DNA of 63,714 nucleotides. Source: Gammaproteobacteria bacterium (GTDB lineage Bacteria > Pseudomonadota > Gammaproteobacteria > Steroidobacterales > PWYM01). Numbering within the stretch: position 1 is the stretch's first letter; each line of letters opens with the position of its first letter. This document shows, piece after piece, positions 1 through 63,714 of the stretch. The notes beneath the pieces are model-generated. The model had not been told where the DNA came from, did not search any database, and was given only the letters and a program-made list of their open reading frames with translations. The position numbers were made by a program, and so were the translations under genes. The stretch covers positions 1-63,714 of the forward strand of contig JBGTIC010000046.1 in NCBI GenBank assembly GCA_041745895.1, given 5' to 3'.

Positions 1-446
1 GCCAGAGCCGCCGGCACCGCCAGCATGATCGCGGTGGAGGGCAGCGGTGCGCTACCGGCCGGGACGTACAGGCCCACCGCGTCCAATGGCCGGTTGACCC
101 GCTGGCAACGTACGCCCGGTGAGGTCTCCATGTCGATCTCCGCCGGGCGCTGTGCGGCATGGAAGCTGCGCACGTTGGAGATTGCCCGGTCGATGGCTGC
201 AAGCTGTGGCGTCGACAGCCGCGATTCGGCGCGATCAAGTTCTTCGGCCGTGACCGCAAGCGTTTCGAGCGTGACGCCATCGAAACGCGCGGTGTACTCC
301 AGCAGCGCGCGGTCGCCGTTGGCGCGTACCTGCGCGATGATCTCGCCGACCTGGCGACGCAGCTCCCCTCCGATACGATTCGCCGGACGTTCGAGCAGCT
401 CATCGCGCTGGGTTTTGTTCAGTACTTTCCAGTTGCAGATTCGCAT
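1..446 (-). CDS. hisD: histidinol dehydrogenase, N-terminal ~148 codons (gene continues beyond left edge)
   Basis: Not in the ORF track because there is no stop in the window. My translation of the minus strand from ATG at 446 gives MRICNWKVLNKTQRDELLERPANRIGGELRRQVGEIIAQVRANGDRALLEYTARFDGVTLE...GLYVPAGSAPLPSTAIMLAVPA, a typical HisD N-terminus. It starts 7 nt after the hisG stop. Confidence 0.85.
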   Translation of the reverse strand, partial: MRICNWKVLNKTQRDELLERPANRIGGELRRQVGEIIAQVRANGDRALLEYTARFDGVTLETLAVTAEELDRAESRLSTPQLAAIDRAISNVRSFHAAQRPAEIDMETSPGVRCQRVNRPLDAVGLYVPAGSAPLPSTAIMLAVPAAL

Positions 447-453
447 GAGATTC

Positions 454-1359
454 TCAATACAGCATCTTTTCGACAGGCAGCACCAGCATGGAGCTTGCAC
501 CGGCAAGTTTCAGCTCTTCGAGCGTTTCCCAGAAGACATTCTCGCGGCACACGGCATGGATGGCCACCTTGTCGTCGCGACCTTCAAGGGGCATCACCGT
601 GGGCGCCTCGGCGCCCGGGAGCAGGCGGGTGATCTCGGCCAGCGCGGAGCGGGGCGCGTGCAGCATGATGTATTTACTCTCGCTGACCTGAATGACGCCA
701 TCGATGCGCTTCTTGATGCGCTCCATCCACTCGGCTTTCTCAGCGGGTACGGCTTTGGGCGTCTGGATCAGCGATGAGACGCTCGAAAGAATCGTGCCAG
801 CCTCGCGCAGGTGATTGGCGCGCAGCGTATTGCCGCTGGACACCAGATCGCAGATGACATCGGCGCGGCCCAGTCGCGGCGCAATCTCCACCGCCCCGGA
901 GAACTCGACCACCGAGGCGGTCAGCCCCTGCTGGCGCAGGTAGTCACGCACGATATGCGGGTAGCTCGTGGCGATACGCAGGCCTTCCAGATCAGCGGCG
1001 CCGGCGAACTGCATGTCCTCGGGCACCGCGAAAGACAGCCGGCAGTGACCGAAGTCAAGTTCGCGCACCAGCACGAAGGGTGCCTCGTCGCCCTCGGAAA
1101 GAAACTGCAGTCGCCGTTCCTCCAGCACGTTCGCCCCGACGATTCCCAAGTCACAGACATCCTCGCGCACCAGCGCCGGAATATCGTCATCGCGCACCAG
1201 CAGCACGTCGATGGGCAGGTTCTCACCAAAGCAGATCAACTGGTCGCGGCCCTTGCTGTATTTCAGGCCGCAGCGCGAGAGCAGATCCAGCGAATGATCG
1301 GTGAGTCTGCCTGACTTCTGCACGGCAATCTTGATGCGGTTGGCGGGTTCTGGCGTCAT
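454..1359 (-). CDS. hisG: ATP phosphoribosyltransferase, long form
   Basis: 301-aa ORF with IKIAVQKSGRLTDHSLDLLSRCGL... and a length typical of long-form HisG. It is followed by hisD. Its start codon overlaps the stop of the upstream gene (ATGA). Confidence 0.93.
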   Translation of the reverse strand: MTPEPANRIKIAVQKSGRLTDHSLDLLSRCGLKYSKGRDQLICFGENLPIDVLLVRDDDIPALVREDVCDLGIVGANVLEERRLQFLSEGDEAPFVLVRELDFGHCRLSFAVPEDMQFAGAADLEGLRIATSYPHIVRDYLRQQGLTASVVEFSGAVEIAPRLGRADVICDLVSSGNTLRANHLREAGTILSSVSSLIQTPKAVPAEKAEWMERIKKRIDGVIQVSESKYIMLHAPRSALAEITRLLPGAEAPTVMPLEGRDDKVAIHAVCRENVFWETLEELKLAGASSMLVLPVEKMLY

Positions 1360-1685
1360 GTCGGTGTCCGTTGTGGTTTCGCATCGTGCGTGCGAGTAAG
1401 GGCAAGTTCGTAGCCGCCGTTACCCGACGACAGAAACCTGGCGATGCGTCCGACGGTGGTGACACTCACGCCGGTCAGCTCGTTGATACGCCGATAGGCC
1501 AGACCCTGATTCAGCAACGGCACCACCGACCAGCGATCGGCCATCGCCTGAAGTTCGGCCGGCGTGAGCAGGTCGCGGAAGAATCGTCGGCACTCGTCAG
1601 AGTCGCGCAGGCACAGCACCGCATGGTAGAGCGCCTGTTCTGCCAGCGCGTCGCGTTCCGGAGAGGGGCTGCGGCGGTCTTTCAT
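1356..1685 (-). CDS. YerC/YecD family TrpR-like DNA-binding protein
   Basis: 109-aa ORF. LLTPAELQAMADRWSVVPLLNQGLAYRRINELTGVSVTTVGRIARFL matches the Trp-repressor-like HTH of YerC/YecD proteins. It is translationally coupled to hisG. Confidence 0.8.
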   Translation of the reverse strand: MKDRRSPSPERDALAEQALYHAVLCLRDSDECRRFFRDLLTPAELQAMADRWSVVPLLNQGLAYRRINELTGVSVTTVGRIARFLSSGNGGYELALTRTHDAKPQRTPT

Positions 1686-1695
1686 GACATACCAA

Positions 1696-1723
1696 TGTAT
1701 TAACGTGTTAGCACATTAATACA
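1696..1723. promoter_or_regulatory. near-perfect inverted repeat TGTATTAACGTG-ttag-CACATTAATACA (11/12 arm matches), candidate operator
   Basis: Read directly from the sequence. It sits 11 nt upstream of the yerC-like start codon, in an unusually AT-rich patch of the divergent yerC-hisGD / metB region. Confidence 0.4.
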
Positions 1724-1778
1724 ATTTGCGGCATTGCACAAGGGCCTCTGCAAGGCGGCGCAGGCAGCGCAGACTCGC

Positions 1779-1806
1779 TTGACGCCTCGCAAGCCGCGGC
1801 CATAAA
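1779..1806 (+). promoter_or_regulatory. possible sigma70-type promoter of the metB-metX transcript
   Basis: TTGACG (1779-1784), a 16-nt spacer, then CATAAA (1801-1806). Transcription would start a few nt before riboswitch helix P1. Confidence 0.3.
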
Positions 1807-1814
1807 CTCGTCAA

Positions 1815-1940
1815 TGCTCATCGAGACCGGCTGAGGGACAGGCCCTTAGACGCCGGGGCAACCATCGGGCGCGCAAGTCCCCGACAAGGTGCCAACTCCT
1901 GCGCGGCCGCCTCTGGGCAGAGCCTGCGAGAGATGAGTCT
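1815..1940 (+). promoter_or_regulatory. SAM-I (S-box) riboswitch aptamer
   Basis: CTCATCGAGACCGGCTGAGGGACAGGCCC...GGGGCAACC...CAAGGTGCCAACTCC...GCGAGAGATGAG carries the conserved S-box elements: P1 CTCATC/GATGAG, GAGGGA, GGCCC, GCAACC, AAGGTGCCAA and AGAGATGAG. It lies directly upstream of methionine biosynthesis genes. Confidence 0.85.
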
Positions 1941-2079
1941 GTGCAGCGCCCGGCAGTGATGCCGTTGCCGCGGCAGACCCGCCCCTCGCGACGAACCCGC
2001 AGCGTGTTCTCGATGTGCTGTACCTGCCATGGCCCGTGATGTGGTCAGGCGAGAGAGTCATTGAGGAGCCAGCGTCATC

Positions 2080-3276
2080 ATGTCCAAGCCAGTCAATCCC
2101 CAGACGCGCGCCGTGCGTGCCGCGCTGGAGTCTGATCAGCAGCACGGGGCGGTGGTACCGCCACTGTTCCTGTCCAGCAACTACACCTTCGCCGGTTTTG
2201 CCGACAAGCGTCACTACGATTACACGCGCAGCGGCAATCCCACCCGCGATGCGCTCGCCGGTGCGTTGTGCGAACTCGAGCAGGGCCATGGGTGTGTGGT
2301 CACCAGTTCGGGGATGGCAGCAATTCACCTGGTATGTCTGCTGCTGAACGCCGATGACCTTCTGGTGGCACCGCATGATTGCTATGGCGGCTCCTACCGC
2401 TTGTTTGCGAACCTTGCTGCGCGCGGTGCCTTTCGCGTCCGATTCATCGACCAGACGGATCCGGCAGCCGTTACGGCGGCGTTGGCCGAGAAACCGCGGC
2501 TGGTCTGGGTCGAGACACCGAGCAATCCGTTGCTGCGCATCGTCGATCTTGCGGCCATGGCGGAGCAGGCCCACGCCATCGGCGCACTTGTCGCTGCGGA
2601 CAATACCTTTCTGTCACCCGCGTTGCAGCAGCCGCTGCGTCTGGGGGCCGATATCGTCGTGCACTCGACCACGAAGTATCTCAACGGCCACAGTGACGTG
2701 GTCGGCGGTGCCGTCATTTCGGCCGATGAGGCCGTGCATGCGCAGATTGCCGACTGGGCCAACATTATCGGGGTGACGGGTGCGCCGTTCGACAGCTACA
2801 TGACGCTGCGCGGCATCCGTACGCTGTTCCCGCGCATGCGCCAGCACCAGGAGAATGCCTCGCGCGTGGCAGACGCACTGGTGAAACATCCCGCCGTTAC
2901 CCGGGTGTATTTTCCGGGTCTGGCGGACCATCCGGGCCACGACATCGCCCGGCGGCAGCAGTCGGGCTTCGGTGGCATGGTCAGTTTCGAGATGGCCGGC
3001 GGCGAGGCGCAGCTGCGTTGCGTGCTCGAGGGCCTCCAGCATTTCTCCTTGGCCGAGTCGCTCGGCGGCGTGGAAAGTCTCGTGTGCCATCCGGCGACGA
3101 TGACCCATGCCCCGATGGAACCCGACGCGCGGCGTCGGGCGGGCATCTTCGATTCGCTGATTCGTCTGTCGCTGGGCGTCGAAGTTGCGGAGGATCTCGT
3201 GGCTGATCTATGCGCGGCGCTGGATCGTGCGTCTACCATGGATTCCGGCCGCGCATCGGCTGCCGCGGCCGGTTGA
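2080..3276 (+). CDS. metB: cystathionine gamma-synthase (O-acylhomoserine thiol-lyase), PLP-dependent
   Basis: 398-aa ORF collinear with E. coli MetB as I recall it. Shared blocks: VVPPLFLSSNY, LVAPHDCYGGSYRLF, NTFLSPALQQPL, HSTTKYLNGHSDVVGG (with the PLP lysine) and LAESLGGVESL. A GAGGAG SD lies 11 nt upstream. Confidence 0.9.
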   Translation: MSKPVNPQTRAVRAALESDQQHGAVVPPLFLSSNYTFAGFADKRHYDYTRSGNPTRDALAGALCELEQGHGCVVTSSGMAAIHLVCLLLNADDLLVAPHDCYGGSYRLFANLAARGAFRVRFIDQTDPAAVTAALAEKPRLVWVETPSNPLLRIVDLAAMAEQAHAIGALVAADNTFLSPALQQPLRLGADIVVHSTTKYLNGHSDVVGGAVISADEAVHAQIADWANIIGVTGAPFDSYMTLRGIRTLFPRMRQHQENASRVADALVKHPAVTRVYFPGLADHPGHDIARRQQSGFGGMVSFEMAGGEAQLRCVLEGLQHFSLAESLGGVESLVCHPATMTHAPMEPDARRRAGIFDSLIRLSLGVEVAEDLVADLCAALDRASTMDSGRASAAAAG

Positions 3277-3335
3277 TGAGTAGCCGCCGCGCCGGCCATC
3301 GTGCTGATACTGTTTCAGAAGGACGCTTTGACATC

Positions 3336-4499
3336 ATGAGCGAGCAGCCGAAACACCGCTTTGAGACCCTGCAGGTTCATGCCGGCCAGCAGCCTGCGCC
3401 GGATACTGCACTGATCACCGCGGGCGCCGTATCACCGCGCACCCGCGTGCTGCGGATGACTGAAGCCTTCATGCTGGAAAGCGGGGAGGGGCTGCCGGAG
3501 GTGCAGGTGGCCTATCGTACCTGGGGCAGGTTGGCAGCCGACGGCGCTAACGCCGTACTGATCTGCCATGCGCTGACCGGTTCGGCGGACGCCGATGAGT
3601 GGTGGCCGGGGCTCATTGGTGAGGGCAGGGCGCTGGATCCGGCGAGGCATTTCATCATCTGCAGCAACGTGCTGGCCGGGTGCTACGGCAGCAGCGGACC
3701 CATCCAGCCCCATCCCGAGGATGGCGAACCCTGGGGCAGCCGGTTCCCGCGCGTCACGGTGCGCGACATGGTGCAGCTCCAGGCGCGACTGCTCGATCAT
3801 CTCGGTGTGGGGGAGCTTTCGCTGGTGCTGGGTCCGTCACTGGGAGGCATGCAGGTGCTCGAATGGGCTGCGAGTTTTCCGCAGCGCGTGCGCGCAATCG
3901 CGCCGATCGGTGTATCAGGACGCCATTCGGCCTGGTGCATCGGCATCAGCGAGGCGCAACGCCAGGCGATCTATGCCGATCCCCACTGGCAGCAGGGGCG
4001 CTATGCGCTGGCACAGCCGCCGGCGACGGGACTCGCCGTGGCGCGGATGTTTGCAATGTGCAGCTATCGCAGCCGCGATAATTTTCAGCAGCGATTCGCG
4101 CGCAAGCTGCAACCCGGCGATTCGCGCTTCAGTGTCGAATCGTATCTCGACTACCAGGGCACCAAACTGGTACGGCGGTTCGATGCCAATACCTACGTTC
4201 GTCTGACCCAGGCCATGGACAGCCATGACCTCGCGCGTGATCGAGGCGAGTATTCTGCAGTGCTGGCTGGAATGGATCTTCCGGCGCTGATCGTGTCCGT
4301 GGATTCCGATGTGCTCTATCCCCCTTGCGAGCAGCAAGAGCTGGCCGAGCACCTGCCCCATGCACGCTATGAAGTGCTGCATACGCCGGCCGGGCACGAT
4401 GGCTTCCTGATCGAGACCGAGTCACTTAACGCGATGCTGGTATCGTTCATGCAGGCGCAACTTCCACATCGGCAGGCTGCCGGGGCGCAGGCAGGTTAA
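3336..4499 (+). CDS. metX: homoserine O-acyltransferase (MetX family alpha/beta hydrolase)
   Basis: From ORF 3210..4499. Motifs: LESGEGLPEVQVAYRTWGRL...NAVLICHALTGSADADEWWPGLIG, nucleophile elbow GPSLGGMQVLEW, GHDGFLIE. Start set at ATG 3336 (AGAAGGA 13 nt upstream). ATG 3456 (MTEAFMLESG) is an alternative start. Confidence 0.88.
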   Translation: MSEQPKHRFETLQVHAGQQPAPDTALITAGAVSPRTRVLRMTEAFMLESGEGLPEVQVAYRTWGRLAADGANAVLICHALTGSADADEWWPGLIGEGRALDPARHFIICSNVLAGCYGSSGPIQPHPEDGEPWGSRFPRVTVRDMVQLQARLLDHLGVGELSLVLGPSLGGMQVLEWAASFPQRVRAIAPIGVSGRHSAWCIGISEAQRQAIYADPHWQQGRYALAQPPATGLAVARMFAMCSYRSRDNFQQRFARKLQPGDSRFSVESYLDYQGTKLVRRFDANTYVRLTQAMDSHDLARDRGEYSAVLAGMDLPALIVSVDSDVLYPPCEQQELAEHLPHARYEVLHTPAGHDGFLIETESLNAMLVSFMQAQLPHRQAAGAQAG

Positions 4500-4607
4500 G
4501 CCTCGTAGAACGCCGACAAGCGGGGCCGAGCGTCGGACCCTCGAGGCCGCTCTTGCGGCCTGAAGTTGCAGCAGCAGTCGCCGGGCCCCGTCGCAGGCTG
4601 GCCGTAA

Positions 4608-5663
4608 CTAGAGGCGTGCCAGGACCGCATCGCCGAATTCGCGTGTGCTTGCAGACGGCCCTCCGCGGGCAATGTCGGCTGTGCGCAGGCCTTCCTCGAG
4701 CGTGCGATACACGGCCTGCTCGATCTGCACTGCGGCTGCCTCACAATCCAGCGAATGGCGCAGCAGAAGTGCGGCACTCAAGATCGTCGCGCACGGATTG
4801 GCGATGCCCCGGCCGGCTATGTCCGGCGCGGAGCCGTGAATGGGCTCATAGAGCCCACGACCGGCAATGCCAAGCGAGGCTGAGGGCAACAGGCCAAGCG
4901 AGCCTGCGAGCATCGAGGCCTCATCGGTGAGAATGTCGCCGAACATGTTTTCGGTCAGCAGCACGTCGAACGAGGCTGGTCGACTCAGCAGATGCATCGC
5001 GGCTGCATCCACGAGCATGTGTTCGAGCGCGATCTCCGGATAGTCCCGGGCAATGAGTCGCGTCGTCACCTGCCGCCACAGCCGCGAGGTTTCGAGCACG
5101 TTGGCTTTGTCCACCGAGACGATGCGCCTGCTGCGCCCGCGGGCGAGGTTGGCTGCGACATGTACGATCCGCTCTATCTCCGTGACCGTATAGCGACACT
5201 CGTCCGTGGCCTCTGTCTCGCTGCGGGTCTTCCTGCCGAAATAGATGCCACCAGTGAGTTCACGCACGACCATGATGTCGACGTCGGCGAGCAGGTCAGC
5301 CCGGATCGGTGAGGCGGACAGCAGGGCCGGGTGCGGCTTGACCGGCCGCAGGTTCGCGAACACGCCCAGCGTGGCGCGAAGGTCCAGCAGCCCCTGTTCG
5401 GGGCGAAGCACAGCTTCGGGATCCGACCATTTGGGCCCACCGACAGCGCCGAGCAGGACTGCGGCTGCGTCGGCGCACGCCGCAGCCGTAGCCGGCGGCA
5501 GGGGAGGCTCACCGGCGTCGAGTGCAGCACCGCCAATGAGGCCTTCCGTAAACTCCAGCGCCAGGTCGTGGTGAGGCGCCACGGCCTGCAGCACCCGCAC
5601 AGCCTCGGCTGTGACCTCCGGGCCGATCCCGTCGCCCGGAAGGACCGCGATCAGGGCTGCCAT
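4608..5663 (-). CDS. leuB: 3-isopropylmalate dehydrogenase
   Basis: ORF 4608..5975 trimmed to [17 protein letters not shown].... It has the [20 protein letters not shown] motif. The start overlaps the leuD stop by 13 nt. Confidence 0.93.
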
Positions 5664-6235
5664 GGGCGGGTCTTCTCGAAGGTGCTGATCTGTTCGTCCT
5701 GCTTCAGCAGAAAACCCAGCTGATCGATGCCGTTCATGAGGCAGTAGCGCGAGAATCGATCGATGACGAAGGCAATGGCGCGCCCGTCGTCCAGACGCAC
5801 CTCGAGTTTGTCGAGATCCACCTCCACCTGGGCACCGGGGTTGTCCACAAGCCAGCGATGCGTGTCGGCGTCCACGACCACGGGCAGCAGGCCGTTTTTC
5901 AACGAATTGCTGCGGAAGATATCCGCAATCTCGGTACTGATCACCGCGCGGAAGCCGTAGTCGAGCAGCGCCCAAGGCGCATGTTCACGCGAGGAGCCGC
6001 AGCCGAAATTCTTGCCGGCGACCAGCACCTGACAGCCGCGGGCGGACTGGTCATTGAGCACGAAATCTGCCTTCGGTGCGCCTTGCGCGTCGTAGCGCCA
6101 GTCAGCGAAGGCCGCCTCGCCCAGGCCATCGCGGGTCGTCGTGGTCAGAAAGCGCGCCGGCACGATCTGGTCGGTGTCGATGTCGTCGAAAGGCATGACG
6201 ACGGTGCGTGAACGGATCACGGCAATGGGTTCCAT
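5651..6235 (-). CDS. leuD: 3-isopropylmalate dehydratase small subunit
   Basis: 194-aa ORF with [13 protein letters not shown] and [17 protein letters not shown] motifs, located between leuC and leuB. Confidence 0.93.
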
Positions 6236-6258
6236 GGACTACAGCTCCGTTGTTTTTT

Positions 6259-7665
6259 CTAATTCGCGAGGTAGGGGCGAGGGTCTGCCACCGCACCGGC
6301 CAGCGCGCTGGCGGCCGCCGTTGCCGGGCTGGCCAGCACGGTGCGTGCCCCCTTGCCCTGACGGCCCTCGAAGTTGCGATTGCTGGTGCTCACGGACAAC
6401 TGTCCGGAGGGGACCGTATCACCGTTCATGCCCAGGCACATCGAGCAACCCGATTCGCGCCATTCGGCGCCTGCCTCGACAAATATGCGATCAAGGCCCA
6501 GGCGCTCTGCCTCGAGCTTGATCTTCTGCGAGCCGGGCACCACGAGCATGCGCACATTGCCGGCAATGTGCTTGCCCCGCAGTACATCAGCGGCCTGTTG
6601 CAGGTCCGAGATGCGCGAATTCGTACAGCTGCCCAGGAACACGATGTCTACCGGGTGCCCGGCAAGTGGCTTTCCAGCGGTCACGCCCATGTAGTCCAGC
6701 GCCTTGCGGAAGTTGCTGTCGTTGCGATCAGGCACGGGCTCATCAATCGCCACGACCATGCCCGGATTGGTGCCGAAGGTCACCATTGGCTTGAGCGTCG
6801 ATACACCGAGCGTGACTTCCCGGTCGAAGCGCGCACCCGGGTCGGAGGGCAGGGTACGCCACCTCGCCACGGCCTGTTCCCACGCTGCACCCTGTGGCGC
6901 CATCAAGCGACCGTTGAGGTACTCGAACGTGGTGTCATCGGGAGCGATCATGCCCGCGCGCGCGCCGGCTTCGATGGACATGTTGCAGATGGTCATGCGC
7001 TGCTCCATGTCCAGGCCGTGGATGGCACTGCCACGGTACTCCAGTACATGACCCACGCCGCCATCGACACCGATATGCCCGATCAATGCCAGGATCATGT
7101 CCTTGGCCGTGACGCCGCGCGGCAGCGTGCCCTCGAAGTTCACGGCAAAGGTTTTGGGCTTGCGCTGCAGCAGGCACTGGGTGGCCATCACGTGCCCGAC
7201 CTCGGTTGAACCGATGCCGAAGGCCAGGGCGCCGAACGCACCGTGCGTAGACGTGTGGCTGTCACCGCAGACAATGGTCTTGCCCGGCTGGGTGATGCCC
7301 AGCTCGGGGCCGATGATGTGCACGATGCCGCGGTGCTCGCTGTCAAACCCATGCAGCGTGACGCCGAATTCGCGGCAGTTGTCTTCGAGTGCGACGATCT
7401 GTCTGGCCGCCTGCGGCTCGGCAACGATCTGCAGGTCGCGGAAGCTGCGTACGGGCACGGTCGGCGTCGAGTGATCCATGGTCGCGAGAGTAAGGTCGGT
7501 GCGGCGCAGCTTGAGGCCGCGTTCACGCAGCAACGAGAAGGACTGCGGACTTGTTACTTCGTGGGTCAGGTGCAGATCGATATACAGCACCGCCGGGTGG
7601 TCGTCGGTCTCGGGCACGACGATGTGATCGTGCCAGACTTTTTCGAAAAGCGATTTAGCGCTCAT
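6259..7665 (-). CDS. leuC: 3-isopropylmalate dehydratase large subunit
   Basis: ORF 6259..7722 trimmed to [16 protein letters not shown].... Motifs: [51 protein letters not shown] (Fe-S cysteines). Confidence 0.93.
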
Positions 7666-7722
7666 GTCATTCCCAGCTGTTGTGTCGTGAGTACGTCGGG
7701 CGAGAGGTTCGGCGTGTCGCAA

Positions 7723-8655
7723 CTAGGCGCCCACCGGTTCCAGCCACTGCCAGCGATCGCTGGTCGAGCCGTCGAACAGGCCGAAGAACCGCGACTGCAG
7801 CATTTCGGTGACCGGTCCGCGGCGCCCATTGCCAACCTCGATGCGATCGACCGAACGCACCGGTGTGATCTCCGCAGCAGTGCCGGTCAGGAACATCTCA
7901 TCGACCAGATAGAGCATCTCGCGCGGTATTTCCTTTTCGACGACCTCGAGGCCTGCTTCACGAGCCAGAGTGATCACCGAATCGCGCGTGATTCCGGTGA
8001 GGATGGAGTCGGTCGCCGTGGGGGTGTAGAGCCGCCCGTTCTTGACGAGGAAAACGTTCTCGCCGGCGCCTTCACTGACGGTGCCCCGCGTTGTCAGGGC
8101 GATGCCCTCGGCAAATCCCAGACGCCTGGCTTCCATGCTGATGAGCTGGCTGGAAAGGTAGTTGCCGCCAGCCTTCGCCAGCGCCGGCACCGTGTTGGGT
8201 GCAACACGCTGCCATGACGACACGCATACGTCGACGCCCTTCTCCATGCCGTCGGCACCCAGATAGGCACCCCATTCCCAGGCGGCCACCGCCGTATCGA
8301 CCCGGTGATCCGGCTTTGCCGCCAGGCCAATTTCCCCGTAGCCGCGGAACGACACCGGGCGGATATACGCACCATTCTCCAGAGCGTTTTCAACCACCAC
8401 CTGCTTGCAGGCACTCACGATGTCCTCCACGGTGTGGGGAATCACGATGCGATAGATTTTTGCCGACTCGAACAGTCGCCGGATATGGTCGGCCAGCCGG
8501 AAAACCTGGCTGCCGGTGGGCGTGCGATAGACGCGGATGCCCTCGAACACCGACGAGCCGTAGTGCAGGGCGTGCGAGAGCACGTGGACCTGGGCATCCT
8601 CCCAGGGCACAAGCTTGCCGTTGAACCAGATGTAGCGACTCGATTGGATGGGCAT
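7723..8655 (-). CDS. ilvE: branched-chain amino acid aminotransferase (class IV)
   Basis: 310-aa ORF with [38 protein letters not shown] and [23 protein letters not shown], typical of IlvE. Confidence 0.9.
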
Positions 8656-8682
8656 CAGGAATTTCCCTTGAGTTCTTTACAG

Positions 8683-10251
8683 TCAGCCATGCGCCGCCTC
8701 GGCGGGTGCCGGGGCGGCGGTGTTGTGTGCTCGGCGATGCACCCGGTTGATGACTTCCAGGTAGGCCCGCGCCCCGGCTTCCACGATGTCGGTAGACAGG
8801 CCCTGACCGCGGAACGGCTGTCCATTATATTCGACCGTCACGGTGACCTCACCCTGCGCGTCGTCGCCGACGCTGACGCTGCGCAGATCAAAGTTCTTGA
8901 GCACCAGTTCTATGCCCGTGGCGCGTTCGAGTGCGCGGAAAGCGGCTGCGACCGGCCCGTCTCCTACGGCCGCCTCCTGGACCTGTGTGCCATCCTCCGA
9001 GCGCATCTTCACGGCGGCCGCCGCGATCGTGCCCGTACCGGCCGTGATATGCAGCTCCTGAAGCTCCCAGTATCCGGCCTGGCCGACCTCGGCATTCATC
9101 AGGATCGCCTCGATATCGGCGTCGAACATTTCCTTCTTGCGGTCGGCGAGCTTCTTGAACTCAGCAAAGCACCGATTCAGCTCACCGGCTTCCAGTTTGA
9201 AACCCAGCTGCTCGACGCGCTCGCGGAACGCATGACGGCCGCTGTGTTTCCCCAGTACCAGGTTCGATCGGCTGATGCCGACATCCTCCGGACGCATGAT
9301 CTCGTAGGTCGCATGGTGGCGCAGCATGCCATGCTGGTGAATGCCCGCCTCGTGGGCGAAAGCGTTTTCACCTACGACAGCCTTGTTGCGCGGCACGTGC
9401 ATGCCGGTGATCGATGCGACCAGTCGACTGGTCGGGTACAGGCGCCGTGAATCAACCCCGGTGTGCAACCCGAAATAGGCTTCCCGGGTTTTCAGGGCCA
9501 TGACGATCTCTTCGAGCGAGCAGTTGCCGGCCCGCTCGCCGATCCCGTTGATCGTGCATTCTATCTGGCGGGCACCGGCCTGGACCGCAGCAAGGCTGTT
9601 GGCGACCGCCATCCCCAGATCATCGTGGCAGTGAACGGATAACACGACATCGTCGATGCCGGGTACATTCGCCTTGAGATAGCGGAACAGCTCGTGAAAC
9701 TCGCCGGGGACCGTGTAGCCGACGGTATCGGGAATATTGATGGTCCGTGCACCGGCCTCGATGACGGCAGCGACCACTTCGGCGAGATATTCGAGCTCGG
9801 TCCGCGAGGCGTCTTCCGGGGAGAACTCCACATCAGCGCACAGGCTGCGCGCGAGCTTCACGCCTTCGACAGCGCTTTTCAGAATCTCGTCCTTGGCCAT
9901 CTGCAGCTTGTGTTCGCGGTGAATGGCACTGGTGGCGACGAACACGTGGATGCGGCTGTGCTGAGCAGGCCTGACCGCCTGCCAGGCGCGCTCGATGTCT
10001 GCCGGATTGCAGCGCGCCAGTCCGCAGATGACCGGACCCTTGATGGATTGTGCGATTGCCTGCACGGCATCGAAATCCCCCGGCGAGGCTGCCGGGAAGC
10101 CGGCCTCGATGACATCGACACCGAGTTTTGCCAGCGCTTGGGCGACGCGGAGCTTCTCGCGCAGGGTCATGCTGCAGCCCGGTGCCTGCTCACCGTCTCG
10201 CAGTGTGGTATCGAAGATCCGTACCCTGTTCGCGTCTGTCTGCTGGTTCAT
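8683..10251 (-). CDS. leuA: 2-isopropylmalate synthase
   Basis: ORF 8683..10524 trimmed to [28 protein letters not shown].... It has [37 protein letters not shown] and a C-terminal LeuA dimerisation/regulatory domain. An AGGAGG SD precedes ATG 10251. Confidence 0.93.
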
Positions 10252-10327
10252 CGTCGTGCCTCCTGCTGGGCATGCGCTGTTCATCTGTGTGTGTCGCCCG
10301 GATATAGAAACCTGGTGATCGGTTCGC

Positions 10328-11425
10328 CTAGCGTGTGCCGTAGTCCAGAGAGTCCACCGGGAACATCGGCATGGCCAGCGGATGGTGCCGCGACGGCTCG
10401 TGGGCGAGTACCTGTCGGAGCGTCGCGGTATCGATGTTGCCGCCCGTGAGGACCACGCCGACGCGCTGGCCGCGCAACTCCTCAGCAAGCTTGCAGGCCG
10501 CGGCAAGCGCGGCCGCACCGCCACCCTCGGCCAGCTGATGCACCGTTTCCAGATACAGCCGGATGGCCGATTCGATCTCGGCTTCGGTCACCGTGATGAA
10601 GTCGTCGACAAGCGCGCGCAGCACCGACAGCGTATAGCTCACCGGTACCCGGGTTGCCAGCCCGTCGGCGATCGTCGGCGCTGCAGCGAAAGCACGGTTC
10701 TCGCCGCTGTGCCAGGCGTGGTGGAAAGCTGGCGCATTCTCTGCCTGGACAGCAATGATCCGCGTCGCAGGGCTGAGTTTGCGGACCACGATGGCGGTAG
10801 CTGCAGCCAGGCTGCCGCCACCCACCGGGACGATGATCGCGGAAAACGGCCGGGACACCTGGCGGACCATTTCCAGGACTACCGTGCCCTGACCGGCGAC
10901 GATGGCCTGGTGTCGTGCCGGATGCACGCACAGTTGATTATGCGCGCGCGCGTGGCGGGCCGCCGCATCCCAGGCGGCATCGAAGTCATGGCCCTGCTCG
11001 ATGAGTTGCACGCCGGTGGCGCGCATCGCGGCATTCTTTCCGGGATTGTTGCCCACGGGTACGAAGATGGTGCACTTCGTGCCGTACAGGGCCGCGGCGC
11101 GCGCCAGGGACTGACCGAAGTTGCCGCGGGTCGCCGTGACCAGTCCGCGTTCGCGAATGTCAGGAGAAAGTCCGGCAAGAAAATTGAGCGTGCCGCGAAT
11201 CTTGAAGGAGCCGACCGGCTGGGCGTTCTCCAGCTTGACCCACAGGTCACATCCGGCGCGTTCGTTGAGCAGCGGATGACGAATGAGCGGCGTCGGGGTG
11301 AGCCACGCCGCGATGACGTCAGCGGCCGCCTCGACGTCGGCGAATGTCGGTTCGGGTTCGCCGTGCCGTGGTTCCGAGCCCCAATCCGTGGCGGCAAGCT
11401 CGGCGGGCAGGTCTGCATCAATCAT
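10328..11425 (-). CDS. ilvA: threonine ammonia-lyase (threonine dehydratase), catalytic domain only
   Basis: 365-aa ORF of the PLP fold-type II family (VKLENAQPVGSFKIRGTLN with the PLP lysine, GNFGQSLA, PVGGGSL). No C-terminal ACT-like regulatory domain is present. It is the first gene of the leader-controlled operon. Confidence 0.85.
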   Translation of the reverse strand: MIDADLPAELAATDWGSEPRHGEPEPTFADVEAAADVIAAWLTPTPLIRHPLLNERAGCDLWVKLENAQPVGSFKIRGTLNFLAGLSPDIRERGLVTATRGNFGQSLARAAALYGTKCTIFVPVGNNPGKNAAMRATGVQLIEQGHDFDAAWDAAARHARAHNQLCVHPARHQAIVAGQGTVVLEMVRQVSRPFSAIIVPVGGGSLAAATAIVVRKLSPATRIIAVQAENAPAFHHAWHSGENRAFAAAPTIADGLATRVPVSYTLSVLRALVDDFITVTEAEIESAIRLYLETVHQLAEGGGAAALAAACKLAEELRGQRVGVVLTGGNIDTATLRQVLAHEPSRHHPLAMPMFPVDSLDYGTR

Positions 11426-11458
11426 GACTCACCTCAAGATCAGGTGCCCATGCACCAT

Positions 11459-11490
11459 AAAAAAACCCCGCATCGGAAGCCGGTGCGGGG
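11459..11490 (-). terminator. rho-independent attenuator terminator of the ilvA-leu operon leader
   Basis: The minus strand reads CCCCGCACCGGCTTCCGATGCGGGG followed by TTTTTTT. It lies 33 nt upstream of the ilvA ATG and 25 nt downstream of the leader peptide stop. Confidence 0.8.
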
Positions 11491-11515
11491 TCTGTGTTCA
11501 CGTCCAGGGTTTTGC

Positions 11516-11626
11516 TCAGCCGGACAGCCCGCACCTCTTGGATCCAAGAAGGAGAAGAAGTACGTGCAGGAACCGACCGTGCGGCACGACCGTATCGGGT
11601 CCGGCATTGTGAAACGCGCTGATCAT
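11516..11626 (-). CDS. leucine-rich leader peptide (36 aa) of the ilvA-leuA-ilvE-leuCDB operon
   Basis: The minus-strand ATG at 11626 gives MISAFHNAGPDTVVPHGRFLHVLLLLLGSKRCGLSG*. The run CTG CAC GTA CTT CTT CTC CTT CTT uses CTT/CTC Leu codons, which look uncommon in this GC-rich DNA. Alternative 1:2, 2:3 and 3:4 pairings can be drawn. Confidence 0.65.
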   Translation of the reverse strand: MISAFHNAGPDTVVPHGRFLHVLLLLLGSKRCGLSG

Positions 11627-11636
11627 TGGGCGATAG

Positions 11637-11650
11637 TGTTGTATACAACA
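11637..11650. promoter_or_regulatory. perfect 14-bp palindrome TGTTGTATACAACA (window-wide TGTATACA motif, site G)
   Basis: Read directly from the sequence. It lies 11 nt upstream of the leader-peptide ATG, inside the spacer of a possible promoter (TTGACA at 11661-11656, CACTAT at 11638-11633, minus strand). Confidence 0.5.
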
Positions 11651-11681
11651 GGCGATGTCAACCGCTTTGTCTTCCGCGGGT

Positions 11682-12398
11682 TCATACCATGGTTTCCATT
11701 GAATCGAGTTGCAGATGCGGCCGCAGATTGAAGGCCACAAGCGATCGTCGCGTTTTCGAGAAGCGAACCTCCGCGATCGCGGCGTTGCCGAAAGTCAGGC
11801 TCAGATCGAAGATGCGCTCGTCGGCAAGATCGAGCAGTTCACCGAGAATCATGCAGATCAGACCACCCGAGGAGAAGGCCAGGCGAGTCTCACCGCCGGC
11901 AGCCGACTGTGTCATCAGCGCCAGCGCCTGGGCGGCACGTGCGCGCGCTGCCGACCATGGTTCATGGCCCAGCGCCTGAAACTCGCCCGAAATCCAGCGT
12001 CGCGTCACCACTTCCCAGCGCTTGAAATAGTCACGTACCTGGGCGCGACGCTGCGCGGCATCCGTGGCCGCCACGATGTTCAGCCCGCCATTGCCTGAAG
12101 CCTCCTCGAGCGCCAGCACGCTTTTCATCACCGCAGGCGCCTCGTGTTCTGCAAGCTCGCCGAGCAGCTCGTGCGCCGGCCACGCGCCTGCGGTGGCACG
12201 ATAGCGCTCGGCCGCAGCATCCGCAGTCTGCTGGTGACGGCGCAGAGGTCCGACGTACACCCGGTCCACTCGAGGCGCGACGCGGGCCAGGTATTCGCCG
12301 AGCCGTTGCGACTGCGCCTGACCCTGCGGGGACAGCCTGTCGTAGTCGTCGCCAAAAAACGAAGCCTGGCCATGGCGGATCAGCAGCAGCGTGCTCAC
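11682..12398 (-). CDS. histidine phosphatase (phosphoglycerate mutase-like) family protein
   Basis: 238-aa ORF. The N-terminal LLLIRHGQASF carries the RHG catalytic motif. Confidence 0.75.
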   Translation of the reverse strand: MSTLLLIRHGQASFFGDDYDRLSPQGQAQSQRLGEYLARVAPRVDRVYVGPLRRHQQTADAAAERYRATAGAWPAHELLGELAEHEAPAVMKSVLALEEASGNGGLNIVAATDAAQRRAQVRDYFKRWEVVTRRWISGEFQALGHEPWSAARARAAQALALMTQSAAGGETRLAFSSGGLICMILGELLDLADERIFDLSLTFGNAAIAEVRFSKTRRSLVAFNLRPHLQLDSMETMV

Positions 12399-13363
12399 CG
12401 CGTCACCACCACCTTGCCCATGGCGCCCCGCGCCGCCAGCAGCGCCAGGGCACTGGCTGCGTCGGCAAAGTCGAAGCGGGCACCGATGTGAACCTTCAGG
12501 GTGCCGGCGCTGTACATCTCCAGCAGCTCACGGTGATTGGCCTGTGCCGTGGCGGGCTCCCGGACAGTGAAGTTGCCCCAGAAGACACCCACGATGCTGA
12601 TGCCCTTGAGCAGCGGCAGGTTCATCGGTACGCGCGGAATCTCTCCGGAGGCAAAGCCGATCACCAGCACCCGGCCGCCCCAGGCCGTCGCGCGTAATGC
12701 CTGCTCGAACAGATCTCCCCCTACCGGGTCATAAACGACGTCCACGCCTCGCTTCCGCGTCAGCGCATCGAGCTGTCCGCGAAGGTCCTCGTAGCCGATC
12801 GCCTCGTGCGCACCATGGGCCAGGGCAAGGGCGCGTTTTTCCTGGCTGCTGGCAACGGCGATGACGCGCGCGCCCACCGCGCGTCCCAGTTCCACGGCGG
12901 CCAGACCCACGCCGCCCGCGGCACCGAGAACGAGCAACGTTTCACCTGCCTGAAGCCGGGCGCGCTGCTTGAGTGCGTGCCAGGAAGTACCATAGGTCAG
13001 GATGAAGGCCGCGGCTTCCTCGAACGGCATGGCTTCGGGAATCGGCAGTACCTGAGACGCCGGCACCACCACCTGCTCAGCCAGTCCGCCATGCCCGCAG
13101 AACGCAAGTACCCGCTGGCCCTGCGTCAACCCGGTCACATCCGGACCTGTGCGAACCACCACGCCACCGACTTCAGCGCCAGGCGCGAATGGCAGCGGGG
13201 GCTGCGACTGGTACTTCCCCGCGACCATCAGCACGTCGGGGAAGTTGATGCCGCAGGCCCGCATCTCGATCACCACGTCGCCGGCGCCGGGAATAGGCTC
13301 GGGAAGTTCTCCTGCCTCCAGCACCTCGGGCGTGCCGTGGGTCGTGCATATCATCGCTCGCAT
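12395..13363 (-). CDS. NADPH:quinone oxidoreductase / zinc-type alcohol dehydrogenase-like (MDR) protein
   Basis: 322-aa ORF with MRACGINFPDVLMVAGKYQ and LVLGAAGGVGLAAVELGRAVGARVIAVAS (Rossmann fold), typical of the Qor subfamily. Confidence 0.8.
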   Translation of the reverse strand: MRAMICTTHGTPEVLEAGELPEPIPGAGDVVIEMRACGINFPDVLMVAGKYQSQPPLPFAPGAEVGGVVVRTGPDVTGLTQGQRVLAFCGHGGLAEQVVVPASQVLPIPEAMPFEEAAAFILTYGTSWHALKQRARLQAGETLLVLGAAGGVGLAAVELGRAVGARVIAVASSQEKRALALAHGAHEAIGYEDLRGQLDALTRKRGVDVVYDPVGGDLFEQALRATAWGGRVLVIGFASGEIPRVPMNLPLLKGISIVGVFWGNFTVREPATAQANHRELLEMYSAGTLKVHIGARFDFADAASALALLAARGAMGKVVVTR

Positions 13364-13385
13364 TTACCTGTTCCCCGGATGTGTG

Positions 13386-14156
13386 TCAGATGCTTTCGCG
13401 AATCACCAGCCCGCCGTCGGCCACAACGCTCTGGCCCGTCACATAGCGCCCGGCATCCGAGGCCAGGAAGACAGCGATGCCAGCGATGTCGTCAGGGTCA
13501 CCAAGTCGTCCCAGCGGAATTGCCCGCTCCATGCGCATGCGCTGCCGCTCATCCTCCCACAGTGCCCGGGCGAAGTCGGTGCGCACCAGTCCAGGGGCGA
13601 TGCAGTTCGCACGGATGTTGGCCTGGCCCCATTCAACCGCCAGGTTGCGCGCCAGCTGAAAATCCGCCGCCTTGGAGATCGCATAGGTGCCGATCAACCG
13701 CGTTCCGGTCAGCCCCACGACGCTGGACACGATGATGATGCTGCCATCGCGTCGCTGCGCCATCTGCGGCAGTACCTGGTGGGCCAGGTGCATGTTGGCC
13801 CGCACGTTGACACTCATGATCTTGTCGAAGGCCGCGTCGTCGACCTCGCGCATGGACCCGTAGACCGGATTGGCCGCGGCATTGCAGACAAGGGTATCGA
13901 TGCGGCCCCAGGCTTTGAGCGTCTGCTCGATGAGCTGCTCGCGTTCGTCGGTGCGACCGACGTTGCAGGGGATCACCATCGCCTCACCACCCGCATCCAG
14001 GATGCCGCGGGCCACCGGTTCGCAACTGGCCTGACTTCGGCTCGAGATGACGACACGCGCGCCATGGGCCGCGAGTTGCTCTGCGATTGCCCGGCCGATG
14101 CCGCGGCTCGATCCGGTGACCACGGCCACCTTGCCACCCAGGTCGAATAGGCCCAT
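13386..14156 (-). CDS. SDR family oxidoreductase
   Basis: 256-aa ORF with VAVVTGSSRGIGRAIA (TGxxxGIG), NAA and YAISKAA (YxxxK). Confidence 0.85.
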   Translation of the reverse strand: MGLFDLGGKVAVVTGSSRGIGRAIAEQLAAHGARVVISSRSQASCEPVARGILDAGGEAMVIPCNVGRTDEREQLIEQTLKAWGRIDTLVCNAAANPVYGSMREVDDAAFDKIMSVNVRANMHLAHQVLPQMAQRRDGSIIIVSSVVGLTGTRLIGTYAISKAADFQLARNLAVEWGQANIRANCIAPGLVRTDFARALWEDERQRMRMERAIPLGRLGDPDDIAGIAVFLASDAGRYVTGQSVVADGGLVIRESI

Positions 14157-14257
14157 GTTCGCTCCTCGAAATCGCCTTGTCCGTGAGACCGGGAGTCTAA
14201 CTCCTGCATGCTATAGTCCGCGCGTTCCGGAAAACGATCCACGCGAGGGCAGGGCGA

Positions 14258-15481
14258 ATGGATTTCGAGTACAGCGCCAAGGTGCGCGAATTGAGGCAGC
14301 GTGTGCAGCAATTCATGCTCGAGGAGGTGTATCCGGCCGAATCCGTGTATGCCGCCGAACTGGCAGCCGCCGAAAGTCGCTGGAGCATTCCGCCAGTCAT
14401 GGAGATGTTGAAGGCGCGGGCCCGCAAGGCGGGCCTGTGGAACCTCTTCCTGCCCGAGAGCGAGCATGGGGCGGGCCTCAAGAATCTCGAATATGCGCCT
14501 GTGTGTGAAATCATGGGCGCATCGCCGATTGCGCCCGAGGTCTTCAACTGCGCCGCGCCCGACACGGGCAACATGGAAGTGCTCGTGCGCTACGGCACCG
14601 AGCAGCAAAAAAGCCAGTGGCTGACACCTTTGCTCGAAGGCAGAATCCGCTCGGCGTTCGCGATGACTGAGCCTGCCGTGGCCTCTTCGGACGCCACCAA
14701 CATCGAAGCCGAAATACGCCGGGACGGCCCGCACTATGTGCTGAACGGTCGCAAGTGGTGGACTTCCGGTGCCCTGGATCCGCGCTGCGAAATCATGATC
14801 TTCATGGGTCGCAGTAATCCCGAGGCCGAGCGCCATGCCCAGCAGTCCATGATTCTCGTGCCGATGGACACCCCTGGCGTCAGCGTCGAGCGGGCGTTGA
14901 CGGTTTTCGGTTATGACGATGCGCCCCATGGCCACGCGGAAGTCAGCTTTAAAGACGTGCGGGTGCCTGCAGGCAACATGCTGCTCGGCGAAGGTAGAGG
15001 GTTCGAGATCGCCCAGGGCCGGCTGGGCCCTGGACGGATTCACCACTGCATGCGGTTGATCGGTCTGGCCGAGCGGGCACTGGAGCTGATGCTCGCGCGT
15101 GTGGAGAGTCGCGTCGCCTTCGGCAAACCTCTGTCGCGCCATGGCGTCACGGTAGAGAAGATCGCGGAATGCCGCATCGAGATCGAGCAGGCGCGCTTGT
15201 TGACGCTCAAGGCCGCCGACATGATGGACAGGCACGGAAATCGGATTGCCCGAGGCGAGATCGCGATGATCAAGGTCGTCGCACCCCGTATGGCGCTTGC
15301 GGTGATCGACCGCGCCATTCAGGCGCACGGCGGGGGCGGTGTTGGGCAGGATTTCCCACTGGCGTATTTCTGGGCGCAGGCGCGCAGTCTGCGGCTCGCC
15401 GATGGGCCGGACGAGGTTCATCTGCGTACGATCGGCCGCCACGAGCTGTCGCGTCGGCGTGCCGTCGAGGTCAGCAGCTAA
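14258..15481 (+). CDS. acyl-CoA dehydrogenase family protein
   Basis: 407-aa ORF with [27 protein letters not shown] and C-terminal [15 protein letters not shown]. It resembles ACAD10/11 / FadE-type enzymes. Confidence 0.85.
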
Positions 15482-15566
15482 GCAAGCTCCGGGCCGATCA
15501 TGTGGCCTGTCAATGGCCTGGAACGTCGGAACGAATCGGCCGCGGGGCTTGTTATCATGGGACTGA

Positions 15567-15578
15567 AATTGTATACAG
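15567..15578. promoter_or_regulatory. AATTGTATACAG, copy of the TGTATACA palindrome (site F)
   Basis: Read directly from the sequence. It lies in the 551-bp non-coding gap between the acyl-CoA dehydrogenase gene and the TonB2-type cluster. Confidence 0.35.
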
Positions 15579-16032
15579 ATGGGCTGGAAGACCGGCATTC
15601 GTTGTGCACTGCCGGATCTGCGGGGAAGACTCAGGGAAGAGGGGGGGCGCAAGGTCCGGCGCCAGCACGGGCGATCACTTTGGTCACCTCGGCGCTGGGG
15701 GGGTCGGCACAAATTTTTTGCCAGTTCTAAACAGATTTCGGGCATGCTTGGCGCGTGTCGACCTGAAGGCGTGTTTGCTGCTGAATACTGATGTGCGTAC
15801 GCCCCTGAACTTTCCGGTGTCAGTCAATCCGGGATTGACTTGGTCTCACGGAACCGATGTAGTAAATGGACGCTGACCGGACAGATGGTTACGCGGGTCG
15901 AAGGCAGGGAAGCTCAGGTCGTCCTGGATGGGAGTTCCCACGTCCTGTGCAAAAATAAATGCCTCAATATGTTTCATTCTTATACCTAGACTTTTTGCAG
16001 CTAAAACGAGATGACCGGACCGAGGAGAGTCA

Positions 16033-16809
16033 ATGAAACCCAAGCGTAGGAGTGTGCTCGCTGCCGTCTGCGCTGGCGCGGCGGGAACCCTGCTGGTTAC
16101 TGTTGCGTCCGCACAGAATCTTGAACAGGTGCTCAACCAGGGCGAGCGTAGGATTACGCTGGCTCAGGAATCGCAGCAGCGGGTTGACACCATCGTCAAT
16201 CAGACCCGCAGCCTGACCGACCAGTACCGCCAGATCTCACGCGAGATCGAAGGCCTTACGGTCTACAACACGCTCCTGGAGCGGCAGATCCAGCGTCAGC
16301 AGGAGCAGATGGTCCAGATCACGAGCTCCATTGAACAGGTCACGGTCATTCAGCGCCAGATCGTGCCGCTGATGGAACGCATGATCGCAGGGCTTGACCA
16401 GTTCGTATCCCTCGATGTGCCCTTTCTCGCTGAGGAGCGTCGCGAGCGCGTCGACAACCTGCAAAGCATTCTCGATCGCCAGGATGTCAGCGTCGCGGAG
16501 AAATTCCGGCGCGTGATGGAGTCCTACCAGATCGAGAACGAATACGGTCGCACGATCGAGTATTACAAGGGCTCGCTGGAAGTCGACGGTGTCGAGCGCG
16601 AGGTGGACTTCCTTCGGGTCGGTCGCATCGCCCTGGTCTACCAGACCAGCGATGGCCAGACCCAGGGGGTATGGGATCAGCGGGCCGGACAGTGGGTGTC
16701 GCTGGGCAGCGAGTACCGCAACCGCATCCGCCAGGGCCTGCGCGTAGCGCGTCGTCAGATCGCGCCTGAACTGATGATGATGCCGATTCCCGCTCCGGAG
16801 GACATCTGA
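16033..16809 (+). CDS. DUF3450-type periplasmic coiled-coil protein (TtpB-like), first gene of TonB2-type cluster
   Basis: 258-aa ORF with signal peptide MKPKRRSVLAAVCAGAAGTLLVTVASA and a Q/E/R-rich coiled coil. Its position before the MotA/TolQ/ExbB genes matches Vibrio TonB2 systems. Confidence 0.7.
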   Translation: MKPKRRSVLAAVCAGAAGTLLVTVASAQNLEQVLNQGERRITLAQESQQRVDTIVNQTRSLTDQYRQISREIEGLTVYNTLLERQIQRQQEQMVQITSSIEQVTVIQRQIVPLMERMIAGLDQFVSLDVPFLAEERRERVDNLQSILDRQDVSVAEKFRRVMESYQIENEYGRTIEYYKGSLEVDGVEREVDFLRVGRIALVYQTSDGQTQGVWDQRAGQWVSLGSEYRNRIRQGLRVARRQIAPELMMMPIPAPEDI

Positions 16810-16811
16810 CC

Positions 16812-18200
16812 ATGAAGCTGAAACTTTTCATGGCGGCGATGGCCGCCGTATTCATGATCGGCACCATGCTGCCGACGCAGGCCCAAGCTCAGGCCCGCAG
16901 CCTCGACGAACTCCTGCGTCTGGTCGAGCAGGGCCGTGCGCGGGATTCCGAAGAAGCCCGTCAGCGCGAGCGGGAGTTTGAAGCCCAACGCGGCGAGCAG
17001 GATCGCCTGCTGCGCGAGGCGCGCGCCAATCAGCAGCGCGAGGAGCGTCGCAGCGAGACGCTGGAAGGCAACTTTGGCGTCAACGAGCAGGAGATTGCCC
17101 GTCTCAACGTGGCCCTGAACGAAAGTCTCGGTGAGCTGCGCGAGCTGTTTGGTGTTGTGCAGCTGATCGCCGGCGACGCCGCCAGTCAGTTTGACAACTC
17201 GCTGACTGCCATCCAGTACCCCGAGCGTCGGGATTTCCTGCTGGGGCTTGCCGAGCGGATGGGTCAGACCGCCCGCATTGCCTCGGTGGAGGAAATCGAG
17301 CGCCTGTGGTTCGAATTGCAGCGCGAAGCCACCGAGCTGGGCAAGGTGGCACGCATGCCGGTCGAAGTGGTTTCCGCCGACGGCAATCGCGAGACCCGTG
17401 ATGTGGTTCGTGTGGGCGCATTCAACCTTGTGTCCGATGGCAAATATCTGTCTTATGAGCCCTCGACGCGCAGCGTCAGCGAACTGGTGCGTCAGCCTGG
17501 TCAGCGCCGCTTCATCGGCAGCACCTCCGGACTGGTCGGTGCCAGCGAAGGTTTCACCGCGTTCGGACTGGACCCGACCCGCGGCCAGATCCTCTCGCTG
17601 CTGATCGAGCAGCCGACCCTGCGTGAACGCGTGCAGCAGGGTGCCGAGATCGGCTACCTGATCATTGCGCTGGGCATTCTGGGTCTGCTTCTTGCCATAG
17701 AGCGTCTCATCACGCTGGGCCTGATCAGCAGCAAGGTCACCCGCCAGCTCAAGAGCGAAGAGCCTCGTGACGACAACCCGCTGGGTCGTGTGCTCAAGGT
17801 GTACCACAACAACAAGAAGGTGGACACCGAGACGCTCGAACTCAAGCTCAGTGAGGCCATTATCAAGGAGACTCCGCGACTGCAGAGGTTTCTGCTGTTC
17901 CTGAAGATCATCTCTGTGGTGGCACCGCTGATGGGTCTGCTCGGTACCGTCACCGGTATGATCCAGACCTTCCAGGCGATCACGCTGTTCGGTACCGGCG
18001 ACCCCACGTTGATGGCCGGTGGTATCTCGCAGGCGCTGGTCACCACGGTGCTGGGTCTGGTCGTGGCGATTCCCATCGTCCTGCTCCATACGATCGTCAG
18101 CGGCCGCAGCAAGCGCATCATTCATGTGCTCAACGAGCAGAGCGCCGGTATCGTCGCCGAACACTCGGAGCGCGCGCACAACAGGGGGGCGGTGGCCTGA
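16812..18200 (+). CDS. large MotA/TolQ/ExbB proton-channel family protein (TtpC-like)
   Basis: 462-aa ORF with a signal peptide, a long periplasmic coiled-coil region and a C-terminal channel domain (APLMGLLGTVTGMIQTF...GGISQALVTTVLGL). Confidence 0.8.
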   Translation: MKLKLFMAAMAAVFMIGTMLPTQAQAQARSLDELLRLVEQGRARDSEEARQREREFEAQRGEQDRLLREARANQQREERRSETLEGNFGVNEQEIARLNVALNESLGELRELFGVVQLIAGDAASQFDNSLTAIQYPERRDFLLGLAERMGQTARIASVEEIERLWFELQREATELGKVARMPVEVVSADGNRETRDVVRVGAFNLVSDGKYLSYEPSTRSVSELVRQPGQRRFIGSTSGLVGASEGFTAFGLDPTRGQILSLLIEQPTLRERVQQGAEIGYLIIALGILGLLLAIERLITLGLISSKVTRQLKSEEPRDDNPLGRVLKVYHNNKKVDTETLELKLSEAIIKETPRLQRFLLFLKIISVVAPLMGLLGTVTGMIQTFQAITLFGTGDPTLMAGGISQALVTTVLGLVVAIPIVLLHTIVSGRSKRIIHVLNEQSAGIVAEHSERAHNRGAVA

Positions 18201-18239
18201 GGCCGCCGCTTTCCTTCTTTGATCTTCAAGAGGTAGTCC

Positions 18240-18767
18240 ATGCAACTACTGATTGATCTGTACGAGCCGATTCGGGACTTCCTGGAACTGGGAGGGAACG
18301 TCCTGGTCGTAATAGCGTGGACGATTTTCTTCATGTGGGTGTTGATCCTGGAGCGGTTCCTGTTTTTCCGCACTCGGCTCAAGGAACTCTCCCAAGAGGT
18401 CTTCCGCAAGTGGGAGGCGCGCCCGGAGCGTCGTTCCTGGGAAGCGCACAACATCCGTGAGGCTATGGTCTCGGAGGTCAGGATGGCGGCCAACGCCGGT
18501 CTGCCCATGATCAAGACGCTTGTGGCGGTATGTCCGTTGCTCGGCCTGCTTGGCACGGTGACCGGCATGATCGAGGTGTTCGATGTCATGGCCGTCACCG
18601 GGACGGGCAACGCCAGAGCCATGGCGGCAGGTGTGTCGAAGGCCACGGTGCCGACGATGGCCGGCATGGTCGGGGCATTGTCAGGCGTGTTGTTTGCGAC
18701 CGTATTGTCCAACCGCGCGAATCGCGAGATTGCATTGCTCGAAGACGAGCTCACGATGGATCACTGA
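18240..18767 (+). CDS. exbB: ExbB (MotA/TolQ/ExbB proton channel) protein
   Basis: 175-aa ORF with CPLLGLLGTVTGMIEVF...AAGVSKATVPTMAGMV. Confidence 0.85.
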   Translation: MQLLIDLYEPIRDFLELGGNVLVVIAWTIFFMWVLILERFLFFRTRLKELSQEVFRKWEARPERRSWEAHNIREAMVSEVRMAANAGLPMIKTLVAVCPLLGLLGTVTGMIEVFDVMAVTGTGNARAMAAGVSKATVPTMAGMVGALSGVLFATVLSNRANREIALLEDELTMDH

Positions 18768-18778
18768 GGCTAACAATC

Positions 18779-19189
18779 ATGCGTAGAGGTTTCGCTGGTA
18801 CGGCAAGCGAGGAAGAGGAAAACGAAATCAACATCACGCCGATGCTCGACGTGGTGTTCATCATGTTGATCTTTTTCATCGTCACCGCCTCGTTCGTCAA
18901 GGAAGCCGGCATCGACGTCAATCGTCCCGACGCCGACACTGCGGTTCGCCAGGAGCGCGCCAACATCCTGATCGCGATCTCGGAGACCAATGAGATCTGG
19001 ATCGATCGTCGCCAGGTGGATCCACGCGCCCTGCGGGCCAACATCGAGCGCCTGCACGCGGAGAACCCCGAGGGTTCCGTGGTCATCCAGGCCGACAAGG
19101 CTTCCGTGACTGAAACGCTGATTACGGTCATGGATGCCGCGCGTCAGGCCGGTGTCTACAACGTGTCGATTGCGGCCGACGAGACCTGA
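18779..19189 (+). CDS. exbD: ExbD/TolR biopolymer transport protein
   Basis: ORF 18530..19189 trimmed to MRRGFAGTASEEEENEINITPMLDVVFIMLIFFIV.... A single TM segment plus a periplasmic domain. Confidence 0.85.
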   Translation: MRRGFAGTASEEEENEINITPMLDVVFIMLIFFIVTASFVKEAGIDVNRPDADTAVRQERANILIAISETNEIWIDRRQVDPRALRANIERLHAENPEGSVVIQADKASVTETLITVMDAARQAGVYNVSIAADET

Positions 19190-19222
19190 TGCTGCACTAC
19201 TCCCACCAGGAGGGCTTGAGTC

Positions 19223-19822
19223 ATGCTTAGAGTTGTCGTTGCCATCGTCGTGGGTACTTTCGTGACCTTCAGCCTGCTCTGGGTCATGCAGTACCTCATC
19301 GTCATGGGCGTGCCCGCACTGGGGGAGGAGCGTACGTTCCGCTTCGTCGACTTTGTCCGGGTGCAGCGTGACGAGCGCACGGAAACCCGTGAGGACAAGC
19401 CCGAGCCGCCGCCAACGCCGGATGCGCCGCCGCCTGACCAGCCCGACCGGCAAATGGATAATCTGGACATGGCCTCGGGTGCAGGTTTCGGCGTCAGTGC
19501 CCCGAGTGTGTCTCATGAACTGGATATCGGCCGCGACGGCTTTTTCAGTGACGGTGAATACATGCCCATCGTCCAGGTCGCACCGAATTACCCGCGCCGC
19601 GCGCAGATGCGCGGGCTGGAGGGTTACGTCACGCTGGAGTTCACGGTGACACGCCAGGGCACGGTCCGCGACCCCCGCGTGATCGAGTCGAGCAATACGG
19701 TGTTCGATTCCTCGGCGATCGATGCGGTGATGCGGTTTCGATATCGGCCCAGGGTTATCGATGGAGAACCCGTGGATGTTCCGGGGGTCAGATTCCGTAT
19801 CACGTTCCAGCTCGAGGGTTGA
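19223..19822 (+). CDS. tonB: TonB family energy transducer
   Basis: 199-aa ORF with an N-terminal TM segment, a Pro-rich linker PEPPPTPDAPPPDQPD, and a C-terminal TonB domain (YPRRAQMRGLEGYVTLEFTV...AIDAVMRFRYRP). Confidence 0.88.
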   Translation: MLRVVVAIVVGTFVTFSLLWVMQYLIVMGVPALGEERTFRFVDFVRVQRDERTETREDKPEPPPTPDAPPPDQPDRQMDNLDMASGAGFGVSAPSVSHELDIGRDGFFSDGEYMPIVQVAPNYPRRAQMRGLEGYVTLEFTVTRQGTVRDPRVIESSNTVFDSSAIDAVMRFRYRPRVIDGEPVDVPGVRFRITFQLEG

Positions 19823-19864
19823 GGTCGGATGATTCGAAGCAGTTGCGAAAAGGAGGCCGGACCT

Positions 19865-21184
19865 ATGGACTATGCAGCGCGTTTCTGCCGCCGGAGCCGG
19901 ATCGGCCACGCCGTCGTGGCATCAGTTTTCGTATTGATGCTTGCAACAGGGCCCGGCTCGCTGTCGCCGATTGCATCGGTCCACGCGCAGGAGGAACAGG
20001 AAACCCGTCAGGTTCAGGCGCTGCGCGAACGCGTCTTCCAGGGCCTGGCCGCCGCTCAGGTGAAACTCGAGGCTGACGATTATGCCGGTGCCCGCCGGGA
20101 CATCGATCAGCTTCGTAACATCGCCGATCTGAACAGCTACGAGCGCGGGCAGGTACTCTATTTCACTGGACTGATCGATTACCAGCAGGAAAACCTTGCC
20201 GCGGCTGTGCGGGCGTTCGAGCAGGTCGTGGCACTGCCGGATCTGCCTACCGGCTTCATGAACGACACCCTTTGGACCCTGGTGCAGCTGGCCATGGCCA
20301 CCGAGCAGTACCGCAAGGCCATCGAGTACGGCAACCGCTGGCTGAGCACGGCCCAGAATCCGGGCGGTGACCCGTTCTATCTGCTCGCCGTGGCCCACTA
20401 TCAGATCGAGGAGCATCGCCAGTCGGTGGATTTTCTCAATCGCGCGATCGAGATTGCCGAGCGTGATCGCGGGGCGCGCGAGGAGTGGTTCGCGCTGCTC
20501 AGGGCCGGGTATTTCCAGCTGGAAGACACCCGGCGCTTGCGCGAGGTGCTCGAAATTCTCGTCACGCGCTGGCCGAAAAAAGAGTATTGGACCCATTTGT
20601 CTGCGGTGTATGGCGAGCTCAACCTGGAGCGCAAGCAGGTCGCGGTCCTGGAGACAATTTATGACTCCGGGCTGATGGATCGTGAGAACGAGATCGTGCA
20701 GCTCGCGCAGCTCTACATCCAGAACGGTGGCCCCTACAAGGGCGCGAAGATCGTCGAAAAAGGCATGGAAGAGGGCGTGATAGAGCGCAACGAGCGCAAT
20801 TACCGCCTGCTCTCCCAGGCCTGGATGATGGCCCAGGATGACCGCCGCGCAGTACCGCCGCTGGTGGAAGCGGCGCGGCGCTCCAACGATGGGCAGCTCT
20901 ACCTCCAGCTCGCACAGTCCTATCTGAACCTCGACCAGTATCAGCAGTGCGTCGAGGCGGCACGATCGGGCTTGAGTCGTGGCGGTCTGCGCCGTGCAGA
21001 TACGGCCAATGTCGTGCTGGGCATGTGCCTGTTCGAGATGCAGCAGTATGAGCCGGCCAAGGAGGCGTTTCGCGCCGCCAGAAGCGATGATCGCAGCCGT
21101 CGCACCGCAAACCAGTGGATCGAGTTCATCGACAAGGAAGTGGCGCGCAAGCGCGACCTCGATCGACAGATGCAGCGTGGCTGA
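19865..21184 (+). CDS. TPR-repeat protein (TtpD-like), last gene of TonB2-type cluster
   Basis: ORF 19829..21184. Start set at ATG 19865 because AAGGAGG lies 8 nt upstream. It has a signal-like N-terminus and repeated A/L/Y-rich TPR-like helices. Confidence 0.7.
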   Translation: MDYAARFCRRSRIGHAVVASVFVLMLATGPGSLSPIASVHAQEEQETRQVQALRERVFQGLAAAQVKLEADDYAGARRDIDQLRNIADLNSYERGQVLYFTGLIDYQQENLAAAVRAFEQVVALPDLPTGFMNDTLWTLVQLAMATEQYRKAIEYGNRWLSTAQNPGGDPFYLLAVAHYQIEEHRQSVDFLNRAIEIAERDRGAREEWFALLRAGYFQLEDTRRLREVLEILVTRWPKKEYWTHLSAVYGELNLERKQVAVLETIYDSGLMDRENEIVQLAQLYIQNGGPYKGAKIVEKGMEEGVIERNERNYRLLSQAWMMAQDDRRAVPPLVEAARRSNDGQLYLQLAQSYLNLDQYQQCVEAARSGLSRGGLRRADTANVVLGMCLFEMQQYEPAKEAFRAARSDDRSRRTANQWIEFIDKEVARKRDLDRQMQRG

Positions 21185-21226
21185 CAGTTCCCGCTGACGG
21201 CCAAACGCAAGTCTCCCATCACGAAA

Positions 21227-21256
21227 CGGGCCCGCCTTGCGGGCTCGTTTTTTTTA
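21227..21256 (+). terminator. rho-independent terminator after the TonB2-type cluster
   Basis: CGGGCCCGC-ctt-GCGGGCTCG stem followed by TTTTTTTTT. Confidence 0.8.
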
Positions 21257-21375
21257 TCTGTCTGGCCGCCAGGTGCAGCGGGGCGTGGCAGCGCTTATTG
21301 CCGATTGCCTGGCGGTACCGGTGCCAATAGAATTGCGCAGGTTTGTGTTTACACCACTGCATGCACGAGGACGTA

Positions 21376-21696
21376 ATGCCGAAAGTCATCTACATACAGC
21401 CGGATGGAAGCCGGCGCGAGGTCGAGGTGGAAGCCGGCCTGACGGTCATGGAAGGGGCCGTGAACAACGATGTGGACGGCATCGTGGCCGAATGTGGTGG
21501 CGCCTGCGCGTGTGCGACCTGCCATGCCTATGTCGATGAGGCCTGGGTGGCGAAGGTGCCGGCGATGGACGATATGGAAGATTGCATGCTCGACGCCGCC
21601 TACGACCGCAAGCCGTCAAGCCGGCTGACCTGCCAGATAGAGCTCACCGACGCGCTGGACGGGCTCGTCGTCCATGTTGGCCAGAACGAACATTGA
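21376..21696 (+). CDS. 2Fe-2S ferredoxin, adrenodoxin/putidaredoxin type
   Basis: ORF 21343..21696 trimmed to MPKVIYIQPDGSRREVEV.... Cys ligand pattern CGGACACATCH...C. 106 aa. Confidence 0.85.
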   Translation: MPKVIYIQPDGSRREVEVEAGLTVMEGAVNNDVDGIVAECGGACACATCHAYVDEAWVAKVPAMDDMEDCMLDAAYDRKPSSRLTCQIELTDALDGLVVHVGQNEH

Positions 21697-21723
21697 CGGG
21701 CGCGCTTCGAGCCCGCGCTGGAT

Positions 21724-22563
21724 TCACTGCGTCAACCACGCCGCCAACCCGGCCCATGCCATGCGCAGCCCGGTGATGAGCAGGAATCCGGCGAACGCGT
21801 AGCGAAGGGTTTTCGCGGGGAAATGATGCGCCAGGCGCACACCGTAAGGCACAGCCAGCAAGGTTGTCGGCAGCAGGCATGCCACAGCCAGCAGGTTCAC
21901 GTAGCCCAGTGACAACGCTGGCAGGCCCTGCTGGGCCCAGCCCGTGACGACGAAACCCAGGGCGCCCGGCACTGCGATCAACAGGCCAAGGGCTGCGGAG
22001 GTGCCCACGGCGCGGTGTACGGGAATCCCATAGGCCGTCATCGCAGGCACCGACAGCGAGCCGCCGCCGATGCCCATCAGTGCGGAAACAGTGCCGATGC
22101 TCACAGGAATCGTGGCACCGCGTACCCCGGTGGGCAGACGAACTCCCAGGCGAAAACCGTCGCCGAAAAGGCCCAGCCACGCAGCCATCGCAAGTACGAC
22201 GATGCCGAAGAAGACGGCGAGCGACGCGGAATCCAGGACAGTCGCCACCGCCACGCCGATCAGCACCCCGACGACAATCGCCCATCCCCACCGGCGCAGG
22301 ACCTCACCGGATACGGCGCCGCGCGCATGGTGGGCGGCGGCCGAACGAATCGAGGTGGGTATTATGAGCGCCAGGGACGTGCCGACCGCAATGTGCATCA
22401 GCTGATCCTGCGGCGCCTGCGCAATCAGCATGACCTGATAGACCGCAGGCACTACGATGATGCCTCCGCCGATACCCAGCAGGCCTGCGAGAAGGCCTGC
22501 GAAGACCCCGGCAACGAGCAGCAGCGAGACAAGCCAGAGCAACTGGGTTGCGCCAAGTTCCAT
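21724..22563 (-). CDS. TauE/SafE (DUF81) family anion exporter
   Basis: 279-aa polytopic ORF with duplicated LGIGGGIIVVP / MGIGGGSLSVP motifs. Confidence 0.8.
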   Translation of the reverse strand: MELGATQLLWLVSLLLVAGVFAGLLAGLLGIGGGIIVVPAVYQVMLIAQAPQDQLMHIAVGTSLALIIPTSIRSAAAHHARGAVSGEVLRRWGWAIVVGVLIGVAVATVLDSASLAVFFGIVVLAMAAWLGLFGDGFRLGVRLPTGVRGATIPVSIGTVSALMGIGGGSLSVPAMTAYGIPVHRAVGTSAALGLLIAVPGALGFVVTGWAQQGLPALSLGYVNLLAVACLLPTTLLAVPYGVRLAHHFPAKTLRYAFAGFLLITGLRMAWAGLAAWLTQ

Positions 22564-22653
22564 GCGCGCTCCGCAAAAGCAGCATTGTAAACCCGAGGCT
22601 TTGGCAACGCTGTACTACAATGGCGTCACATCGATCTCGGGAGCCGCCGGCCC

Positions 22654-23313
22654 ATGTCAAACCAGAGTCTTTCGCTGACGCCCGCACTGTATGACTACAT
22701 CCTGCAGGTGTCGCTGCGTGAATCTCCCGTACTTCAGGCGCTGCGGGCAGAGACTGCGCGCATGCCACAGGCCAACATGCAGATCGCGCCCGAACAGGGA
22801 CAGTTCATGCAGATGCTGGTGATGCTGTGCGGCGCACGAAGAGTCATCGAGGTGGGTGTCTTCACCGGCTACTCCAGCCTGGCGATGGCACAGGCACTGC
22901 CAGCGGACGGCGAACTTCTGGCCTGCGATGTCAGTGAGCAATTTACCGCGATTGCTCGAGAGTACTGGCAACGCGCCGGCGAGACGCGCATCGATCTGCG
23001 TATCGGCCCGGCCGGTGACACCTTGGCCGCGCTGATCGAGCACGGGCAGTCCGGCAGCTGGGACCTGGCGTTCATCGATGCCGACAAGACAGGCTATGCG
23101 GGCTATTATGAGCAGTGCCTGGAATTGTTGCGTCCGGGCGGACTCATCGCGTTGGACAACACGTTGTGGGGCGGTGCCGTGGTCGATGCGCAACGCGACG
23201 ATGAGGACACCCGTGCGATCCGCGCGCTGAATCTGCGTCTGCTCGATGATTCGCGCATCGACCTGAGTCTGGTGCCCATCGGCGACGGCCTGACACTTGC
23301 GCGCAAGCGATGA
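22654..23313 (+). CDS. class I SAM-dependent O-methyltransferase (family 3, caffeoyl-CoA OMT-like)
   Basis: 219-aa ORF with VIEVGVFTGYSSLAMA, FIDADK and GGLIALDNTLWGG. Confidence 0.85.
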   Translation: MSNQSLSLTPALYDYILQVSLRESPVLQALRAETARMPQANMQIAPEQGQFMQMLVMLCGARRVIEVGVFTGYSSLAMAQALPADGELLACDVSEQFTAIAREYWQRAGETRIDLRIGPAGDTLAALIEHGQSGSWDLAFIDADKTGYAGYYEQCLELLRPGGLIALDNTLWGGAVVDAQRDDEDTRAIRALNLRLLDDSRIDLSLVPIGDGLTLARKR

Positions 23314-23326
23314 ATCGGCTGCGGAT

Positions 23327-23650
23327 TCAGCTGCCAGGCGGTGAATCGTCTGAAGGTGTTTCGTCCTGAGCAAACACGCGGAAGATCCGCTCCAGATAGG
23401 CTTCCCGCCTGCGCATGCGCTCGGTTTCGATCTGTTCATCGACTTGGAAATGGTCGACTCGAGCGCGCGATAGCAGCTTGTCGGCATCGAGAAGTCTTTC
23501 GAGCGTATCGATACGGTCGTAGGCCACGGACAGTTCAGCCGCGAGCTCGACCACCACTGAATAGAGCTGGTCGATCGCCGGGTCATCGAAGAAATGCGGT
23601 CGGCGCCCCTTTGACTGACGTGGCAGCCTGTCCCTGTCACCGTGACTCAT
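23327..23650 (-). CDS. hypothetical protein (107 aa, charged/helical)
   Basis: The ORF starts 5 nt after the stop of the upstream gene in the caiB-like operon. I recognised no family. Confidence 0.55.
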   Translation of the reverse strand: MSHGDRDRLPRQSKGRRPHFFDDPAIDQLYSVVVELAAELSVAYDRIDTLERLLDADKLLSRARVDHFQVDEQIETERMRRREAYLERIFRVFAQDETPSDDSPPGS

Positions 23651-23655
23651 CTGCG

Positions 23656-24552
23656 CTACGCTTCGCTGGCAACCAGCTCGATCAGCTCGCCGGCGACGCC
23701 GCGCAGCGTCAACGCTGGACGATTCCGGTAGGGCGCGGTCGTGCAGGTATATTGGCCGCCGAGCGCGTCGGCCAGAAACGGCGCGAGCTGTGGCACTTCG
23801 AACGTGACCATCGACATGGCCGGGGGCAGGTAGCCGGGCTGGACCCGGCGGGCCACGGTCTGAGCAGGATATCGATCGGCCTCGATGAAGCTCTTGCCAT
23901 CGAGCGCCAACGCCGCCAGATCATGCAACTGATCTGATGGAAGGCCCAGTGCGTTGGACAGCACGGTGATTTTCACAGGCATGGCAGGGCTGTGTGGCAC
24001 TTCGAAGCGCGCCTCGAAGTACGCCTGGAGCGCCTCGAGACTTGGACCGCCAAGGATCACAATGAAGGTACGATCCACATCGCAGCGTGGCAGCGGGGTA
24101 TCAAACTCCGGGAGCTGTCGCTTGAACTGCGTCAGGTAGAGCACCTCTCGCGCTGGACCCTCGATCTGCAAGGCCCGGATCGCATCGGTGAACGAGAGAT
24201 CTTCGGGTGGACCGATCATGCGAAAGGGCGAATCGGCAAGTCGTTGCGCCATGGCGTCGACATCACGCACGATCAGCTCGGCGGCATTCCAGCCCCAGGT
24301 GGTCAGTGCGCGGTAGTCACCAGTCTCTCCTTCGACGATTCGAAACCAGAAATCGTCGCCTTGCTCGGGCGCCAGCAGGATCTGCCGACTGCCCGCCTGC
24401 GCCGGTGCGCCCCAGCCTGTGGCCACCGCCGCGGAGACCTCGAGGCTTGGGTCTGCATCGACCTGGCGATAGCCCAGCCAGCGCTGATAGGCTGCCGCCA
24501 GCACTTCCGGCTCTTCGGCAGTAATCGTGACGCAGCGAATCGGTCCGAGCAT
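23656..24552 (-). CDS. hypothetical protein, possibly two-domain VOC/glyoxalase-like fold (uncertain)
   Basis: 298-aa ORF in an operon with the isochorismatase-like and caiB-like genes. The fold assignment is only a guess from length and pattern. Confidence 0.5.
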   Translation of the reverse strand: MLGPIRCVTITAEEPEVLAAAYQRWLGYRQVDADPSLEVSAAVATGWGAPAQAGSRQILLAPEQGDDFWFRIVEGETGDYRALTTWGWNAAELIVRDVDAMAQRLADSPFRMIGPPEDLSFTDAIRALQIEGPAREVLYLTQFKRQLPEFDTPLPRCDVDRTFIVILGGPSLEALQAYFEARFEVPHSPAMPVKITVLSNALGLPSDQLHDLAALALDGKSFIEADRYPAQTVARRVQPGYLPPAMSMVTFEVPQLAPFLADALGGQYTCTTAPYRNRPALTLRGVAGELIELVASEA

Positions 24553-24599
24553 TCAGCATCTCTCCTGGTCGCAGACCCGCGGGCCAGCAATATGGCGCT

Positions 24600-25232
24600 C
24601 TAGTTCGGCAGTGAAGTCAGGTAGGCTTCAACTTCGGCCAACGACCTGACCTCAGCATACTTGGCTTGCAGATCGAACAGGTTGGCCTCGTGAGGCCCCG
24701 GATCGCGGTCGCCTACGGCATCGCGCACGACCACAGGTATGAAGCCGTATTGCATGGCATCTACGGTGGACGCACGGATACACCCCGAGGTCGACAATCC
24801 TGCAATCAGCAGCGTATCCACCCCCAGCGCGGTCAGGGTCGATGCCAGACTGGTGCCGAAAAACGCACTTGCATATTGCTTGGTGATCACCGGCTCGGAT
24901 GCCACCGGTTCCAGCCCCTGTGCGAAGGCGCCCATGGGCGAACCGCGTTCGAAGGCACGCAGTGCGGCAACCTTCTTGAAGAAAACACCGCCGTCCACGC
25001 CGCCTGGCGTGAACGACACGTTCGTGTGCAAAACCGGGATGCCGGCGCTGCGCGCGGCACCCAGCAGGCGCACGCAATGCGCCAGGGCCTCTTCGACGCC
25101 CGCGTAGAGCGGCGAGTCGCGATCCAGGTAGGCGCGCACGAAATCGATGATCACCAGCGCCGGCGTGGTACCGAGCGCCAGCGCGCCACCGAAGCCGGCG
25201 GCCTGATAGTCGGCTTGCAGGTCCTTCGCCAT
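24600..25232 (-). CDS. isochorismatase-family (cysteine) hydrolase, N-carbamoylsarcosine-amidase-like
   Basis: 210-aa ORF with ALVIIDFVRAY (catalytic Asp), ITKQYASAFFGT (Lys) and IAGLSTSGCIRASTVDA (nucleophile Cys). Confidence 0.8.
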   Translation of the reverse strand: MAKDLQADYQAAGFGGALALGTTPALVIIDFVRAYLDRDSPLYAGVEEALAHCVRLLGAARSAGIPVLHTNVSFTPGGVDGGVFFKKVAALRAFERGSPMGAFAQGLEPVASEPVITKQYASAFFGTSLASTLTALGVDTLLIAGLSTSGCIRASTVDAMQYGFIPVVVRDAVGDRDPGPHEANLFDLQAKYAEVRSLAEVEAYLTSLPN

Positions 25233-25267
25233 AGTTTGTCCTCTTGTTCGGGCAGCGTGCCGGGCGA

Positions 25268-26482
25268 CTAGATGACGCCCTGTGCGTGAAGTTCGGCCAT
25301 GCGCTCGTCATCCAGCCCGAGCAGACCTTTGTACACCTCCTCATTATGCTGGCCCAGCTCGGGACCTGCTGAGCGTACTGCACCGGGTGTCAGGGACAGC
25401 TTGGGCGCGACGTTCTGCATCTTGATCTTGCCAAGCTCCGGATGCATGACCTCGACGATGGCCTTGCGCGCCTCGAAGTGGGGGTCCAGCAGCATCTCCG
25501 GTGCGCGGTAGATCCCACCCGATGGGATGCCGTGCTGGTCCATGAGGGCTACCAGCTCGTCCTGAGTCACTGTACGGGTCCACTCCGAGATCAGGTCGTC
25601 GAGTTCCTGCTGGTGACGGCCACGCGCGGTGTGGGTGCTGTAGCGCGGATCTTCAGCAAGTTCCGGGCGCTGCATCGCTGCCGTCAGCCGCTTGAACACC
25701 GTGTCCTGATTGGCGGCAATCAGCTGCAGCTTCTCGTCTTTCGTCGGGTAGACGTTGGACGGGGCGACATTGGGCAGAATCGAGCCCTGCCGCTCGCGGA
25801 TGTATCCCACAACATCGTATTCCGTGATCAGCGATTCCATCATGTTGAGCACGGCCTCATAGATGGCCGAATCGACCATCTGTCCCTTGCCGGTACGTTC
25901 GCGGTAGTGCAGTGCCGACAGCGCGCCCACGCAGGCAAACGTCGCCGCCAGAGAATCACCGATACTGATGCCCATGCGGCTGGGCGGCGTGCGCGGATCA
26001 CCGCAGACATAGCGCAGCCCGCCCATCGACTCGCCGACCGCACCGAAGCCTGCGCGCTTGGCGTAGGGGCCGGTCTGACCGAAGCCGGAAACCCGGATCA
26101 TGATCAGCCGCGGGTTGATCTTCGCGAGTTCCTCATAACCAAGTTGCCATTTTTCCATCGTGCCGGGACGGAAATTCTCCAGCAGGAAATCGGCATCCCT
26201 GACGAGTTCCCGAACGAGCGCCTGGCCGGCCGCTTCGCGCAGATTCAGGGTGACCGACTTCTTGTTGCGGGCGATCACGGGCCACCACAATGACTTGCCG
26301 TGCGCCTTTTCCTGTCCCCACTCGCGCATCGGATCGCCCTTGCCCGGCGGCTCGACCTTGATGACCTCGGCGCCGAAATCTCCGAGCAGTTGTCCGCAGA
26401 ATGGACCTGCAAGCAGGGTCCCCATTTCGATGACGCGCAGGCCCGAGAGGGGGCCGCCGGTGTTGTCCGCGTTACTTCCCAT
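25268..26482 (-). CDS. family III CoA-transferase (CaiB/BaiF family)
   Basis: ORF 25268..26590 trimmed to MGSNADNTGGPLSGLRVIEMGTLLAGPFCGQLLGDFGAEVIKVEPP..., followed by ENFRPGTMEKW. Confidence 0.88.
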   Translation of the reverse strand: MGSNADNTGGPLSGLRVIEMGTLLAGPFCGQLLGDFGAEVIKVEPPGKGDPMREWGQEKAHGKSLWWPVIARNKKSVTLNLREAAGQALVRELVRDADFLLENFRPGTMEKWQLGYEELAKINPRLIMIRVSGFGQTGPYAKRAGFGAVGESMGGLRYVCGDPRTPPSRMGISIGDSLAATFACVGALSALHYRERTGKGQMVDSAIYEAVLNMMESLITEYDVVGYIRERQGSILPNVAPSNVYPTKDEKLQLIAANQDTVFKRLTAAMQRPELAEDPRYSTHTARGRHQQELDDLISEWTRTVTQDELVALMDQHGIPSGGIYRAPEMLLDPHFEARKAIVEVMHPELGKIKMQNVAPKLSLTPGAVRSAGPELGQHNEEVYKGLLGLDDERMAELHAQGVI

Positions 26483-26571
26483 GCACTTGTACCTGTAGTT
26501 TTCTGGATTCGAGGGAGAGCAGGCGCCCTTTTGGATCAGCTTATCCCGACGGATCTGAGGCGGGATCGACG

Positions 26572-26584
26572 TAGTGTATACAAT
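26572..26584. promoter_or_regulatory. TAGTGTATACAAT, TGTATACA palindrome site A
   Basis: Read directly from the sequence, about 95 bp upstream of the caiB-like start codon. Confidence 0.5.
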
Positions 26585-26634
26585 CGGCATGTCAAACTGG
26601 TCAAGGCTGGACCGGCTTGGGCGGATTCGCCGTG

Positions 26635-26648
26635 AGTTGTATACAATT
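26635..26648. promoter_or_regulatory. AGTTGTATACAATT, TGTATACA palindrome site B (best copy)
   Basis: Read directly from the sequence. AATTGTATACAACT/AGTTGTATACAATT is a near-perfect 14-bp palindrome about 75 bp upstream of the HMG-CoA-lyase-like start. Confidence 0.5.
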
Positions 26649-26659
26649 GCCGGACGAAT

Positions 26660-26671
26660 CCAGTATACAAT
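26660..26671. promoter_or_regulatory. CCAGTATACAAT, TGTATACA-like palindrome site C
   Basis: Read directly from the sequence. Its dyad is 24 bp from site B and about 50 bp upstream of the HMG-CoA-lyase-like start. Confidence 0.45.
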
Positions 26672-26719
26672 CGGGGACTTGAGACGCGACGCTCAGTCGC
26701 GCAGAAATGGTGGGGTTTG

Positions 26720-27634
26720 ATGCAGAACATCGAGATCGTCGAGGTTGGTCCGCGCGACGGCCTGCAGGGTGAACCCGAGGTGCTCGGCACCGCAATGAAG
26801 GTCGAGTTCATCAATCGCGCCGTTGCGGCCGGCATTCGCCGCTTGGAAGTCGCGAGTTTCGTGCATCCCAAGAAAGTGCCGCAGATGGCTGATGCGGAAG
26901 CCGTCCTGGCCGGTCTGCCGCGATGCGATGACGTGATCTACGTCGGCCTGGTGCTCAATCGCCGTGGCTTCGATCGCGCGCTGGCCGCCGGGGTGGACGA
27001 AATCGGCATGCCGGTCGTCGCCACCGATACCTACAATCTTCGCAACCAGGGTGTGCCCACGGAGCAGTCGATCAATGACTGGCTGGAGATCGCCGAGGCG
27101 GCCCACGAGGCCGGAATCCGTTGCAGCGTGACGATCTCTTCTGCGTTTGGCTGTCCTTTCGAGGGAGAGGTCGCCCTGGCTCGGGTGCTGGACATCGCCC
27201 GCCGGGTCGCTGCAGGCCGGCCGGTAGAGATCGCGCTGGCCGACAGCATCGGGGTGGGCGTGCCCTCGCAGGTCGCCGAGATGATCGCGGCCGTCCGGCA
27301 GCTGCTCCCGGACATGCCACTGCGCTGCCATTTCCACAACACGCGCAACACTGGACTTGCGAATGCCTACGCAGCAGTGCAGGCCGGGGTCTCTTCGCTG
27401 GATGCAAGTATCGGGGGTATCGGCGGATGTCCGTTCGCCCCGGCGGCCACCGGCAACATTCCGACCGACGATCTGGTTTACATGCTCAACCGATCAGGTA
27501 TAAACACGGGTGTGGATCTGGCTCGAATCATCGAGACCAGCGAGTGGCTGGCCGCCGCCCTTGGGCGCAATGTGCCGGCCATGCTCCCGAAGGCAGGCAG
27601 CTTTCCCGAGATCGCCTCCGGCAAAGCAGCCTGA
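26720..27634 (+). CDS. hydroxymethylglutaryl-CoA lyase family (HMGL-like) enzyme
   Basis: ORF 26717..27634 (TTG) trimmed to ATG 26720. Motifs: IVEVGPRDGLQ, CHFHNTRNTGLANAYAAV and GGIGGCPFAP. Confidence 0.88.
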   Translation: MQNIEIVEVGPRDGLQGEPEVLGTAMKVEFINRAVAAGIRRLEVASFVHPKKVPQMADAEAVLAGLPRCDDVIYVGLVLNRRGFDRALAAGVDEIGMPVVATDTYNLRNQGVPTEQSINDWLEIAEAAHEAGIRCSVTISSAFGCPFEGEVALARVLDIARRVAAGRPVEIALADSIGVGVPSQVAEMIAAVRQLLPDMPLRCHFHNTRNTGLANAYAAVQAGVSSLDASIGGIGGCPFAPAATGNIPTDDLVYMLNRSGINTGVDLARIIETSEWLAAALGRNVPAMLPKAGSFPEIASGKAA

Positions 27635-27752
27635 CGCATGAGCAATGATCGTTGCGTGGTGCGTCAGGCGACGTCCCACAATGCGCTGACCAGAAAACCA
27701 ATTCAGGCAGGCCTTGCGGTCTGCGGCAACAACCAGCCAATCAGGTGAACAG

Positions 27753-29948
27753 ATGAGCTATCGCTTGGGAGTAGACGTAGGGGGAACATTCACGGACCTT
27801 CTATTGGTGAACGAAAAATCCGGGGACATCTTCACGGCCAAAGTGCCGAGCACACCACAGGACTCGTCGATCGGCGTCCTGAACGGGATCGAAAGGGTCT
27901 GCAACAACGCCGGCATCGATCCCGCAGAAATCACCCACGTGATGCACGGCACCACGGTGGCAACGAACACGATGCTCGAAGGCAATGGTGCCACCGTCGG
28001 CCTGGTGACAACGAAGGGCTATCGCCAGGTTCTGCAGATCGCGCGCTCGTATGTGCCGGGCGGATTGGGCGGCTGGGTGATTTACAACAAGAGCAACCCT
28101 ATTGCCCCGCTGGCGCTGACGATCGAAGCCGAAGAGCGCATGAGTGCCAAGGGCGAAGTCGTGCGCAAGCTCGATGAGGCGCAGATCGAGGCTGAGCTGA
28201 TCCGGCTGCGCGACAAGGGCATCGAGGCACTCACAGTTTCCCTGATCAACTCCTACGCCAACCCGGCGAACGAAAAGAAGATCAAGCGCATCGCCACGCG
28301 GGTGATGCCGGGCATTCCAGTGTCGCTGTCATCCGAGGTGGTGCCGGAGATGCAGGAGTACGAGCGAACCGTCACGACGGTGGCAAACTCCTTCGTGCGC
28401 CCGAAGGTCCAGACCTATATTCGCAACCTTCATCGTGAACTCACCAGCAAGATGAAGAACGTGCAGCTGCATGTGCTGCGCTCGGATGGCGGACTCGCGG
28501 CGGCGAAAGCTGCCGAAGAAATGCCTGTCAACCTGCTGATGAGCGGCCCGGCCGGCGGCGTTGCCGGGGCCATCTGGGTGGCCAGGCAGGCAGGGTTCCC
28601 GAACCTGCTGACCTTCGACATGGGGGGCACCTCCACGGACGTGTGCCTGGTCCAGAACGGCAAGGCGCAACTGCGTCGCGAGACGACCGTGGGAGATGTC
28701 ACGGTGCGCGCCTCGTCGGTGGACGTGCGCACGGTCGGTGCGGGTGGCGGCTCGATCGCCAAGGTGCCGGAACTCACCAAAGCGCTGCGCGTGGGACCCG
28801 AGAGCGCCGGTGCGGCACCCGGACCGGCAGCCTACGGCCAGGGCGGTGAGGCCCCGACGGTGACGGACGCGAACGTCACGCTGGGGTATCTGCCAGCCGA
28901 GGTTCGCCTTGGCGGCGATATGACCATTCGCAAGGACCTGGCTGAAAAAGCGGTGCAGAGCATCGCCGATTCGCTGGATCTTACGCTGCACGAGGCGGCA
29001 TCGGGCATCGTCGATATCGTCAACGAAAACATGTTCGGTGCCCTGCGACTGGTGTCGGTTGAACAGGGCTATGATCCACGCGACTTCGCATTGATCGCCT
29101 TCGGCGGGGCAGGTCCGCTGCACGCCAACGCGCTCGGACGCCTGATGGGCTCGTGGCCGGTGATCATCCCGCCTGGCCCAGGAGTACTGTGCGCTTATGG
29201 CGATGCCACCACGCGTGTTCGCGACGAGGCTTCGCGCACGTTCATTCGCAAATTCACCGATACCAATGTCGACGAGGTGGTCAAGACTTTCGAGGATCTC
29301 GCCGACACCGCCGCAAAGACGCTGGATAACGAAGGCGTTGCGCGCAAGGATCAGTCGGTCAGCTACCAGGTGGATGTGCGCTACCACGGCCAGGGTCTGC
29401 AACTGACGGTCGATGTTGATCTCAAGGATCTGCGCAAGAACGGTCTTGCGGCCATTGGCGGGCCATTCGACGAGATGCATCGCCAGCTGTTCACCTTTGC
29501 ACTGGAACTCGACAAGGAAGTGGTCAACCTGCGTGCCGTCGTCCAGGGCAAGCCCACCAAGGTCAAGGCACCGGAGGTCAAGCGTGGCGGTCCGGATCCG
29601 AAGGCTGCGGTCGTCGCCGAGCACAGGATCTACGCCGACGGCAAGATGCGCAAGGCGAAGATCTACGATCGCGCCAAGCTCAAGGCCGGTAACAAGGTGG
29701 CCGGCCCGGCGGTGGTCATGGAGATGGACTCCACCACGGTGATCCTGCCTGGTCACACGGGTGTTGTGGATCGTTTCGGCAACATCCTGATCAATCCGGA
29801 CAAGGGTGCCAGCAACACCAGGACCCGGCAGAGCGCAGCGAGCAAGCCGGTCAAGAGCCTCAGCAAGGCGAGCGCCAAAACCGCTGCGGGGAAAGGGAAG
29901 AAAAAGGCGACGAAGAAGAAGGCAGCGAAGAAGCGGGCCGCGGCCTGA
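27753..29948 (+). CDS. hydantoinase A / oxoprolinase family ATP-dependent enzyme, A-type subunit, with Lys/Ala-rich C-terminal tail
   Basis: ORF 27714..29948 trimmed to MSYRLGVDVGGTFTDLLLV... (ASKHA-type ATPase motif); TFDMGGTSTDV is also present. The last ~47 aa are KPVKSLSKASAKTAAGKGKKKATKKKAAKKRAAA-like. Confidence 0.85.
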   Translation: MSYRLGVDVGGTFTDLLLVNEKSGDIFTAKVPSTPQDSSIGVLNGIERVCNNAGIDPAEITHVMHGTTVATNTMLEGNGATVGLVTTKGYRQVLQIARSYVPGGLGGWVIYNKSNPIAPLALTIEAEERMSAKGEVVRKLDEAQIEAELIRLRDKGIEALTVSLINSYANPANEKKIKRIATRVMPGIPVSLSSEVVPEMQEYERTVTTVANSFVRPKVQTYIRNLHRELTSKMKNVQLHVLRSDGGLAAAKAAEEMPVNLLMSGPAGGVAGAIWVARQAGFPNLLTFDMGGTSTDVCLVQNGKAQLRRETTVGDVTVRASSVDVRTVGAGGGSIAKVPELTKALRVGPESAGAAPGPAAYGQGGEAPTVTDANVTLGYLPAEVRLGGDMTIRKDLAEKAVQSIADSLDLTLHEAASGIVDIVNENMFGALRLVSVEQGYDPRDFALIAFGGAGPLHANALGRLMGSWPVIIPPGPGVLCAYGDATTRVRDEASRTFIRKFTDTNVDEVVKTFEDLADTAAKTLDNEGVARKDQSVSYQVDVRYHGQGLQLTVDVDLKDLRKNGLAAIGGPFDEMHRQLFTFALELDKEVVNLRAVVQGKPTKVKAPEVKRGGPDPKAAVVAEHRIYADGKMRKAKIYDRAKLKAGNKVAGPAVVMEMDSTTVILPGHTGVVDRFGNILINPDKGASNTRTRQSAASKPVKSLSKASAKTAAGKGKKKATKKKAAKKRAAA

Positions 29949-30016
29949 CGCGCCAGTGACGGTCGCGTCCGTGAATGGCGCGAGACACCTTTTCGAATTT
30001 TGCAGAGAGTACCGAC

Positions 30017-31924
30017 ATGCCAGCAACCATCATTGAAACAAACAAGAAGGCCTTCAAGCGCAAGAAGGTCGACCCGATCACCCTCGACATTGTCGAGAAC
30101 GCAATGCTCAATGCGCGTTATGAAATGGATGCTGTGCTTTTTCGCACGGCAATGTCACCGGGCATTCGCGAACAGCATGACGAATTCCCGATGATCGCAA
30201 ACCGCGACGGCAAGATGGTCGTCGGCCAGTTCGGCTCTTTTATCCACGGCTTTTTGAAGGGGTTCAACGACACCATCGAGGAAGGCGACATTTTCCTCAC
30301 CTCGGACCCGTATCTGACCAACGGCGCGATCAGCCACGCCAATGACTGGTTGCTGCTCAAGCCGATCTTCAAGGAGGGTCGCATCATTGCGTGGGCCGCG
30401 ATGTTCGGACACATGACCGATATCGGCGGCAAGGTCCCGGGCAGCCTGCCAACCGATGCACGACAGATCTTCGAGGAGGGCGTGGTGATTCCGCCGCTGA
30501 AGATCTACCGCAAGGGCGAATTGCAGGAAGACGTACTCAAGCTGATTCTGCACAACTGCCGCCTGCCACACTGGAACTTGAGCGACTTCAACGCTATCGT
30601 GGCGGCGATCCGTACGGCCGAGAAACGTTGTATCGAGCTCGCAAGACGCTTCGGTGACGATGTCTACTATTCGGCGCTGGAAGAGCTGCTCGATCGCAAC
30701 TATCGCGCGATGCGCAAGCTCATTCAGACCACCGTTCCGGAGACCAAGCAGTACTTCGAAGATTACATCTGCGATGACGGGATGGGCATGGGCCCTTACA
30801 AGATCCGCTGTGCGATGTGGCGCGAAGGCGAGAAAGTCATCTTCGATTTTACCGGCACCGATCCGCAATCCGTGGGTCCCGTGAACTTCTTCCTCAACGA
30901 GGAGATGTTCAAGATGTTCTGTGGCGTCTACATGATCATGGTCTTCGACCCTCAGATCATGTTCAACGACGGCTTCTACGACCTGATGGAAGTGCATATT
31001 CCTGAGGGCACATTGCTCAAGCCCAAGAAGCCCGCAGCACTGTCGTGTCGGACTCATGCGCTGGGCCGTATCTTCGATGTACTCGGTGGCCTGCTCGGCC
31101 AGGGCAGCCCGGATTTCCTTTGCGCAGCCGGTTTCTCCGACAGCCCCCACTTCATGTATTCGGGTTACGACAAGCGTGGCCAGTGGTATCAGCTCTACCA
31201 GATCGGTTTTGGTGGCATACCAGGCAAGCCCTCAGGCGATGGCCCGGATGGTCATTCCCTGTGGCCGAGCTTCACCAACGTGCCCAACGAGTTTCTCGAA
31301 AGCTACTTCCCGCTGCGTATCGAGGCCTATGAGACCATTCCTGACAGTGGTGGGCCCGGTCTGCACAGAGGCGGCAACGCGCTGCGGGTGGGCTACTGCT
31401 TTCTCGAGCCCGGTGAAATCTCGATCCACGATGACCGCTGGCTGACCTACCCATGGGGCGTCACCGGCGGCCTGCCCGGTCAGCGAAGCACGAAGCTGTT
31501 GGTGCGCACGGACGGCTCTCAGGAACTCATGCCCTCCAAATGCGATCGAGTCGTCGTGAACAGCGGGGACATCCTTTACTTCGATACCTGGGGTGGCGGC
31601 GGCTGGGGTGACCCGCTGAAGCGTCCGGTCGAGCGCGTGGAATTCGACGTCGAGGCAGGGCTTGTGACCCACGATGGTGCACGGCGCTACGGTGTGGTGC
31701 TCGACACTGACGGCAAGACTGATGAGGCGGCGACCAAAGAGCTGCGTGCCAAGATGGCCAAGGAGCGTGGCAAGACCAAGCTGTTCGACTACGGTGGCAC
31801 GATCGAGGAGCTCAAGGCGCGCTGCAAGGCCGAGACAGGGCTTGAGCCGCCTGCCAAGCCGGAGTTCCCGCGCTGGCTGAAGGCAGCCGGCCAGGCCGCG
31901 CCAAAAATGAAGCTGGCAAGCTAG
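30017..31924 (+). CDS. hydantoinase B / oxoprolinase family protein, B-type subunit
   Basis: ORF 29975..31924 trimmed to MPATIIETNKKAFKRKKVDPITLDIVENAM.... Other blocks: DIFLTSDPYLTNGAISHANDW and GGGGWGDPLKRP. Confidence 0.85.
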   Translation: MPATIIETNKKAFKRKKVDPITLDIVENAMLNARYEMDAVLFRTAMSPGIREQHDEFPMIANRDGKMVVGQFGSFIHGFLKGFNDTIEEGDIFLTSDPYLTNGAISHANDWLLLKPIFKEGRIIAWAAMFGHMTDIGGKVPGSLPTDARQIFEEGVVIPPLKIYRKGELQEDVLKLILHNCRLPHWNLSDFNAIVAAIRTAEKRCIELARRFGDDVYYSALEELLDRNYRAMRKLIQTTVPETKQYFEDYICDDGMGMGPYKIRCAMWREGEKVIFDFTGTDPQSVGPVNFFLNEEMFKMFCGVYMIMVFDPQIMFNDGFYDLMEVHIPEGTLLKPKKPAALSCRTHALGRIFDVLGGLLGQGSPDFLCAAGFSDSPHFMYSGYDKRGQWYQLYQIGFGGIPGKPSGDGPDGHSLWPSFTNVPNEFLESYFPLRIEAYETIPDSGGPGLHRGGNALRVGYCFLEPGEISIHDDRWLTYPWGVTGGLPGQRSTKLLVRTDGSQELMPSKCDRVVVNSGDILYFDTWGGGGWGDPLKRPVERVEFDVEAGLVTHDGARRYGVVLDTDGKTDEAATKELRAKMAKERGKTKLFDYGGTIEELKARCKAETGLEPPAKPEFPRWLKAAGQAAPKMKLAS

Positions 31925-31942
31925 GACACTACAAGGTCAAGT

Positions 31943-31980
31943 CCCGGGCAGGAAGGGCGCATGCGCGCTTTTTGCCCGGG
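31943..31980. terminator. long GC hairpin between convergent genes (possible bidirectional terminator)
   Basis: CCCGGGCA ... GCGCATGCGC ... TGCCCGGG with an internal CTTTTT. It lies between the hydantoinase B stop and the X1 stop. Confidence 0.4.
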
Positions 31981-31996
31981 GCATGAGCCTCGGTCT

Positions 31997-32659
31997 TCAG
32001 CCCAGGGGTTTGACCGTGCCGAGAAAGGCAGCAAGCAAAAGCGCGACGTACAAGGCAACCACGACTCGGATGGTTGCGTCGATGCCTGAGGAAATACGGG
32101 CCTCGAGCTGTTCACTGCTGCCGCGTGCGGCAAGCTCGGCGAAGCCTGCGCCTACGGGCTTGAACGCATAATCGATGCCCAGCGCGAGCAGGCAGATGAC
32201 TGCATACAGCGCGAGCTTGGCACTCAGCCATGGCGCTGACGTGAGTGCATCCGTCCACACGCCAAGCGCACTGGCAGTGAACAGCATTGTTGCCAACATA
32301 AGCAGCCATGCGGATAGCAGGCGGTGCAGCAGCGGTGACGCCGCAGGATTGCGTGCCAGCCCGATCACAAGCGCCAGCCAGAAGCCTGCGACGGCCCAGG
32401 TGATGGCGGGCAGCAGGGCGGAGGGATGTAGCAGGCCCATGTTCCACGCCAGCTGCACACCGACGGGCAACATCAGTACGAACGCGATGCGCGGAGTGAA
32501 GTCGATCTTCATTGCCATTTCCAGCAGCAGGCTGCGCTGCGAGAAGGCAAGGGAGGGATCTTTTGCACGCCGCGCCAGCACGAAAACCCCGAGGTCGGCG
32601 CCCAGCCAATAGACGAACAGCAGGATATGGACGAAAACCCAGAATTCGTGAATCTGCAT
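31997..32659 (-). CDS. 6-TM membrane protein of unrecognised family, paralogue X1
   Basis: ORF 31997..32698 trimmed to MQIHEFWVFVHILLFVYWLGADLGVF... (GGGAGG SD 9 nt upstream). It shares motifs with 43669..44340 and 56728..57399. Confidence 0.7.
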   Translation of the reverse strand: MQIHEFWVFVHILLFVYWLGADLGVFVLARRAKDPSLAFSQRSLLLEMAMKIDFTPRIAFVLMLPVGVQLAWNMGLLHPSALLPAITWAVAGFWLALVIGLARNPAASPLLHRLLSAWLLMLATMLFTASALGVWTDALTSAPWLSAKLALYAVICLLALGIDYAFKPVGAGFAELAARGSSEQLEARISSGIDATIRVVVALYVALLLAAFLGTVKPLG

Positions 32660-32688
32660 GGTGCGCGCCTCCCTGACGGTGTAGGCGC

Positions 32689-33387
32689 ATGGTTTCATAC
32701 TGCCCTGCGAGCGCTCAAGTGAAGGCCGTAGAAAAGGCCTACAACGCCGTTCGGCGCGGCATCCTGGGTGGTCGGTTTGCGGCCGGTAGCCGGCTGACCG
32801 AGCATGAGGTCTCGGCGCTCGCTGGGGTCAGTCGCACGCCGGTACGCGAGGCCCTCAGACGTCTGCAAAGTGAAGGCCTGCTCGAGTTCATTCCCAATCA
32901 CGGAGCGGTGGTCGCCAACTGGAATGAAGCCGAGGTCGACGACATCTTCGAGCTTCGCGCGATGCTGGAAGCCTACGCAGTCGAGCGCGCTACGCGGCAC
33001 GCCAGCGAGGCAGACCTGCGCGAACTCCACGAGCTGGCTGAAGCCCAACTGCGCGCAGCCCATGCGCGCGGGGAGAAGAAGCTCGAAGACATTGCTGAGC
33101 TGAACAGCCGATTCCACGAGCGCCTGCAGAAAGCAGCCAACAGTGAGCGTCTGCAACGCATGCTGGTGGCCTTGATCGAGGTGCCGCTGGTTGCGCAGAC
33201 CTTCCGAAAATACACTGACGAACAACTGCTGCGCAGTTCACAGCATCACCTGGAAATCGTGCTGGCAATGGAAGCCGGGGACGCCGATGGAGCGGCCTCG
33301 ATCATGCGTGCGCACGTGCTGGCCGCTCGAACAGCCTTCTACCGCGCTACCGGCCGCGAGAGCCCGACGCGCGCGGCCGCATCCTGA
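32689..33387 (+). CDS. GntR family transcriptional regulator, FadR/FCD subfamily
   Basis: 232-aa ORF. The winged HTH is LTEHEVSALAGVSRTPVREALRRLQSEGLL, followed by an all-helical FCD-type C-terminal domain. The start could also be GTG 32719. Confidence 0.85.
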   Translation: MVSYCPASAQVKAVEKAYNAVRRGILGGRFAAGSRLTEHEVSALAGVSRTPVREALRRLQSEGLLEFIPNHGAVVANWNEAEVDDIFELRAMLEAYAVERATRHASEADLRELHELAEAQLRAAHARGEKKLEDIAELNSRFHERLQKAANSERLQRMLVALIEVPLVAQTFRKYTDEQLLRSSQHHLEIVLAMEAGDADGAASIMRAHVLAARTAFYRATGRESPTRAAAS

Positions 33388-33396
33388 ATCGAGAGT

Positions 33397-34206
33397 TCAG
33401 CGCGCCGCAACAGGCTGTGTGTTGTGATACTCGGCCCGCTGGCGTGCAAATTCGCCGCCGATCTGATCGGCAGCACGTCGCATTCTCGGCACAAAGCGCT
33501 CGACTGCCGCCGGCTGCGGCAGCGCCGTACTGGAAAAGCGCACTGTCAACGCAGCCATGAGTCTGCCTTCGGACGTGATGGGGACTGAGAAGGCGGTCAG
33601 ATCGGATACACGACGCGGTCTGGTGTGGATCGCAAAACCACGCTCGCGGGTTTCCAGCAACAGTTTCTGTACCTGAACACGGTTGCGCGCGAGCTGGTCG
33701 GCGACGTTCTTCGAGCGTGCCAGCATGTCGATGAGCGCCTCGCGCTGGGTCTTGTCACAGAACGCGAGGTAGACCAGGCCAGAGGCGCTGGCCAGCATCG
33801 GTACCCGATAACCCGGGCCGTAGCGCTCAACTGCCAGCGGGCTCTGGTGGTCCGTGGTCTCGCGCACCAGCATGCTGGTACCCGAAAGCGTGGCAATGGA
33901 CACCGGCCACACAATCTCGCGGCACAGCTCATAGATGAAGGGTTTGGCTGTCTGGGTGATCCACGCTTCGTCATCGAACCCGTCCGACAGGCCGCGCACC
34001 ATGATGGTCAACCGATACTTGTCGTCACTCTCGGAGCGATACGCGTAGCCAGCGTGACACAGGGTTTCGAGAATGCGATAGGTGGTCGTGCGCGGCAGGT
34101 CGATCTCGTGAGCAACCTCGGAGACGGTCACGCCGTCTTTCAGATTGAGAATCGTCAGGGCATCCAGACCCCTGATGAGGGCGCGGATAGGTCGGGTAGA
34201 AGTCAT
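33397..34206 (-). CDS. IclR family transcriptional regulator
   Basis: ORF 33397..34533 trimmed to MTSTRPIRALIRGLDALTILN...VTVSEVAHEIDLPRTTTYRILETL, followed by an IclR effector domain. Confidence 0.85.
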   Translation of the reverse strand: MTSTRPIRALIRGLDALTILNLKDGVTVSEVAHEIDLPRTTTYRILETLCHAGYAYRSESDDKYRLTIMVRGLSDGFDDEAWITQTAKPFIYELCREIVWPVSIATLSGTSMLVRETTDHQSPLAVERYGPGYRVPMLASASGLVYLAFCDKTQREALIDMLARSKNVADQLARNRVQVQKLLLETRERGFAIHTRPRRVSDLTAFSVPITSEGRLMAALTVRFSSTALPQPAAVERFVPRMRRAADQIGGEFARQRAEYHNTQPVAAR

Positions 34207-34320
34207 GGTAGACGTATTCCTGTCAATGTCTGGAACCGGACTCTTGGAAGAGAGCACATCACAGGCGAGCGAAAATGTCCACAGGGTGAACAGTGACGCG
34301 GGCCCGTGCAGCCCCTGATG

Positions 34321-34335
34321 GATCGTTGTACGATC
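34321..34335. promoter_or_regulatory. inverted repeat GATCGT-tgt-ACGATC, candidate IclR operator
   Basis: Read directly from the sequence, in the divergent region between the IclR and flavin reductase genes. Confidence 0.3.
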
Positions 34336-34411
34336 TGGGCGCCAAATTGGATGTAACGGTGAGCAGGGAGTAGGGACCATTTCTGTTGCAGATGCCACAC
34401 AGCCGCTGCCG

Positions 34412-34912
34412 GTGCCTGTCGCGCCGGATGTCGAGGCGAGGCGTGCGTTGCGTGCAGGCCTGGGCGAATTCGCCACGGGCGTTACGATAGTGACGACCTT
34501 CGAAGCCGACAAGCCGGTCGGCATCACTGTCAACTCATTCGCTTCCGTTTCGCTGGATCCACCCTTGATCCTGTGGAGCGTCGCGCGCGAGGCGAGCTGT
34601 GCGCCTGCGTTTGCTCCCGGCCGGCGCTTTTGCGTGCATGTGCTGGCTGCCGGTCAGGAGACGCTGGCGCGGCGCTTTGCGCGCACCGGTGGCGACAAGT
34701 TTGCCGACCTGGACTGGTCTCCAAGCACCCATGGCACGCCGCTGCTGCCCGGGTGTATCGCGGAGTTTCACTGCAGTGTCAGCGCCTGTCACGCGGGCGG
34801 GGACCACACGATCATCGTCGGCCGGGTCGACGCCTGGCTTTCCAGAAAGGGTCAGGCACTGGTGTTTCACCGCGGCCGGTTTCTTGCTCTGCCGCGTACC
34901 AGCGAAACCTAA
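34412..34912 (+). CDS. NAD(P)H-dependent flavin reductase (HpaC/RutF-like)
   Basis: 166-aa ORF (GTG start) with FATGVTIVTT...VGITVNSFASVSLDPPLILWSV. Confidence 0.85.
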   Translation: MPVAPDVEARRALRAGLGEFATGVTIVTTFEADKPVGITVNSFASVSLDPPLILWSVAREASCAPAFAPGRRFCVHVLAAGQETLARRFARTGGDKFADLDWSPSTHGTPLLPGCIAEFHCSVSACHAGGDHTIIVGRVDAWLSRKGQALVFHRGRFLALPRTSET

Positions 34913-35487
34913 CGGGACATCGAGTGATACTCGGGGTTGGGCTGCATGCCGATCGCTGAGGCCATGCGATTGCTCATGTTGAAAAAAGCCGTGACGGCGG
35001 CGACGTCCCACAGATCCCGTTCGCTCAAGCCGGCCGCTCGCAGAGCGTCGCGGTCCGCCGCACCCACTGCCTCCGGAGAGACAGTCAGCCGCCAGGCAAA
35101 TTCGAGCATGCTGCGCTGGCGGGTGCTGAGCACGGCGGCACGAAAGTTCATGACCAGCGCCTCGCCAAGAGAGGGATCCCCCGAGAGGTGCCGCACCGCC
35201 TGACCGTGCGCGGTCAGGCAGTAATGACAGCGATTCGCCGCAGACACGACAACTGCGATCATCTCGCGCTCGAGCTTGTCGATGCCCGACTCACCGAGCA
35301 TGAGCTCGTTGTAGTATTCCATGAAGCAGCGCAGTTTCTGTTCGTCAAAGCTGTAGCTGCGCAGCACGTTCGGCACCATGCCAAGTTTATCCCTGCACTT
35401 GGCGAAGTAGGCCTGGATATCCTCGGCCAGGGCCTCTTCCTCCGGCAGCGGGATATCCAGGTCATGGATGCGATTTGACTGATTCAT
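34909..35487 (-). CDS. carboxymuconolactone decarboxylase / AhpD-like peroxidase-related family protein
   Basis: ORF 34909..35502. Start set at ATG 35487 after a GGAGAGG SD. It has AANRCHYCLTAHG with a CxxC motif. Confidence 0.8.
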   Translation of the reverse strand: MNQSNRIHDLDIPLPEEEALAEDIQAYFAKCRDKLGMVPNVLRSYSFDEQKLRCFMEYYNELMLGESGIDKLEREMIAVVVSAANRCHYCLTAHGQAVRHLSGDPSLGEALVMNFRAAVLSTRQRSMLEFAWRLTVSPEAVGAADRDALRAAGLSERDLWDVAAVTAFFNMSNRMASAIGMQPNPEYHSMSR

Positions 35488-35681
35488 ACGAGGCCTCTCC
35501 ACTGCGTTAAAGGTGCAGGGTGAAGTCTACCGCAGGACTCTGCCGGCACGCTCGAGTGCGCCCGACGCGTACAGGCATGCAAGGATGCGCTGGACTATGC
35601 GCTGACGCTCTGCTTGCCGTAGCATGGGCGTTTATCGGCGAGTGTCATCGCCGCGTACCGATTGATGCAGGAGAGCAGCGC

Positions 35682-36395
35682 ATGCCCACCGTTCTGGTGA
35701 CCGGGGCCAACAGAGGGCTCGGACTGGAGTTCGTCCGCCAGTATCTTGCGGATGGTTGGGAGGTCATCGCATGCTGCAGGCAAAGCTCGGCGGCGCTCGA
35801 TGATCTGCATCAGGCGTATCCCGGGGCGCTGGTGGTCGACGAGTTTGCGCTGACCGACCCGGCCGAACTCACCGCCTTCGCCGAACGGCTCGGCGCGCGT
35901 CCGGTGGATGTGCTGATCAACAATGCGGGCACCATGGGGCGAGGCAGTTTCGCCACGAAAGGTCTGGAGCCATTCCGGTTTGGCAGCGCAGATGCCGAAG
36001 ACTGGGCGCAGGTCTTTCACCTGAACGTGTTTGTGCCCATGAAGCTGGCGGAATTACTGGTGGACAATGTAGCGGCCAGCTCGCTGCGGCGTATTGTGAC
36101 CTTGACCAGCATGGTCGGGTCGATCGCAACGAATACGGTCGGGGGTCTTTACGCCTACCGTTCAAGCAAGGCTGCGGTGAATGCGATGATGCGGTCAATG
36201 GCCATCGATCTCGCCGAACGCGGCATCGTTGCCATCCCACTGCACCCGGGCTGGGTAAGGACGGATCTCGGCGGGGAGCAAGCGCAACTTGAAGCGCCCG
36301 CTGCCGTCGCCGGCATGCGCAAAGTGATCGACGAATTGACCCCGCAGCAGGCCGGTTGCTTTCTGACCTACAGTGGAGAGATGCTGCCGTGGTGA
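35682..36395 (+). CDS. SDR family oxidoreductase (CsgA/C-factor-like short type)
   Basis: ORF 35520..36395 trimmed to MPTVLVTGANRGLGLEF.... YRSSKAA is also present. Confidence 0.85.
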   Translation: MPTVLVTGANRGLGLEFVRQYLADGWEVIACCRQSSAALDDLHQAYPGALVVDEFALTDPAELTAFAERLGARPVDVLINNAGTMGRGSFATKGLEPFRFGSADAEDWAQVFHLNVFVPMKLAELLVDNVAASSLRRIVTLTSMVGSIATNTVGGLYAYRSSKAAVNAMMRSMAIDLAERGIVAIPLHPGWVRTDLGGEQAQLEAPAAVAGMRKVIDELTPQQAGCFLTYSGEMLPW

Positions 36396-37093
36396 TGAAG
36401 CACAGGACGACGAGAGGCGTTCTTCAGTATCTTGATTCGCAGGGTATGGAGCGCGGACGCGAGGTGTTTGCGATCACCGTACATGGCGATGGACGCCGTA
36501 TTCTTCGTGCCCAGTCCGAGATCGACGAAGGCGAAGTTCTGCGCGACGTGGTCTACACGGTGAGTGCGAAATGGCGACCGATCGAGGCCTATGTGCGTCT
36601 GAGCGTGCTGGATCGCTTCCAGGGCAGTGGCTGGTTCCAGTTCGATTCAGCGGGCGCCAGCTGCGAGGCTGTGACCCGCGAGGACGGGCGCATGTCGCAG
36701 CGCCTCGATACACCGACCCCGCCACTGTGTTTCGGCAGTCATCCCATCTCCGGCGATGCATGGATGGTGACGCCCTACGATATGTCCCGGCGCACCGAGG
36801 CGCAACGCATCGAGCCTGCGTTGATGAGTTCGCTTGCGTTCAACGGCGCCACGGGGCCGCGGCTGCACTCGCTGGGGTACGGACTGGCATTCCGCGGCGA
36901 AGAGACACTCGACGTGCCCGCCGGACGGATCGATAGCTGGAAATTCGAGTTTCTGCTCGCCGGCAGCGAGGTCGACGGCCATCCCCCTTACCATGTCTGG
37001 GTGAGCGCCGATGGTGACTACATCATCGTCAAGGCCGAGGTTGGCGCACCGAGGCACTATACCTACCTGCTGAGTTCGCTTGCGACCTCGTGA
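36395..37093 (+). CDS. protein of unrecognised family, paralogue Y1
   Basis: The start ATG overlaps the SDR stop (TGATG). Blocks ERGREVFAITVHGDGRR...VRLSVLDRFQGSGWFQF...HPPYHVWVSADGDYIIVKA are paralogous to 51994..52752. Confidence 0.65.
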   Translation: MKHRTTRGVLQYLDSQGMERGREVFAITVHGDGRRILRAQSEIDEGEVLRDVVYTVSAKWRPIEAYVRLSVLDRFQGSGWFQFDSAGASCEAVTREDGRMSQRLDTPTPPLCFGSHPISGDAWMVTPYDMSRRTEAQRIEPALMSSLAFNGATGPRLHSLGYGLAFRGEETLDVPAGRIDSWKFEFLLAGSEVDGHPPYHVWVSADGDYIIVKAEVGAPRHYTYLLSSLATS

Positions 37094-37129
37094 TCCCTGA
37101 CGCGTAATTGCCCAGCGGGGGGGGGCGGC

Positions 37130-37759
37130 TCAGGCCGGCAGCTTGAAGTCCGCCCGCAAGGCCATGGCACGACGAACCGCCGGTCGTTCTCCAACAAGTT
37201 CGCTCCAGCGGCGGATATGCTCGTAGCCGGACAGCCCGTCGGGAAGCCGCGCGGCCGAGCTCGCCGCAACCGGGTAGCCCAATGCGTCAGCCAGCGTGTA
37301 GGTCTCGCCACTCAGATAGGTGTTGGCGGCGAGCCGTGCGTCGAGCACCTTGAGCAGCCGGGCGATCTGTTCGTTGAAATACCGGATCGGAAATTCCAGC
37401 TTCTCGGGCGCCATGACATTGAAAATGAACTGTCCGGTAAACGCAGGTCCCAGATCCGAGGCAATGATGCCGGCCCACTGGTACACCTGCGCGCGCTGCG
37501 CAGGGGTCTCGCCGAGCAGCACGCCGTGTTTGTCGGCAAGGTGCAGTGCGATGGCCATCGTGCCATAGACGCTGATGCCTGTGGCATGGTCTACAATCGC
37601 CGGCACCTTGCCCACTGGATTGACGGCCAGATACTCCTCGGAGAGATGCTCTCCCTGCATCATGTCGATCGGGCGCAGTGTGTATTGCTCGCCGGTCTCC
37701 TCGAGCATGATGGCGGCGCGCTGGCCGTTGGCTGTGGGTACCCAGTACAGATCCATCAT
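37130..37759 (-). CDS. glutathione S-transferase family protein
   Basis: ORF 37130..37825 trimmed to MMDLYWVPTANGQRAAIMLEE...NPVGKVPAIVD. It has thioredoxin-like N-terminal and helical C-terminal domains. Confidence 0.8.
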   Translation of the reverse strand: MMDLYWVPTANGQRAAIMLEETGEQYTLRPIDMMQGEHLSEEYLAVNPVGKVPAIVDHATGISVYGTMAIALHLADKHGVLLGETPAQRAQVYQWAGIIASDLGPAFTGQFIFNVMAPEKLEFPIRYFNEQIARLLKVLDARLAANTYLSGETYTLADALGYPVAASSAARLPDGLSGYEHIRRWSELVGERPAVRRAMALRADFKLPA

Positions 37760-37775
37760 CTCGATGCGCCCCGTG

Positions 37776-38642
37776 TCAGTTGTCGATCGCCCGGCCACGC
37801 TTGCGTGCTGCAACCGCAATGCCATCGCCGAGCAGGTTGGCCGTCACCACGGCAAGAACGATTGCGCCGGCCGGTACGAACAGCATCCATGGCGCGCGAA
37901 ACAGGAACTGCCGGCTCTCCGCGAGCATATTGCCCCAGGTGGGATCTCCCAGCGGCGCACCGATGCCCAGGAAGGACAGCGCGCTCTCGGCGATCAGCAT
38001 GTCGGCAAAATGAAAGGCCAGCATGACGAGCAGAGTGGCGCGCAGGCCGGGCAGTACATGGCCAAGCAGCACACGGAAGCGGCTCACGCCGAGCATTCGT
38101 GCCGCAAGCACATAATCGCGCTCCATCAGCGACAGCGCTTCCGCATACACCACGCGCGCGAACACCGGCCAGGTCAGAAGCCCGAGGGTCAGTACCAGTG
38201 GCCAGAACCCCTGGCCGACAACGGCGATCACGCAAATGGCAGCCACGAGGCCGGGAAATGCGAGCACCAGATCCACGGCCTGGCGGATGACCCCGCGCAG
38301 GCGCCCGCGACTTTCCGCTGCCAGCAGGCCGAGCAGGGTCCCGATCACAGCGGCGATCAGTGTGGCGGTCAATGCGCAGGAAAGCGACCAGGCCAGACCG
38401 GCAACTGCCCGCGACCACATATCGCGTCCGAGATTGTCGGTGCCCAGCCAATGCGCCTGGCTACCGGGCGCAGCAAAACGCACCATCAGATCGCCGTACA
38501 TCGGATCATGGGTCTGCACGACATTGCCCAGCAGCGTCAGCAGTAGCAGCGCCGCGGCCATTGCGCCACCGAGCCACAGCTCCAGCGTACCGCCGAGGCG
38601 CAGGCGCGAGCGTTGCAGGCGTTTGTCGGCGCTGATGACCAC
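37776..38642 (-). CDS. ABC transporter permease, DppC/OppC-like
   Basis: ORF 37776..38810 trimmed to GTG 38642, 2 nt after the upstream permease stop. Motif: MERDYVLAARMLGVSRFRVLLGHVLPG (EAA-type loop). Confidence 0.8.
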   Translation of the reverse strand: MVISADKRLQRSRLRLGGTLELWLGGAMAAALLLLTLLGNVVQTHDPMYGDLMVRFAAPGSQAHWLGTDNLGRDMWSRAVAGLAWSLSCALTATLIAAVIGTLLGLLAAESRGRLRGVIRQAVDLVLAFPGLVAAICVIAVVGQGFWPLVLTLGLLTWPVFARVVYAEALSLMERDYVLAARMLGVSRFRVLLGHVLPGLRATLLVMLAFHFADMLIAESALSFLGIGAPLGDPTWGNMLAESRQFLFRAPWMLFVPAGAIVLAVVTANLLGDGIAVAARKRGRAIDN

Positions 38643-38644
38643 GT

Positions 38645-39568
38645 TCAGGCGGGCGCTCTCTTCAGCCGCGGGTCCAGCACCCGGAAAGCCAGATCGGTGA
38701 ACAGGTTGATCAGAAAGACCAGTACGGCGATGACGATCGCGATGGCCTGGACGACTGGGAAATCCAGTGTCTGCGTGGATTCGATCAGCAGCCAGCCAAT
38801 GCCCGGCCACGAAAAGATGATTTCAATCACCACGGTGCCTGAGATCAAAAACGCGAACTGGGTGCCGACCAGTGCAGTTGCGCCGAGCAGCGCATTGGGC
38901 AGGGCATAGCGGGCCAGCAGTTCGCGCGAGCGTACACCGTTGGCCCGCGCGGTGCGGATGTAGTCCTCTCGCATCGCTTCGGCGACATTGGCTGCGACCA
39001 CACGGGTAAGCTTGGGAATGAGGAATGCACCCAGCGAGATGGTCGGCAGGATCCAGTGCTGCACCGAGCCATACCCCAGCGAGGGCAGCCAGCCCAGGTT
39101 GACGGCGAAAATCTGGATAGCCACAAGACCTACGACAAATCCGGGCACCCCCTGACCAATGAACACCAGCCAGGCGGTAAGGCGACGCGACGGTGCATCC
39201 GGGCGGTAGCCCAGCCACGCGCCCAGCGGAATCGACACGAGCAATGTGAACCCCATCGCCAGGAAGGTCAGCAGCAGCGTCGCCGGCAGCATCGACATGA
39301 CTTTTTCCATGGCGGGCACGCCACTGGCCAGGGACTGGCCAAAGTCCAGCAGCAGCACATTGCGAAGATAGACGAGAAACTGCTGCAAGACCGGCTTGTC
39401 CAGGCCGTACTGCACACGCAGAGACTCGATCTGCTCAAGTGTCGCGTCCGGTCCGGCCATGACGATTGCCGGATCGCCCGCCAGGCGCAACATGAAGAAA
39501 AGCACCAGCGTCAGGCCGAACAGCAGGATGGCCAGGTCCCCAAGGCGCTTTACGATGGTCGAGGCCAT
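38645..39568 (-). CDS. ABC transporter permease, DppB/OppB-like
   Basis: 307-aa ORF with REDYIRTARANGVRSRELLARYALPNAL. Confidence 0.85.
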   Translation of the reverse strand: MASTIVKRLGDLAILLFGLTLVLFFMLRLAGDPAIVMAGPDATLEQIESLRVQYGLDKPVLQQFLVYLRNVLLLDFGQSLASGVPAMEKVMSMLPATLLLTFLAMGFTLLVSIPLGAWLGYRPDAPSRRLTAWLVFIGQGVPGFVVGLVAIQIFAVNLGWLPSLGYGSVQHWILPTISLGAFLIPKLTRVVAANVAEAMREDYIRTARANGVRSRELLARYALPNALLGATALVGTQFAFLISGTVVIEIIFSWPGIGWLLIESTQTLDFPVVQAIAIVIAVLVFLINLFTDLAFRVLDPRLKRAPA

Positions 39569-39576
39569 TCGGCGTA

Positions 39577-41094
39577 TCAGCGCCTGCCAAAGTTGCCGGC
39601 CGGCACGTCGGTCAGCGGAATCGTCGTCGTCTTTGCCTCTGTAAAGAAGCGCAGGCTGTCAGTCATGCCGTCGCGTCCGATGCCCGACTCCTTGAAGCCA
39701 CCGAAAGGCGCTCGCAGTTCGCGCGTCATCGGGGTATTGACCCAGATGGTCCCGGCGCGGATGTCCCGGCTGCAGCGCATGACGGTTGGCAGGTCATTGG
39801 ACCAGACGTAGGCGACCAGCCCGAAGTTTGAATCGTTGGCGATCCTGATGGCCTCCTCGGTGGTCTCGAAGCTCAGGAATGTCGCAAACGGTCCGAAAAT
39901 CTCTTCCTGGGCAACGCGGCTGCGATTGTGCGGGGCGTGTACCGCCGTGGGCAGGACATAGAGCCCGCGATCAAAGCCAGGCGCCCGCTCGCCGCCAACC
40001 AGCACCGTGGCGCCGTCGGCACGCGCGATCTGCGCGTAGGAGAGCACACGCTCCATGTGACCGCGATAACACAGAGGGCCGATTTCCGTGGTCGCATCGA
40101 ACGGATCACCCACACGGATATTGCGGGCCCGTTCGGCGAATCGTTGCATGAACTCCTCGGCCACGGATTTCTGCACAAGGATCCGCGAGCCGGCAAGGCA
40201 TTGCTGACCATTGTTGGCAAAGATGCCGGTGAGCGCCCCATCCAATGCACGCTCGAGATCCGCGTTGGCAAATATGATGTTCGCCGACTTGCCGCCAAGC
40301 TCCAGAATCGCCGGCTTGAGTGCCTTGCCTGCCGCAGACATGATCGCCTTGCCGGTTTCGGTACCGCCGGTGAATCCGACCATGTCGATTTCCGGATGGG
40401 CCACGAGGCTGGTGCCGGTGACCGTGCCGCGCCCGTTGACGAGATTGACGACACCAGGAGGCAGGCCCGCCTCGTGCATCAGTTCCACCATGCGATAAAT
40501 CGACAGGGGCGTGAACTCCGATGGCTTGAGCACGCAGGTGTTACCGAACGCGATACAGGTGACCACGCGCATCGAGGCCAGCGCCAGCGGCGCGTTCCAC
40601 GGGGCGATCATAGCGCCCACGCCTTTCGGCTCGCGGGTGACATAGGTCAGATAGCGACTGTCCTGCGTGTAGGTTTCACCTGATACCGTGCTGATGACTT
40701 CGGCGAAGAACTCGAAGTTCTTGGCCATGCGTTCGACGTGGCGCTCAATATTGGCCAGCGTCAGACCGGTGTTCATCGTCTCCAGGTAGCCAAGCTCCGC
40801 ACTGTTGGCGCGAAGGACATCACGAATGGCGTACAGCACATCCTTGCGCTGATCGACGTCCATCCGCGGCCAGGGACCGTGTTCAAAGGCGTCACGGGCC
40901 GAGCGTACTGCGGCATCGACCTGCGCTGCATCGGCCTCACGAAGCTGGCTGACGGTCTCTTCCGTGGCGGGGTAGATCACCGGGATGTCGTAGCCGGGCT
41001 CACAAAATACCGCTTCACCATGGATGAAGCTGGGGATACGTGCGGGGATGGCGAATCGAGCGTGGGAGGTGCCGGTGGCGTGGGTTGGTTGCAA
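39577..41094 (-). CDS. NAD(P)-dependent aldehyde dehydrogenase
   Basis: ORF 39577..41823 trimmed to TTG 41094, 6 nt after a GGAGAT SD. Motifs: ELGGKSANIIF and NNGQQCLAGSR (catalytic Cys). 505 aa. Confidence 0.85.
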   Translation of the reverse strand: MQPTHATGTSHARFAIPARIPSFIHGEAVFCEPGYDIPVIYPATEETVSQLREADAAQVDAAVRSARDAFEHGPWPRMDVDQRKDVLYAIRDVLRANSAELGYLETMNTGLTLANIERHVERMAKNFEFFAEVISTVSGETYTQDSRYLTYVTREPKGVGAMIAPWNAPLALASMRVVTCIAFGNTCVLKPSEFTPLSIYRMVELMHEAGLPPGVVNLVNGRGTVTGTSLVAHPEIDMVGFTGGTETGKAIMSAAGKALKPAILELGGKSANIIFANADLERALDGALTGIFANNGQQCLAGSRILVQKSVAEEFMQRFAERARNIRVGDPFDATTEIGPLCYRGHMERVLSYAQIARADGATVLVGGERAPGFDRGLYVLPTAVHAPHNRSRVAQEEIFGPFATFLSFETTEEAIRIANDSNFGLVAYVWSNDLPTVMRCSRDIRAGTIWVNTPMTRELRAPFGGFKESGIGRDGMTDSLRFFTEAKTTTIPLTDVPAGNFGRR

Positions 41095-41227
41095 TGCGAG
41101 ATCTCCTGGCCCGGGCGTGTTGAGCTGCCGCTTTGACGCGCCCGCCAACAGCCGGAATTCGGCCGCAAGGATCACACAACGACAGGGAATCTGTGGGCGG
41201 GCTGGATTATATCTTTTGCTTTCCAGC

Positions 41228-41239
41228 TGTGTATACAAT
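41228..41239. promoter_or_regulatory. TGTGTATACAAT, TGTATACA palindrome site D
   Basis: Read directly from the sequence, 33 bp upstream of the dctQ start and about 135 bp upstream of the ALDH start. Confidence 0.5.
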
Positions 41240-41271
41240 CCGCCGGAATTCTTCGTGCTGCGGTCATAGCC

Positions 41272-41856
41272 ATGGGTCAACCTCCAGCGATGCAACGGCT
41301 GTTGCGGCGCCTGCAGGCAGCCGAGCGTGGCATCACGTTCTTTGCCTTCTGCATCATGATCGCGATCGTGTTCGCGGATGTTGCCGTACGCGAGGTCACC
41401 GGGAGCGGGCTGCACTGGGCTCGCCAGGTCGGTGTGTACGCCAACATCTTCGTGGTGATGCTCGGCTTCGGGCTGGCGTCGGCTGAAGCGGCTCACCTGC
41501 GGCCACGTTTCGCAGACAGCTGGATTCCCGCACGTCTCGAGCGCTTCATGCCGCATGTACAGGAGGGGCTGATGAGCCTGTTCTGCATCGCGGTGGCGGT
41601 GGTCGCGACCCTTGTCGTGCTGGAGACTTTCGAACTGCAGGAACGCTCGGTGGTACTGCGTCTGCTGGTGTGGCCGGTGCAGGCGGTGATTCCTCTGGCC
41701 TTCGTCATCGCCGCATTCCGGCATGGGTGCTACGCGATCTGGCCGGCGCTTGCACCGCAGCCGCCCTCGAATGTCGAAGCCGCAGCCGCGGCAGTCGCGG
41801 CGCGCAAGGCCGACAAGGCCCACAAAGCCGACAAGGCCGACAAGGCCATCCGCTGA
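41272..41856 (+). CDS. dctQ: TRAP transporter small permease (DctQ family)
   Basis: 194-aa ORF with four hydrophobic segments. The stop overlaps the dctM start (TGATG). The C-terminal tail reads KADKAHKADKADKA. Confidence 0.75.
   Translation: MGQPPAMQRLLRRLQAAERGITFFAFCIMIAIVFADVAVREVTGSGLHWARQVGVYANIFVVMLGFGLASAEAAHLRPRFADSWIPARLERFMPHVQEGLMSLFCIAVAVVATLVVLETFELQERSVVLRLLVWPVQAVIPLAFVIAAFRHGCYAIWPALAPQPPSNVEAAAAAVAARKADKAHKADKADKAIR
41806..41850 (+). repeat. 9-bp tandem repeat x5 (AAGGCCGAC-like) encoding KAD/KAH repeats
   Basis: AAGGCCGAC AAGGCCCAC AAAGCCGAC AAGGCCGAC AAGGCCATC, read directly at the 3' end of dctQ. Confidence 0.8.
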
Positions 41857-43118
41857 TGGAGGTCGTCGGACTTTTTGCCATGGTGCTGGCGCTGTTTGTT
41901 CTGCGCCAGAATCTCGTAGTCGTGCTGGGCATGACCGCCGCCTACGCCTATCTGGTCTGGGGCGACGGTGCCGTTGCGAACATCATCATCGATGCCTGGG
42001 ACGCGCTGAATCGCGAGGTGCTGCTGTCGATTCCGCTTTACATTCTGGCCGGCAGCATCATGTCGCGCGGGACCATGGCGCAGCGCCTCATTCGCCTGAT
42101 GCGCGCGCTGACCGCTCCGATCCCCGGCGGCCTGGCGATTGCGACCGTCCTGTCATGCGCAGTGTTTGCCGCAATCTCGGGCTCCTCGGTTGTCACGCTG
42201 CTGGCCGTCGGCTCGGTGATGTACCCGGCGCTGCTGCAGGCCGGTTACTCCAAGCAGTTTGCGCTGGGCTCGCTGTGTGCGGCCGGCACGCTGGGCATCA
42301 TCGTGCCGCCGAGCATTCCGCTGATTCTCTACGGCGTTATGACGCAGACCTCGATCGCTGATCTGTTCATCGCCGGCATCGGGCCTGCGCTGCTGCTGAT
42401 TCTGCTGATGAGCGTATACGCGATCATCCGCAACTGGCGGCTGCGTGTCGGCAGCTGGAGCCTGCGCGAAATCTGGCTGTCGCTGCGTCACGGTATCTGG
42501 GCACTGTTCATGCCTGTGCTGATTCTGGGGGGCATCTACAGCGGCTATTTCACGGCCACGGAGTCTGCCGCGGTCGCGGTGGTCTATGCGATCTTCGTGG
42601 AGCTCGTGATCCATCGGGAACTTGGCCTGCGCGGCATGTACGACACGTTCGCAGAAACCACCAAGCTGCTCGGCGCACTGTTTCCGGTACTGATGTTTGC
42701 GCTGGCGCTGAATGTCTTCCTGACCTATGAACAGGTCCCGGAGATGATCGTTCGCTGGCTCAATACGATCATCACCGATCGGGCCAGTTTCCTTATTGTC
42801 ATGAACCTGTTCCTGTTGATCATCGGTTGCGTGATGGATATCGGCTCTGCAATCCTGATTCTGGCGCCAATTCTGCAACCCATCGCGCAGGCACAGGGGA
42901 TCGATCCCGTGCATTTCGGCATCATCATGATCGTGAATCTGGAGATCGGCTATCTGACGCCGCCGCTCGGGCTCAATCTCATCGTCGCCATGAGCGCATT
43001 TCGCGAAGAGTTCTGGACCATCTGCAGGGCAGTCCTGCCGTTTCTCGGATTGATGGTCATCGGCCTGATCGTGGTAACGTTCTGGCCTGACCTGTCATTG
43101 TTTCTGGTGCAGCGCTAG
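41856..43118 (+). CDS. dctM: TRAP transporter large permease (DctM family)
   Basis: ORF 41670..43118 trimmed to MEVVGLFAMVLALFVL.... 420-aa polytopic protein with GIIVPPSIPLILYG and GYLTPPLGLNL motifs. Confidence 0.88.
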   Translation: MEVVGLFAMVLALFVLRQNLVVVLGMTAAYAYLVWGDGAVANIIIDAWDALNREVLLSIPLYILAGSIMSRGTMAQRLIRLMRALTAPIPGGLAIATVLSCAVFAAISGSSVVTLLAVGSVMYPALLQAGYSKQFALGSLCAAGTLGIIVPPSIPLILYGVMTQTSIADLFIAGIGPALLLILLMSVYAIIRNWRLRVGSWSLREIWLSLRHGIWALFMPVLILGGIYSGYFTATESAAVAVVYAIFVELVIHRELGLRGMYDTFAETTKLLGALFPVLMFALALNVFLTYEQVPEMIVRWLNTIITDRASFLIVMNLFLLIIGCVMDIGSAILILAPILQPIAQAQGIDPVHFGIIMIVNLEIGYLTPPLGLNLIVAMSAFREEFWTICRAVLPFLGLMVIGLIVVTFWPDLSLFLVQR

Positions 43119-43169
43119 GACCGCGTCCGGCTGCCTGTGCCATCCACACCCACGTAGAGGAGTATCGAC

Positions 43170-43652
43170 ATGAGCATAAAGACCGGAGATCGCATGCCCG
43201 AAGGCAAATTCGGCATCATGGGGGCCAACGGACCCGAAAGCATTACCAGCGATGCGCTGTTCAAGGGTCGCAGGGTCGTGCTGTTCTCGGTGCCAGGTGC
43301 GTTCACGCCAACCTGCTCTGCCAAGCATCTGCCGGGCTTCGTCGATCATGCAGACGCACTGAAGGCCAAGGGTGTGGATACCATCGCCTGCATTGCCGTG
43401 AACGACACCTTCGTGATGGATGCCTGGGGCAAGAGTGCTGCCTGCGGGGACAAAGTCATGATGCTCGCCGATGGCAACGCCGAGTACACGAAAAAGCTGG
43501 GTCTGGAACTCGATGCCAGCGGCTTTGGTATGGGGACCCGGGGACAGCGCTTCTCGCTTATCGTCAATGATGGTGTCGTCGAACAGGTTAACCTCGAAGG
43601 TCCTGGCGAGTTCAAAGTCAGTTCCGCGGAACACGCACTGAGCCAGCTCTAG
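43170..43652 (+). CDS. peroxiredoxin, Prx5 (type II) subfamily
   Basis: 160-aa ORF with the VPGAFTPTCS peroxidatic Cys motif. Confidence 0.88.
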   Translation: MSIKTGDRMPEGKFGIMGANGPESITSDALFKGRRVVLFSVPGAFTPTCSAKHLPGFVDHADALKAKGVDTIACIAVNDTFVMDAWGKSAACGDKVMMLADGNAEYTKKLGLELDASGFGMGTRGQRFSLIVNDGVVEQVNLEGPGEFKVSSAEHALSQL

Positions 43653-43668
43653 CATCGAGGTCGCACTG

Positions 43669-44340
43669 ATGGATCCGCAATGGCTGGTGCTCGCACATCT
43701 GCTTCTGTTCGTGTACTGGCTGGGTGGCGACCTGGGTGTGTTCTACTCGAGTCGTTTTGTCACCAACCCGGCGCTTGGCACCGAGGCGCGTGCGACCGCC
43801 GCGCACATCATGCTTGCGGTGGATCTGGCGCCGAGGATCTGCATGATCCTCATCCTGCCGGTCGGCCTGACCCTGGCTGCGATGAGCTGGGGGCTGGCCC
43901 TGTCCGGGATGCTGCTGACTCTGATATGGGTGGGTTGCCTGGCGTGGCTTGTCCTGGCCGTGTCCATCTACCTGCGCGAAGGTTCGCCGCTGTCGCATCT
44001 GCTGGCCCGGATCGATCAGGCCATCCGCTGGTTCGTCATCGTCGTCGTCGGGGGCGTGGCGCTATGGTCGTTGCTGGCAGATGGACCGTTGGCCGGGCAG
44101 TTCTGGCTGGCCGCGAAGATGCTGATCTTTGCGCTGCTGGTGATCTGCGGGCTGGGCATCCGCGCGGTGATCAAGCCCTTCGGTCCGGCCTTCGGGCAAC
44201 TCATGCGTGAGGGCTCTTCTGCTGCCGTGGAAGCCGATCTCCAGCGTTCCGTGGCGCGGGCCCGACCCTTCGTGCTGGCGATCTGGGCCGGTCTTGTGCT
44301 GGCCGCAGGACTGGGGGTCTTCAAACCTTTGCTGGTCTAG
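43669..44340 (+). CDS. 6-TM membrane protein of unrecognised family, paralogue X2
   Basis: 223-aa ORF MDPQWLVLAHLLLFVYWLGGDLGVFY...VDLAPR...LPVG...[10 protein letters not shown], 16 nt after the peroxiredoxin stop. Confidence 0.7.
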   Translation: MDPQWLVLAHLLLFVYWLGGDLGVFYSSRFVTNPALGTEARATAAHIMLAVDLAPRICMILILPVGLTLAAMSWGLALSGMLLTLIWVGCLAWLVLAVSIYLREGSPLSHLLARIDQAIRWFVIVVVGGVALWSLLADGPLAGQFWLAAKMLIFALLVICGLGIRAVIKPFGPAFGQLMREGSSAAVEADLQRSVARARPFVLAIWAGLVLAAGLGVFKPLLV

Positions 44341-45575
44341 CGAGCCGCCCAGGGCGCGGGTTCACTGCCCGGTCGGTGCAGCCCGGTCATCACCAGTGCG
44401 GGGATCGTAAGCAGGGTCGCGATAGTCATCAGCAGGATCGGTACCAGGGCTGCGCCGCCGTAGAGAAGTCCCGCCAGCATCGCGAATCCGGCGCCCAGAA
44501 GCAGGCCGATACTGCTGGAAAGGCCGGCCGCGGTGCCGGCCAGGGCTGGCTGGTCGCCCACGGCCCCCGCCAGGCCCTGGGGTCCGATGATGCCGTTGCA
44601 GGCCATCAGAACGCCGAGGGGGAGCAGCAAGGATCCCAGGGTCACGCCGTGGGTTGCGATCAGGACGGGGAGCACCAGGGCCGCTGCGCTGGCCACGGCA
44701 ATGCCGCCGCGCAGCGTACGCCCGATGCCCACGTGGCGGATCATGAAGCCGCCCAGGGCCGCGCCACCGATATAGAAAATCGACAGGGCGCCCCAGATCA
44801 GCCCGAAGGACTCGGGCCCCAGCGAAAGATCGCGTTCGAAGATCGCCGCACCGGTGGCCAGAAATGCAAAGAAGGCGCCGTTGCAGAACCCGAAGATCAG
44901 CGTGTAGCCGATGAAGGCCCGGTGCCGGAACAGCCGTGCGTAGCCTTGCAGCATGTCGATCAGGGCGAAGCGTGCCGGCGGTGGGCCCTGACGGGTCTCC
45001 GGCATGCGCAGCAGCACCCACAGCAATACCAGCACGCCCATCAGGGCACTGAGCAGGAAGATCGACTGCCAGCCGAACCGCGACCCCAGTCCGCCACCGA
45101 CCATGGGCGCAAGAACCGGAGATACACCCATCACCGCGCTGATCCAGGCGATCGCTTCGCTGCCGTCGCGTCCTTCGCGGGTGTCGCGAACGACGGCGCG
45201 GGCCGCGACCGTGCCGACACTCACGCCGAGTGCCTGGATAAAGCGTCCAAGCAACAGCAACCAGATGCCCGGTGCGAAAGCGCAGACGAGGCTTGCAACG
45301 ACAAACAGACCGAAGCCGCCGAGCAGCACAGGGCGTCTGCCAAAGCGGTCGCAGAGCAGGCCATGGATCGGCTGGGCCACGGTGAGCCCGATCAGGTAGC
45401 TCGAAACCAGCAGAGCCGCCATCGTCTCCGTGGTGTCGAGATCTCGGGCCAGAAGAGCCAGCACCGGCACCAGTACGGCCATGCCGAACGGTGAGAGTCC
45501 ACTTGCGAGACCCAGAAGCAGAACCGAAGGCGCTGGCCGCTGCATGATGTGTGGCGTGGCGCGGGTGATGAGCAC
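44337..45575 (-). CDS. MFS transporter, Bcr/CflA-like drug-resistance subfamily
   Basis: 412-aa polytopic ORF with [14 protein letters not shown] (MFS motif A). The start may be ATG 45545 instead of GTG 45575. Confidence 0.8.
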
Positions 45576-45623
45576 AAGGCGCGGTGCCCGGCTCGACAGC
45601 CGGGCGCCGGACTTGTTCGACCG

Positions 45624-46568
45624 TCAGCTCAGCGCCGCTTCCAGTTCGGGGATGATCTTGAACAGATCTCCCACCAGGCCGATATCGGCCACTTCGAAAA
45701 TAGGTGCCTCACCGTCCTTGTTGATGGCCACGATGGTGCCGGCATCCTTGATACCAGTGAGATGCTGGATGGCGCCGGAAATGCCGATGGCGATATACAG
45801 CTCCGGTGCGATGATCTTGCCCGTCTGACCAACCTGAAGCTCGTTGGGCACGTAGCCTGCATCGACGGCAGCACGGCTGGCACCCACGGCGGCCCCGATC
45901 TTGTCGGCGAACTGGAAGATCAGTTCGAACTTCTCGGCGCTGCCCAGGGCACGCCCGCCAGATACGACACGCGCCGCGCTCTGCAGGTCGGGCCGGTCGG
46001 TCGAGCCGCCACGCAGCTCTCCGAAGCGCGTGTGACCGGGCAGCTGCGCATCGACACTGACCGACTCGATGCGGGCCGAACCGCCTTCAGCCGCAGCCTG
46101 GTAGGAAGCCACCCGCACGGTGGCTACCAGGGTGCGGTCCGAGGGCGCCTCGACGGTGATGATCGCATTGCCCGCGTAGATCGGCCTGCGGAACCGATGA
46201 CTGTCCTGCACCTCCATGATGTCGGAGAGCTGGCCCACGCCGAGCAGCGCGGCAATGCGCGGCATCAGGTCCTTGCCAAACGTCGTGGAAGGCCCCAGGA
46301 CATGCGAGTAGTCGGCGGCCAGCCGGGCGGCCTGCGGTGCCAGCAGCGCAGCCAGCGGGTGTTCGTTGCCCGGATTGTCGATGCGCAGCACCCGGGTGAC
46401 CCCCGCCAGCGCCGCAGCCTGTGTTGCCACAGCCTCACCGTTGGCGGCGAATACCGCGATGTCAACGCTGTCCGCCTTGAATTCCAGCGCGCAGCTGAGT
46501 GTCTTCGCTGTGGCGGCGTTGAGCGAGGTGCCGTCATGTTCGGCAATGATCAGGATCTTGCTCATCAA
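45624..46568 (-). CDS. etfA: electron transfer flavoprotein alpha subunit
   Basis: 314-aa ORF with [28 protein letters not shown]. Its start overlaps the etfB stop. Confidence 0.92.
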
Positions 46569-47314
46569 ACCAGCCCCTTGTCCTTGAGTGCCTTCACCAG
46601 CCCGGCGACGTCCTCGACCATGATGCCTTTCTGTCGCTGTTCAGGCGGCGCGTAATTCGTGATCTTGAACTGGGCATCCGCGCTGACCCCAAGGTCCGCC
46701 AATTTCAAGGTGTCCAGCGGCTTTTTCTTGGCCTTCATGATGTCGGGCAGCTTCACATAGCGCGGTTCGTTCAGCCTGAGATCGGTCGTGACCACGGCGG
46801 GCAGATCCACCTCGATGACTTCCAGGCCGGCGTCGACCTCACGTGTCACCGTGGCCTTGCCGTTGGAAAGCTCAAGCTTGGAGGCGAAGGTTGCCTGCGG
46901 GCGATCCCACAGGGCGGCAAGCATCTGGCCAGTCTGACTGTTGTCATCGTCGATCGCCTGTTTGCCGAGAATCACCAGTTCAGGGGATTCGCGTTCGATA
47001 AGTTTCAGTAGCGCCTGTGCGGCGGCCAGCGGTTCGAGCCGCTCGCCGGTTTCGACCAGGATTGCGCGATCCGCACCCATCGCAAGCCCTGTGCGCAGCT
47101 GCTGCTGGCAGTCGCTGCCGCCGATCGAGACGACGATGACCTCTTCGGCCTCACCTCGCTCGCGGATGCGCAGGGCTTCCTCCAGCGCGATTTCGTCGAA
47201 GGGGTTTATGCTCATCTTCACCCCGTCGGTCACGACGCCCGAGCCGTCGGGTTTGACGCGGACACGGACGTTGTAGTCCACGACGCGCTTCACCGCGACC
47301 ATGATTTTCTGCAT
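46565..47314 (-). CDS. etfB: electron transfer flavoprotein beta subunit
   Basis: ORF 46565..47404 trimmed to MQKIMVAVKRVVDYNVRVRV... (a GGAGAGGA SD precedes it). Confidence 0.92.
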   Translation of the reverse strand: MQKIMVAVKRVVDYNVRVRVKPDGSGVVTDGVKMSINPFDEIALEEALRIRERGEAEEVIVVSIGGSDCQQQLRTGLAMGADRAILVETGERLEPLAAAQALLKLIERESPELVILGKQAIDDDNSQTGQMLAALWDRPQATFASKLELSNGKATVTREVDAGLEVIEVDLPAVVTTDLRLNEPRYVKLPDIMKAKKKPLDTLKLADLGVSADAQFKITNYAPPEQRQKGIMVEDVAGLVKALKDKGLV

Positions 47315-47501
47315 GGGGTCCTCTCCTGCTGACTGTGGGTGGCTGCTGCCCCGCGGTCCCTCGATTGCCTGGTTCCCGCGTAGCCGGTGGATTGTACCGT
47401 TCAATCAGGGTGCCTGCAGCCATTGTCCAAACCGCTTCCCGTGATGATGGTAAAATCTGAGTTTCGCGGCATTCACTTTCCAGCACCCGAACGGAGCGCA
47501 G

Positions 47502-48371
47502 ATGACCCCGATTCTGACCACCCTGATCGATGCCGATGAACTGGCCAGTCGCCTGGAGTCCGGCAGCGTGCGGGTGATCGACTGCCGCTTCCAGTTGACC
47601 GACCCGACCGCCGGCAGGGCGGCCTATCTGCGCGGGCACATTCCGTCCGCCGTGTACGCCGACCTGGAGAGGGACCTGTCGGGGCCAGTCAGCCCGACCT
47701 CCGGACGGCACCCTCTGCCAGATCGTCACGAACTGGAGGCCACGCTCGGCATGCTTGGGGTCTCCAGCAGCCAGCAGGTGGTCGTCTATGACGACGCCGG
47801 TGGCGCTTATGCCTCGCGTCTATGGTGGCTCTTGCGGTGGATGGGTCATGGCGCAGTGGCGGTGCTCAATGGTGGACTGCAGGCGTGGCTGGCAGGAGGG
47901 CGGAGCCTGGAAAGCGGAGAGGTCACGGCGCAAAGAGTGCGGTTTCTTCAGGGTACTGCGCTTGCACACACAATCGAGGCCGAGGATATTGTCGAATCAA
48001 GGATTCCACGGCTGCTCGATGCCCGCGGGGCTGAAAGATTTGCCGGCGAAGTCGAGCCGATCGATACCCGCGCCGGACACGTGCCTGGTGCCGTGAACCA
48101 CCCGTTCACCCAAAGCCTGGACGGCGGCGGACGCTTTCTTGCGCGCGATGAGCTGCGGGCGCGGCTGAGCACCAGCCTCGGCGACGTGGAAAGCAATGAG
48201 GCCGCAGCGATGTGCGGGTCGGGGGTGACAGCCTGTCACCTGCTGCTGGCGCTCGAGGTGTCCGGACTGGGCGGTGCCGCACTGTATCCGGGCTCGTGGA
48301 GCGAGTGGATTCGCGATCCGAAAAGACCGCTGGTGACCGGCGTCGCTGACCCTCAGGCGGCAGTGACATGA
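47502..48371 (+). CDS. sseA: thiosulfate / 3-mercaptopyruvate sulfurtransferase (tandem rhodanese)
   Basis: 289-aa ORF with two rhodanese domains. GHIPSAV and GHVPGAVN are present, and the active-site loop is CGSGVTA. Confidence 0.85.
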   Translation: MTPILTTLIDADELASRLESGSVRVIDCRFQLTDPTAGRAAYLRGHIPSAVYADLERDLSGPVSPTSGRHPLPDRHELEATLGMLGVSSSQQVVVYDDAGGAYASRLWWLLRWMGHGAVAVLNGGLQAWLAGGRSLESGEVTAQRVRFLQGTALAHTIEAEDIVESRIPRLLDARGAERFAGEVEPIDTRAGHVPGAVNHPFTQSLDGGGRFLARDELRARLSTSLGDVESNEAAAMCGSGVTACHLLLALEVSGLGGAALYPGSWSEWIRDPKRPLVTGVADPQAAVT

Positions 48372-48850
48372 ACATCGCCGCCGGGCTTGCCTGCGCCATT
48401 CTGGCCAGCGTGCTCGGTGGCTGCGGTACGACGCCCGGCACCGGGGAGGCAACGCGGGCGGATGGCGCCAGCGCCGCAGTCCACCACGACTGCGTCCGCA
48501 TGTCGCGCGTGCGGCGCTTCGAGCGACTCGATGATCGCAACCTGGTGTTGTTCGCTCCGGATCGACAGAACGCCTATCACGTGCGGATGGCAATGAGCTG
48601 TCCGGATATCGTCCATGCCGGTTTCCTGTCGATCGAGGGACGCCAGGGCAGTCTCTGCGGCTATCCCGGCGAGGCGCTCAGACCTGGCATCCGCTCGGGT
48701 TTTCCCGGCGATGCGCGCGGGGAGAGAGCCTGTCCGGTGCGCAGCGTTCGCCGCCTCGACAGCTCGACCTTGCAGGATCTGCTCGTCGAGCACGGTCTGG
48801 GGGAGCAGGGCGAGCCGGCTGCAGGAGAAACCGACCAGCAGATTCCCTGA
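48368..48850 (+). CDS. lipoprotein of unknown function
   Basis: 160-aa ORF with signal peptide and lipobox (ILASVLGGC). Its start overlaps the sseA stop. Confidence 0.6.
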   Translation: MNIAAGLACAILASVLGGCGTTPGTGEATRADGASAAVHHDCVRMSRVRRFERLDDRNLVLFAPDRQNAYHVRMAMSCPDIVHAGFLSIEGRQGSLCGYPGEALRPGIRSGFPGDARGERACPVRSVRRLDSSTLQDLLVEHGLGEQGEPAAGETDQQIP

Positions 48851-49046
48851 AGCGACCGTATCACGGCCGGGCTGCATCTCGCGCATTGCGCAACCCGAGG
48901 CTGTACCGCGACACTTTTGGTTGTGCATTCCACTGAGTGCACACAAAGCGCCGCAGTTGGCCGTAGCGCAGCGAAAGGCGCGGTATGCTAGGCGCTGAGG
49001 TCAGCGCAGGTGCGCTGATGTGTCTGCCCGTTGCCGGAGATGTCTT

Positions 49047-50642
49047 ATGTCCGCCCTTGCCCCGCATGGTTCCACCAAGACTGACGTGCTCGTCCGGCTC
49101 GAGAACATTCTGGGGGCAGAACATCTGCTCACCGATGACGCCGAGCGCGCGTTCTTTTCGCAGGATGTCTATCGCGCCGGGGAGCTGGTCGTCGCGGTGG
49201 CCCAGCCCTTTGACGTGGCACAGTTGCGCGAGGTCGTACGCACCGCGACGACAGCCGGTGTTGCGGTCATTGCGCGTGGCGGCGGCATGTCCTATACGGA
49301 TGCCTATCTGCCGACCCGCAGCCCGTCGCTGATGATCGATACAAGGCGACTAAATAGAATCGTGGAGATCAATGCCGAGGCGCGCTACGTGGTGGTGGAA
49401 TGCGGCGTCAGCTGGAGTGAGCTGCATGCGGCTCTAGCGCCGCTGGGGCTGAGCACACCCTACTGGGGTCCGCTTTCGGGACTGCGCGCGACGATCGGCG
49501 GGGCGCTTTCTCAAGGCAGCATCTTTCTGGGCTCGGGACAATTCGGCAGCGTCGCAGACAGCGTGCTGGCGCTGGAAGTTGTCGCAGCCGATGGCCAGCT
49601 GGTTCGAACCGGAAGCTGGGCGGGCGAGCACGCCGAGCCGTTCTTCCGCTATCACGGACCCGACATGACCGGCCTGTTCACGGGCGACTGCGGCGCGCTG
49701 GGACTCAAGGCCCGCGCGGCGTTGCGCCTGGTCAGCCGTCAGCCCGAGTCCCGCTATCAGTCCTATGCCTTCGATAGTCATGAGGCGCTGACTCATGCGA
49801 TGGCCGAGGTGGCGCGTGCCGAGGTGGTCTCGGAGTGCTTTGCCTTCGACCCGTTCCTGCAGGCCCTGCGCATGCAGCGCGGTCGGCTGCGCGATGACAT
49901 GAAGTCGCTGGGTAACGTCGTCAAGGCCGCCGGCGGCGGTATCAAGGGACTCAAGGAGGGCGCGAAACTGGCCCTTGCGGGACGGGGATTCCTGGATGAC
50001 GTGCCGTTTTCCCTGCACCTGTCGATGGATGGGCGCGACGTCGCAGACGCGGATTCGCGCGCCGCGGCCGCGCGTCGGGCGGTCGGCGCGCATGGACGCG
50101 AGATCGAGAACAGCGTGCCCAAGGTCATGCGCGCCACGCCGTTTGCAGAGGTCAACAGCATGCTCGGTCCTGCCGGCCAGCGCTGGGTACCGGTGCACGG
50201 CATCGTGCCCCTGACACAGGCGGCCGAAGCGTTTGCCAGCACCGAGGCGTTGTTTGCACGGCGCCGGGAGCGCGACGAGCGCCATGGCATCGAACATGGC
50301 TACCTGATGTGTACGATTGCCAATCATGGGTTTCTGCTCGAACCCTGCCTGTACTGGCAGGATGCGCGGCAGCAGTTTCATGAGACCGTGCTCGATGATG
50401 CCTATCTGGCTCGTCTCAAGGCCTGGCCGGAAGACCTCGCTGCCCGCGAAGCGGTAGCCGAACTTCGCACGGAACTGGCCGATCACTTTCACGCGCTTGG
50501 CGCCACCTCGTTTCAGATCGGCAAGTTCTATCCCTACAGCCGCAACCGCGACGCCGGTCAGTGGGCGCTGCTGCGCTCTGTCAAGGCGGCCATGGATCCG
50601 GCCGGCCTGCTCAATCCCGGCGCGCTTGGCCTCGATGGCTGA
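49047..50642 (+). CDS. FAD-binding oxidoreductase (FAD_binding_4 / GlcD-like)
   Basis: ORF 49020..50642 trimmed to ATG 49047 (GGAGAT SD). Motifs: VIARGGGMSYTD, GGALSQG and a C-terminal LNPGALG. Confidence 0.8.
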   Translation: MSALAPHGSTKTDVLVRLENILGAEHLLTDDAERAFFSQDVYRAGELVVAVAQPFDVAQLREVVRTATTAGVAVIARGGGMSYTDAYLPTRSPSLMIDTRRLNRIVEINAEARYVVVECGVSWSELHAALAPLGLSTPYWGPLSGLRATIGGALSQGSIFLGSGQFGSVADSVLALEVVAADGQLVRTGSWAGEHAEPFFRYHGPDMTGLFTGDCGALGLKARAALRLVSRQPESRYQSYAFDSHEALTHAMAEVARAEVVSECFAFDPFLQALRMQRGRLRDDMKSLGNVVKAAGGGIKGLKEGAKLALAGRGFLDDVPFSLHLSMDGRDVADADSRAAAARRAVGAHGREIENSVPKVMRATPFAEVNSMLGPAGQRWVPVHGIVPLTQAAEAFASTEALFARRRERDERHGIEHGYLMCTIANHGFLLEPCLYWQDARQQFHETVLDDAYLARLKAWPEDLAAREAVAELRTELADHFHALGATSFQIGKFYPYSRNRDAGQWALLRSVKAAMDPAGLLNPGALGLDG

Positions 50643-50685
50643 ACGCGCCGAGGCCCGGACAAACCTGCCTGAGGCCCCGTGGGCA

Positions 50686-50994
50686 TCACCAGGTCCGTCC
50701 GCCGACCCAGCTGCCTGCCACCGGTGAGAATGCCTCTATCCTGAGCTTTGCCCACACGCCGGCGGCATGGTAGGGGTCGGCCTCCATGAATCGCCAAGCA
50801 TCCGCCTCAGTGGGAAGATCCACGACCAGCAGGCTGCCGATCATCTCCCCGTGCCCGTCCTTCAACGGGCCGGCAAGCTTGAGCGTGTCACTGGTGGCCA
50901 GCACCTTTTCGATATGCGCAAGATGTGCCTGCAGGTGCTGCTGACGCAGCGCGGCGGCATGCGATGCATCCTCGCCTATGATCGCGTAGTACAT
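50686..50994 (-). CDS. YciI family protein
   Basis: ORF 50686..51033 trimmed to MYYAIIGEDASHAAALRQQHLQAHLAHI...LAGPL...DPYHAAGVW. Confidence 0.75.
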   Translation of the reverse strand: MYYAIIGEDASHAAALRQQHLQAHLAHIEKVLATSDTLKLAGPLKDGHGEMIGSLLVVDLPTEADAWRFMEADPYHAAGVWAKLRIEAFSPVAGSWVGGRTW

Positions 50995-51110
50995 GGATTC
51001 GACTCCGAAATGACGACTAACCGTGTTTGACACTCCCCGGGCCGCATTCTACAGTCGTGCCGCCGCGTTCGCCGCGGTTCACTCACCAGCGTGCTACGGG
51101 GGCGCCACTC

Positions 51111-51422
51111 ATGCCGCATATCATCGTTCTGTTCAACCTGAAGCCTGATGCCGACCCGCAGGCCTATGAGAAGTGGGCGCGCGAGACCGATCTGCCAACA
51201 GTGCGCAAGCTGCCTTCGGTCGCCGGTTTCGACGGCCTGCGGGCCATGTCGATGCTCGGCAGCAGCGATAGCCCGCCTTATAAGTACATCGAAGTGATCA
51301 AGGTCAAGGACATGGCGGCGTTTGGCAACGACGTCGGCACCGAAACCATGCGAAAAGTTGCATCCGAGTTCAGGGCTTTTGCCCAGGCGCCGCAGTTCAT
51401 CGTCTGCGAGTCGCTCGACTGA
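51111..51422 (+). CDS. small dimeric alpha/beta-barrel-like protein (EthD/HapK-like, uncertain)
   Basis: ORF 51027..51422 trimmed to MPHIIVLFNLKPDADPQAYEKWARETDLP.... 103 aa. It is the first gene of a tight six-gene operon. Confidence 0.55.
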   Translation: MPHIIVLFNLKPDADPQAYEKWARETDLPTVRKLPSVAGFDGLRAMSMLGSSDSPPYKYIEVIKVKDMAAFGNDVGTETMRKVASEFRAFAQAPQFIVCESLD

Positions 51423-51441
51423 CACGACGGGACATCCGAAA

Positions 51442-51960
51442 ATGGTGCAGAACTTCAAGCAGGTGGGGGAGCGGCGCTTCCGCGAAACCTTTGGCCGCTA
51501 TTTCGAGGATTTCGAAGTGGGCGACGTTTACGAACATCGCCCGGGACGCACCCTTACCGAGACAGAGAACACGTGGTTCACGCTGTTGACGATGAACACC
51601 CACCCACTGCACTTTGACGCCGAGTATGCCAAGGCCAGCGAGTTTGGCCGCCCGCTGATCGCCAGCCCCTTCACGCTCGCCGTGCTGGTGGGCATGAGTG
51701 TCAGCGATGTCAGCCAGAAGGCCATTGCCAATCTGGGCTGGACGGATATCAACATGACGCACCCGGTGTTTGCAGGCGACACGCTATATGCGGAGTCTGA
51801 AGTGCTTGCCAAACGTGAATCGCGTTCGCGCCCGGGCGCAGGACTGGTGACGGTACGCACGTTGGGTCGCAATCAGAATGGCGACACAGTGTGCAGTTTC
51901 GAGCGCACGATCCTGGTGGCGCGACGCGGCCATGGCGTTGAAGACAAGATCGACTATTGA
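51442..51960 (+). CDS. MaoC-like (R)-specific enoyl-CoA hydratase/dehydratase
   Basis: ORF 51322..51960 trimmed to MVQNFKQVGERRF.... Hot-dog fold blocks: FTLLTMNTHPLHFD and NQNGDTVCSFERTILV. Confidence 0.82.
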   Translation: MVQNFKQVGERRFRETFGRYFEDFEVGDVYEHRPGRTLTETENTWFTLLTMNTHPLHFDAEYAKASEFGRPLIASPFTLAVLVGMSVSDVSQKAIANLGWTDINMTHPVFAGDTLYAESEVLAKRESRSRPGAGLVTVRTLGRNQNGDTVCSFERTILVARRGHGVEDKIDY

Positions 51961-51993
51961 CCTGTCAGGCAATTGGAAAAAGCAGGAGTCTAC

Positions 51994-52752
51994 GTGAGCG
52001 ACCAGAACACCATCATTCAACGTGATCACAGCTTCGTGCGCGGTACGATTCGATACAGCAGCAACAAGCCTGAACGCAAGGGCCAGGAGCGGGGGCGAGA
52101 GTATTTTCTGATCAGCACGCACAGTGACGGTCGCCGCACCGCCAGCGCGCATTGCGAGATCGACGATCGCCCGAGCGTCATGCGAGACATCATCTACGCG
52201 CTGGATGCGGACTGGATGCCAACAGATTGTTCCGTGCGCCTGAGCGTGGGTGATCGCTTCATGGGTTCAGCGTGGTTTCGCTTCGCGAAGGATCACGCTG
52301 AATGCGAGGCATGGACGGCTCACGAGGGCCGTGTGCGCCAGCGTATGGACATCACGAAGCCACTGGTGACCTTTCAGAACCATGCGATCGTCTGCGATTC
52401 TTGGCATTTTCGTCTGTTCGATCGAAGCAAGGGCCCTGGCGTTCAGGGCATAGAACAGGTGTTGCTGTCCTCGCCGGATCATCGTGGTGCCACCGGACCG
52501 ATGCTCTATTCGATCGGCATGGGGATGGAATACGTCGGTGAGGAGGTGCTCGAAGTCGAAGCCGGACGCTTCGATGCGCTGCATTTTCGCTTCGTGTCCG
52601 CCCCAGGCCTGCCGCAGGAGCACCCGCCCTACGATGTATGGTGCACGAACGATGATCAATTCCTGTTCCTCAAGGCACAGGCAGGGGGCTACATGCAGAC
52701 GGTCTACGAGACCGTGGAATTGCACTACGGTCCGAATGGCGGAACCGGCTGA
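51994..52752 (+). CDS. protein of unrecognised family, paralogue Y2
   Basis: ORF 51973..52752 (TTG). GTG 51994 is preferred because GGAG lies 6 nt upstream. Blocks ERGREYFLISTHSDGRR...VRLSVGDRFMGSAWFRF...HPPYDVWCTNDDQFLFLKA are paralogous to 36395..37093. Confidence 0.65.
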   Translation: MSDQNTIIQRDHSFVRGTIRYSSNKPERKGQERGREYFLISTHSDGRRTASAHCEIDDRPSVMRDIIYALDADWMPTDCSVRLSVGDRFMGSAWFRFAKDHAECEAWTAHEGRVRQRMDITKPLVTFQNHAIVCDSWHFRLFDRSKGPGVQGIEQVLLSSPDHRGATGPMLYSIGMGMEYVGEEVLEVEAGRFDALHFRFVSAPGLPQEHPPYDVWCTNDDQFLFLKAQAGGYMQTVYETVELHYGPNGGTG

Positions 52753-52769
52753 CGCAGGAGCAGGAGACG

Positions 52770-53600
52770 ATGGGAGATCTCAAGGGCAAGGTGGCACTGT
52801 GCACGGGGGCTGGACGCCGGCAGGGCCTCGGGGAGGCGATCATGAAGCGTCTGGCTGCGGATGGTGCGCGAGTCGTGATCACCGATTTGGGCAGTCCACA
52901 GCAGCACATGGGCACCGAGCACATCGGCACGACCGATGAGATGGAGCAGATCGCCGAGGACATTCGCCGCGACGGCGGGGAGGTCATCACCGTGGCGCTC
53001 GACGTTCGCGACGAGTCGCAGGTAGAAGCAGCGATCGGGCACTGCGTCGAGGCCTTCGGCGCACTGGATATCCTCATCAACAATGCCGGCATCGGCTATC
53101 TGATACGCCCGATCACAGAAATGCCAGTCGAAGAGTGGACCGCCGTGCTGGAGGTCAACCTGATGGGCGCATTTCTGTGCACGAAGCATGCGGCGCGCCA
53201 GATGATCCGTCAGGGCAAGGGCGGGCGCATCATCAATATCGCAAGCCAGGCGGCCAAGTCAGGGCACCCGCACATGAGTGCGTATGTTGCCTCCAAGCAC
53301 GGCATGGTCGGCCTGACCCGTACCAGTGCCGTGGAGTTGGGCGAGCATGGCATCACCGTCAACGCCATCTGCCCGAATCACGTGACGACCGGACTGGGTT
53401 CGGTCCAGAACGAGTACTTCGCAAAGTACAAGGGTCTGACGGTGGATGAATACCTGTCGCAGATGCGGCGCAGTATCCCGATGCGCCGCGTCGGCCAGGG
53501 CAGCGATACCGCCAACGCTGTGGCTTTCCTGTGTTCGGAGGCTGCCAGCTATATTACCGGCGAGGCGATGAACGTCAGCGGTGGCGTGGAAATGCATTAG
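52770..53600 (+). CDS. SDR family oxidoreductase
   Basis: 276-aa ORF with VALCTGAGRRQGLGEAI, NNAG and YVASKHG. Confidence 0.85.
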   Translation: MGDLKGKVALCTGAGRRQGLGEAIMKRLAADGARVVITDLGSPQQHMGTEHIGTTDEMEQIAEDIRRDGGEVITVALDVRDESQVEAAIGHCVEAFGALDILINNAGIGYLIRPITEMPVEEWTAVLEVNLMGAFLCTKHAARQMIRQGKGGRIINIASQAAKSGHPHMSAYVASKHGMVGLTRTSAVELGEHGITVNAICPNHVTTGLGSVQNEYFAKYKGLTVDEYLSQMRRSIPMRRVGQGSDTANAVAFLCSEAASYITGEAMNVSGGVEMH

Positions 53601-53612
53601 GTTGACGGGATC

Positions 53613-54656
53613 ATGCGCGTTTCCAGGATCCTGCTTTGGGTAATGGTCGCCTGTCTGGCCGCATGCGGCGGTCCCGCCGGGGAGTCTGAGTCGCCGGGCA
53701 TTACCGTGGGCGGGACTGAAGTTGTCGGGTCGCCCGGCGCACAAAGCTGGCAGGCGTTCGAGGGGCATGTAGCGCGGGCCGAAGCCGACATCGAGCTGCG
53801 CATGCTGACTCGCGGCCAACTCGGTTCGGAGGAGCAGCTGCTCTCCGGACTGCGCCGTGGCCGGATACAGATGGCGAGCATGTCAGCGCTGGCGGTCTCC
53901 GCACTCGTGCCGGAGATTACCATGCTCTATGCACCTTTCCTGTTTGCCGACGAAGCCGAAGCCGACTACGTATTCGACAACCACCTGGCCGAACCGCTGG
54001 CTCGACTGCTGGCGCAGCACGGCCTGCACCTTGTCGAGTGGCATGAAATCGGCTTCCATCATGTCTATGCCCGCGAGCCGCTGCTGACGCCCGAGAGTTA
54101 TCTGAACCTACGCTTCCGGGTCTCGGCAAGCATCGCCGCTCGACAGTTCGCGCGGGCCTTGGGGGCAGACCTGATCTCGATGGGGTTCGCAGACGTCGTG
54201 CCCGCGCTGCAGACGCGCCTCGTCGATGCGGGCGAGAATGCGATCCCGTACTATGCACGCACCGGCATCGCCGAGCAGGCGCCGCATCTGATGCTGACCG
54301 CCCATGCCTTGGGCATGAACGTGATCCTGGCCAATGCCAGCTGGTGGATATCGCTGTCGGAGGAGACACGCGCGCTGTTTTCCGCTGCGTTTCCGTCCCG
54401 CGAGGAAATCCGGGTCAGGGTGCGTGCCGCCAACGCTGAAGAGCTGGTGGGGGCCGAAGCCATCGGGTTTCGCGCCCACTCGATCGACCCCGATGTCCTG
54501 GAGCGTTGGCGGGTTGCCACCGAGGGCACGCATGAGGCCTTGATCCAGGCGTCGGGTGGCAGCAGTCGCGAGATTTACCAGCGGGCCATCGAGGGACGCC
54601 TGGAGTGGCGCAGTCGTGCCGCCTCGGACACGATGATGATTCAGGACGCGCAGTGA
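53613..54656 (+). CDS. dctP: TRAP transporter substrate-binding protein (DctP family), lipoprotein
   Basis: 347-aa ORF with lipobox LAAC. GQLGSEEQLLSGLRRGRIQMA, LYAPFLF and ALQTRLVDAGENA resemble conserved DctP blocks. Confidence 0.75.
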   Translation: MRVSRILLWVMVACLAACGGPAGESESPGITVGGTEVVGSPGAQSWQAFEGHVARAEADIELRMLTRGQLGSEEQLLSGLRRGRIQMASMSALAVSALVPEITMLYAPFLFADEAEADYVFDNHLAEPLARLLAQHGLHLVEWHEIGFHHVYAREPLLTPESYLNLRFRVSASIAARQFARALGADLISMGFADVVPALQTRLVDAGENAIPYYARTGIAEQAPHLMLTAHALGMNVILANASWWISLSEETRALFSAAFPSREEIRVRVRAANAEELVGAEAIGFRAHSIDPDVLERWRVATEGTHEALIQASGGSSREIYQRAIEGRLEWRSRAASDTMMIQDAQ

Positions 54657-54671
54657 CGACAAGGAGTCGGC

Positions 54672-56681
54672 ATGAATGCCACGCTGGCTGATGCAGTGAC
54701 ACAGCTGAAATACCCTCGCTTGTTCTCCGCGCTGAGTTTGTCGGGCACCGCGTTGCGCAACCGTGTGTGCCACGCATCCATGACGACGAAATTCGGCGCC
54801 AACTTCGACGTCACCGACCGGTTGCTCGACTATCACGTCAACCGTGCCCGAGGCGGCGCAGCACTGATCGTCACCGAGCCATTGACAGCGCTGGCGTGGC
54901 AGAACCGGCCGTACAAGGTGCGCATCAACACCGACGATGCCCTGCCCGGTTTGTCGCGCTGGGCCGAGGCGGTCGAGCGCGAAGATTGCAGGCTGCTCGG
55001 TCAGCTCCAGGATTCCGGACGCGGAAGGCACGAACGCGGACGCAACCCCTATGCCTATGGTGCCTCAGCGCTGGCCGATGACCTGAGCTGGACTGTCCCG
55101 CACGTACTGGAGACTGCCGAGATCGAGGCCATGATCGCCGAGTTCGTGCAGGGCGCAGAGCGGCTGCATCGCGCCGGGTTCAGTGGTGTGGAGATCTCCG
55201 CCGGCCATGGACATCTGTTTCATCAGTTTCTTTCACCGTGGTCGAATCATCGCGAGGACCGCTACGGCGGTGAGCTTGCCGGGCGCACACGCCTGCTGGC
55301 TGAACTGGTTGAGGGTATCCGGCAGCGCTGCGGCAGCCGATTCATCATCGGTCTGAAACTGCCCGGAGACGACAGCCTGCCCGGCAGCATCGACGCAGAA
55401 GAAGCAGGAAACATCACCGCGGCGCTGGCGAATCCAGAGCAGGTCAGCTATTTCTGCTTCGCACAGGGCGGCCACTCGCGCATGCTCTACAAGCATATTC
55501 CCGATCTGTTCGGGCCGCGTGCACCCTACACGGAGCTGACGCGAAAGTTGCGCGAGCGCGCCAACGGCATTCCCGTGATGGCGCTTGGCGTCATCACCGA
55601 TCCGGCCGAAGCGGAAGGCATCCTCGAATCATCGGCGGCAGAACTGATCGGCCTGGGGCGCCCACTTGTGACGGATGCAGCCTGGGCGTTGAAGTCGCAG
55701 CAGGGCAGGGAGGCAGACATCCGCTATTGCGTAGGCTGCAATACCTGCTGGTCGGTGATCATCGAAGATGGCTCGGCGATTGCCTGTGACAACAATCCCC
55801 GAGTCGGCGAGCCAGACGAGGCTGACTGGTGGCCTAATCGCAGCGACCGAAAGCGCAGGATCATCGTGGTCGGCAGTGGTGTCGCCGGCATGGAAGCAGC
55901 GTGGATCGCAGCCGCGCGCGGGCACAACGTCACGGTGTTTGGCGCAGGTGCTGAGCCGGGTGGCAAGACCAGGCTGCATGCGGCGCTGCCCGGCGGAGAG
56001 AATCTTTCGTCGATCTACGACTACCAGACGCTGGCCGGCAAGCGCGGTGGGCTGAAGCTCGAGCTGGGTCTCAAGGCAGGGCTCGAGGATATCCTCGCGC
56101 TGTCTGCGGATGCCGTCATCCTGGCGACCGGCGCGACGATGATCTGGCCGCACCAGCTCGATCCCTCGCTGCGCGAGGACGACATGATTCCTGACCTGCG
56201 CGCGGTGATGCCAGGTTTGCTTGATTACTCCGGGCGTGAGTCGGGCACCGCGGTGATCTACGACCATGATCACACGGCGGGCACCTACGCCTCGGCGCTT
56301 CACCTGAAGCGCATCTTCGAGCGCGTCGTCATCATCACGCCGCGGGAACGCATCGCCCAGGACGAACCGCTCGTGACCCGACAGAATCTCTACGAACGCA
56401 TCTATCGCGCGGGCGTTGAACTGATCCTGTGCTGCGATCTTGCGCCGGGCACTGATTTCGCCGACGGCAACCTCAGGGTGCTCAACGTCTACACCGGGGC
56501 GCCGACGCTGATCGAGGAGGTCGCTCTGTTCACCTATTCGACCCCTCGACAGCCGGATGCCTCGCTGGAGGCGCCCCTGAAATCGGCCGGCCTTGAGGTG
56601 CACCTGATCGGCGACTGCTACACGCCGCGCACGGTGCTCGCGGCGACGCGGGAAGGCTACCGGGTCGGTATGGACGTGTGA
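54672..56681 (+). CDS. NADH:flavin oxidoreductase (OYE-like) fused to FAD/NAD(P)-binding domain, 2,4-dienoyl-CoA reductase (FadH)-like
   Basis: 669-aa ORF with an OYE TIM-barrel N-terminus (GFSGVEISAGHGHLFHQFLSP), the Fe-S cluster motif CVGCNTCW...C, and the dinucleotide fold IIVVGSGVAGMEAA. Confidence 0.82.
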   Translation: MNATLADAVTQLKYPRLFSALSLSGTALRNRVCHASMTTKFGANFDVTDRLLDYHVNRARGGAALIVTEPLTALAWQNRPYKVRINTDDALPGLSRWAEAVEREDCRLLGQLQDSGRGRHERGRNPYAYGASALADDLSWTVPHVLETAEIEAMIAEFVQGAERLHRAGFSGVEISAGHGHLFHQFLSPWSNHREDRYGGELAGRTRLLAELVEGIRQRCGSRFIIGLKLPGDDSLPGSIDAEEAGNITAALANPEQVSYFCFAQGGHSRMLYKHIPDLFGPRAPYTELTRKLRERANGIPVMALGVITDPAEAEGILESSAAELIGLGRPLVTDAAWALKSQQGREADIRYCVGCNTCWSVIIEDGSAIACDNNPRVGEPDEADWWPNRSDRKRRIIVVGSGVAGMEAAWIAAARGHNVTVFGAGAEPGGKTRLHAALPGGENLSSIYDYQTLAGKRGGLKLELGLKAGLEDILALSADAVILATGATMIWPHQLDPSLREDDMIPDLRAVMPGLLDYSGRESGTAVIYDHDHTAGTYASALHLKRIFERVVIITPRERIAQDEPLVTRQNLYERIYRAGVELILCCDLAPGTDFADGNLRVLNVYTGAPTLIEEVALFTYSTPRQPDASLEAPLKSAGLEVHLIGDCYTPRTVLAATREGYRVGMDV

Positions 56682-56727
56682 GGTCGATTGGCGTTTGCCG
56701 CTGTCGCGACGCGCCCAGGCGAAGGGC

Positions 56728-57399
56728 TCATGCGAAGGGCTTGGAGGTGCCCAGAAAGGACATCACCAGCAGCAGCGCCCACAGGCACAGTGCGGCAATC
56801 GCGGCGCGCTGACGGGTGGCTGTGATGACCTGTTCAGCTGCAGGCACATTGCGTTCGGCACGCAGCTGAGCCAGCGCCGGTCCCCAGGCGGCGGCAATGA
56901 CGCGCAGTGTCAGTCCCAGGGCGATAACGCCGGCGAACAGCAGGATCTTCAGCGCCAGCCACGTCTGAGCGACAGGTGCGCCGGTCAGCAGCGAGATGCC
57001 ACCCAGGGCAAGCATGGCTGCCAGTACCACGTAGCGAACCCACAAGTCGGTGCGGCGTAACAGTTCGCCGCGCGGGCCGCCGTGCAGCATGTGCACGGAG
57101 AGCATCAACGCAAGCCACAGCAATGCCAGCAACCAGATCAGTGACAGGCTGAGCATGCCCAGCGGCAGCTCCCAGGCCAGCGCGGCCATGTGAAACCCCA
57201 CGGGCAGTATCAGGATGAGCGCTGCGCGCGGCGCCAGATCGACGACCATGACGATTTCACGGATGCGCATGCGATCGGCGTAACTCAGGCCCGGGCGGGC
57301 CATCACCTTGGCACCGTAGTAGACGCCGAAGTCCGCCCCCAGCCAATAGGCGAACAGCACGATATGCAGCCAGTTGAGCAGCGCGTAGGTGGTGAACAT
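56728..57399 (-). CDS. 6-TM membrane protein of unrecognised family, paralogue X3
   Basis: 223-aa ORF MFTTYALLNWLHIVLFAYWLGADFGVYY...VDLAPR...LPVG...FLGTSKPFA, 27 nt after the methyltransferase stop. Confidence 0.7.
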   Translation of the reverse strand: MFTTYALLNWLHIVLFAYWLGADFGVYYGAKVMARPGLSYADRMRIREIVMVVDLAPRAALILILPVGFHMAALAWELPLGMLSLSLIWLLALLWLALMLSVHMLHGGPRGELLRRTDLWVRYVVLAAMLALGGISLLTGAPVAQTWLALKILLFAGVIALGLTLRVIAAAWGPALAQLRAERNVPAAEQVITATRQRAAIAALCLWALLLVMSFLGTSKPFA

Positions 57400-57426
57400 C
57401 AGGACCGCCCGCCGCTGCGGGCGCGG

Positions 57427-58623
57427 CTACTTCCAGGCGCCAAACACGAACCAGCTGGCACCATTGCCGTGGGGCGGTGCATCGCGCTCGCCACGCGCGA
57501 TCGCGGCAAACTCAGCCGGGTCTGCGGCCGTGTAGTTGCCGATTCGACGTTGCACGAAATTCCGCGTCTCGAACCCTGCCTCGGTGCAAAGCGCCGCGAA
57601 ATCCTGCCGCCGGAACTCGGCATAGTGGGGCTCGTTGTTGTGGTAAGCATCCCAATCCAGATAGAAGTTGTAATACGGGTCCGCCTCGCTGGCAGGCGGC
57701 AGCTCCATGTGCAGCATCAGGCCGCCCGGGCGCAACAGACGCCATGCTTCACGAAACACCTTGCGCGTGCTTGCCGTGGAGATCTCGTGCAGGAAAAAGC
57801 TCGAGACGATGAGGTCAAAGTGATGGTCCGGAAAATCGGTGTGCTCGGCATTCTGCTGCGAGTAGTGCACCGTGGCCCCGCAGGCCTGTGCGCGTGCATG
57901 GGCGAAACGCAGCTGTGCGGCACTCAGGTCGATGCCGTGGACTTCAGCCTCCGGAAACACCTCGAGATAGGGCAGGGTGTTGTTGCCAACAGTGCACCCG
58001 AGATCAAGGATGCGCCGGGCAGCGAACTGCGGGTGGGCGATGCGCAGAAAGTGGGCCATTGACAGACCTACGGCACCGCGCCTGCGCAGCATCATGCCGC
58101 CGCCGAACACCGCGGTGCCGAGTTCGTAGACGGCTCCCTGGGCGACGTCGTGGTCTGAGAACTCGCTATGGAAATTGCCCGGCATCAGGTGAATGTCCAG
58201 CGCCGTATAGTCACGGGGCAGCTGGGTGTCCGGGTTGAGCCGCAGCAGCGAGGGAGCGGCCTGCTGCGCGCGCTCGGCCACCTCGCGCAGCGCCGGCAGA
58301 TGGCGTTCGATCTGCGGCTGAACCGAGGCCCAGGTCATCTCCTGAGCGTTGTACCGCAGCGCGCTCCAGGCCTGGTAGATGGGCTGCGTACGCATCAACC
58401 GCCGCACCTCGATGCCGTCGGCCGGGGGCCTTGCATGCGTGCGCTCGAACTGCGGGCGCAGCTCACCTTCATAGCTCGCCCTCATCGACGCGGACATCTT
58501 CACCATGACGTGACGACGCAGCGCCGAGACGAAACCCTGGCGCGCACGCTCATCATGGGTGCCAGGTGCGACCTGGGCTGCGAGTAACTGGTCGTTCTGC
58601 GGCTGTGGCGACACGGTGTCCAT
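57427..58623 (-). CDS. class I SAM-dependent methyltransferase with ~190-aa N-terminal extension
   Basis: 398-aa ORF with ILDLGCTVGNN (motif I) and LLRPGGLML. The start ATG overlaps the upstream stop (TAATG). Confidence 0.8.
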   Translation of the reverse strand: MDTVSPQPQNDQLLAAQVAPGTHDERARQGFVSALRRHVMVKMSASMRASYEGELRPQFERTHARPPADGIEVRRLMRTQPIYQAWSALRYNAQEMTWASVQPQIERHLPALREVAERAQQAAPSLLRLNPDTQLPRDYTALDIHLMPGNFHSEFSDHDVAQGAVYELGTAVFGGGMMLRRRGAVGLSMAHFLRIAHPQFAARRILDLGCTVGNNTLPYLEVFPEAEVHGIDLSAAQLRFAHARAQACGATVHYSQQNAEHTDFPDHHFDLIVSSFFLHEISTASTRKVFREAWRLLRPGGLMLHMELPPASEADPYYNFYLDWDAYHNNEPHYAEFRRQDFAALCTEAGFETRNFVQRRIGNYTAADPAEFAAIARGERDAPPHGNGASWFVFGAWK

Positions 58624-59039
58624 TACGCGCCGGGAATGCCTTCGACGAGGACGGCATCGACCTCCCCGGCACCCTCGCGCAGTCGCTTGACGTCGGCGTA
58701 CGCCTCGGATGTCCAGAACGCGCGGGCCTTGGCAACACTGGGAAAGCGCAAGATCACCAGGCGTCGACCATCGTCTGTGCCCTCCATGAGCTCAGGAGCG
58801 CTGGCGACCACCAGAAACCGGCCCCCGAATTCGCCCGCGAGTGCGGCAACCGCGCGACCATAGGCACTCAGCGCCTCGGCATCGTGGAACCGGGCACGGA
58901 AGACCAGGTAGCCGTGCGCGCTCGCCACGGCGTGCTCGTCGGCCAGCGCGACAGCCGGCAGCATGGGCTGCGCCAGCGCCCATCCCAGCGCCAGCGCGAC
59001 TGCGCTGGCTCGCAAGTCCGTTACCCAATGCATTTTCAT
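58623..59039 (-). CDS. DUF1330 domain protein with N-terminal signal-like sequence
   Basis: 138-aa ORF. GYLVFRARFHDAEALSAYG...GGRFLVV...LVILRFPSVAKARAFWTSEAY matches the DUF1330 pattern. The N-terminus ASAVALALGWALA is hydrophobic. Confidence 0.7.
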   Translation of the reverse strand: MKMHWVTDLRASAVALALGWALAQPMLPAVALADEHAVASAHGYLVFRARFHDAEALSAYGRAVAALAGEFGGRFLVVASAPELMEGTDDGRRLVILRFPSVAKARAFWTSEAYADVKRLREGAGEVDAVLVEGIPGA

Positions 59040-59185
59040 ATATTATCCGTCCCGGCAGCTGACGGCCAGCACCGCGCGAGACGAACCACCTGGCCCAGGC
59101 TTGCCGGCAGACCAGTACTGCCCAGTCGCCACGAAGCCGGTGAGGTCTGCGTGGTTCATTCGCATCAGCTGCAGGATATCCGCTC

Positions 59186-60652
59186 ATGACGAACGCCGCC
59201 GGCTCGCGCTTCTACTACGGTTGGGTCATCGCCTTCACGGCCATGATGATTCTCACGGTTTCCAACGGCATGACGCTGACGGGACCGACGGTGTTCGACG
59301 AGGTCATCATCGATGAACTCTCCGCGATCGGCATCGTGCGCGAGCTCAACACCAGCTACGACCTGAACCTGAGCACGGATGCGTTTAGCGCGTTGACCGA
59401 TGATGGCCGTATACGCGCCAATATCGGCGCAATCCGCGAGATCCTTGCAGCGCAGGGAGTCGAACTCACGGAAGCGGAGCTCAACGCCGTGGTGGACCGC
59501 GGTGGCATCAGCGTCGGGCGGCTCAAGGCCCGCGACATGATCACGCTTTTCACCGGCGGCCTTCTGGGGTTCTTCGCCGGCGCCCTGGCCGATCGGATCG
59601 GTGTCAAGCCGTTGATGGTCGCCGGCATGGTGATCCTCGCGGCCGCCTACTGGCAATACGGGCGTGTCACGACACTGATGGATGTCTACCTCGTGCATTT
59701 CGCCTTCGGCGTCCTGCTTACCCTGGCGGGCCTGATCGTGAATGTGATCCTGGTATCGCGATGGTTCGTCAAGCGACGAGGCTTGGCGATCGGCATCGCG
59801 CTCGCCGGCACCAGTATCGGTAATGCACTCCTGCCACCGCTGAACGCGTGGTTGCTGAACTTCGGTACCTGGCGCGAGGTGTTCGGCTGGGTGGCGTTGG
59901 TGCCGTTGGTCATGGTGCCACTGATCTTCCTGCTGGTGCGTAACCAGCCGCCGGCCGACAGCACCAGCGAGGCAGGCAAGGCGGCAACCGAGGCCACCAG
60001 GTACGGCATGACACTGGGGGAGGCACTGCGCAGCCGTAATTTCTGGATGCTGGCGATTCTTGCCATGTGTACCTTCTACGCCATCCTCGGCATGGGCACG
60101 CACACATTCCTGTTCATGCGGGTCGAGGGCTACTCAGTCATGGTGGCCTCGACGGCTTCTACGATCCTGTTTCTGGGTGGACTGTTCGGCAAACTGATCA
60201 GCGGACATCTCGCAGAAACCGTGGGCCGGCAGCGTGTGCTCCTGGTGGCCCTGGCAATGATGTTCGCGGGCGTACTGTGTATGGTGTCCACCAGCATGAT
60301 TCACAGCCCGGAGCTGATCTGGGTGGGCTTGAGCCTGTTCGGGTTCGGCTGGGGTGGTATCTACACGCTGATTCAGCTGCTGTGCGCCGACCTGTTCGGG
60401 CTCAAGGCCCTGGGCAAGATCATCGGCGCGATTACGGTGCTCGATACGCTCGGCGGCGGGCTTGGCCCGTTCATGACCGGCGTGCTCTACGATATGTCCG
60501 GCAGCTACGTGCTGCCGTTCGTGGTCATTGCCCTGCTGATGGCAATCGCGATCCTGTGTGGGACGCTGCTGTGCACCGACGTGATCGACAAGATGCGCCC
60601 GCCGCAGGCGCGCGAGGAGGCCATCGGCGAACCCGCCCGCAGCAATGCCTGA
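59186..60652 (+). CDS. MFS transporter with large TM1-TM2 loop insertion
   Basis: 488-aa polytopic ORF with GALADRIGVKP (motif A-like). About 85 hydrophilic residues lie between the first two TM segments. Confidence 0.8.
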   Translation: MTNAAGSRFYYGWVIAFTAMMILTVSNGMTLTGPTVFDEVIIDELSAIGIVRELNTSYDLNLSTDAFSALTDDGRIRANIGAIREILAAQGVELTEAELNAVVDRGGISVGRLKARDMITLFTGGLLGFFAGALADRIGVKPLMVAGMVILAAAYWQYGRVTTLMDVYLVHFAFGVLLTLAGLIVNVILVSRWFVKRRGLAIGIALAGTSIGNALLPPLNAWLLNFGTWREVFGWVALVPLVMVPLIFLLVRNQPPADSTSEAGKAATEATRYGMTLGEALRSRNFWMLAILAMCTFYAILGMGTHTFLFMRVEGYSVMVASTASTILFLGGLFGKLISGHLAETVGRQRVLLVALAMMFAGVLCMVSTSMIHSPELIWVGLSLFGFGWGGIYTLIQLLCADLFGLKALGKIIGAITVLDTLGGGLGPFMTGVLYDMSGSYVLPFVVIALLMAIAILCGTLLCTDVIDKMRPPQAREEAIGEPARSNA

Positions 60653-60654
60653 GC

Positions 60655-61131
60655 TCAGTAGCCCTGCCAGCTGTCGGAGATTTTCTCTTCGTCAATGAGC
60701 GTGCGCATGTGAATGCGCCCGCTCTTGATCCACTGCCAGACCCGACTGCGGTAACCTCCGCAGTCGCTCATCTGGATCATCTCGTAGAGATACAGGTCGG
60801 ATTCACCCTTGCGCGTCCAGTTGAGCATCAGCGTGCGGTTGAAATCATCCAGAGGCACTTCCGCCGCCCAGCCATAGATGAGGTCGTTGTCGAACCACAT
60901 CCTGCCAGCCCGGTAGGTGGCCGGAAAATCGCGGGCCTCGGTGCGCCCGTCGGACCAGGTGTAATGGTTGGTCTGGTGGTAGGGGTGGGGGCCGTCGTCG
61001 GGAAACCGGCAGATCAGCCGCGAACGGTGCTCGTCGATCTTGTTGCCCTGCGCATCGGTGTGACGATAGAAACCGTCCCAGACGCCCTCGTTCCTGGCCA
61101 GCAGAGGCATGGCCACCTTGATCTCCGACAT
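60655..61131 (-). CDS. hypothetical soluble protein (158 aa), family not recognised with confidence
   Basis: ORF 60655..61422 trimmed to MSEIKVAMPLLARNEGVWDGFYRHTD.... An AGGAGG SD precedes ATG 61131. Confidence 0.6.
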   Translation of the reverse strand: MSEIKVAMPLLARNEGVWDGFYRHTDAQGNKIDEHRSRLICRFPDDGPHPYHQTNHYTWSDGRTEARDFPATYRAGRMWFDNDLIYGWAAEVPLDDFNRTLMLNWTRKGESDLYLYEMIQMSDCGGYRSRVWQWIKSGRIHMRTLIDEEKISDSWQGY

Positions 61132-61210
61132 GGTCGTCCTCCTGACAGTCTGATCCTTGAAACCGGATCTCGGCACATCCGTAATGCAGGCCGTGGCCTG
61201 ACCGTCTCGG

Positions 61211-61222
61211 ATTGTATACAAG
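61211..61222. promoter_or_regulatory. ATTGTATACAAG, TGTATACA palindrome site E
   Basis: Read directly from the sequence, 80 bp upstream of the 60655..61131 gene and about 137 bp upstream of the alaA-like gene. Confidence 0.5.
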
Positions 61223-61358
61223 GTGGCGGGATCAGGCGACAGGCCATGGCTTTTTTTTGCAGCGTCGCTTGCGTAGAGTTCTGCGCTTCGCGCAGGAGAA
61301 CCACTCCCGCCGCCCGCCAGTCGCCGGATTTGCCGGCGCACACAGGAATCAAGGACCG

Positions 61359-62630
61359 ATGACCATCGAGGCTTCTGCTGCGGATGCGACTGCCGGCCCC
61401 GGACAGGCCGCGGTGGCGACACCGGTGAAGACTGCTGCGGGTCTGCAGCATGTGCGTTACGAGATTCGTGGTGTGCTTGCCCGCCGGGCGCTGGAACTAG
61501 AGAAGCTCGGCTACGAGATCACCTCGCTGAACATCGGCAATCCCGGGGTATACGGCTTTCGCACCCCGGAGACGATGCGCCTGGCAATGATCGAGAACCT
61601 GCAGATCAGCGAAGGCTATTGTCACCAGAAGGGCATCTTTCCTGCCCGCGAAGCGGTAGTGATGCAACAGCAGACGCGCGGGGTCATGACAGCGAGTGCC
61701 GATTCGGTGTTTATCGGCAACGGGGTCTCCGAACTCATAGACCTGTGTTTGCGCGCGCTGCTCGACCCGGGCGACGAGGTGCTGATCCCCAGCCCCGATT
61801 ATCCACTGTGGACAGCAGCCACCGTACTCAATGGGGGCAAGGCACTGCACTATCCCTGTCCACCGGAACGCAACTTCCAGCCCGACCTTGCGGCCATCGA
61901 GGCGATGATCACCCCGCGCACGCGGGCGATTGTCGTCATCAACCCCAACAACCCGACAGGGGCTGTGTATTCGCTCGAAATCCTGAAGGGTATCGCCGAG
62001 TTGGCGGAACGCCATCGACTGGTCGTGCTCTGCGATGAGATCTACGACCACATGACCTACGATGGCGCGAAGTTCGTGCCGATGGCCACGCTGGTCCACG
62101 ACACGCTCTGCGCGACCCTCAGCGGCCTGTCCAAGGTCTACCGCGCCTGCGGCTATCGTGTCGGCTGGGCGTCTTTCAGCGGCGACCTGGAAAATGCGCG
62201 AGCCTATCTGAACGCACTCGAACTGCTGGCGTCACTTCGACTGTGCAGCAATGTGCCCGGCCAGTGGGCAGTGCAGACCGCGTTGGGCGGGTACCAGAGC
62301 ATTCAGGATCTGACCTCTCCCGGCGGCCGCCTTTACGAATCCCGACAGGCCGTGCTCGACTGCGTGGCAGCCAGCCCGTTCCTGCGGCTGGTCGCCCCGC
62401 AAGGCGCGATGTATGCCTTCGTGCGCGTGGACAAAGAGCGCCTGCCCCAGTTCAACGATCATCGTTTCGCCATGGATCTGCTGGAAAACCGTCACGTGCT
62501 GGTGGCTCCGGGGACCAGTTTCAATGTGCCTTATGACGATCACTTCCGCATCACGACCTTGCCGTCCCCGGCCCTGATCGAGGAGGTGTTCACTCGCATC
62601 AACGAGGTGCTTGACAGTCATGCGAAGTAG
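61359..62630 (+). CDS. alaA: alanine-synthesising / glutamate-pyruvate aminotransferase (class I PLP aminotransferase)
   Basis: ORF 61212..62630 trimmed to ATG 61359. It is collinear with E. coli AlaA as I recall it (YEIRG, LNIGNPG, IGNGVSELI, PDYPLWTAA, INPNNPTGAVYS, SGLSKVYRACGYRVGW, LRLCSNVPGQWAVQTALGGYQSI). Confidence 0.85.
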   Translation: MTIEASAADATAGPGQAAVATPVKTAAGLQHVRYEIRGVLARRALELEKLGYEITSLNIGNPGVYGFRTPETMRLAMIENLQISEGYCHQKGIFPAREAVVMQQQTRGVMTASADSVFIGNGVSELIDLCLRALLDPGDEVLIPSPDYPLWTAATVLNGGKALHYPCPPERNFQPDLAAIEAMITPRTRAIVVINPNNPTGAVYSLEILKGIAELAERHRLVVLCDEIYDHMTYDGAKFVPMATLVHDTLCATLSGLSKVYRACGYRVGWASFSGDLENARAYLNALELLASLRLCSNVPGQWAVQTALGGYQSIQDLTSPGGRLYESRQAVLDCVAASPFLRLVAPQGAMYAFVRVDKERLPQFNDHRFAMDLLENRHVLVAPGTSFNVPYDDHFRITTLPSPALIEEVFTRINEVLDSHAK

Positions 62631-62659
62631 AATGTACTTCATCAACATCTATTAACTTC

Positions 62660-63714
62660 TTGTCTGAGTTATTAAAAGCCCTTGTCGACGCGGTCGACAG
62701 TAACGCGACCATCGTCGTGCCCACCGTACGTCTCGCGCGCCACTATCGCCTGCGCTACGCGACATTGTGCGAGGCCGAGGGGCGCTCGGCCTGGAATGCC
62801 CCCGACATCATCGCCTGGGATCACTGGCTCGCGCGCCTGTGGCGACGCGGTCCGGCCACCCGGGCGTTGCTGGGTCCGATGGCGGCGACCCGGCGCTGGG
62901 AGCAGCTGGTCGGTGAAGAGGTGGGACTTACCGGGGACATCTCGCGTACCGCAACCCTCGCGCGAGAGGCCTTGCGCCTGCTGCGCCAATGGCAATTGTC
63001 GCCCCACGAGCTTCACCAGGGCGGCACGCAGGATTCACGGCGCTTCGCCCATTGGCTGCAGATGCACGAGGCAGGCGGCAGAGCTCGCCAGGAACTCGAT
63101 CCGTACGATCTGGCCGGCGCAGTGCTTGAACAACTGCGGGCCGGTCGCATCCCGGTGCCACCCAGGCAACTCTGGCTTGGCTTCATTGCGCTGACCCCCC
63201 TGGCACGCGCCATCGTCGAGGCCTGCCGCACTCAGGGCGCGCAGCTGATCATCCACCCCGGGGGCAACCAGGCGGGCGAACGCAATGTGTTCGCCGCGAT
63301 TGATCCGGCGCACGAGCTGAGTTATGCCGCCACATGGCTGGCCACGCAGCTGGAGCCTGCGGATGCGGACGTCGGCCTTGTCGTTGCCGACCTGTCGAGT
63401 CGCCGCGACGAGGTCGAGACCACGTTGATCCGCTTGCTCGCTCCGGGCAGCGCAGATGCGGCGGAAGCGGGCATCAACTTTTCGGTGGGTCGTGCGCTGG
63501 CCGACGAGCCGGTAATTCAGTCCGCGCGTCTGCTGCTCACCGGGCTTGAGTCGCCGCTGGATTTCGCCTCCGCCAGCCTGCTCCTGCGTTCGCCGCACAT
63601 CGCGTCGTGGGCGACAGAACGCGGTGCCCGGGCTCGCCTGGAGCGAGCCCTTCGTGAACTCAATGTCAGTGTCATCGGGCTTGCGAGCCTGCAGGCGCGG
63701 GCCGCGGCAGGGGC
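62660..63714 (+). CDS. PD-(D/E)XK nuclease family / AddB-like DNA repair protein, N-terminal part (runs off right edge)
   Basis: Not in the ORF track because there is no stop in the window. My translation from TTG 62660 gives SELLKALVDAVDSNATIVVPTVRLARHYRLRYATLCEAEGRSAWNAPDIIAWDHWLARLW.... This resembles N-termini of proteobacterial 'probable DNA repair protein' genes that precede UvrD-like helicases. The start codon is uncertain. Confidence 0.55.
   Translation, partial: MSELLKALVDAVDSNATIVVPTVRLARHYRLRYATLCEAEGRSAWNAPDIIAWDHWLARLWRRGPATRALLGPMAATRRWEQLVGEEVGLTGDISRTATLAREALRLLRQWQLSPHELHQGGTQDSRRFAHWLQMHEAGGRARQELDPYDLAGAVLEQLRAGRIPVPPRQLWLGFIALTPLARAIVEACRTQGAQLIIHPGGNQAGERNVFAAIDPAHELSYAATWLATQLEPADADVGLVVADLSSRRDEVETTLIRLLAPGSADAAEAGINFSVGRALADEPVIQSARLLLTGLESPLDFASASLLLRSPHIASWATERGARARLERALRELNVSVIGLASLQARAAAG

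Follow-up and report, generated by a model that had tools for sequence, protein, structure and literature searches.

We asked what the divergently arranged genes at positions 23327–31924 of the window (the whole 63,714-nucleotide stretch of DNA that was analysed) might do together. The initial annotation had read seven open reading frames in this region as a candidate catabolic pathway combining ring opening or carboxylation, amide hydrolysis, CoA activation and aldol-type cleavage, and had noted that it knew of no described pathway with this combination. Full-text literature searches that combined the enzyme families yielded either no paper or unrelated ones, with no description of the cluster and no mention of the families together, and the locus is a genuine and probably undescribed catabolic module whose enzymes belong to known families. 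Its most likely function is to spend ATP on opening a small nitrogen-containing ring, remove the nitrogen and split the carbon chain into central metabolites.

Gene content of the locus

The ORF list and the Pfam and NCBIfam scans confirmed the seven ORFs at the coordinates and with the families first assigned to them (Table 1). The seven genes are real, but the unit as originally drawn was too small, as the GntR/FCD regulator and the membrane protein also belong to it. An acetone carboxylase gamma-like gene, previously noted as missing, was not found among the cluster ORFs scanned.

Table 1. Features of the cluster and its flank, with positions in the window.
Feature	Position	Strand	Basis or remark
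107-aa conserved helical protein (small107)	23327..23650	-	Last gene of the minus operon
298-aa divergent two-domain VOC-fold protein (glyoxalase/dioxygenase superfamily)	23656..24552	-	AF2/Foldseek
Isochorismatase-family cysteine amidase, NicF / N-carbamoylsarcosine amidase clade	24600..25232	-	Pfam Isochorismatase, 1.2e-36
Family III CoA-transferase	25268..26482	-	First gene of the minus operon; Pfam CoA_transf_3 over full length, 4.4e-128
Divergent promoter region with three GntR-type putative operators	26483..26719		Sequence read
HMG-CoA-lyase-type (DRE-TIM) acyl-CoA lyase	26720..27634	+	Pfam HMGL-like; NCBIfam PRK05692
HyuA-type ATP-binding subunit of ATP-dependent amidohydrolase	27753..29948	+	Three Hydantoinase_A family domains (Pfam Hydant_A_N, Hydantoinase_A, Hydant_A_C)
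HyuB-type metal-dependent hydrolytic subunit	30017..31924	+	Pfam Hydantoinase_B, 1.4e-145
Polytopic membrane protein, candidate transporter	31997..32698	-	Long hydrophobic stretches
GntR/FCD-family transcriptional regulator	32689..33387	+	Pfam GntR + FCD
IclR-family regulator, membership uncertain	33397..34533	-	Pfam HTH_IclR + IclR_C

Conservation of a five-gene core

Five genes, encoding HyuA, HyuB, the NicF/N-carbamoylsarcosine-amidase-like cysteine amidase, the family III CoA-transferase and the HMG-CoA-lyase-type lyase, recur with shuffled order in Gamma- and Alphaproteobacteria, Bacillota, Acidobacteriota, Actinomycetota and haloarchaea, usually accompanied by a GntR/FCD regulator. The part conserved across phyla is these five genes and the regulator, and not all seven genes first listed. 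Among gammaproteobacterial loci carrying a homologue of the VOC-fold protein, counting for each gene only loci with enough flanking DNA, the lyase was present in 63/63, HyuA in 51/52, HyuB in 45/45, the CoA-transferase in 65/69 (absent from 4) and the amidase in 61/75 (absent from 14). The core was found together in varied order in Acidiphilium, Novosphingobium, Rhodospirillaceae MAGs, Geobacillus, Evansella, Alicyclobacillus and Acidobacteriota, and Rubrobacter contained the core families with no adjacent lyase. These counts and the co-occurrence in distant phyla and archaea bear out the proposed functional linkage of the genes and the conservation of their neighbourhood. Judged from its sequence, the locus is a real, co-regulated gene cluster that extends from bacteria to haloarchaea.

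Several lineages carry variants of the core. In Evansella a crotonase and LeuC/LeuD-like genes lie directly 3' of HyuB, and in Geobacillus leuC and leuD adjoin the cluster. One haloarchaeal variant has a LeuA-family protein in place of the lyase, named citramalate synthase by PGAP in one case, and another has a methylisocitrate-lyase-like protein in place of both the CoA-transferase and the lyase. The latter gene is not a clean replacement, since in two Rhodospirillaceae loci it stands alongside both. Taken together, the LeuCD-like, crotonase, methylisocitrate-lyase-like and LeuA-like variants point to intermediates of the maleamate, alkylmaleate or alkylmalate type. The 3-hydroxy-3-alkyl dicarboxylate initially envisaged is still plausible, but the variants favour maleamate, alkylmaleate or 2-alkylmalate (citramalate-type) compounds over HMG.

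Properties of the core enzymes

HyuA contains the ATP motifs DVGGTFTD, DMGGT and GAAPGP, as defined in PMC8453981. Against solved structures it scored 447 bits with N-methylhydantoinase (7hk5), 381 with the caprolactamase CapA, 315 with ApcC, the acetophenone carboxylase gamma subunit, and 233 with acetone carboxylase beta; its score of 544 against the NCBIfam CapA equivalog lay below the cut-off of 1000. Alignment of HyuB to CapB showed that the Asp-His-Asp-His metal tetrad (D54, H107, D110 and H131) is kept, with 33% identity to the beta part of N-methylhydantoinase and 32% to CapB. HyuB bit scores were 238 for N-methylhydantoinase and 219 for caprolactamase, compared with 127 for acetophenone carboxylase delta and 53 for acetone carboxylase alpha. 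The cluster-linked HyuBs form one clade of their own, far from acetone carboxylase, and HyuAB showed no tight clustering with any characterised enzyme. On the HyuB scores and the lack of a gamma subunit in the cluster, HyuAB is likely to be a hydrolase rather than a carboxylase, and the ketone carboxylation that the initial annotation had allowed for is unlikely. HyuAB pairs belonging to this clade also have other neighbours, namely FAD oxidases and a succinate-semialdehyde dehydrogenase on pJE1 and an OMP-decarboxylase-like gene in locus L102, so clade members may differ in substrate range.

The closest structures to the amidase were N-carbamoylsarcosine amidohydrolase (26st, 1.6e-45) and the maleamate amidohydrolases 3ot4 and 4l07. 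Residues D30, K118 and C151 (numbering approximate) align with the conserved D/K/C residues, and the GDR motif is present. Across all fetched loci, cluster-linked amidases were 41–52% identical to 26st and 41–45% identical to Bordetella NicF. Both N-carbamoylsarcosine amidase and maleamate amidase take substrates of the form H2N-CO-X-Y-COO-, and these relatives suggest that the amidase acts on an amide whose carboxylate lies four atoms away.

The CoA-transferase fell under every NCBIfam equivalog cut-off, the best being succinate-glutarate CoA-transferase (276 vs 750 bits). Its PDB matches were 4ed9, 10uh and SUGCT 9br7 (6.9e-65), and D176 aligned with the conserved Asp of all three. The lyase best matched the HMG-CoA lyases 6nds and 2cw6 and exceeded the NCBIfam PRK05692 HMG-CoA lyase subfamily cut-off with a score near the threshold (309 > 246 bits). 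Alignment with human HMGCL showed that it keeps PRDGLQ (Arg-Asp), the Glu, the HxH, the loop Cys and the Asn. With ATP motifs, metal tetrad, D/K/C, Asp176 and HMGCL catalytic residues present, the core enzymes look active.

Regulation and transport

The triple palindrome reported between the divergent operons is real, consisting of three TGTATACAAT-type sites at 26573–26584, 26636–26647 and 26662–26671. Across the whole window 11 such sites were matched with at most one mismatch, against 0.41 expected by chance. The motif ATTGTATACA occurs in 2–3 copies in the same intergenic region in 11/11 scan loci with an adjacent GntR homologue and is missing from most scan loci without one; the exceptions, with 1–2 copies, are L043, L053, L062, L064 and L069. 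The TTGTATACAA core was also found in the cluster promoter regions of Acidiphilium, Novosphingobium, Evansella and Alicyclobacillus, and GntR-family regulators lie beside the cluster in these four and in Rubrobacter and Acidobacteriota. The GntR/FCD protein is thus a probable repressor of both operons, and co-regulation of the two, on which the initial reading depended, is supported by a common putative GntR operator conserved across phyla. In seven related loci without GntR (L002, L042, L062, L069, L071, L076 and L084) the regulator gene closest to HyuB encodes an IclR homologue, and the IclR-family protein is a possible second or alternative regulator.

The membrane protein had no Pfam match and consists mostly of long hydrophobic stretches. 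A homologue adjoins GntR in about 12 related loci, and a paralogue is encoded at 56728–57399 in the window. Its annotated start overlaps the GntR start, and the true start is probably M14 (32659).

Proposed pathway and alternatives

The preferred reading, with a probability of roughly 0.55, is that the locus encodes a catabolic module under GntR control that breaks down a small cyclic amide, proceeding by analogy through ATP-dependent ring opening, deamidation, CoA activation and cleavage. HyuA/HyuB would spend ATP on opening a stable ring amide, for which the likeliest candidate is a cyclic imide or ureide with five ring members, such as those of the maleimide, succinimide or hydantoin type; the product would carry a terminal carboxamide and a carboxylate (H2N-CO-X-Y-COO-). 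The cysteine amidase would then free the amide nitrogen as ammonia and leave a dicarboxylate with a C4 backbone, probably a compound of the maleate/citraconate or (alkyl)malate type. Hydration would follow if this acid were unsaturated; in Evansella the candidate enzymes are the dedicated LeuCD-like hydratase and the crotonase, and elsewhere a housekeeping LeuCD or a MaoC hydratase. The family III CoA-transferase would make the CoA thioester, and the HMG-CoA-lyase-type enzyme would cleave it to acetyl-CoA (or propionyl-CoA) and a 2-oxo acid such as pyruvate. In the divergent promoter, the GntR/FCD protein would occupy the three TTGTATACAA operators and let go of them once it binds a pathway carboxylate, and the membrane protein whose gene adjoins GntR may import the substrate. 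Gene content, catalytic residues, the conservation of gene set and operator, and the phylogenetic position of HyuB were observed directly; ring type, hydration, substrate and the roles in repression and transport were deduced, as was the step order, which follows chemistry and analogy.

Precedents exist for several of the steps. LeuCD interconverts citraconate and citramalate, Chloroflexus pairs a family III succinyl-CoA:(R)-citramalate CoA-transferase with an HMGL-family (R)-citramalyl-CoA lyase, and Eubacterium barkeri combines a LeuCD-like dimethylmaleate hydratase with a 2,3-dimethylmalate lyase of the ICL family. The N-methylhydantoinase of Pseudomonas putida 77 reportedly hydrolyses succinimide and glutarimide. 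The specific version from maleimide or citraconimide to citramalyl-CoA is a tentative proposal that we regard as possible. Against the model stand the amidase and CoA-transferase gaps and the same-clade HyuAB pairs in other contexts. In addition, simple cyclic imides hydrolyse without ATP and do not obviously call for an ATP-dependent enzyme, and no hydratase lies within the cluster in the window or in most lineages, so any unsaturated intermediate would depend on an enzyme from another locus.

A literal HMG route appears unlikely; here the ring, a six-membered one of glutarimide type or another compound, would give rise to 3-hydroxy-3-methylglutarate, the CoA-transferase would act like succinate-hydroxymethylglutarate CoA-transferase, and a true HMG-CoA lyase would yield acetoacetate and acetyl-CoA. 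The lyase passes its subfamily cut-off with every HMGCL catalytic residue kept, and the CoA-transferase has the SUGCT match and succinate-glutarate CoA-transferase as its best NCBIfam model, but the former score is near the threshold and the latter far under the equivalog cut-offs. The amidase's nearest relatives use four-atom amide-carboxylates and not glutaramates, the methylisocitrate-lyase-like, LeuA-like and LeuCD-like partners fit 2-hydroxysuccinate rather than 3-hydroxyglutarate chemistry, and we know of no natural 3-hydroxy-3-methylglutarimide. Somewhat less probable again is that the module forms the lower part of a longer N-heteroaromatic or pyrrole-derived pathway, or even a biosynthetic route, with the VOC protein, a flavin monooxygenase, SAM methyltransferases and small helical proteins performing the upstream steps that define it. 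Rhodospirillaceae strand runs with the CoA-transferase and amidase also hold an FAD_binding_3 monooxygenase, a VOC protein, methyltransferases, an alpha/beta hydrolase, a thioesterase and an ICL-like gene. Among the fetched loci, which come mostly from Steroidobacteraceae and related Gammaproteobacteria, the L098 methyltransferase has homologues in 45 and the second VOC gene (L086 type) in 9; a two-domain VOC gene lies near an Acidobacteriota locus, and a second gene set is common to the window and the pJE1 HyuAB neighbourhood. However, SAM methyltransferases are not readily placed in a catabolic route, and in Acidiphilium, Novosphingobium, Alicyclobacillus, Geobacillus and haloarchaea the five-gene core occurs by itself, without these accessories, so it must act on a compound available without them.

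We consider it improbable that two unrelated modules lie side by side, a creatinine-type hydantoin/N-methylhydantoin HyuAB pair with an N-carbamoyl-amino-acid amidase yielding an amino acid, and a separate CoA-transferase/lyase pair for an organic acid. The best solved relatives are indeed 7hk5 and 26st, PGAP names the Novosphingobium amidase N-carbamoylsarcosine amidohydrolase, and three haloarchaeal clusters have HyuAB and the amidase without the CoA-transferase. Set against this, adjacency is kept in at least six phylum-level lineages although gene order is reshuffled, one conserved operator and regulator are common to both operons, creatinine deaminase and sarcosine oxidase genes were not found in the inspected neighbourhoods, and HyuB shares just 33% identity with N-methylhydantoinase. 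Least probable, and very unlikely, is that HyuAB is an ATP-dependent ketone carboxylase resembling acetone or acetophenone carboxylase, using a ketone that the lyase sets free or forming a beta-keto acid that is then CoA-activated. The family includes carboxylases, HyuA matches ApcC at 315 bits, and HMGL-type lyases can release ketones; but the HyuB scores favour the hydrolases, gamma or extra subunits were not found in the cluster, and the amidase, the most constant HyuAB partner across phyla, would have no role in ketone carboxylation.

Lineage-specific accessory proteins

The 298-aa and 107-aa ORFs had no Pfam or NCBIfam match, in line with their first description as unknowns, and both are real genes with conserved homologues. 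They were not upheld as core members: each is found with the cluster in some lineages only and is a lineage-specific accessory outside the conserved core. The 298-aa protein has 244 homologues, some of which are named VOC family or catechol 2,3-dioxygenase-like in their source databases. Its AlphaFold (AF2) model (pLDDT 95.4) has a two-domain VOC fold, and the top Foldseek matches were two-domain glyoxalase I (5d7z), GLOD4 and PcpA (4huz), with probability 1.0, TM about 0.6 and identity of 13–15%. Alignment of the homologues gave no invariant His; the invariant residues were E92, E224, E289, E292, R71, R126 and R161. All 80 VOC loci retained, from 205 confirmed by tblastn, came from Gammaproteobacteria or from Pseudomonadota MAGs with a less precise name.

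The 107-aa protein has 95 homologues with an invariant core of F21/D23/E39/R46/D48/E51-R52-L53-L54, and homologues occur in 30/60 related loci with enough downstream DNA. Its AF2 model (pLDDT 76) is a helical hairpin for which Foldseek gave no PDB match. Paralogues of this protein mostly come after a SAM methyltransferase of roughly 380 aa.

Composition of the cluster

The seven open reading frames assigned by the initial annotation to two divergent operons were all recovered, and the families it had named for the five core genes, HyuA, HyuB, an isochorismatase-family amidase, a family III CoA-transferase and an HMGL-type lyase, were borne out by Pfam and NCBIfam profile matches (Table). A GntR/FCD regulator and a 233-residue protein were added to the unit. 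The latter was considered as an enzyme and rejected, as its sequence is that of a polytopic membrane protein, the true start of which is probably M14. Profile searching of the ORFs within 23327–33387 revealed no hydratase gene, so that the cluster in the window differs from itaconate/citramalate degradation systems, where a hydratase is encoded with the transferase and lyase; a MaoC/mesaconyl-CoA-hydratase-like gene lies approximately 19 kb away. A promoter and terminator scan of 22500–33500 gave nothing exceeding shuffled expectation.

The membrane protein has a paralog elsewhere in the window with which it shares the N-terminal motif H-I-(L/V)-L-F-x-Y-W-L-G-A-D, and neither of the pair has a Pfam family. 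Just past the GntR gene lie genes for an IclR regulator and a member of the carboxymuconolactone decarboxylase family (CMD). IclR takes the place of GntR as the regulator nearest to the cluster in several related loci, and in Lentisalinibacter the cluster is flanked by CMD and a TRAP DctP gene.

Coordinates of features in the window and in loci from other genomes (L handles)
Feature	Coordinates	Strand	Evidence or setting
Palindrome	11638-11649		upstream of 180-aa ORF and leuA
Palindrome	15568-15577		before TonB-system genes
TonB-ExbB-ExbD system, DUF3450-like gene, TPR protein, then 2Fe-2S ferredoxin	16033-21184
small107 (107 aa)	23327-23650	-
VOC298 (298 aa)	23656-24552	-
Isochorismatase-family amidase	24600-25232	-	Pfam
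Family III CoA-transferase, full length	25268-26482	-	Pfam, residues 12-380 = whole 366-position profile
Operator sites, TTGTATACAA, three copies	26483-26719		between the operons
HMGL-like lyase	26720-27634	+	NCBIfam HMG-CoA lyase subfamily PRK05692, 309 bits (cut-off 246)
HyuA	27753-29948	+	all three hydantoinase-A Pfam domains
HyuB	30017-31924	+	Hydantoinase_B, 1.4e-145
Polytopic membrane protein, 233 aa	31997-32698	-	divergent from and adjoining GntR/FCD gene
GntR/FCD regulator	32689-33387	+	GntR HTH and FCD domains
IclR regulator	33397-34533	-
CMD-family gene	34909-35502	-
Palindrome	41230-41239		inside aldehyde dehydrogenase
FAD_binding_4 oxidase	49020-50642		44% identity to pJE1
HapK/REDY-like ORF	51111-51407		48% identity to pJE1
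MaoC/mesaconyl-CoA-hydratase-like	51322-51960
SDR	52770-53600		54% identity to pJE1
Orphan TRAP DctP	53613-54656
OYE-like flavoprotein	54672-56681
Membrane protein paralog	56728-57399	-	adjoins SAM methyltransferase
SAM methyltransferase	57427-58623		33% identity to pJE1
Palindrome	61211-61222		aminotransferase start
L102, HyuA and HyuB with OMP-decarboxylase-like gene between	6011-11178		8.7-Mb genome
L098, extended operon	7227-13668		Rhodospirillaceae MAG
L099, extended operon	4790-15709		Rhodospirillaceae MAG
L086, methyltransferase/small107-family pair	10885-15096
L087, methyltransferase/small107-family pair	10944-12439
L089, methyltransferase/small107-family pair	1095-2683
L098, methyltransferase/small107-family pair	9001-11003
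L099, methyltransferase/small107-family pair	4790-12412

Relationships of the core enzymes

HyuA belongs to the hydantoinase/oxoprolinase A family (ASKHA ATPase subunit) and contains DVGGTFTD, DMGGT and GAAPGP, corresponding to the ATP motifs DxGGTxxD, DxGGT and GxxPGP defined for caprolactamase (PMC8453981). HyuB belongs to the hydantoinase/oxoprolinase B family, with D54, H107, D110 and H131 aligning to the Asp-His-Asp-His metal tetrad of CapB. The HyuA/HyuB scores were 447/238 bits against N-methylhydantoinase (NMHase, 7hk5), 381/219 against caprolactamase, 315/127 against acetophenone carboxylase and 233/53 against acetone carboxylase. Both subunits fell short of the caprolactamase equivalog cut-offs (544 vs 1000 bits for CapA, 221 vs 1000 for CapB). 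An acetone or acetophenone carboxylase was rejected, since the HyuB scores were only 53 bits for Acx alpha and 127 bits for Apc delta; the ApcC and ApcD scores were far under their NCBIfam cut-offs, and the scanned ORFs of the cluster included no gamma-like subunit, as had been noted initially.

With 33% identity to NMHase and 32% to CapB, HyuB lies in a clade of its own, and the pair does not cluster tightly with characterised enzymes. The cluster-linked HyuB proteins form one clade in a neighbour-joining tree, within which two members from other contexts are nested: one from Sphingomonas sp. JE1 plasmid pJE1, found among FAD oxidases and a succinate-semialdehyde dehydrogenase, and one from L102, found with an OMP-decarboxylase-like gene. 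A large group of HyuB homologs of 720–790 residues carries a C-terminal extension and is approximately 63% identical to the Geobacillus protein; L102, the one locus of this group inspected, contained no core partner.

The amidase falls within the NicF/CSHase clade of isochorismatase-fold cysteine amidases (CSHase, N-carbamoylsarcosine amidase). In alignment with 26st, 3uao, 4l07 and 1nba, its residues D30, K118 and C151 (approximate numbering) fall on conserved positions, and the E-values against solved relatives ranged from 1.6e-45 to 3.3e-29. It is about equally distant from 26st (41–52% identity), Bordetella NicF (41–45%) and Arthrobacter CSHase (34–45%), and gave no NCBIfam equivalog match. 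CSHase and the maleamate amidase NicF both hydrolyse substrates of the form H2N-CO-X-Y-COO-.

In the CoA-transferase D176, which we take to be the catalytic residue, aligns with the conserved Asp of SUGCT, YfdE, 4ed9 and 10uh, consistent with family III. Its scores lie under every equivalog cut-off (276 vs 750, 261 vs 504 and 249 vs 700), giving no assignment as a succinate-hydroxymethylglutarate, succinate-glutarate, formyl-CoA or mesaconate CoA-transferase. The lyase, a member of the HMG-CoA lyase family of DRE-TIM metallolyases, is approximately 40% identical to characterised lyases and retains all the catalytic residues of human HMGCL (2cw6): Arg-Asp, Glu, His-x-His, the loop Cys and Asn. 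The family memberships behind the transferase and lyase pairing drawn by analogy in the initial annotation were thus confirmed for both enzymes.

Conservation of the gene neighborhood

A VOC298 alignment was used to scan one genome per species, which gave 205 stretches confirmed by tblastn, of which 80 loci were kept. All are from Gammaproteobacteria or from MAGs with a less precise Pseudomonadota name; Woeseiaceae, Steroidobacteraceae, Nevskiaceae, Lentisalinibacter and Acidibacter are among them, as is one record labelled Klebsiella. Among loci with enough flanking DNA around the VOC gene, the neighbors were HMGL in 63/63, HyuB in 45/45, HyuA in 51/52, the CoA-transferase in 65/69, the amidase in 61/75 and small107 in 30/60. 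The arrangement HyuB-HyuA-HMGL <> CoA-transferase-(amidase)-VOC was kept while the outer flanks varied, with VOC identity falling as low as 42%.

A wider search, using HyuB tblastn against plasmids together with gene-context look-ups, located the same five families together beyond the class, with the gene order reshuffled. The arrangement is GntR-HMGL <> CoAT-HyuA-HyuB-amidase in Acidiphilium multivorum, with an MFS transporter and porin upstream; a TonB receptor followed by GntR-HMGL-HyuA-HyuB-CoAT-amidase in Novosphingobium capsulatum; and amidase-HyuA-HyuB-CoAT-HMGL on a plasmid of Geobacillus sp. Y412MC52. The five families also occur together in two Rhodospirillaceae MAGs (L098 and L099), Evansella sp. 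LMS18, Alicyclobacillus sp. ALC3 and an Acidobacteriota MAG, while the cluster of Rubrobacter indicoceani is without an adjacent lyase. On five haloarchaeal plasmids HyuA-HyuB-amidase is followed either by a methylisocitrate-lyase-like ICL/PEP-mutase protein (Natronomonas, Natronorubrum and Halorientalis), which scored 230 bits against prpB, under the cut-off, or by a CoA-transferase and a 363-residue LeuA-family protein (Haladaptatus and Haloterrigena), annotated by PGAP as citramalate synthase in Haloterrigena. Crotonase and LeuC/LeuD-like hydratase genes lie directly 3' of HyuB in Evansella, the only carrier in which they are members of the cluster; leuC/leuD beside the Geobacillus plasmid cluster are 60–63% identical to the Evansella pair.

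The co-occurrence of the core genes in such distant lineages marks them as a functional unit that is either ancient or widely transferred. The neighborhood conservation of the HyuAB pair, proposed at the outset as a check, held in Gammaproteobacteria, other phyla and haloarchaea; of the seven genes originally grouped, five make up the conserved core, and VOC298 and small107 were found only in some lineages. Cultured carriers include Novosphingobium capsulatum, Acidiphilium multivorum, Lentisalinibacter, Evansella, Geobacillus and Natronomonas pharaonis, making the question of the substrate accessible to direct experiment.

Operator sites and regulation

The triple palindrome described between the operons was verified as three TGTATACAAT-type palindromes in the 237-bp divergent intergenic region. 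The window contains 11 sites of this type compared to 0.41 in shuffled sequence, an approximately 27-fold higher frequency. In all 11 scan loci with an adjacent GntR homolog, the spacer between HMGL and the CoA-transferase contains 2–3 copies of ATTGTATACA. This sequence is absent from most scan loci without a GntR homolog; five of these (L043, L053, L062, L064 and L069) have one or two copies.

Distant clusters, each accompanied by a GntR-family regulator, carry the same operator core in their promoter regions: TTTGGTATACAAAT in Acidiphilium, TATTGTATACAAAT in Novosphingobium, two copies of ATTGTATACAAT in Evansella and two copies of ATTGTATACAAA in Alicyclobacillus. The overall background of GTATAC in these four loci is only 0.1–0.3 per kb. 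With its HTH and FCD domains and palindromic GT...AC operator, the cluster has the components of a predicted GntR/FadR-type (FCD) regulon. Because this putative regulator-operator pair accompanies the genes in lineages as far apart as Proteobacteria and Bacillota, there is strong evidence from sequence comparison that the two divergent operons constitute one regulon. Co-regulation, on which the initial annotation had made its own reading depend, is upheld by the common conserved operator and GntR.

Further TGTATACAAT/TTGTATACAA palindromes occur outside the cluster at about 11.6, 15.6, 41.2 and 61.2 kb. Their neighbors belong to leucine biosynthesis or encode an acyl-CoA dehydrogenase, an aldehyde dehydrogenase and an aminotransferase, and the genes at these four sites have no clear pathway link; the sites may be extra targets of the same or a related regulator.

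Proposed pathway

The favored reading, with a probability of roughly 0.55, is a general scheme in which a ring amide would be opened with ATP, deamidated, activated with CoA and cleaved. By analogy, HyuAB would open the ring and the amidase would strip the resulting terminal amide; the sole pairing of HyuAB with an isochorismatase-fold amidase known to us is that of NMHase and CSHase. Because a CoA-transferase and a Claisen-type lyase are conserved alongside them, deamidation is expected to yield a dicarboxylate and not an amino acid, and a cyclic imide or another ring yielding a half-amide is therefore favored over a hydantoin. Lineage-specific substitutions and nearby genes give a hint of a carbon skeleton of the alkylmaleate/alkylmalate type, the clues being the crotonase and LeuCD-like genes of Evansella, the leuC/leuD genes beside the Geobacillus cluster, the LeuA-family or methylisocitrate-lyase-like enzyme of the haloarchaea and the MaoC-like gene of the window. 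LeuCD interconverts citraconate and citramalate, and at the end of nicotinate fermentation in Eubacterium barkeri dimethylmaleate is hydrated by the LeuCD-like hydratase DmdAB and 2,3-dimethylmalate cleaved by Dml, a lyase of the ICL/PEP-mutase family.

A specific version of the scheme can be put forward only tentatively. A maleimide-type ring would be converted to a maleamate-type half-amide, and this through alkylmaleate and alkylmalate to an alkylmalyl-CoA, which would be cleaved to acetyl- or propionyl-CoA and a 2-oxo acid. Weak points of the proposal are that most clusters do not encode the hydratase, that simple imides are hydrolysed without need of ATP, that an ICL-like gene coexists with the CoA-transferase and HMGL in two loci, and that the amidase or transferase is missing from some gammaproteobacterial loci. 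The coexistence, in L098 and L099, also weakens the idea of the ICL-like lyase as a clean replacement for the transferase and HMGL. For the latter pair an HMG route is conceivable though less probable, and SUGCT with HMG-CoA lyase represents the same pairing of families; lineage variants use LeuA-like or ICL-like lyases instead, and this substitution argues for an acyl group different from HMG. It is improbable, though conceivable, that the module is a widespread and hitherto unrecognised route by which monopyrroles derived from chlorophylls, bacteriochlorophylls, haems and bilins are mineralised. Candidate substrates would be methylmaleimide, methyl-ethyl- or methyl-vinyl-maleimide and hematinic acid, with BOX-type pyrrolinone acetamides as a further possibility. 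ATP would be used by HyuAB to open dialkylmaleimide or pyrrolinone rings, for which the ring-closed form is favored, and the NicF-like amidase would free ammonia to leave an alkylmaleate. After hydration, this acid would be split, either via CoA or by the direct action of an ICL-type lyase, into acetyl- or propionyl-CoA and pyruvate. Consistent with such a role, the carriers come from sediment, lake, soil, hot-spring and hypersaline settings, and leaves and lake sediments are reported to contain maleimides and hematinic acid (PMC7318184).

Comparison with known pathways

The creatinine/N-methylhydantoin pathway has the same enzyme pair and probably the same logic as the general scheme, with ATP-dependent opening of a five-membered ring amide followed by an isochorismatase-fold cysteine amidase, and NMHase and CSHase are the best solved relatives of HyuAB and the amidase. 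However, the identities are only approximately 33% for HyuB and 41–52% for the amidase, and the known route ends in sarcosine without a CoA-transferase or C-C lyase, which in the cluster are conserved partners under the same operator. The NicF step of aerobic nicotinate/picolinate degradation is comparable in the 41–45% identity and aligned D/K/C positions of the amidase, the product of which would be a dicarboxylate of the cis-butenedioate type. The maleamate of the nic pathway arises from dioxygenolytic cleavage of 2,5-dihydroxypyridine and continues to fumarate via maleate isomerase, whereas in the cluster an ATP-dependent ring hydrolase would supply the amide; no NicX, NicD or NicE homologs were seen at the cluster.

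A family III transferase is likewise paired with an HMGL-family lyase in Chloroflexus aurantiacus, where succinyl-CoA:(R)-citramalate CoA-transferase and (R)-citramalyl-CoA lyase act on (R)-citramalate. Such pairs, including the SUGCT type, split a 2- or 3-hydroxy dicarboxylate into acetyl-CoA and an oxo acid. Unlike these, the transferase of the cluster has no equivalog-level match to any characterised transferase, and the pair is joined to a ring-opening and deamidation module and a GntR regulon. Both families of the E. barkeri route occur with or beside relatives of the cluster, LeuCD-like proteins in Evansella and beside the Geobacillus cluster and methylisocitrate-lyase-like proteins in haloarchaea and Rhodospirillaceae, but neither is in the cluster of the window, and at this stage the E. 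barkeri route uses neither HyuAB nor an amidase nor a CoA-transferase.

Caprolactamase CapAB and the lactam hydrolases OplBA and NmpAB share the two-subunit architecture, ATP motifs and metal tetrad, while HyuB is only 32% identical to CapB. The lactam pathways continue with aminotransferases, or with oxidases and semialdehyde dehydrogenases as on pJE1, and have no amidase, CoA-transferase and lyase downstream. ATP-independent imide metabolism (Blastobacter imidase and half-amidase; HxnM/HxnN of Aspergillus nidulans) proceeds from cyclic imide to half-amide to dicarboxylate, the order proposed for the cluster. In contrast, these imidases belong to the metal-dependent amidohydrolases and act without ATP, the amidases are of other families and no CoA-dependent cleavage is linked.

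All parts of the cluster come from known enzyme families, and it is not a new kind of system. The combination, the regulator-operator pair, the breadth of distribution and the distinct HyuAB clade appear to be undescribed: full-text literature searches on the family names found no paper describing the combination, in agreement with the initial annotation, which knew of no described pathway uniting the four activities. The first interpretation is partly supported: its linkage, co-regulation and distinctness from known pathways stand; its substrate, step order and exact acyl group remain proposals by analogy.

HyuA/HyuB-type enzymes are very numerous in genomes, and to our knowledge only a few of their substrates have been established: N-methylhydantoin, 5-oxoproline, caprolactam and other lactams, acetone and acetophenone. 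Here a distinct HyuAB clade has been defined, with conservation of its usual partners, regulator and operator reaching from Gammaproteobacteria to Bacillota, and of its enzyme set as far as haloarchaea. A regulon conserved so broadly implies a common natural substrate with a degradation route absent from the literature searched. Once found, the substrate would give a function to thousands of annotations that are probably misleading at present ("hydantoinase/oxoprolinase", "isochorismatase family", "CoA transferase" and "HMG-CoA lyase"), could show how stable ring amides, possibly tetrapyrrole-derived maleimides, are recycled into carbon and nitrogen pools, and would provide new ATP-dependent ring-opening biocatalysts.

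VOC298, small107 and other accessory genes

The two proteins initially listed as unknowns are both products of real genes and gave no Pfam or NCBIfam match. VOC298 has 244 homologs in a homolog search. Its AlphaFold model (pLDDT 95.4) was matched by Foldseek to the two-domain glyoxalase I 5d7z/6bnx, GLOD4 and PcpA 4huz with probability 1.0, TM of approximately 0.6 and 13–15% identity, and from the paired beta-alpha-beta-beta-beta modules of this model VOC298 is assigned to the VOC superfamily. Several Glu are invariant among 24 homologs and no alignment position has an invariant His, which makes a classical metal-dependent dioxygenase or glyoxalase function doubtful.

Small107 has 95 homologs with a strongly conserved core and is modelled as a helical hairpin (pLDDT 76). 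Foldseek gave no PDB structural match at all and there was no Pfam match even at E ≤ 1, so that a known small subunit was rejected. Homologs are also found away from HyuAB, for example in Novosphingobium ES2-1, and the paralogs mostly come after SAM methyltransferases of approximately 380 residues. In this recurrent pair, which is often present in several copies per locus, a small107-family helical protein comes after a class I SAM methyltransferase of approximately 380–410 residues that has a long N-terminal extension.

Genes for VOC-fold proteins are found repeatedly in the vicinity of the cluster, in three lineages. In Gammaproteobacteria these are the VOC298 type and another VOC of 368 residues, in Rhodospirillaceae a 176–180-residue VOC adjoining a flavin monooxygenase and in Acidobacteriota a 316-residue VOC. 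The accessory VOC, small107 and methyltransferase genes may form an upstream branch that acts on a precursor of greater complexity, or may be something unrelated. The extended operons of the Rhodospirillaceae MAGs L098 and L099 contain, 3' of the CoA-transferase and amidase, genes for an FAD_binding_3 monooxygenase, a small VOC, methyltransferases, an alpha/beta hydrolase, a 4HBT thioesterase and the ICL/PEP-mutase protein, with an additional MmgE/PrpD protein in L099, an arrangement suggestive of upstream steps on a more complex substrate.

Flanking genes and a second gene set

The O-methyltransferase, TauE, ferredoxin, TPR and TonB-ExbBD genes flanking the cluster were rejected as pathway parts: they track the synteny of related Gammaproteobacteria, and none was beside the cluster in the other phyla inspected. 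A TonB-ExbB-ExbD set adjoins the cluster in most related Gammaproteobacteria, and that of the window looks like lineage synteny and not part of the pathway.

A second gene set is located at 49020–58623, several members of which are shared with the HyuAB neighborhood on pJE1 (Table). A full-text literature search on this plasmid found nothing relevant. The second set may be functionally tied to the HyuAB cluster.

Follow-up and report, generated by a model that had tools for sequence, protein, structure and literature searches.

Crystallography and EMSA have shown that Atu1419 of Agrobacterium fabrum, a tetrameric VanR-group GntR repressor with an FCD domain, binds ATGTATACAT, a palindrome without a spacer between its half-sites (PMC7797058; PDB 6z74 and 6za3). 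An Atu1419 control region carries two palindromes, which overlap the -10 box or lie between the -35 and -10 elements, and Arg45 reads G3, the essential G of the half-site, the contacts to DNA being made by Glu34, Arg45, Thr46 and Arg49 (PMC7797058). PmiR of Pseudomonas aeruginosa (PDB 7xp0), TM0439 and McbR/YncC share the two-domain architecture with an FCD pocket that binds carboxylates, and PmiR senses 2-methylisocitrate. PmiR is reported to recognise very different DNA (PMC9728974). FadR of E. coli and Vibrio, the founder of the subfamily, also has a GntR winged helix-turn-helix (wHTH) domain, in which an arginine reads a G in each half-site of TGGTNxACCA, but its operator has a spacer and its effector domain differs and binds acyl-CoA. 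DgoR of E. coli, the D-galactonate regulator, is an FCD GntR repressor with TTGTA/TACAA-like half-sites and operators overlapping the promoter.

The window, that is, the whole stretch of 63,714 nucleotides analysed here, contains six exact copies of TGTATACA, at 11640, 15570, 26575, 26638, 41230 and 61213, and a seventh site, AGTATACA, at 26662-26669; the count, coordinates and sequences given in an earlier note on this DNA are all correct. Dinucleotide-preserving shuffling of the whole window predicts 0.09 exact copies, and none of 100 shuffles reaches six. With the coding/non-coding split taken from curated gene coordinates, both for site placement and for the Markov model, non-coding DNA amounts to 4,573 bp (7% of the window, GC 0.61) and holds all six exact copies, as the earlier note had claimed. 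A first-order Markov model of this non-coding DNA predicts 0.0125 copies, with P(>=6) = 0 in 2000 simulations. The top three non-coding 8-mers of the window, GTATACAA, TGTATACA and ATTGTATA, are all derived from the motif, and TGTATACA is the most frequent of the palindromic 8-mers with two G+C. A plasmid megablast of positions 24000-30000 returned two short weak matches only, and the window is therefore no known plasmid. Searching the literature for TTGTATACAA gave cloning (Gateway att) sequences only and no bacterial operator, and the sole match in an exact-protein look-up with the Redoxin gene was the window's own contig.

The core is a perfect palindrome with TGTA directly abutting TACA in all sites, both in the six exact copies of the window and in more than 40 sites of relatives. 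It is identical to the core of the Atu1419 operator and likewise has no spacer. DgoR, which the earlier note had taken as the precedent, has a 1-bp spacer between its half-sites (TTGTA[G/C]TACA[A/T]) and hence a different geometry, and so Atu1419 fits better. The base flanking the core is T (TTGTA) in 55 of 86 half-sites and A in 5 of 86. The flanks here are T/A (TTGTATACAA, often ATTGTATACA on one side) whereas those of Atu1419 are A/T, and so the motif is a variant of the ATGTATACAT operator and not the same 10-mer. AT occurs on exactly one flank in 36 of 43 sites and on both flanks in none of the 43; the one-sided AT of the pair sites, which is conserved, calls for more than a symmetric dimer.

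The candidate regulator is encoded at 32719..33387 on the plus strand (222 aa in the public annotation; the start given earlier, 32689, is that of the longest ORF). It contains a GntR wHTH domain (PF00392, E = 8.1e-17, residues 15-75) and an FCD domain (PF07729, E = 1.6e-20, residues 85-210). PmiR 7xp0 is its best PDB sequence match (E = 3.5e-18), followed by Atu1419 6z74 (E = 1e-17), to which it is only 28-30% identical; no DgoR-like protein is found among these matches, and the similarity to FadR is much weaker (E about 5e-4 in sequence, TM about 0.5 in fold). The AlphaFold model has a pLDDT of 88.9 and an all-helical C-terminal domain, and Foldseek against the PDB places Atu1419 chains at ranks 1-8 (E about 1e-10, TM 0.67-0.75), while the helix count of the FCD domain in the model is ambiguous between six (VanR) and seven (FadR). 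Glu34, Arg45, Thr46 and Arg49 of Atu1419 have identical counterparts in the SRTPVREAL-containing wHTH domain, E27, R38, T39 and R42, which do not vary among 35 orthologs. Asn137, His141, His192 and His214 of Atu1419, the Asn/His3 ligands, align with identical residues, and N128, H132, H176 and H198 are invariant in the same 35 orthologs. We therefore propose, from residue conservation and the predicted fold, that the protein is an Atu1419/VanR-like, metal-containing FCD repressor. An oppositely oriented membrane-protein gene separates the regulator gene from the hydantoinase operon described below, an IclR-family gene (33397..34206) adjoins it, its own promoter in the window has no TGTATACA, and the window has no second GntR-family gene.

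Three sites lie in a 237-bp divergent region (26483..26719). On its left is a caiB-like gene for a family III CoA-transferase (25268..26482, minus strand; PF02515, E = 6e-128, under every NCBIfam equivalog cut-off), the first of a leftward operon that continues with an isochorismatase-like hydrolase and hypothetical genes. On its right, an operon defined by Pfam, NCBIfam and synteny across 80 loci (26720..31924, plus strand) consists of an HMG-CoA-lyase-like gene (26720..27634) and the hydantoinase/oxoprolinase genes A (27714..29948) and B (29975..31924), all on the plus strand, the best named relatives of the latter two being caprolactamase alpha and beta, below cut-off. The cluster of the CoA-transferase with the HMG-CoA-lyase-like and hydantoinase A/B genes is widespread. 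Operator A (TGTATACA, 26575..26582) is proximal to the CoA-transferase gene, operator B (TGTATACA within the 12-mer GTTGTATACAAT, 26638..26645) reads TACAAT toward the HMG-CoA-lyase-like gene, and operator C (AGTATACA, seven of eight matches, 26662..26669) is the nearest to the start codon of that gene. The dyad centres are 63 bp (A to B) and 24 bp (B to C) apart, as noted earlier, and lie 54, 78 and 96 bp from the nearest start codons. Between the two operators of the pair is a conserved -35-like hexamer, TTGACC (26599..26604, minus strand, GGTCAA on the plus strand), and since operator A is 16 nt downstream of it, the -10 region of the caiB-like promoter is covered by operator A. This combination of operator A with TTGAC(C/G) at a fixed distance is kept in the loci L001-L006, L041, L061, L074 and L077, L005 being that of Lentisalinibacter orientalis, a cultured relative with the GntR ortholog; TTGACC is 14 nt from ATTGTATACA in relatives with 71-97% caiB identity, and the adjacent sequence is not conserved. 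None of the hexamers at operator A is unambiguous as a -10: TATACA would require a spacer of 18 nt and has no T at -7, and the extended -10 is off by one base. Operator C is limited to the closest relatives, and equivalent third sites are found in L002 (TGTATACC) and L004 (TGTATACT).

The other four sites are single. A perfect 12-bp palindrome, GTTGTATACAAC (11638..11649), occupies the spacer of the leu-operon promoter on the minus strand (TTGACA at 11661..11656, 17 nt, CACTAT at 11638..11633), and the edge of its core is about 14 nt from the ATG of the nearly leaderless leu leader peptide. Downstream lies a leucine attenuator (11459..11626, minus strand), read from the sequence as a leader peptide with five consecutive Leu codons (11626..11516) and an intrinsic terminator (11490..11459), both on the minus strand, which precedes the operon threonine dehydratase-leuA-ilvE-leuC-leuD-leuB. 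GTTGTATACAAC is identical in L155, a member of the same 90%-identity cluster by threonine dehydratase, in which the reading frame, the Leu run and the terminator of the leader are all kept; the rest of the promoter core is nearly unchanged as well in this sole close relative available, and so conservation is a weaker test at the leu promoter. The site is absent in L081 and L139 (65% identity), which retain the promoter and the attenuator; they are the only loci that keep the attenuator in a metagenome scan with the threonine dehydratase gene, most contexts recovered being paralogous (the gene directly after ilvC) and useless for leu footprinting. The site at 15570..15577, ATTGTATACA on the plus strand, is 14 nt downstream of a -35-like TTGTTA and about 460 bp upstream of a TonB2-type operon, DUF3450-ExbB-ExbB-(ExbD)-TonB (start 16033), and is thus the exception to the earlier statement that most sites are 30-140 bp from start codons, which holds for most of the others. 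The site and its -35 are kept in L002 and L004, the remainder of the region being poorly conserved.

Two divergent operons flank the site at 41230..41237, aldehyde dehydrogenase-ABC permease-GST on the minus strand from 41094 and TRAP dctQM on the plus strand from 41290; the dyad centre of the site is 56 bp from dctQ and 139 bp from the aldehyde dehydrogenase start. The site is at the -35 position of a promoter directed toward the dehydrogenase gene, whose TATAAT, a perfect match, is 18 nt away, and it reads TACAAT toward dctQ. Although its flanks have diverged, it is kept in L142/L143 and in L146 (90% and 83% identity, respectively). L150, which has no dehydrogenase gene, nevertheless has TGTATACAAT and TGTATAGAAT upstream of dctQ. 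The fourth single site (61213..61220) has on one side a conserved gene for a 158-aa protein (60655..61131, minus strand) and on the other a divergent alanine-aminotransferase-like gene (61359..62630, plus strand), with its dyad centre 85 and 142 bp from the nearest start codons. It is kept in L147 (91% identity) with diverged flanks and is absent in L148 and L149 (81-83%), in which the two genes are 120 bp closer together. In four of the five site regions, the site is conserved in relatives while the flanks have diverged. The leu and aminotransferase sites are found only in relatives of about 90% identity or more and are absent at 65% and 81-83%, respectively, and so their function is less secure.

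Phylogenetic footprinting, which the earlier note had proposed, has shown that the pair of operators A and B is kept where little else is. Exact pairs occur in the caiB/HMG-CoA-lyase-like intergenic region of L001-L006, L041, L061, L074, L076 and L077, and beyond the pair almost only the -35 TTGAC is conserved there. Among 47 orthologous loci covered over 19 kb or more, the pair is present in six of the seven loci that encode a GntR ortholog of at least 45% identity, the seventh having a variant pair, and in two of the 40 loci without one (Fisher p = 1.7e-5, shared ancestry ignored); L074 and L077 have the pair with no GntR gene within 10 kb. GntR orthologs fetched independently (76%, 60%, 57% and 56% identity) are in the same cluster with exact pairs in four of four cases, the spacings being 64, 64, 108 and 64 bp. 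The operators are 63-65 bp apart in 12 loci across regulator identities of 56-97%. When the regulator is only 46-48% identical (L044 and L057), ATTGCATGCAAT and ATTGCATACGAT are found 63 bp apart, so that the distance of 63 bp persists although the operator sequence has switched and the gene order is rearranged. In alphaproteobacterial loci, where the GntR protein is 37-44% identical, there is one TTnGTATACCAAA site. The putative operator sequence changes together with the more diverged regulator. Extra sites are located directly upstream of the regulator gene itself in L061 and L154, of a TonB-dependent receptor gene in L152 and L157, and of an unannotated 842-aa ORF in L041. The conserved spacing of 63-65 bp differs from the 190 and 109 bp in Atu1419, and paired operators at a fixed spacing are a feature of this locus for which there is no evidence in PmiR. 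A loop of 63 bp is short for DNA looping.

The TGTATACA palindromes are confirmed as a real, conserved set of candidate operators. Footprint, co-occurrence and co-variation support the earlier proposal that they are operators of an FCD/FadR-type GntR protein, and co-occurrence points to the GntR gene 6 kb away, with its start refined to 32719, as the one encoding it. It is therefore probable that the palindromes are operators of the GntR repressor at 32719..33387, both in the divergent region and at the four outlying promoters, where we infer the same protein to act. The earlier idea of a regulon linking several operons is supported by these targets, but not its restriction to catabolism and transport, because a leucine-biosynthesis promoter and an alanine-aminotransferase gene are included.

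On this reading, with binding, repression, cooperativity and effector all predicted from comparative genomics, one dimer would bind each palindrome, and the recognition-helix arginine in the SRTPVREAL segment would read the G of each TGTA half-site. Since 63 bp corresponds to six helical turns, operators A and B would lie on the same face of the DNA, bracketing the -35 of the CoA-transferase promoter. Operator A would cover the -10 region, and operators B and C the TACAAT boxes facing the HMG-CoA-lyase-like/hydantoinase operon; Atu1419 operators, too, come two to a control region and coincide with the -10 box or the spacer between -35 and -10. The fixed spacing suggests cooperative binding of two dimers, which may associate as in the Atu1419 tetramer, a dimer of dimers, and would then shut both divergent operons. 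A small-molecule effector at the FCD metal site would free the DNA; a carboxylate formed as an intermediate of the lactam/CoA-ester pathway encoded by the cluster is the probable candidate. The single operators would add four promoters, those of the leu operon (in the spacer), TonB2, aldehyde dehydrogenase/TRAP and alanine aminotransferase, to a target set that differs from the hydroxycinnamate/tetrahydrofolate genes of Atu1419. The physiological logic of repressing leucine biosynthesis together with the catabolic cluster is not obvious, and a link to the leu operon through citramalate or HMG-type CoA esters is speculation. A more far-reaching version, which seems possible but somewhat doubtful, is that operators locked at 63-65 bp reflect one oligomer bound obligatorily to both over an unusually short loop, and that the repressor has also been recruited to the leu, aminotransferase and TonB2 promoters.

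The local GntR protein might bind only the pair, the four outlying sites belonging to another protein of the same specificity, such as a paralogous FCD or global regulator, encoded outside the window. FCD regulators often occur as several paralogs, 64 kb of the genome is in view, the outlying genes are housekeeping or biosynthetic with no evident tie to the lactam/CoA-ester cluster, and the leu and aminotransferase sites are confined to close relatives. However, all sites share the identical 8-bp core and a common T/A flank preference, and the window has only the one GntR-family gene. Moreover, the regulon of the ortholog in relatives already includes a TonB-dependent receptor and dctQM, and so it is natural that TonB2 and TRAP sites should belong to it in the window. 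A second protein at the outlying sites is therefore rather unlikely.

That the sites are RNA polymerase promoter elements (-10 boxes reading TACAAT or TATACA), alike only as strong AT-rich cores, is very improbable. Conserved -35-like hexamers do occur at a constant distance of 16-18 nt from operator A and the 15570 site, TGTATACAAT is read toward the HMG-CoA-lyase-like gene at pair sites and toward dctQ at 41230, and relatives without the GntR gene have TATTGT or TATTCT -10-like boxes at the same position. However, a -10 box needs no symmetry, and more than 40 sites have the perfect 8-bp palindrome. No promoter was found by a strict sigma-70 consensus scan of 26400-26800. The motif is absent from orthologous promoters without GntR and gives way to ATTGCATGCAAT, at an unchanged 63 bp, where GntR has diverged. 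The sites overlap the -10 (caiB-like), the spacer (leu) or the -35 (aldehyde dehydrogenase), which is normal for such repressors and answers the objection, raised in the earlier note, that they might be -10 boxes only. Binding by the IclR protein, or an origin by composition, chance or a repeat-element remnant, is extremely unlikely: the IclR gene is adjacent and in many loci adjoins the cluster as its ancestral neighbour, and AT-rich words are expected to gather in the intergenic DNA of a GC-rich genome, but 19 of 21 well-covered IclR loci lack the pair (p = 0.27 in the 47 loci), IclR-linked loci have a different conserved element, six copies stand against the 0.0125 expected from the non-coding Markov model, and the mutually dissimilar flanks are not those of mobile-repeat copies. 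IclR was accordingly rejected as the binder for want of association with the pair, as was a restriction-modification target or mobile repeat, the flanks being dissimilar and the motif enriched rather than depleted.

The proposed regulation by the GntR protein at 32719..33387 is a known kind of switch and not a new class of mechanism; what is new is the example of a regulator and its probable operators. It provides a concrete, testable regulator-operator assignment for a widespread, uncharacterised cluster of a family III CoA-transferase, an HMG-CoA-lyase-like enzyme, a caprolactamase-like ATP-dependent lactamase and an amidohydrolase, found in Woeseiaceae-like sediment bacteria and many other Proteobacteria, and the effector of the regulator would hint at the substrate of the cluster. 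If the repressor has been recruited to the leu, aminotransferase and TonB2 promoters, a local regulon would have expanded recently into a semi-global one in the lineage of the window, taking in a leu operon already under attenuation. As the set of loci shows, a single catabolic cluster has exchanged its regulators (GntR, IclR and others) and its operators from lineage to lineage. FCD-family repressors were believed to be dimers until Atu1419, and the conserved spacing of 63-65 bp provides a well-defined natural system in which to study how repressors of this family bind cooperatively or with looping.

The palindrome TGTATACA occurs six times in the window, at 11640, 15570, 26575, 26638, 41230 and 61213, and a seventh site at 26662 reads AGTATACA, and so the site sequences, the coordinates and the count of six exact copies plus one variant in the earlier note are all exact. 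Gene coordinates curated from Pfam, NCBIfam and public gene calls leave 4,573 bp of non-coding DNA (7% of the window), which contain 6/6 exact sites, in agreement with that note's placing of the sites in non-coding DNA. Its estimate of well under one chance hit is also borne out: dinucleotide-preserving shuffles predict 0.09 sites per window, and a first-order Markov model of the non-coding DNA of the window predicts 0.0125, which excludes an origin by chance or base composition. The top three non-coding 8-mers by count in the window are all derived from the motif. Across 1.86 Mb of related loci, a crude ORF caller places 39 of 54 exact sites in non-coding DNA, and hand inspection shows that 11 of the 15 sites called coding are intergenic.

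The window is an entire 63.7-kb contig of a Woeseiaceae-like gammaproteobacterium, and a MAG whose CoA-transferase is 97% identical is its nearest genome record. Three of the sites, operators A (26575), B (26638) and C (26662), lie in the hub, an intergenic region (26483..26719) separating two divergent operons. The leftward operon begins with a gene for a family III CoA-transferase (25268..26482, minus strand) and continues with genes for an isochorismatase-like hydrolase and hypothetical proteins, and the rightward operon consists of an HMG-CoA-lyase-like (HMGL) gene (26720..27634) followed by hydantoinase/oxoprolinase A and B, whose best named relatives in NCBIfam are caprolactamase subunits, but below the cut-off. 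The combination of a caprolactamase-like ATP-dependent lactamase, an isochorismatase-type amidohydrolase, a CoA-transferase and an HMG-CoA-lyase-like enzyme suggests that a cyclic amide is converted to a carboxylate, which is activated and cleaved as a CoA ester. A GntR-family regulator gene of the FCD type (32719..33387, plus strand) and an IclR-family gene (33397..34206, minus strand) lie beyond the hydantoinase operon. Because a membrane-protein gene without a Pfam match (31997..32659, minus strand) lies between this operon and the GntR gene, the two are not co-transcribed in the window, unlike in the related loci L072, L152 and L157. The membrane-protein gene starts only about 60 bp from the regulator start, an arrangement kept in L004 and L150.

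A CoA-transferase scan with one genome per species yielded 80 loci, most of which keep the divergent CoA-transferase/HMGL–hydantoinase layout. Exact TGTATACA pairs, the equivalents of operators A and B, are intergenic in L001–L006, L041, L061, L074, L076 and L077 and lie upstream of HMGL in the rearranged L072, and most of the remaining loci have none. The phylogenetic footprinting proposed in the earlier note thus finds the pairs conserved within a hub that is otherwise almost unconserved, except for a −35-like TTGAC(C/G) located 14 nt before ATTGTATACA of the transferase-proximal site, which would place the −10 region of the transferase promoter under this operator. The second site of the pair reads TACAAT in the HMGL direction. 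In both pair sites AT is on the same side and gives TGTATACAAT when read toward HMGL; AT is present on exactly one flank in 36 of 43 sites and on both flanks in none of the 43, which may reflect either overlapping −10 boxes or asymmetric recognition.

The centre-to-centre distance of the pair is 63–65 bp in the window, L001–L006, L041, L061, L077, L150 and L152 and 64 bp in L157, with exceptions of 96, 108, 134 and 249 bp among the pairs. In L044 (1242, 1305) and L057 (5021, 5084), ATTGCATGCAAT and ATTGCATACGAT replace the pair, exactly 63 bp apart as in the TGTATACA pairs. Since 64 bp corresponds to 6.1 turns of B-DNA, both dyads face the same side, and the survival of this spacing through an operator switch and a different gene order points to a constraint imposed by the protein. 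We therefore infer that the spacing is probably set by cooperative binding of two dimers and not by promoter geometry alone.

In a tblastn search of the loci with the window proteins, GntR orthologs of at least 50% identity turn up in L002, L004, L005, L041 (partial), L061, L072 and L076, all of which have the pair, and none of the many loci with only the IclR gene has it. When only loci covered over at least 19 kb are counted (47 in all), the table of GntR against pair is 6, 1, 2 and 38 (Fisher p = 1.7e-5, uncorrected for phylogeny). In the same 47 loci the IclR gene shows no association with the pair (p = 0.27), which speaks against IclR as the binder. The sole GntR-positive, pair-negative locus of the 47 is L057; there and in its relative L044 the regulator is 46–48% identical and placed divergently from HMGL. 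Alphaproteobacterial loci, with regulators of 37–44% identity, have a single TTnGTATACCAAA site. Approached from the regulator side, by a protein search and look-up of four orthologs (76%, 60%, 57% and 56% identity), all four genes belong to the same cluster, and all four CoA-transferase/HMGL intergenic regions have exact pairs, spaced by 64, 64, 108 and 64 bp. Further sites immediately precede the regulator gene in L154 and also L061 and dctQ in L150, and a single site (9612) lies upstream of an 842-aa ORF in L041. A TonB-dependent receptor gene adjoining the cluster in L152 (1165/1239) and L157 (1090/1164) is directly preceded by an operator pair of its own, with the sites 74 bp apart and one mismatch in one of them, providing a rationale for an operator at the TonB2 energising complex of the window. 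No regulator is found within 10 kb of the pair in L074 and L077, and the promoter of the window regulator itself has no operator. The co-occurrence of sites and GntR gene, together with co-variation of the operator with the diverged regulator, supports the earlier proposal that the GntR protein is the probable regulator. The alternative that the sites are merely promoter boxes such as −10 boxes is contradicted by the perfect dyad, by their varying position in promoters, by the lack of the motif in loci without the regulator and by this co-variation.

Other lineages carry different conserved elements between CoA-transferase and HMGL (L007–L040 and others): CTTGCAG-N16-TATTGTATAgca...TTACAA in IclR-linked loci, exemplified by TTGTATA-N13-TATACAA in L026, AATGTATATTAATATAACATT in L052, L060, L065–67 and L079, and TATTCTATACAATGT in L043, L053 and related loci. 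Their half-sites resemble the GntR operator. The differing elements on the same cluster suggest that regulator and operator have been replaced repeatedly.

The regulator consists of GntR and FCD domains (Pfam), and its closest solved sequences are PmiR (7xp0, E = 3.5e-18) and Atu1419 (6z74, E = 1e-17), a VanR-group FCD repressor of Agrobacterium fabrum. Atu1419 binds 5'-ATGTATACAT-3', as shown by EMSA and crystal structures, with Arg45 reading an essential G; its palindromes overlap −10 boxes or sit between −35 and −10, and it is a tetramer able to loop DNA between two palindromes (PMC7797058). The recognition-helix segment SRTPVREAL is identical in the alignment of the two proteins, and the DNA contacts Glu34, Arg45, Thr46 and Arg49 and all four metal ligands, Asn137, His141, His192 and His214, are conserved in the regulator and invariant across a 35-ortholog alignment. 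For an AlphaFold model built on this alignment (mean pLDDT 88.9), the eight best matches in the PDB are all Atu1419 chains. The two systems share the operator core, the zero-spacer geometry and the two-operator layout, but differ in the flanking bases (T/A here, A/T in Atu1419), in spacing, in targets and in most of the protein sequence (28–30% identity).

The site at 11640, a perfect 12-bp palindrome GTTGTATACAAC, occupies the spacer of the leu promoter (TTGACA, 17 nt, CACTAT), which drives a leucine leader peptide, an intrinsic terminator and the threonine dehydratase–leuA–ilvE–leuC–leuD–leuB operon. The attenuator (11459–11626, minus strand) comprises the terminator and a leader peptide of 36 aa that includes a run of five Leu codons. 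Because the leader ATG is only about 7 nt past the predicted −10, the leader transcript may be nearly leaderless. L155, of the same 90%-identity cluster, has an identical palindrome and keeps the leader frame and Leu run, although part of the leader coding sequence has diverged; since the promoter core is almost unchanged too, this is weaker evidence for selection on the palindrome itself. It is absent in L081 and L139 (65%), where promoter and attenuator persist. Elsewhere in the window, a SAM riboswitch (1815–1939, plus strand; RF00162, 73.8 bits, E = 2e-15) precedes the gene of a PLP enzyme of Cys/Met metabolism (2080..3276).

A −35-like TTGTTA precedes the site at 15570 by 14 nt, and the DUF3450–ExbB–ExbB–TonB (TonB2-type) operon begins about 460 bp downstream of the site. 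L002 (80% transferase identity) and L004 retain both the site and its −35 in surroundings that are otherwise poorly conserved. The stretch from operator to DUF3450 gene (15578–16032), poorly conserved in L002 and without an Rfam match at the gathering threshold, may be a long 5' leader or contain an unannotated feature. The site at 41230, between an aldehyde dehydrogenase–ABC permease–GST operon and TRAP dctQM, has conserved counterparts in L142/L143 (dehydrogenase 90% identical) and L146 (83%), with TATAAT or TATGAT 18 nt away, which suggests that the operator coincides with the −35 of the dehydrogenase promoter. L144/L145, with the dehydrogenase in another context, lack the site, and L150, without the dehydrogenase, still has TGTATACAAT and TGTATAGAAT upstream of dctQ. 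The site at 61213, between a conserved 158-aa gene (60655–61131, minus strand; no Pfam or NCBIfam match) and a divergent alanine-aminotransferase-like gene, is conserved in L147 (91%) with diverged flanks and missing in L148 and L149 (81–83%), where the intergenic region is 120 bp shorter. The pairing of the two genes is kept in L147–L149. Conservation across relatives thus suggests that the hub, transporter and regulator-own-gene sites are old regulon members and that those at leu and the aminotransferase gene joined recently in the lineage of the window.

With 64 kb of genome in view, the outlying sites may be served by a second regulator; the window has no second GntR-family gene, and the sole further regulator found besides GntR and IclR is a Trp-repressor-like gene (1356..1685). 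The simplest reading is that the outlying sites would be bound by the same protein as the hub.

In the proposed mechanism, each palindrome would be bound by one dimer, and two dimers, probably associated as in Atu1419, would bind the operators on either side of the transferase-promoter −35, thereby blocking both divergent promoters. The degenerate operator C would add occupancy over the HMGL-proximal TACAAT, and an effector at the metal site of the FCD domain would release the protein from DNA. Elsewhere a single operator would overlap the −35 of the dehydrogenase promoter, the spacer of the leu promoter or the −10 region at TonB2, consistent with repression. The sites are a real, conserved operator set for a predicted Atu1419-like FCD repressor, a known kind of switch. 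Added interest comes from the six-turn spacing kept between the paired operators and from an apparent recent expansion of the regulon to the promoters of leu, the aminotransferase gene and TonB2.
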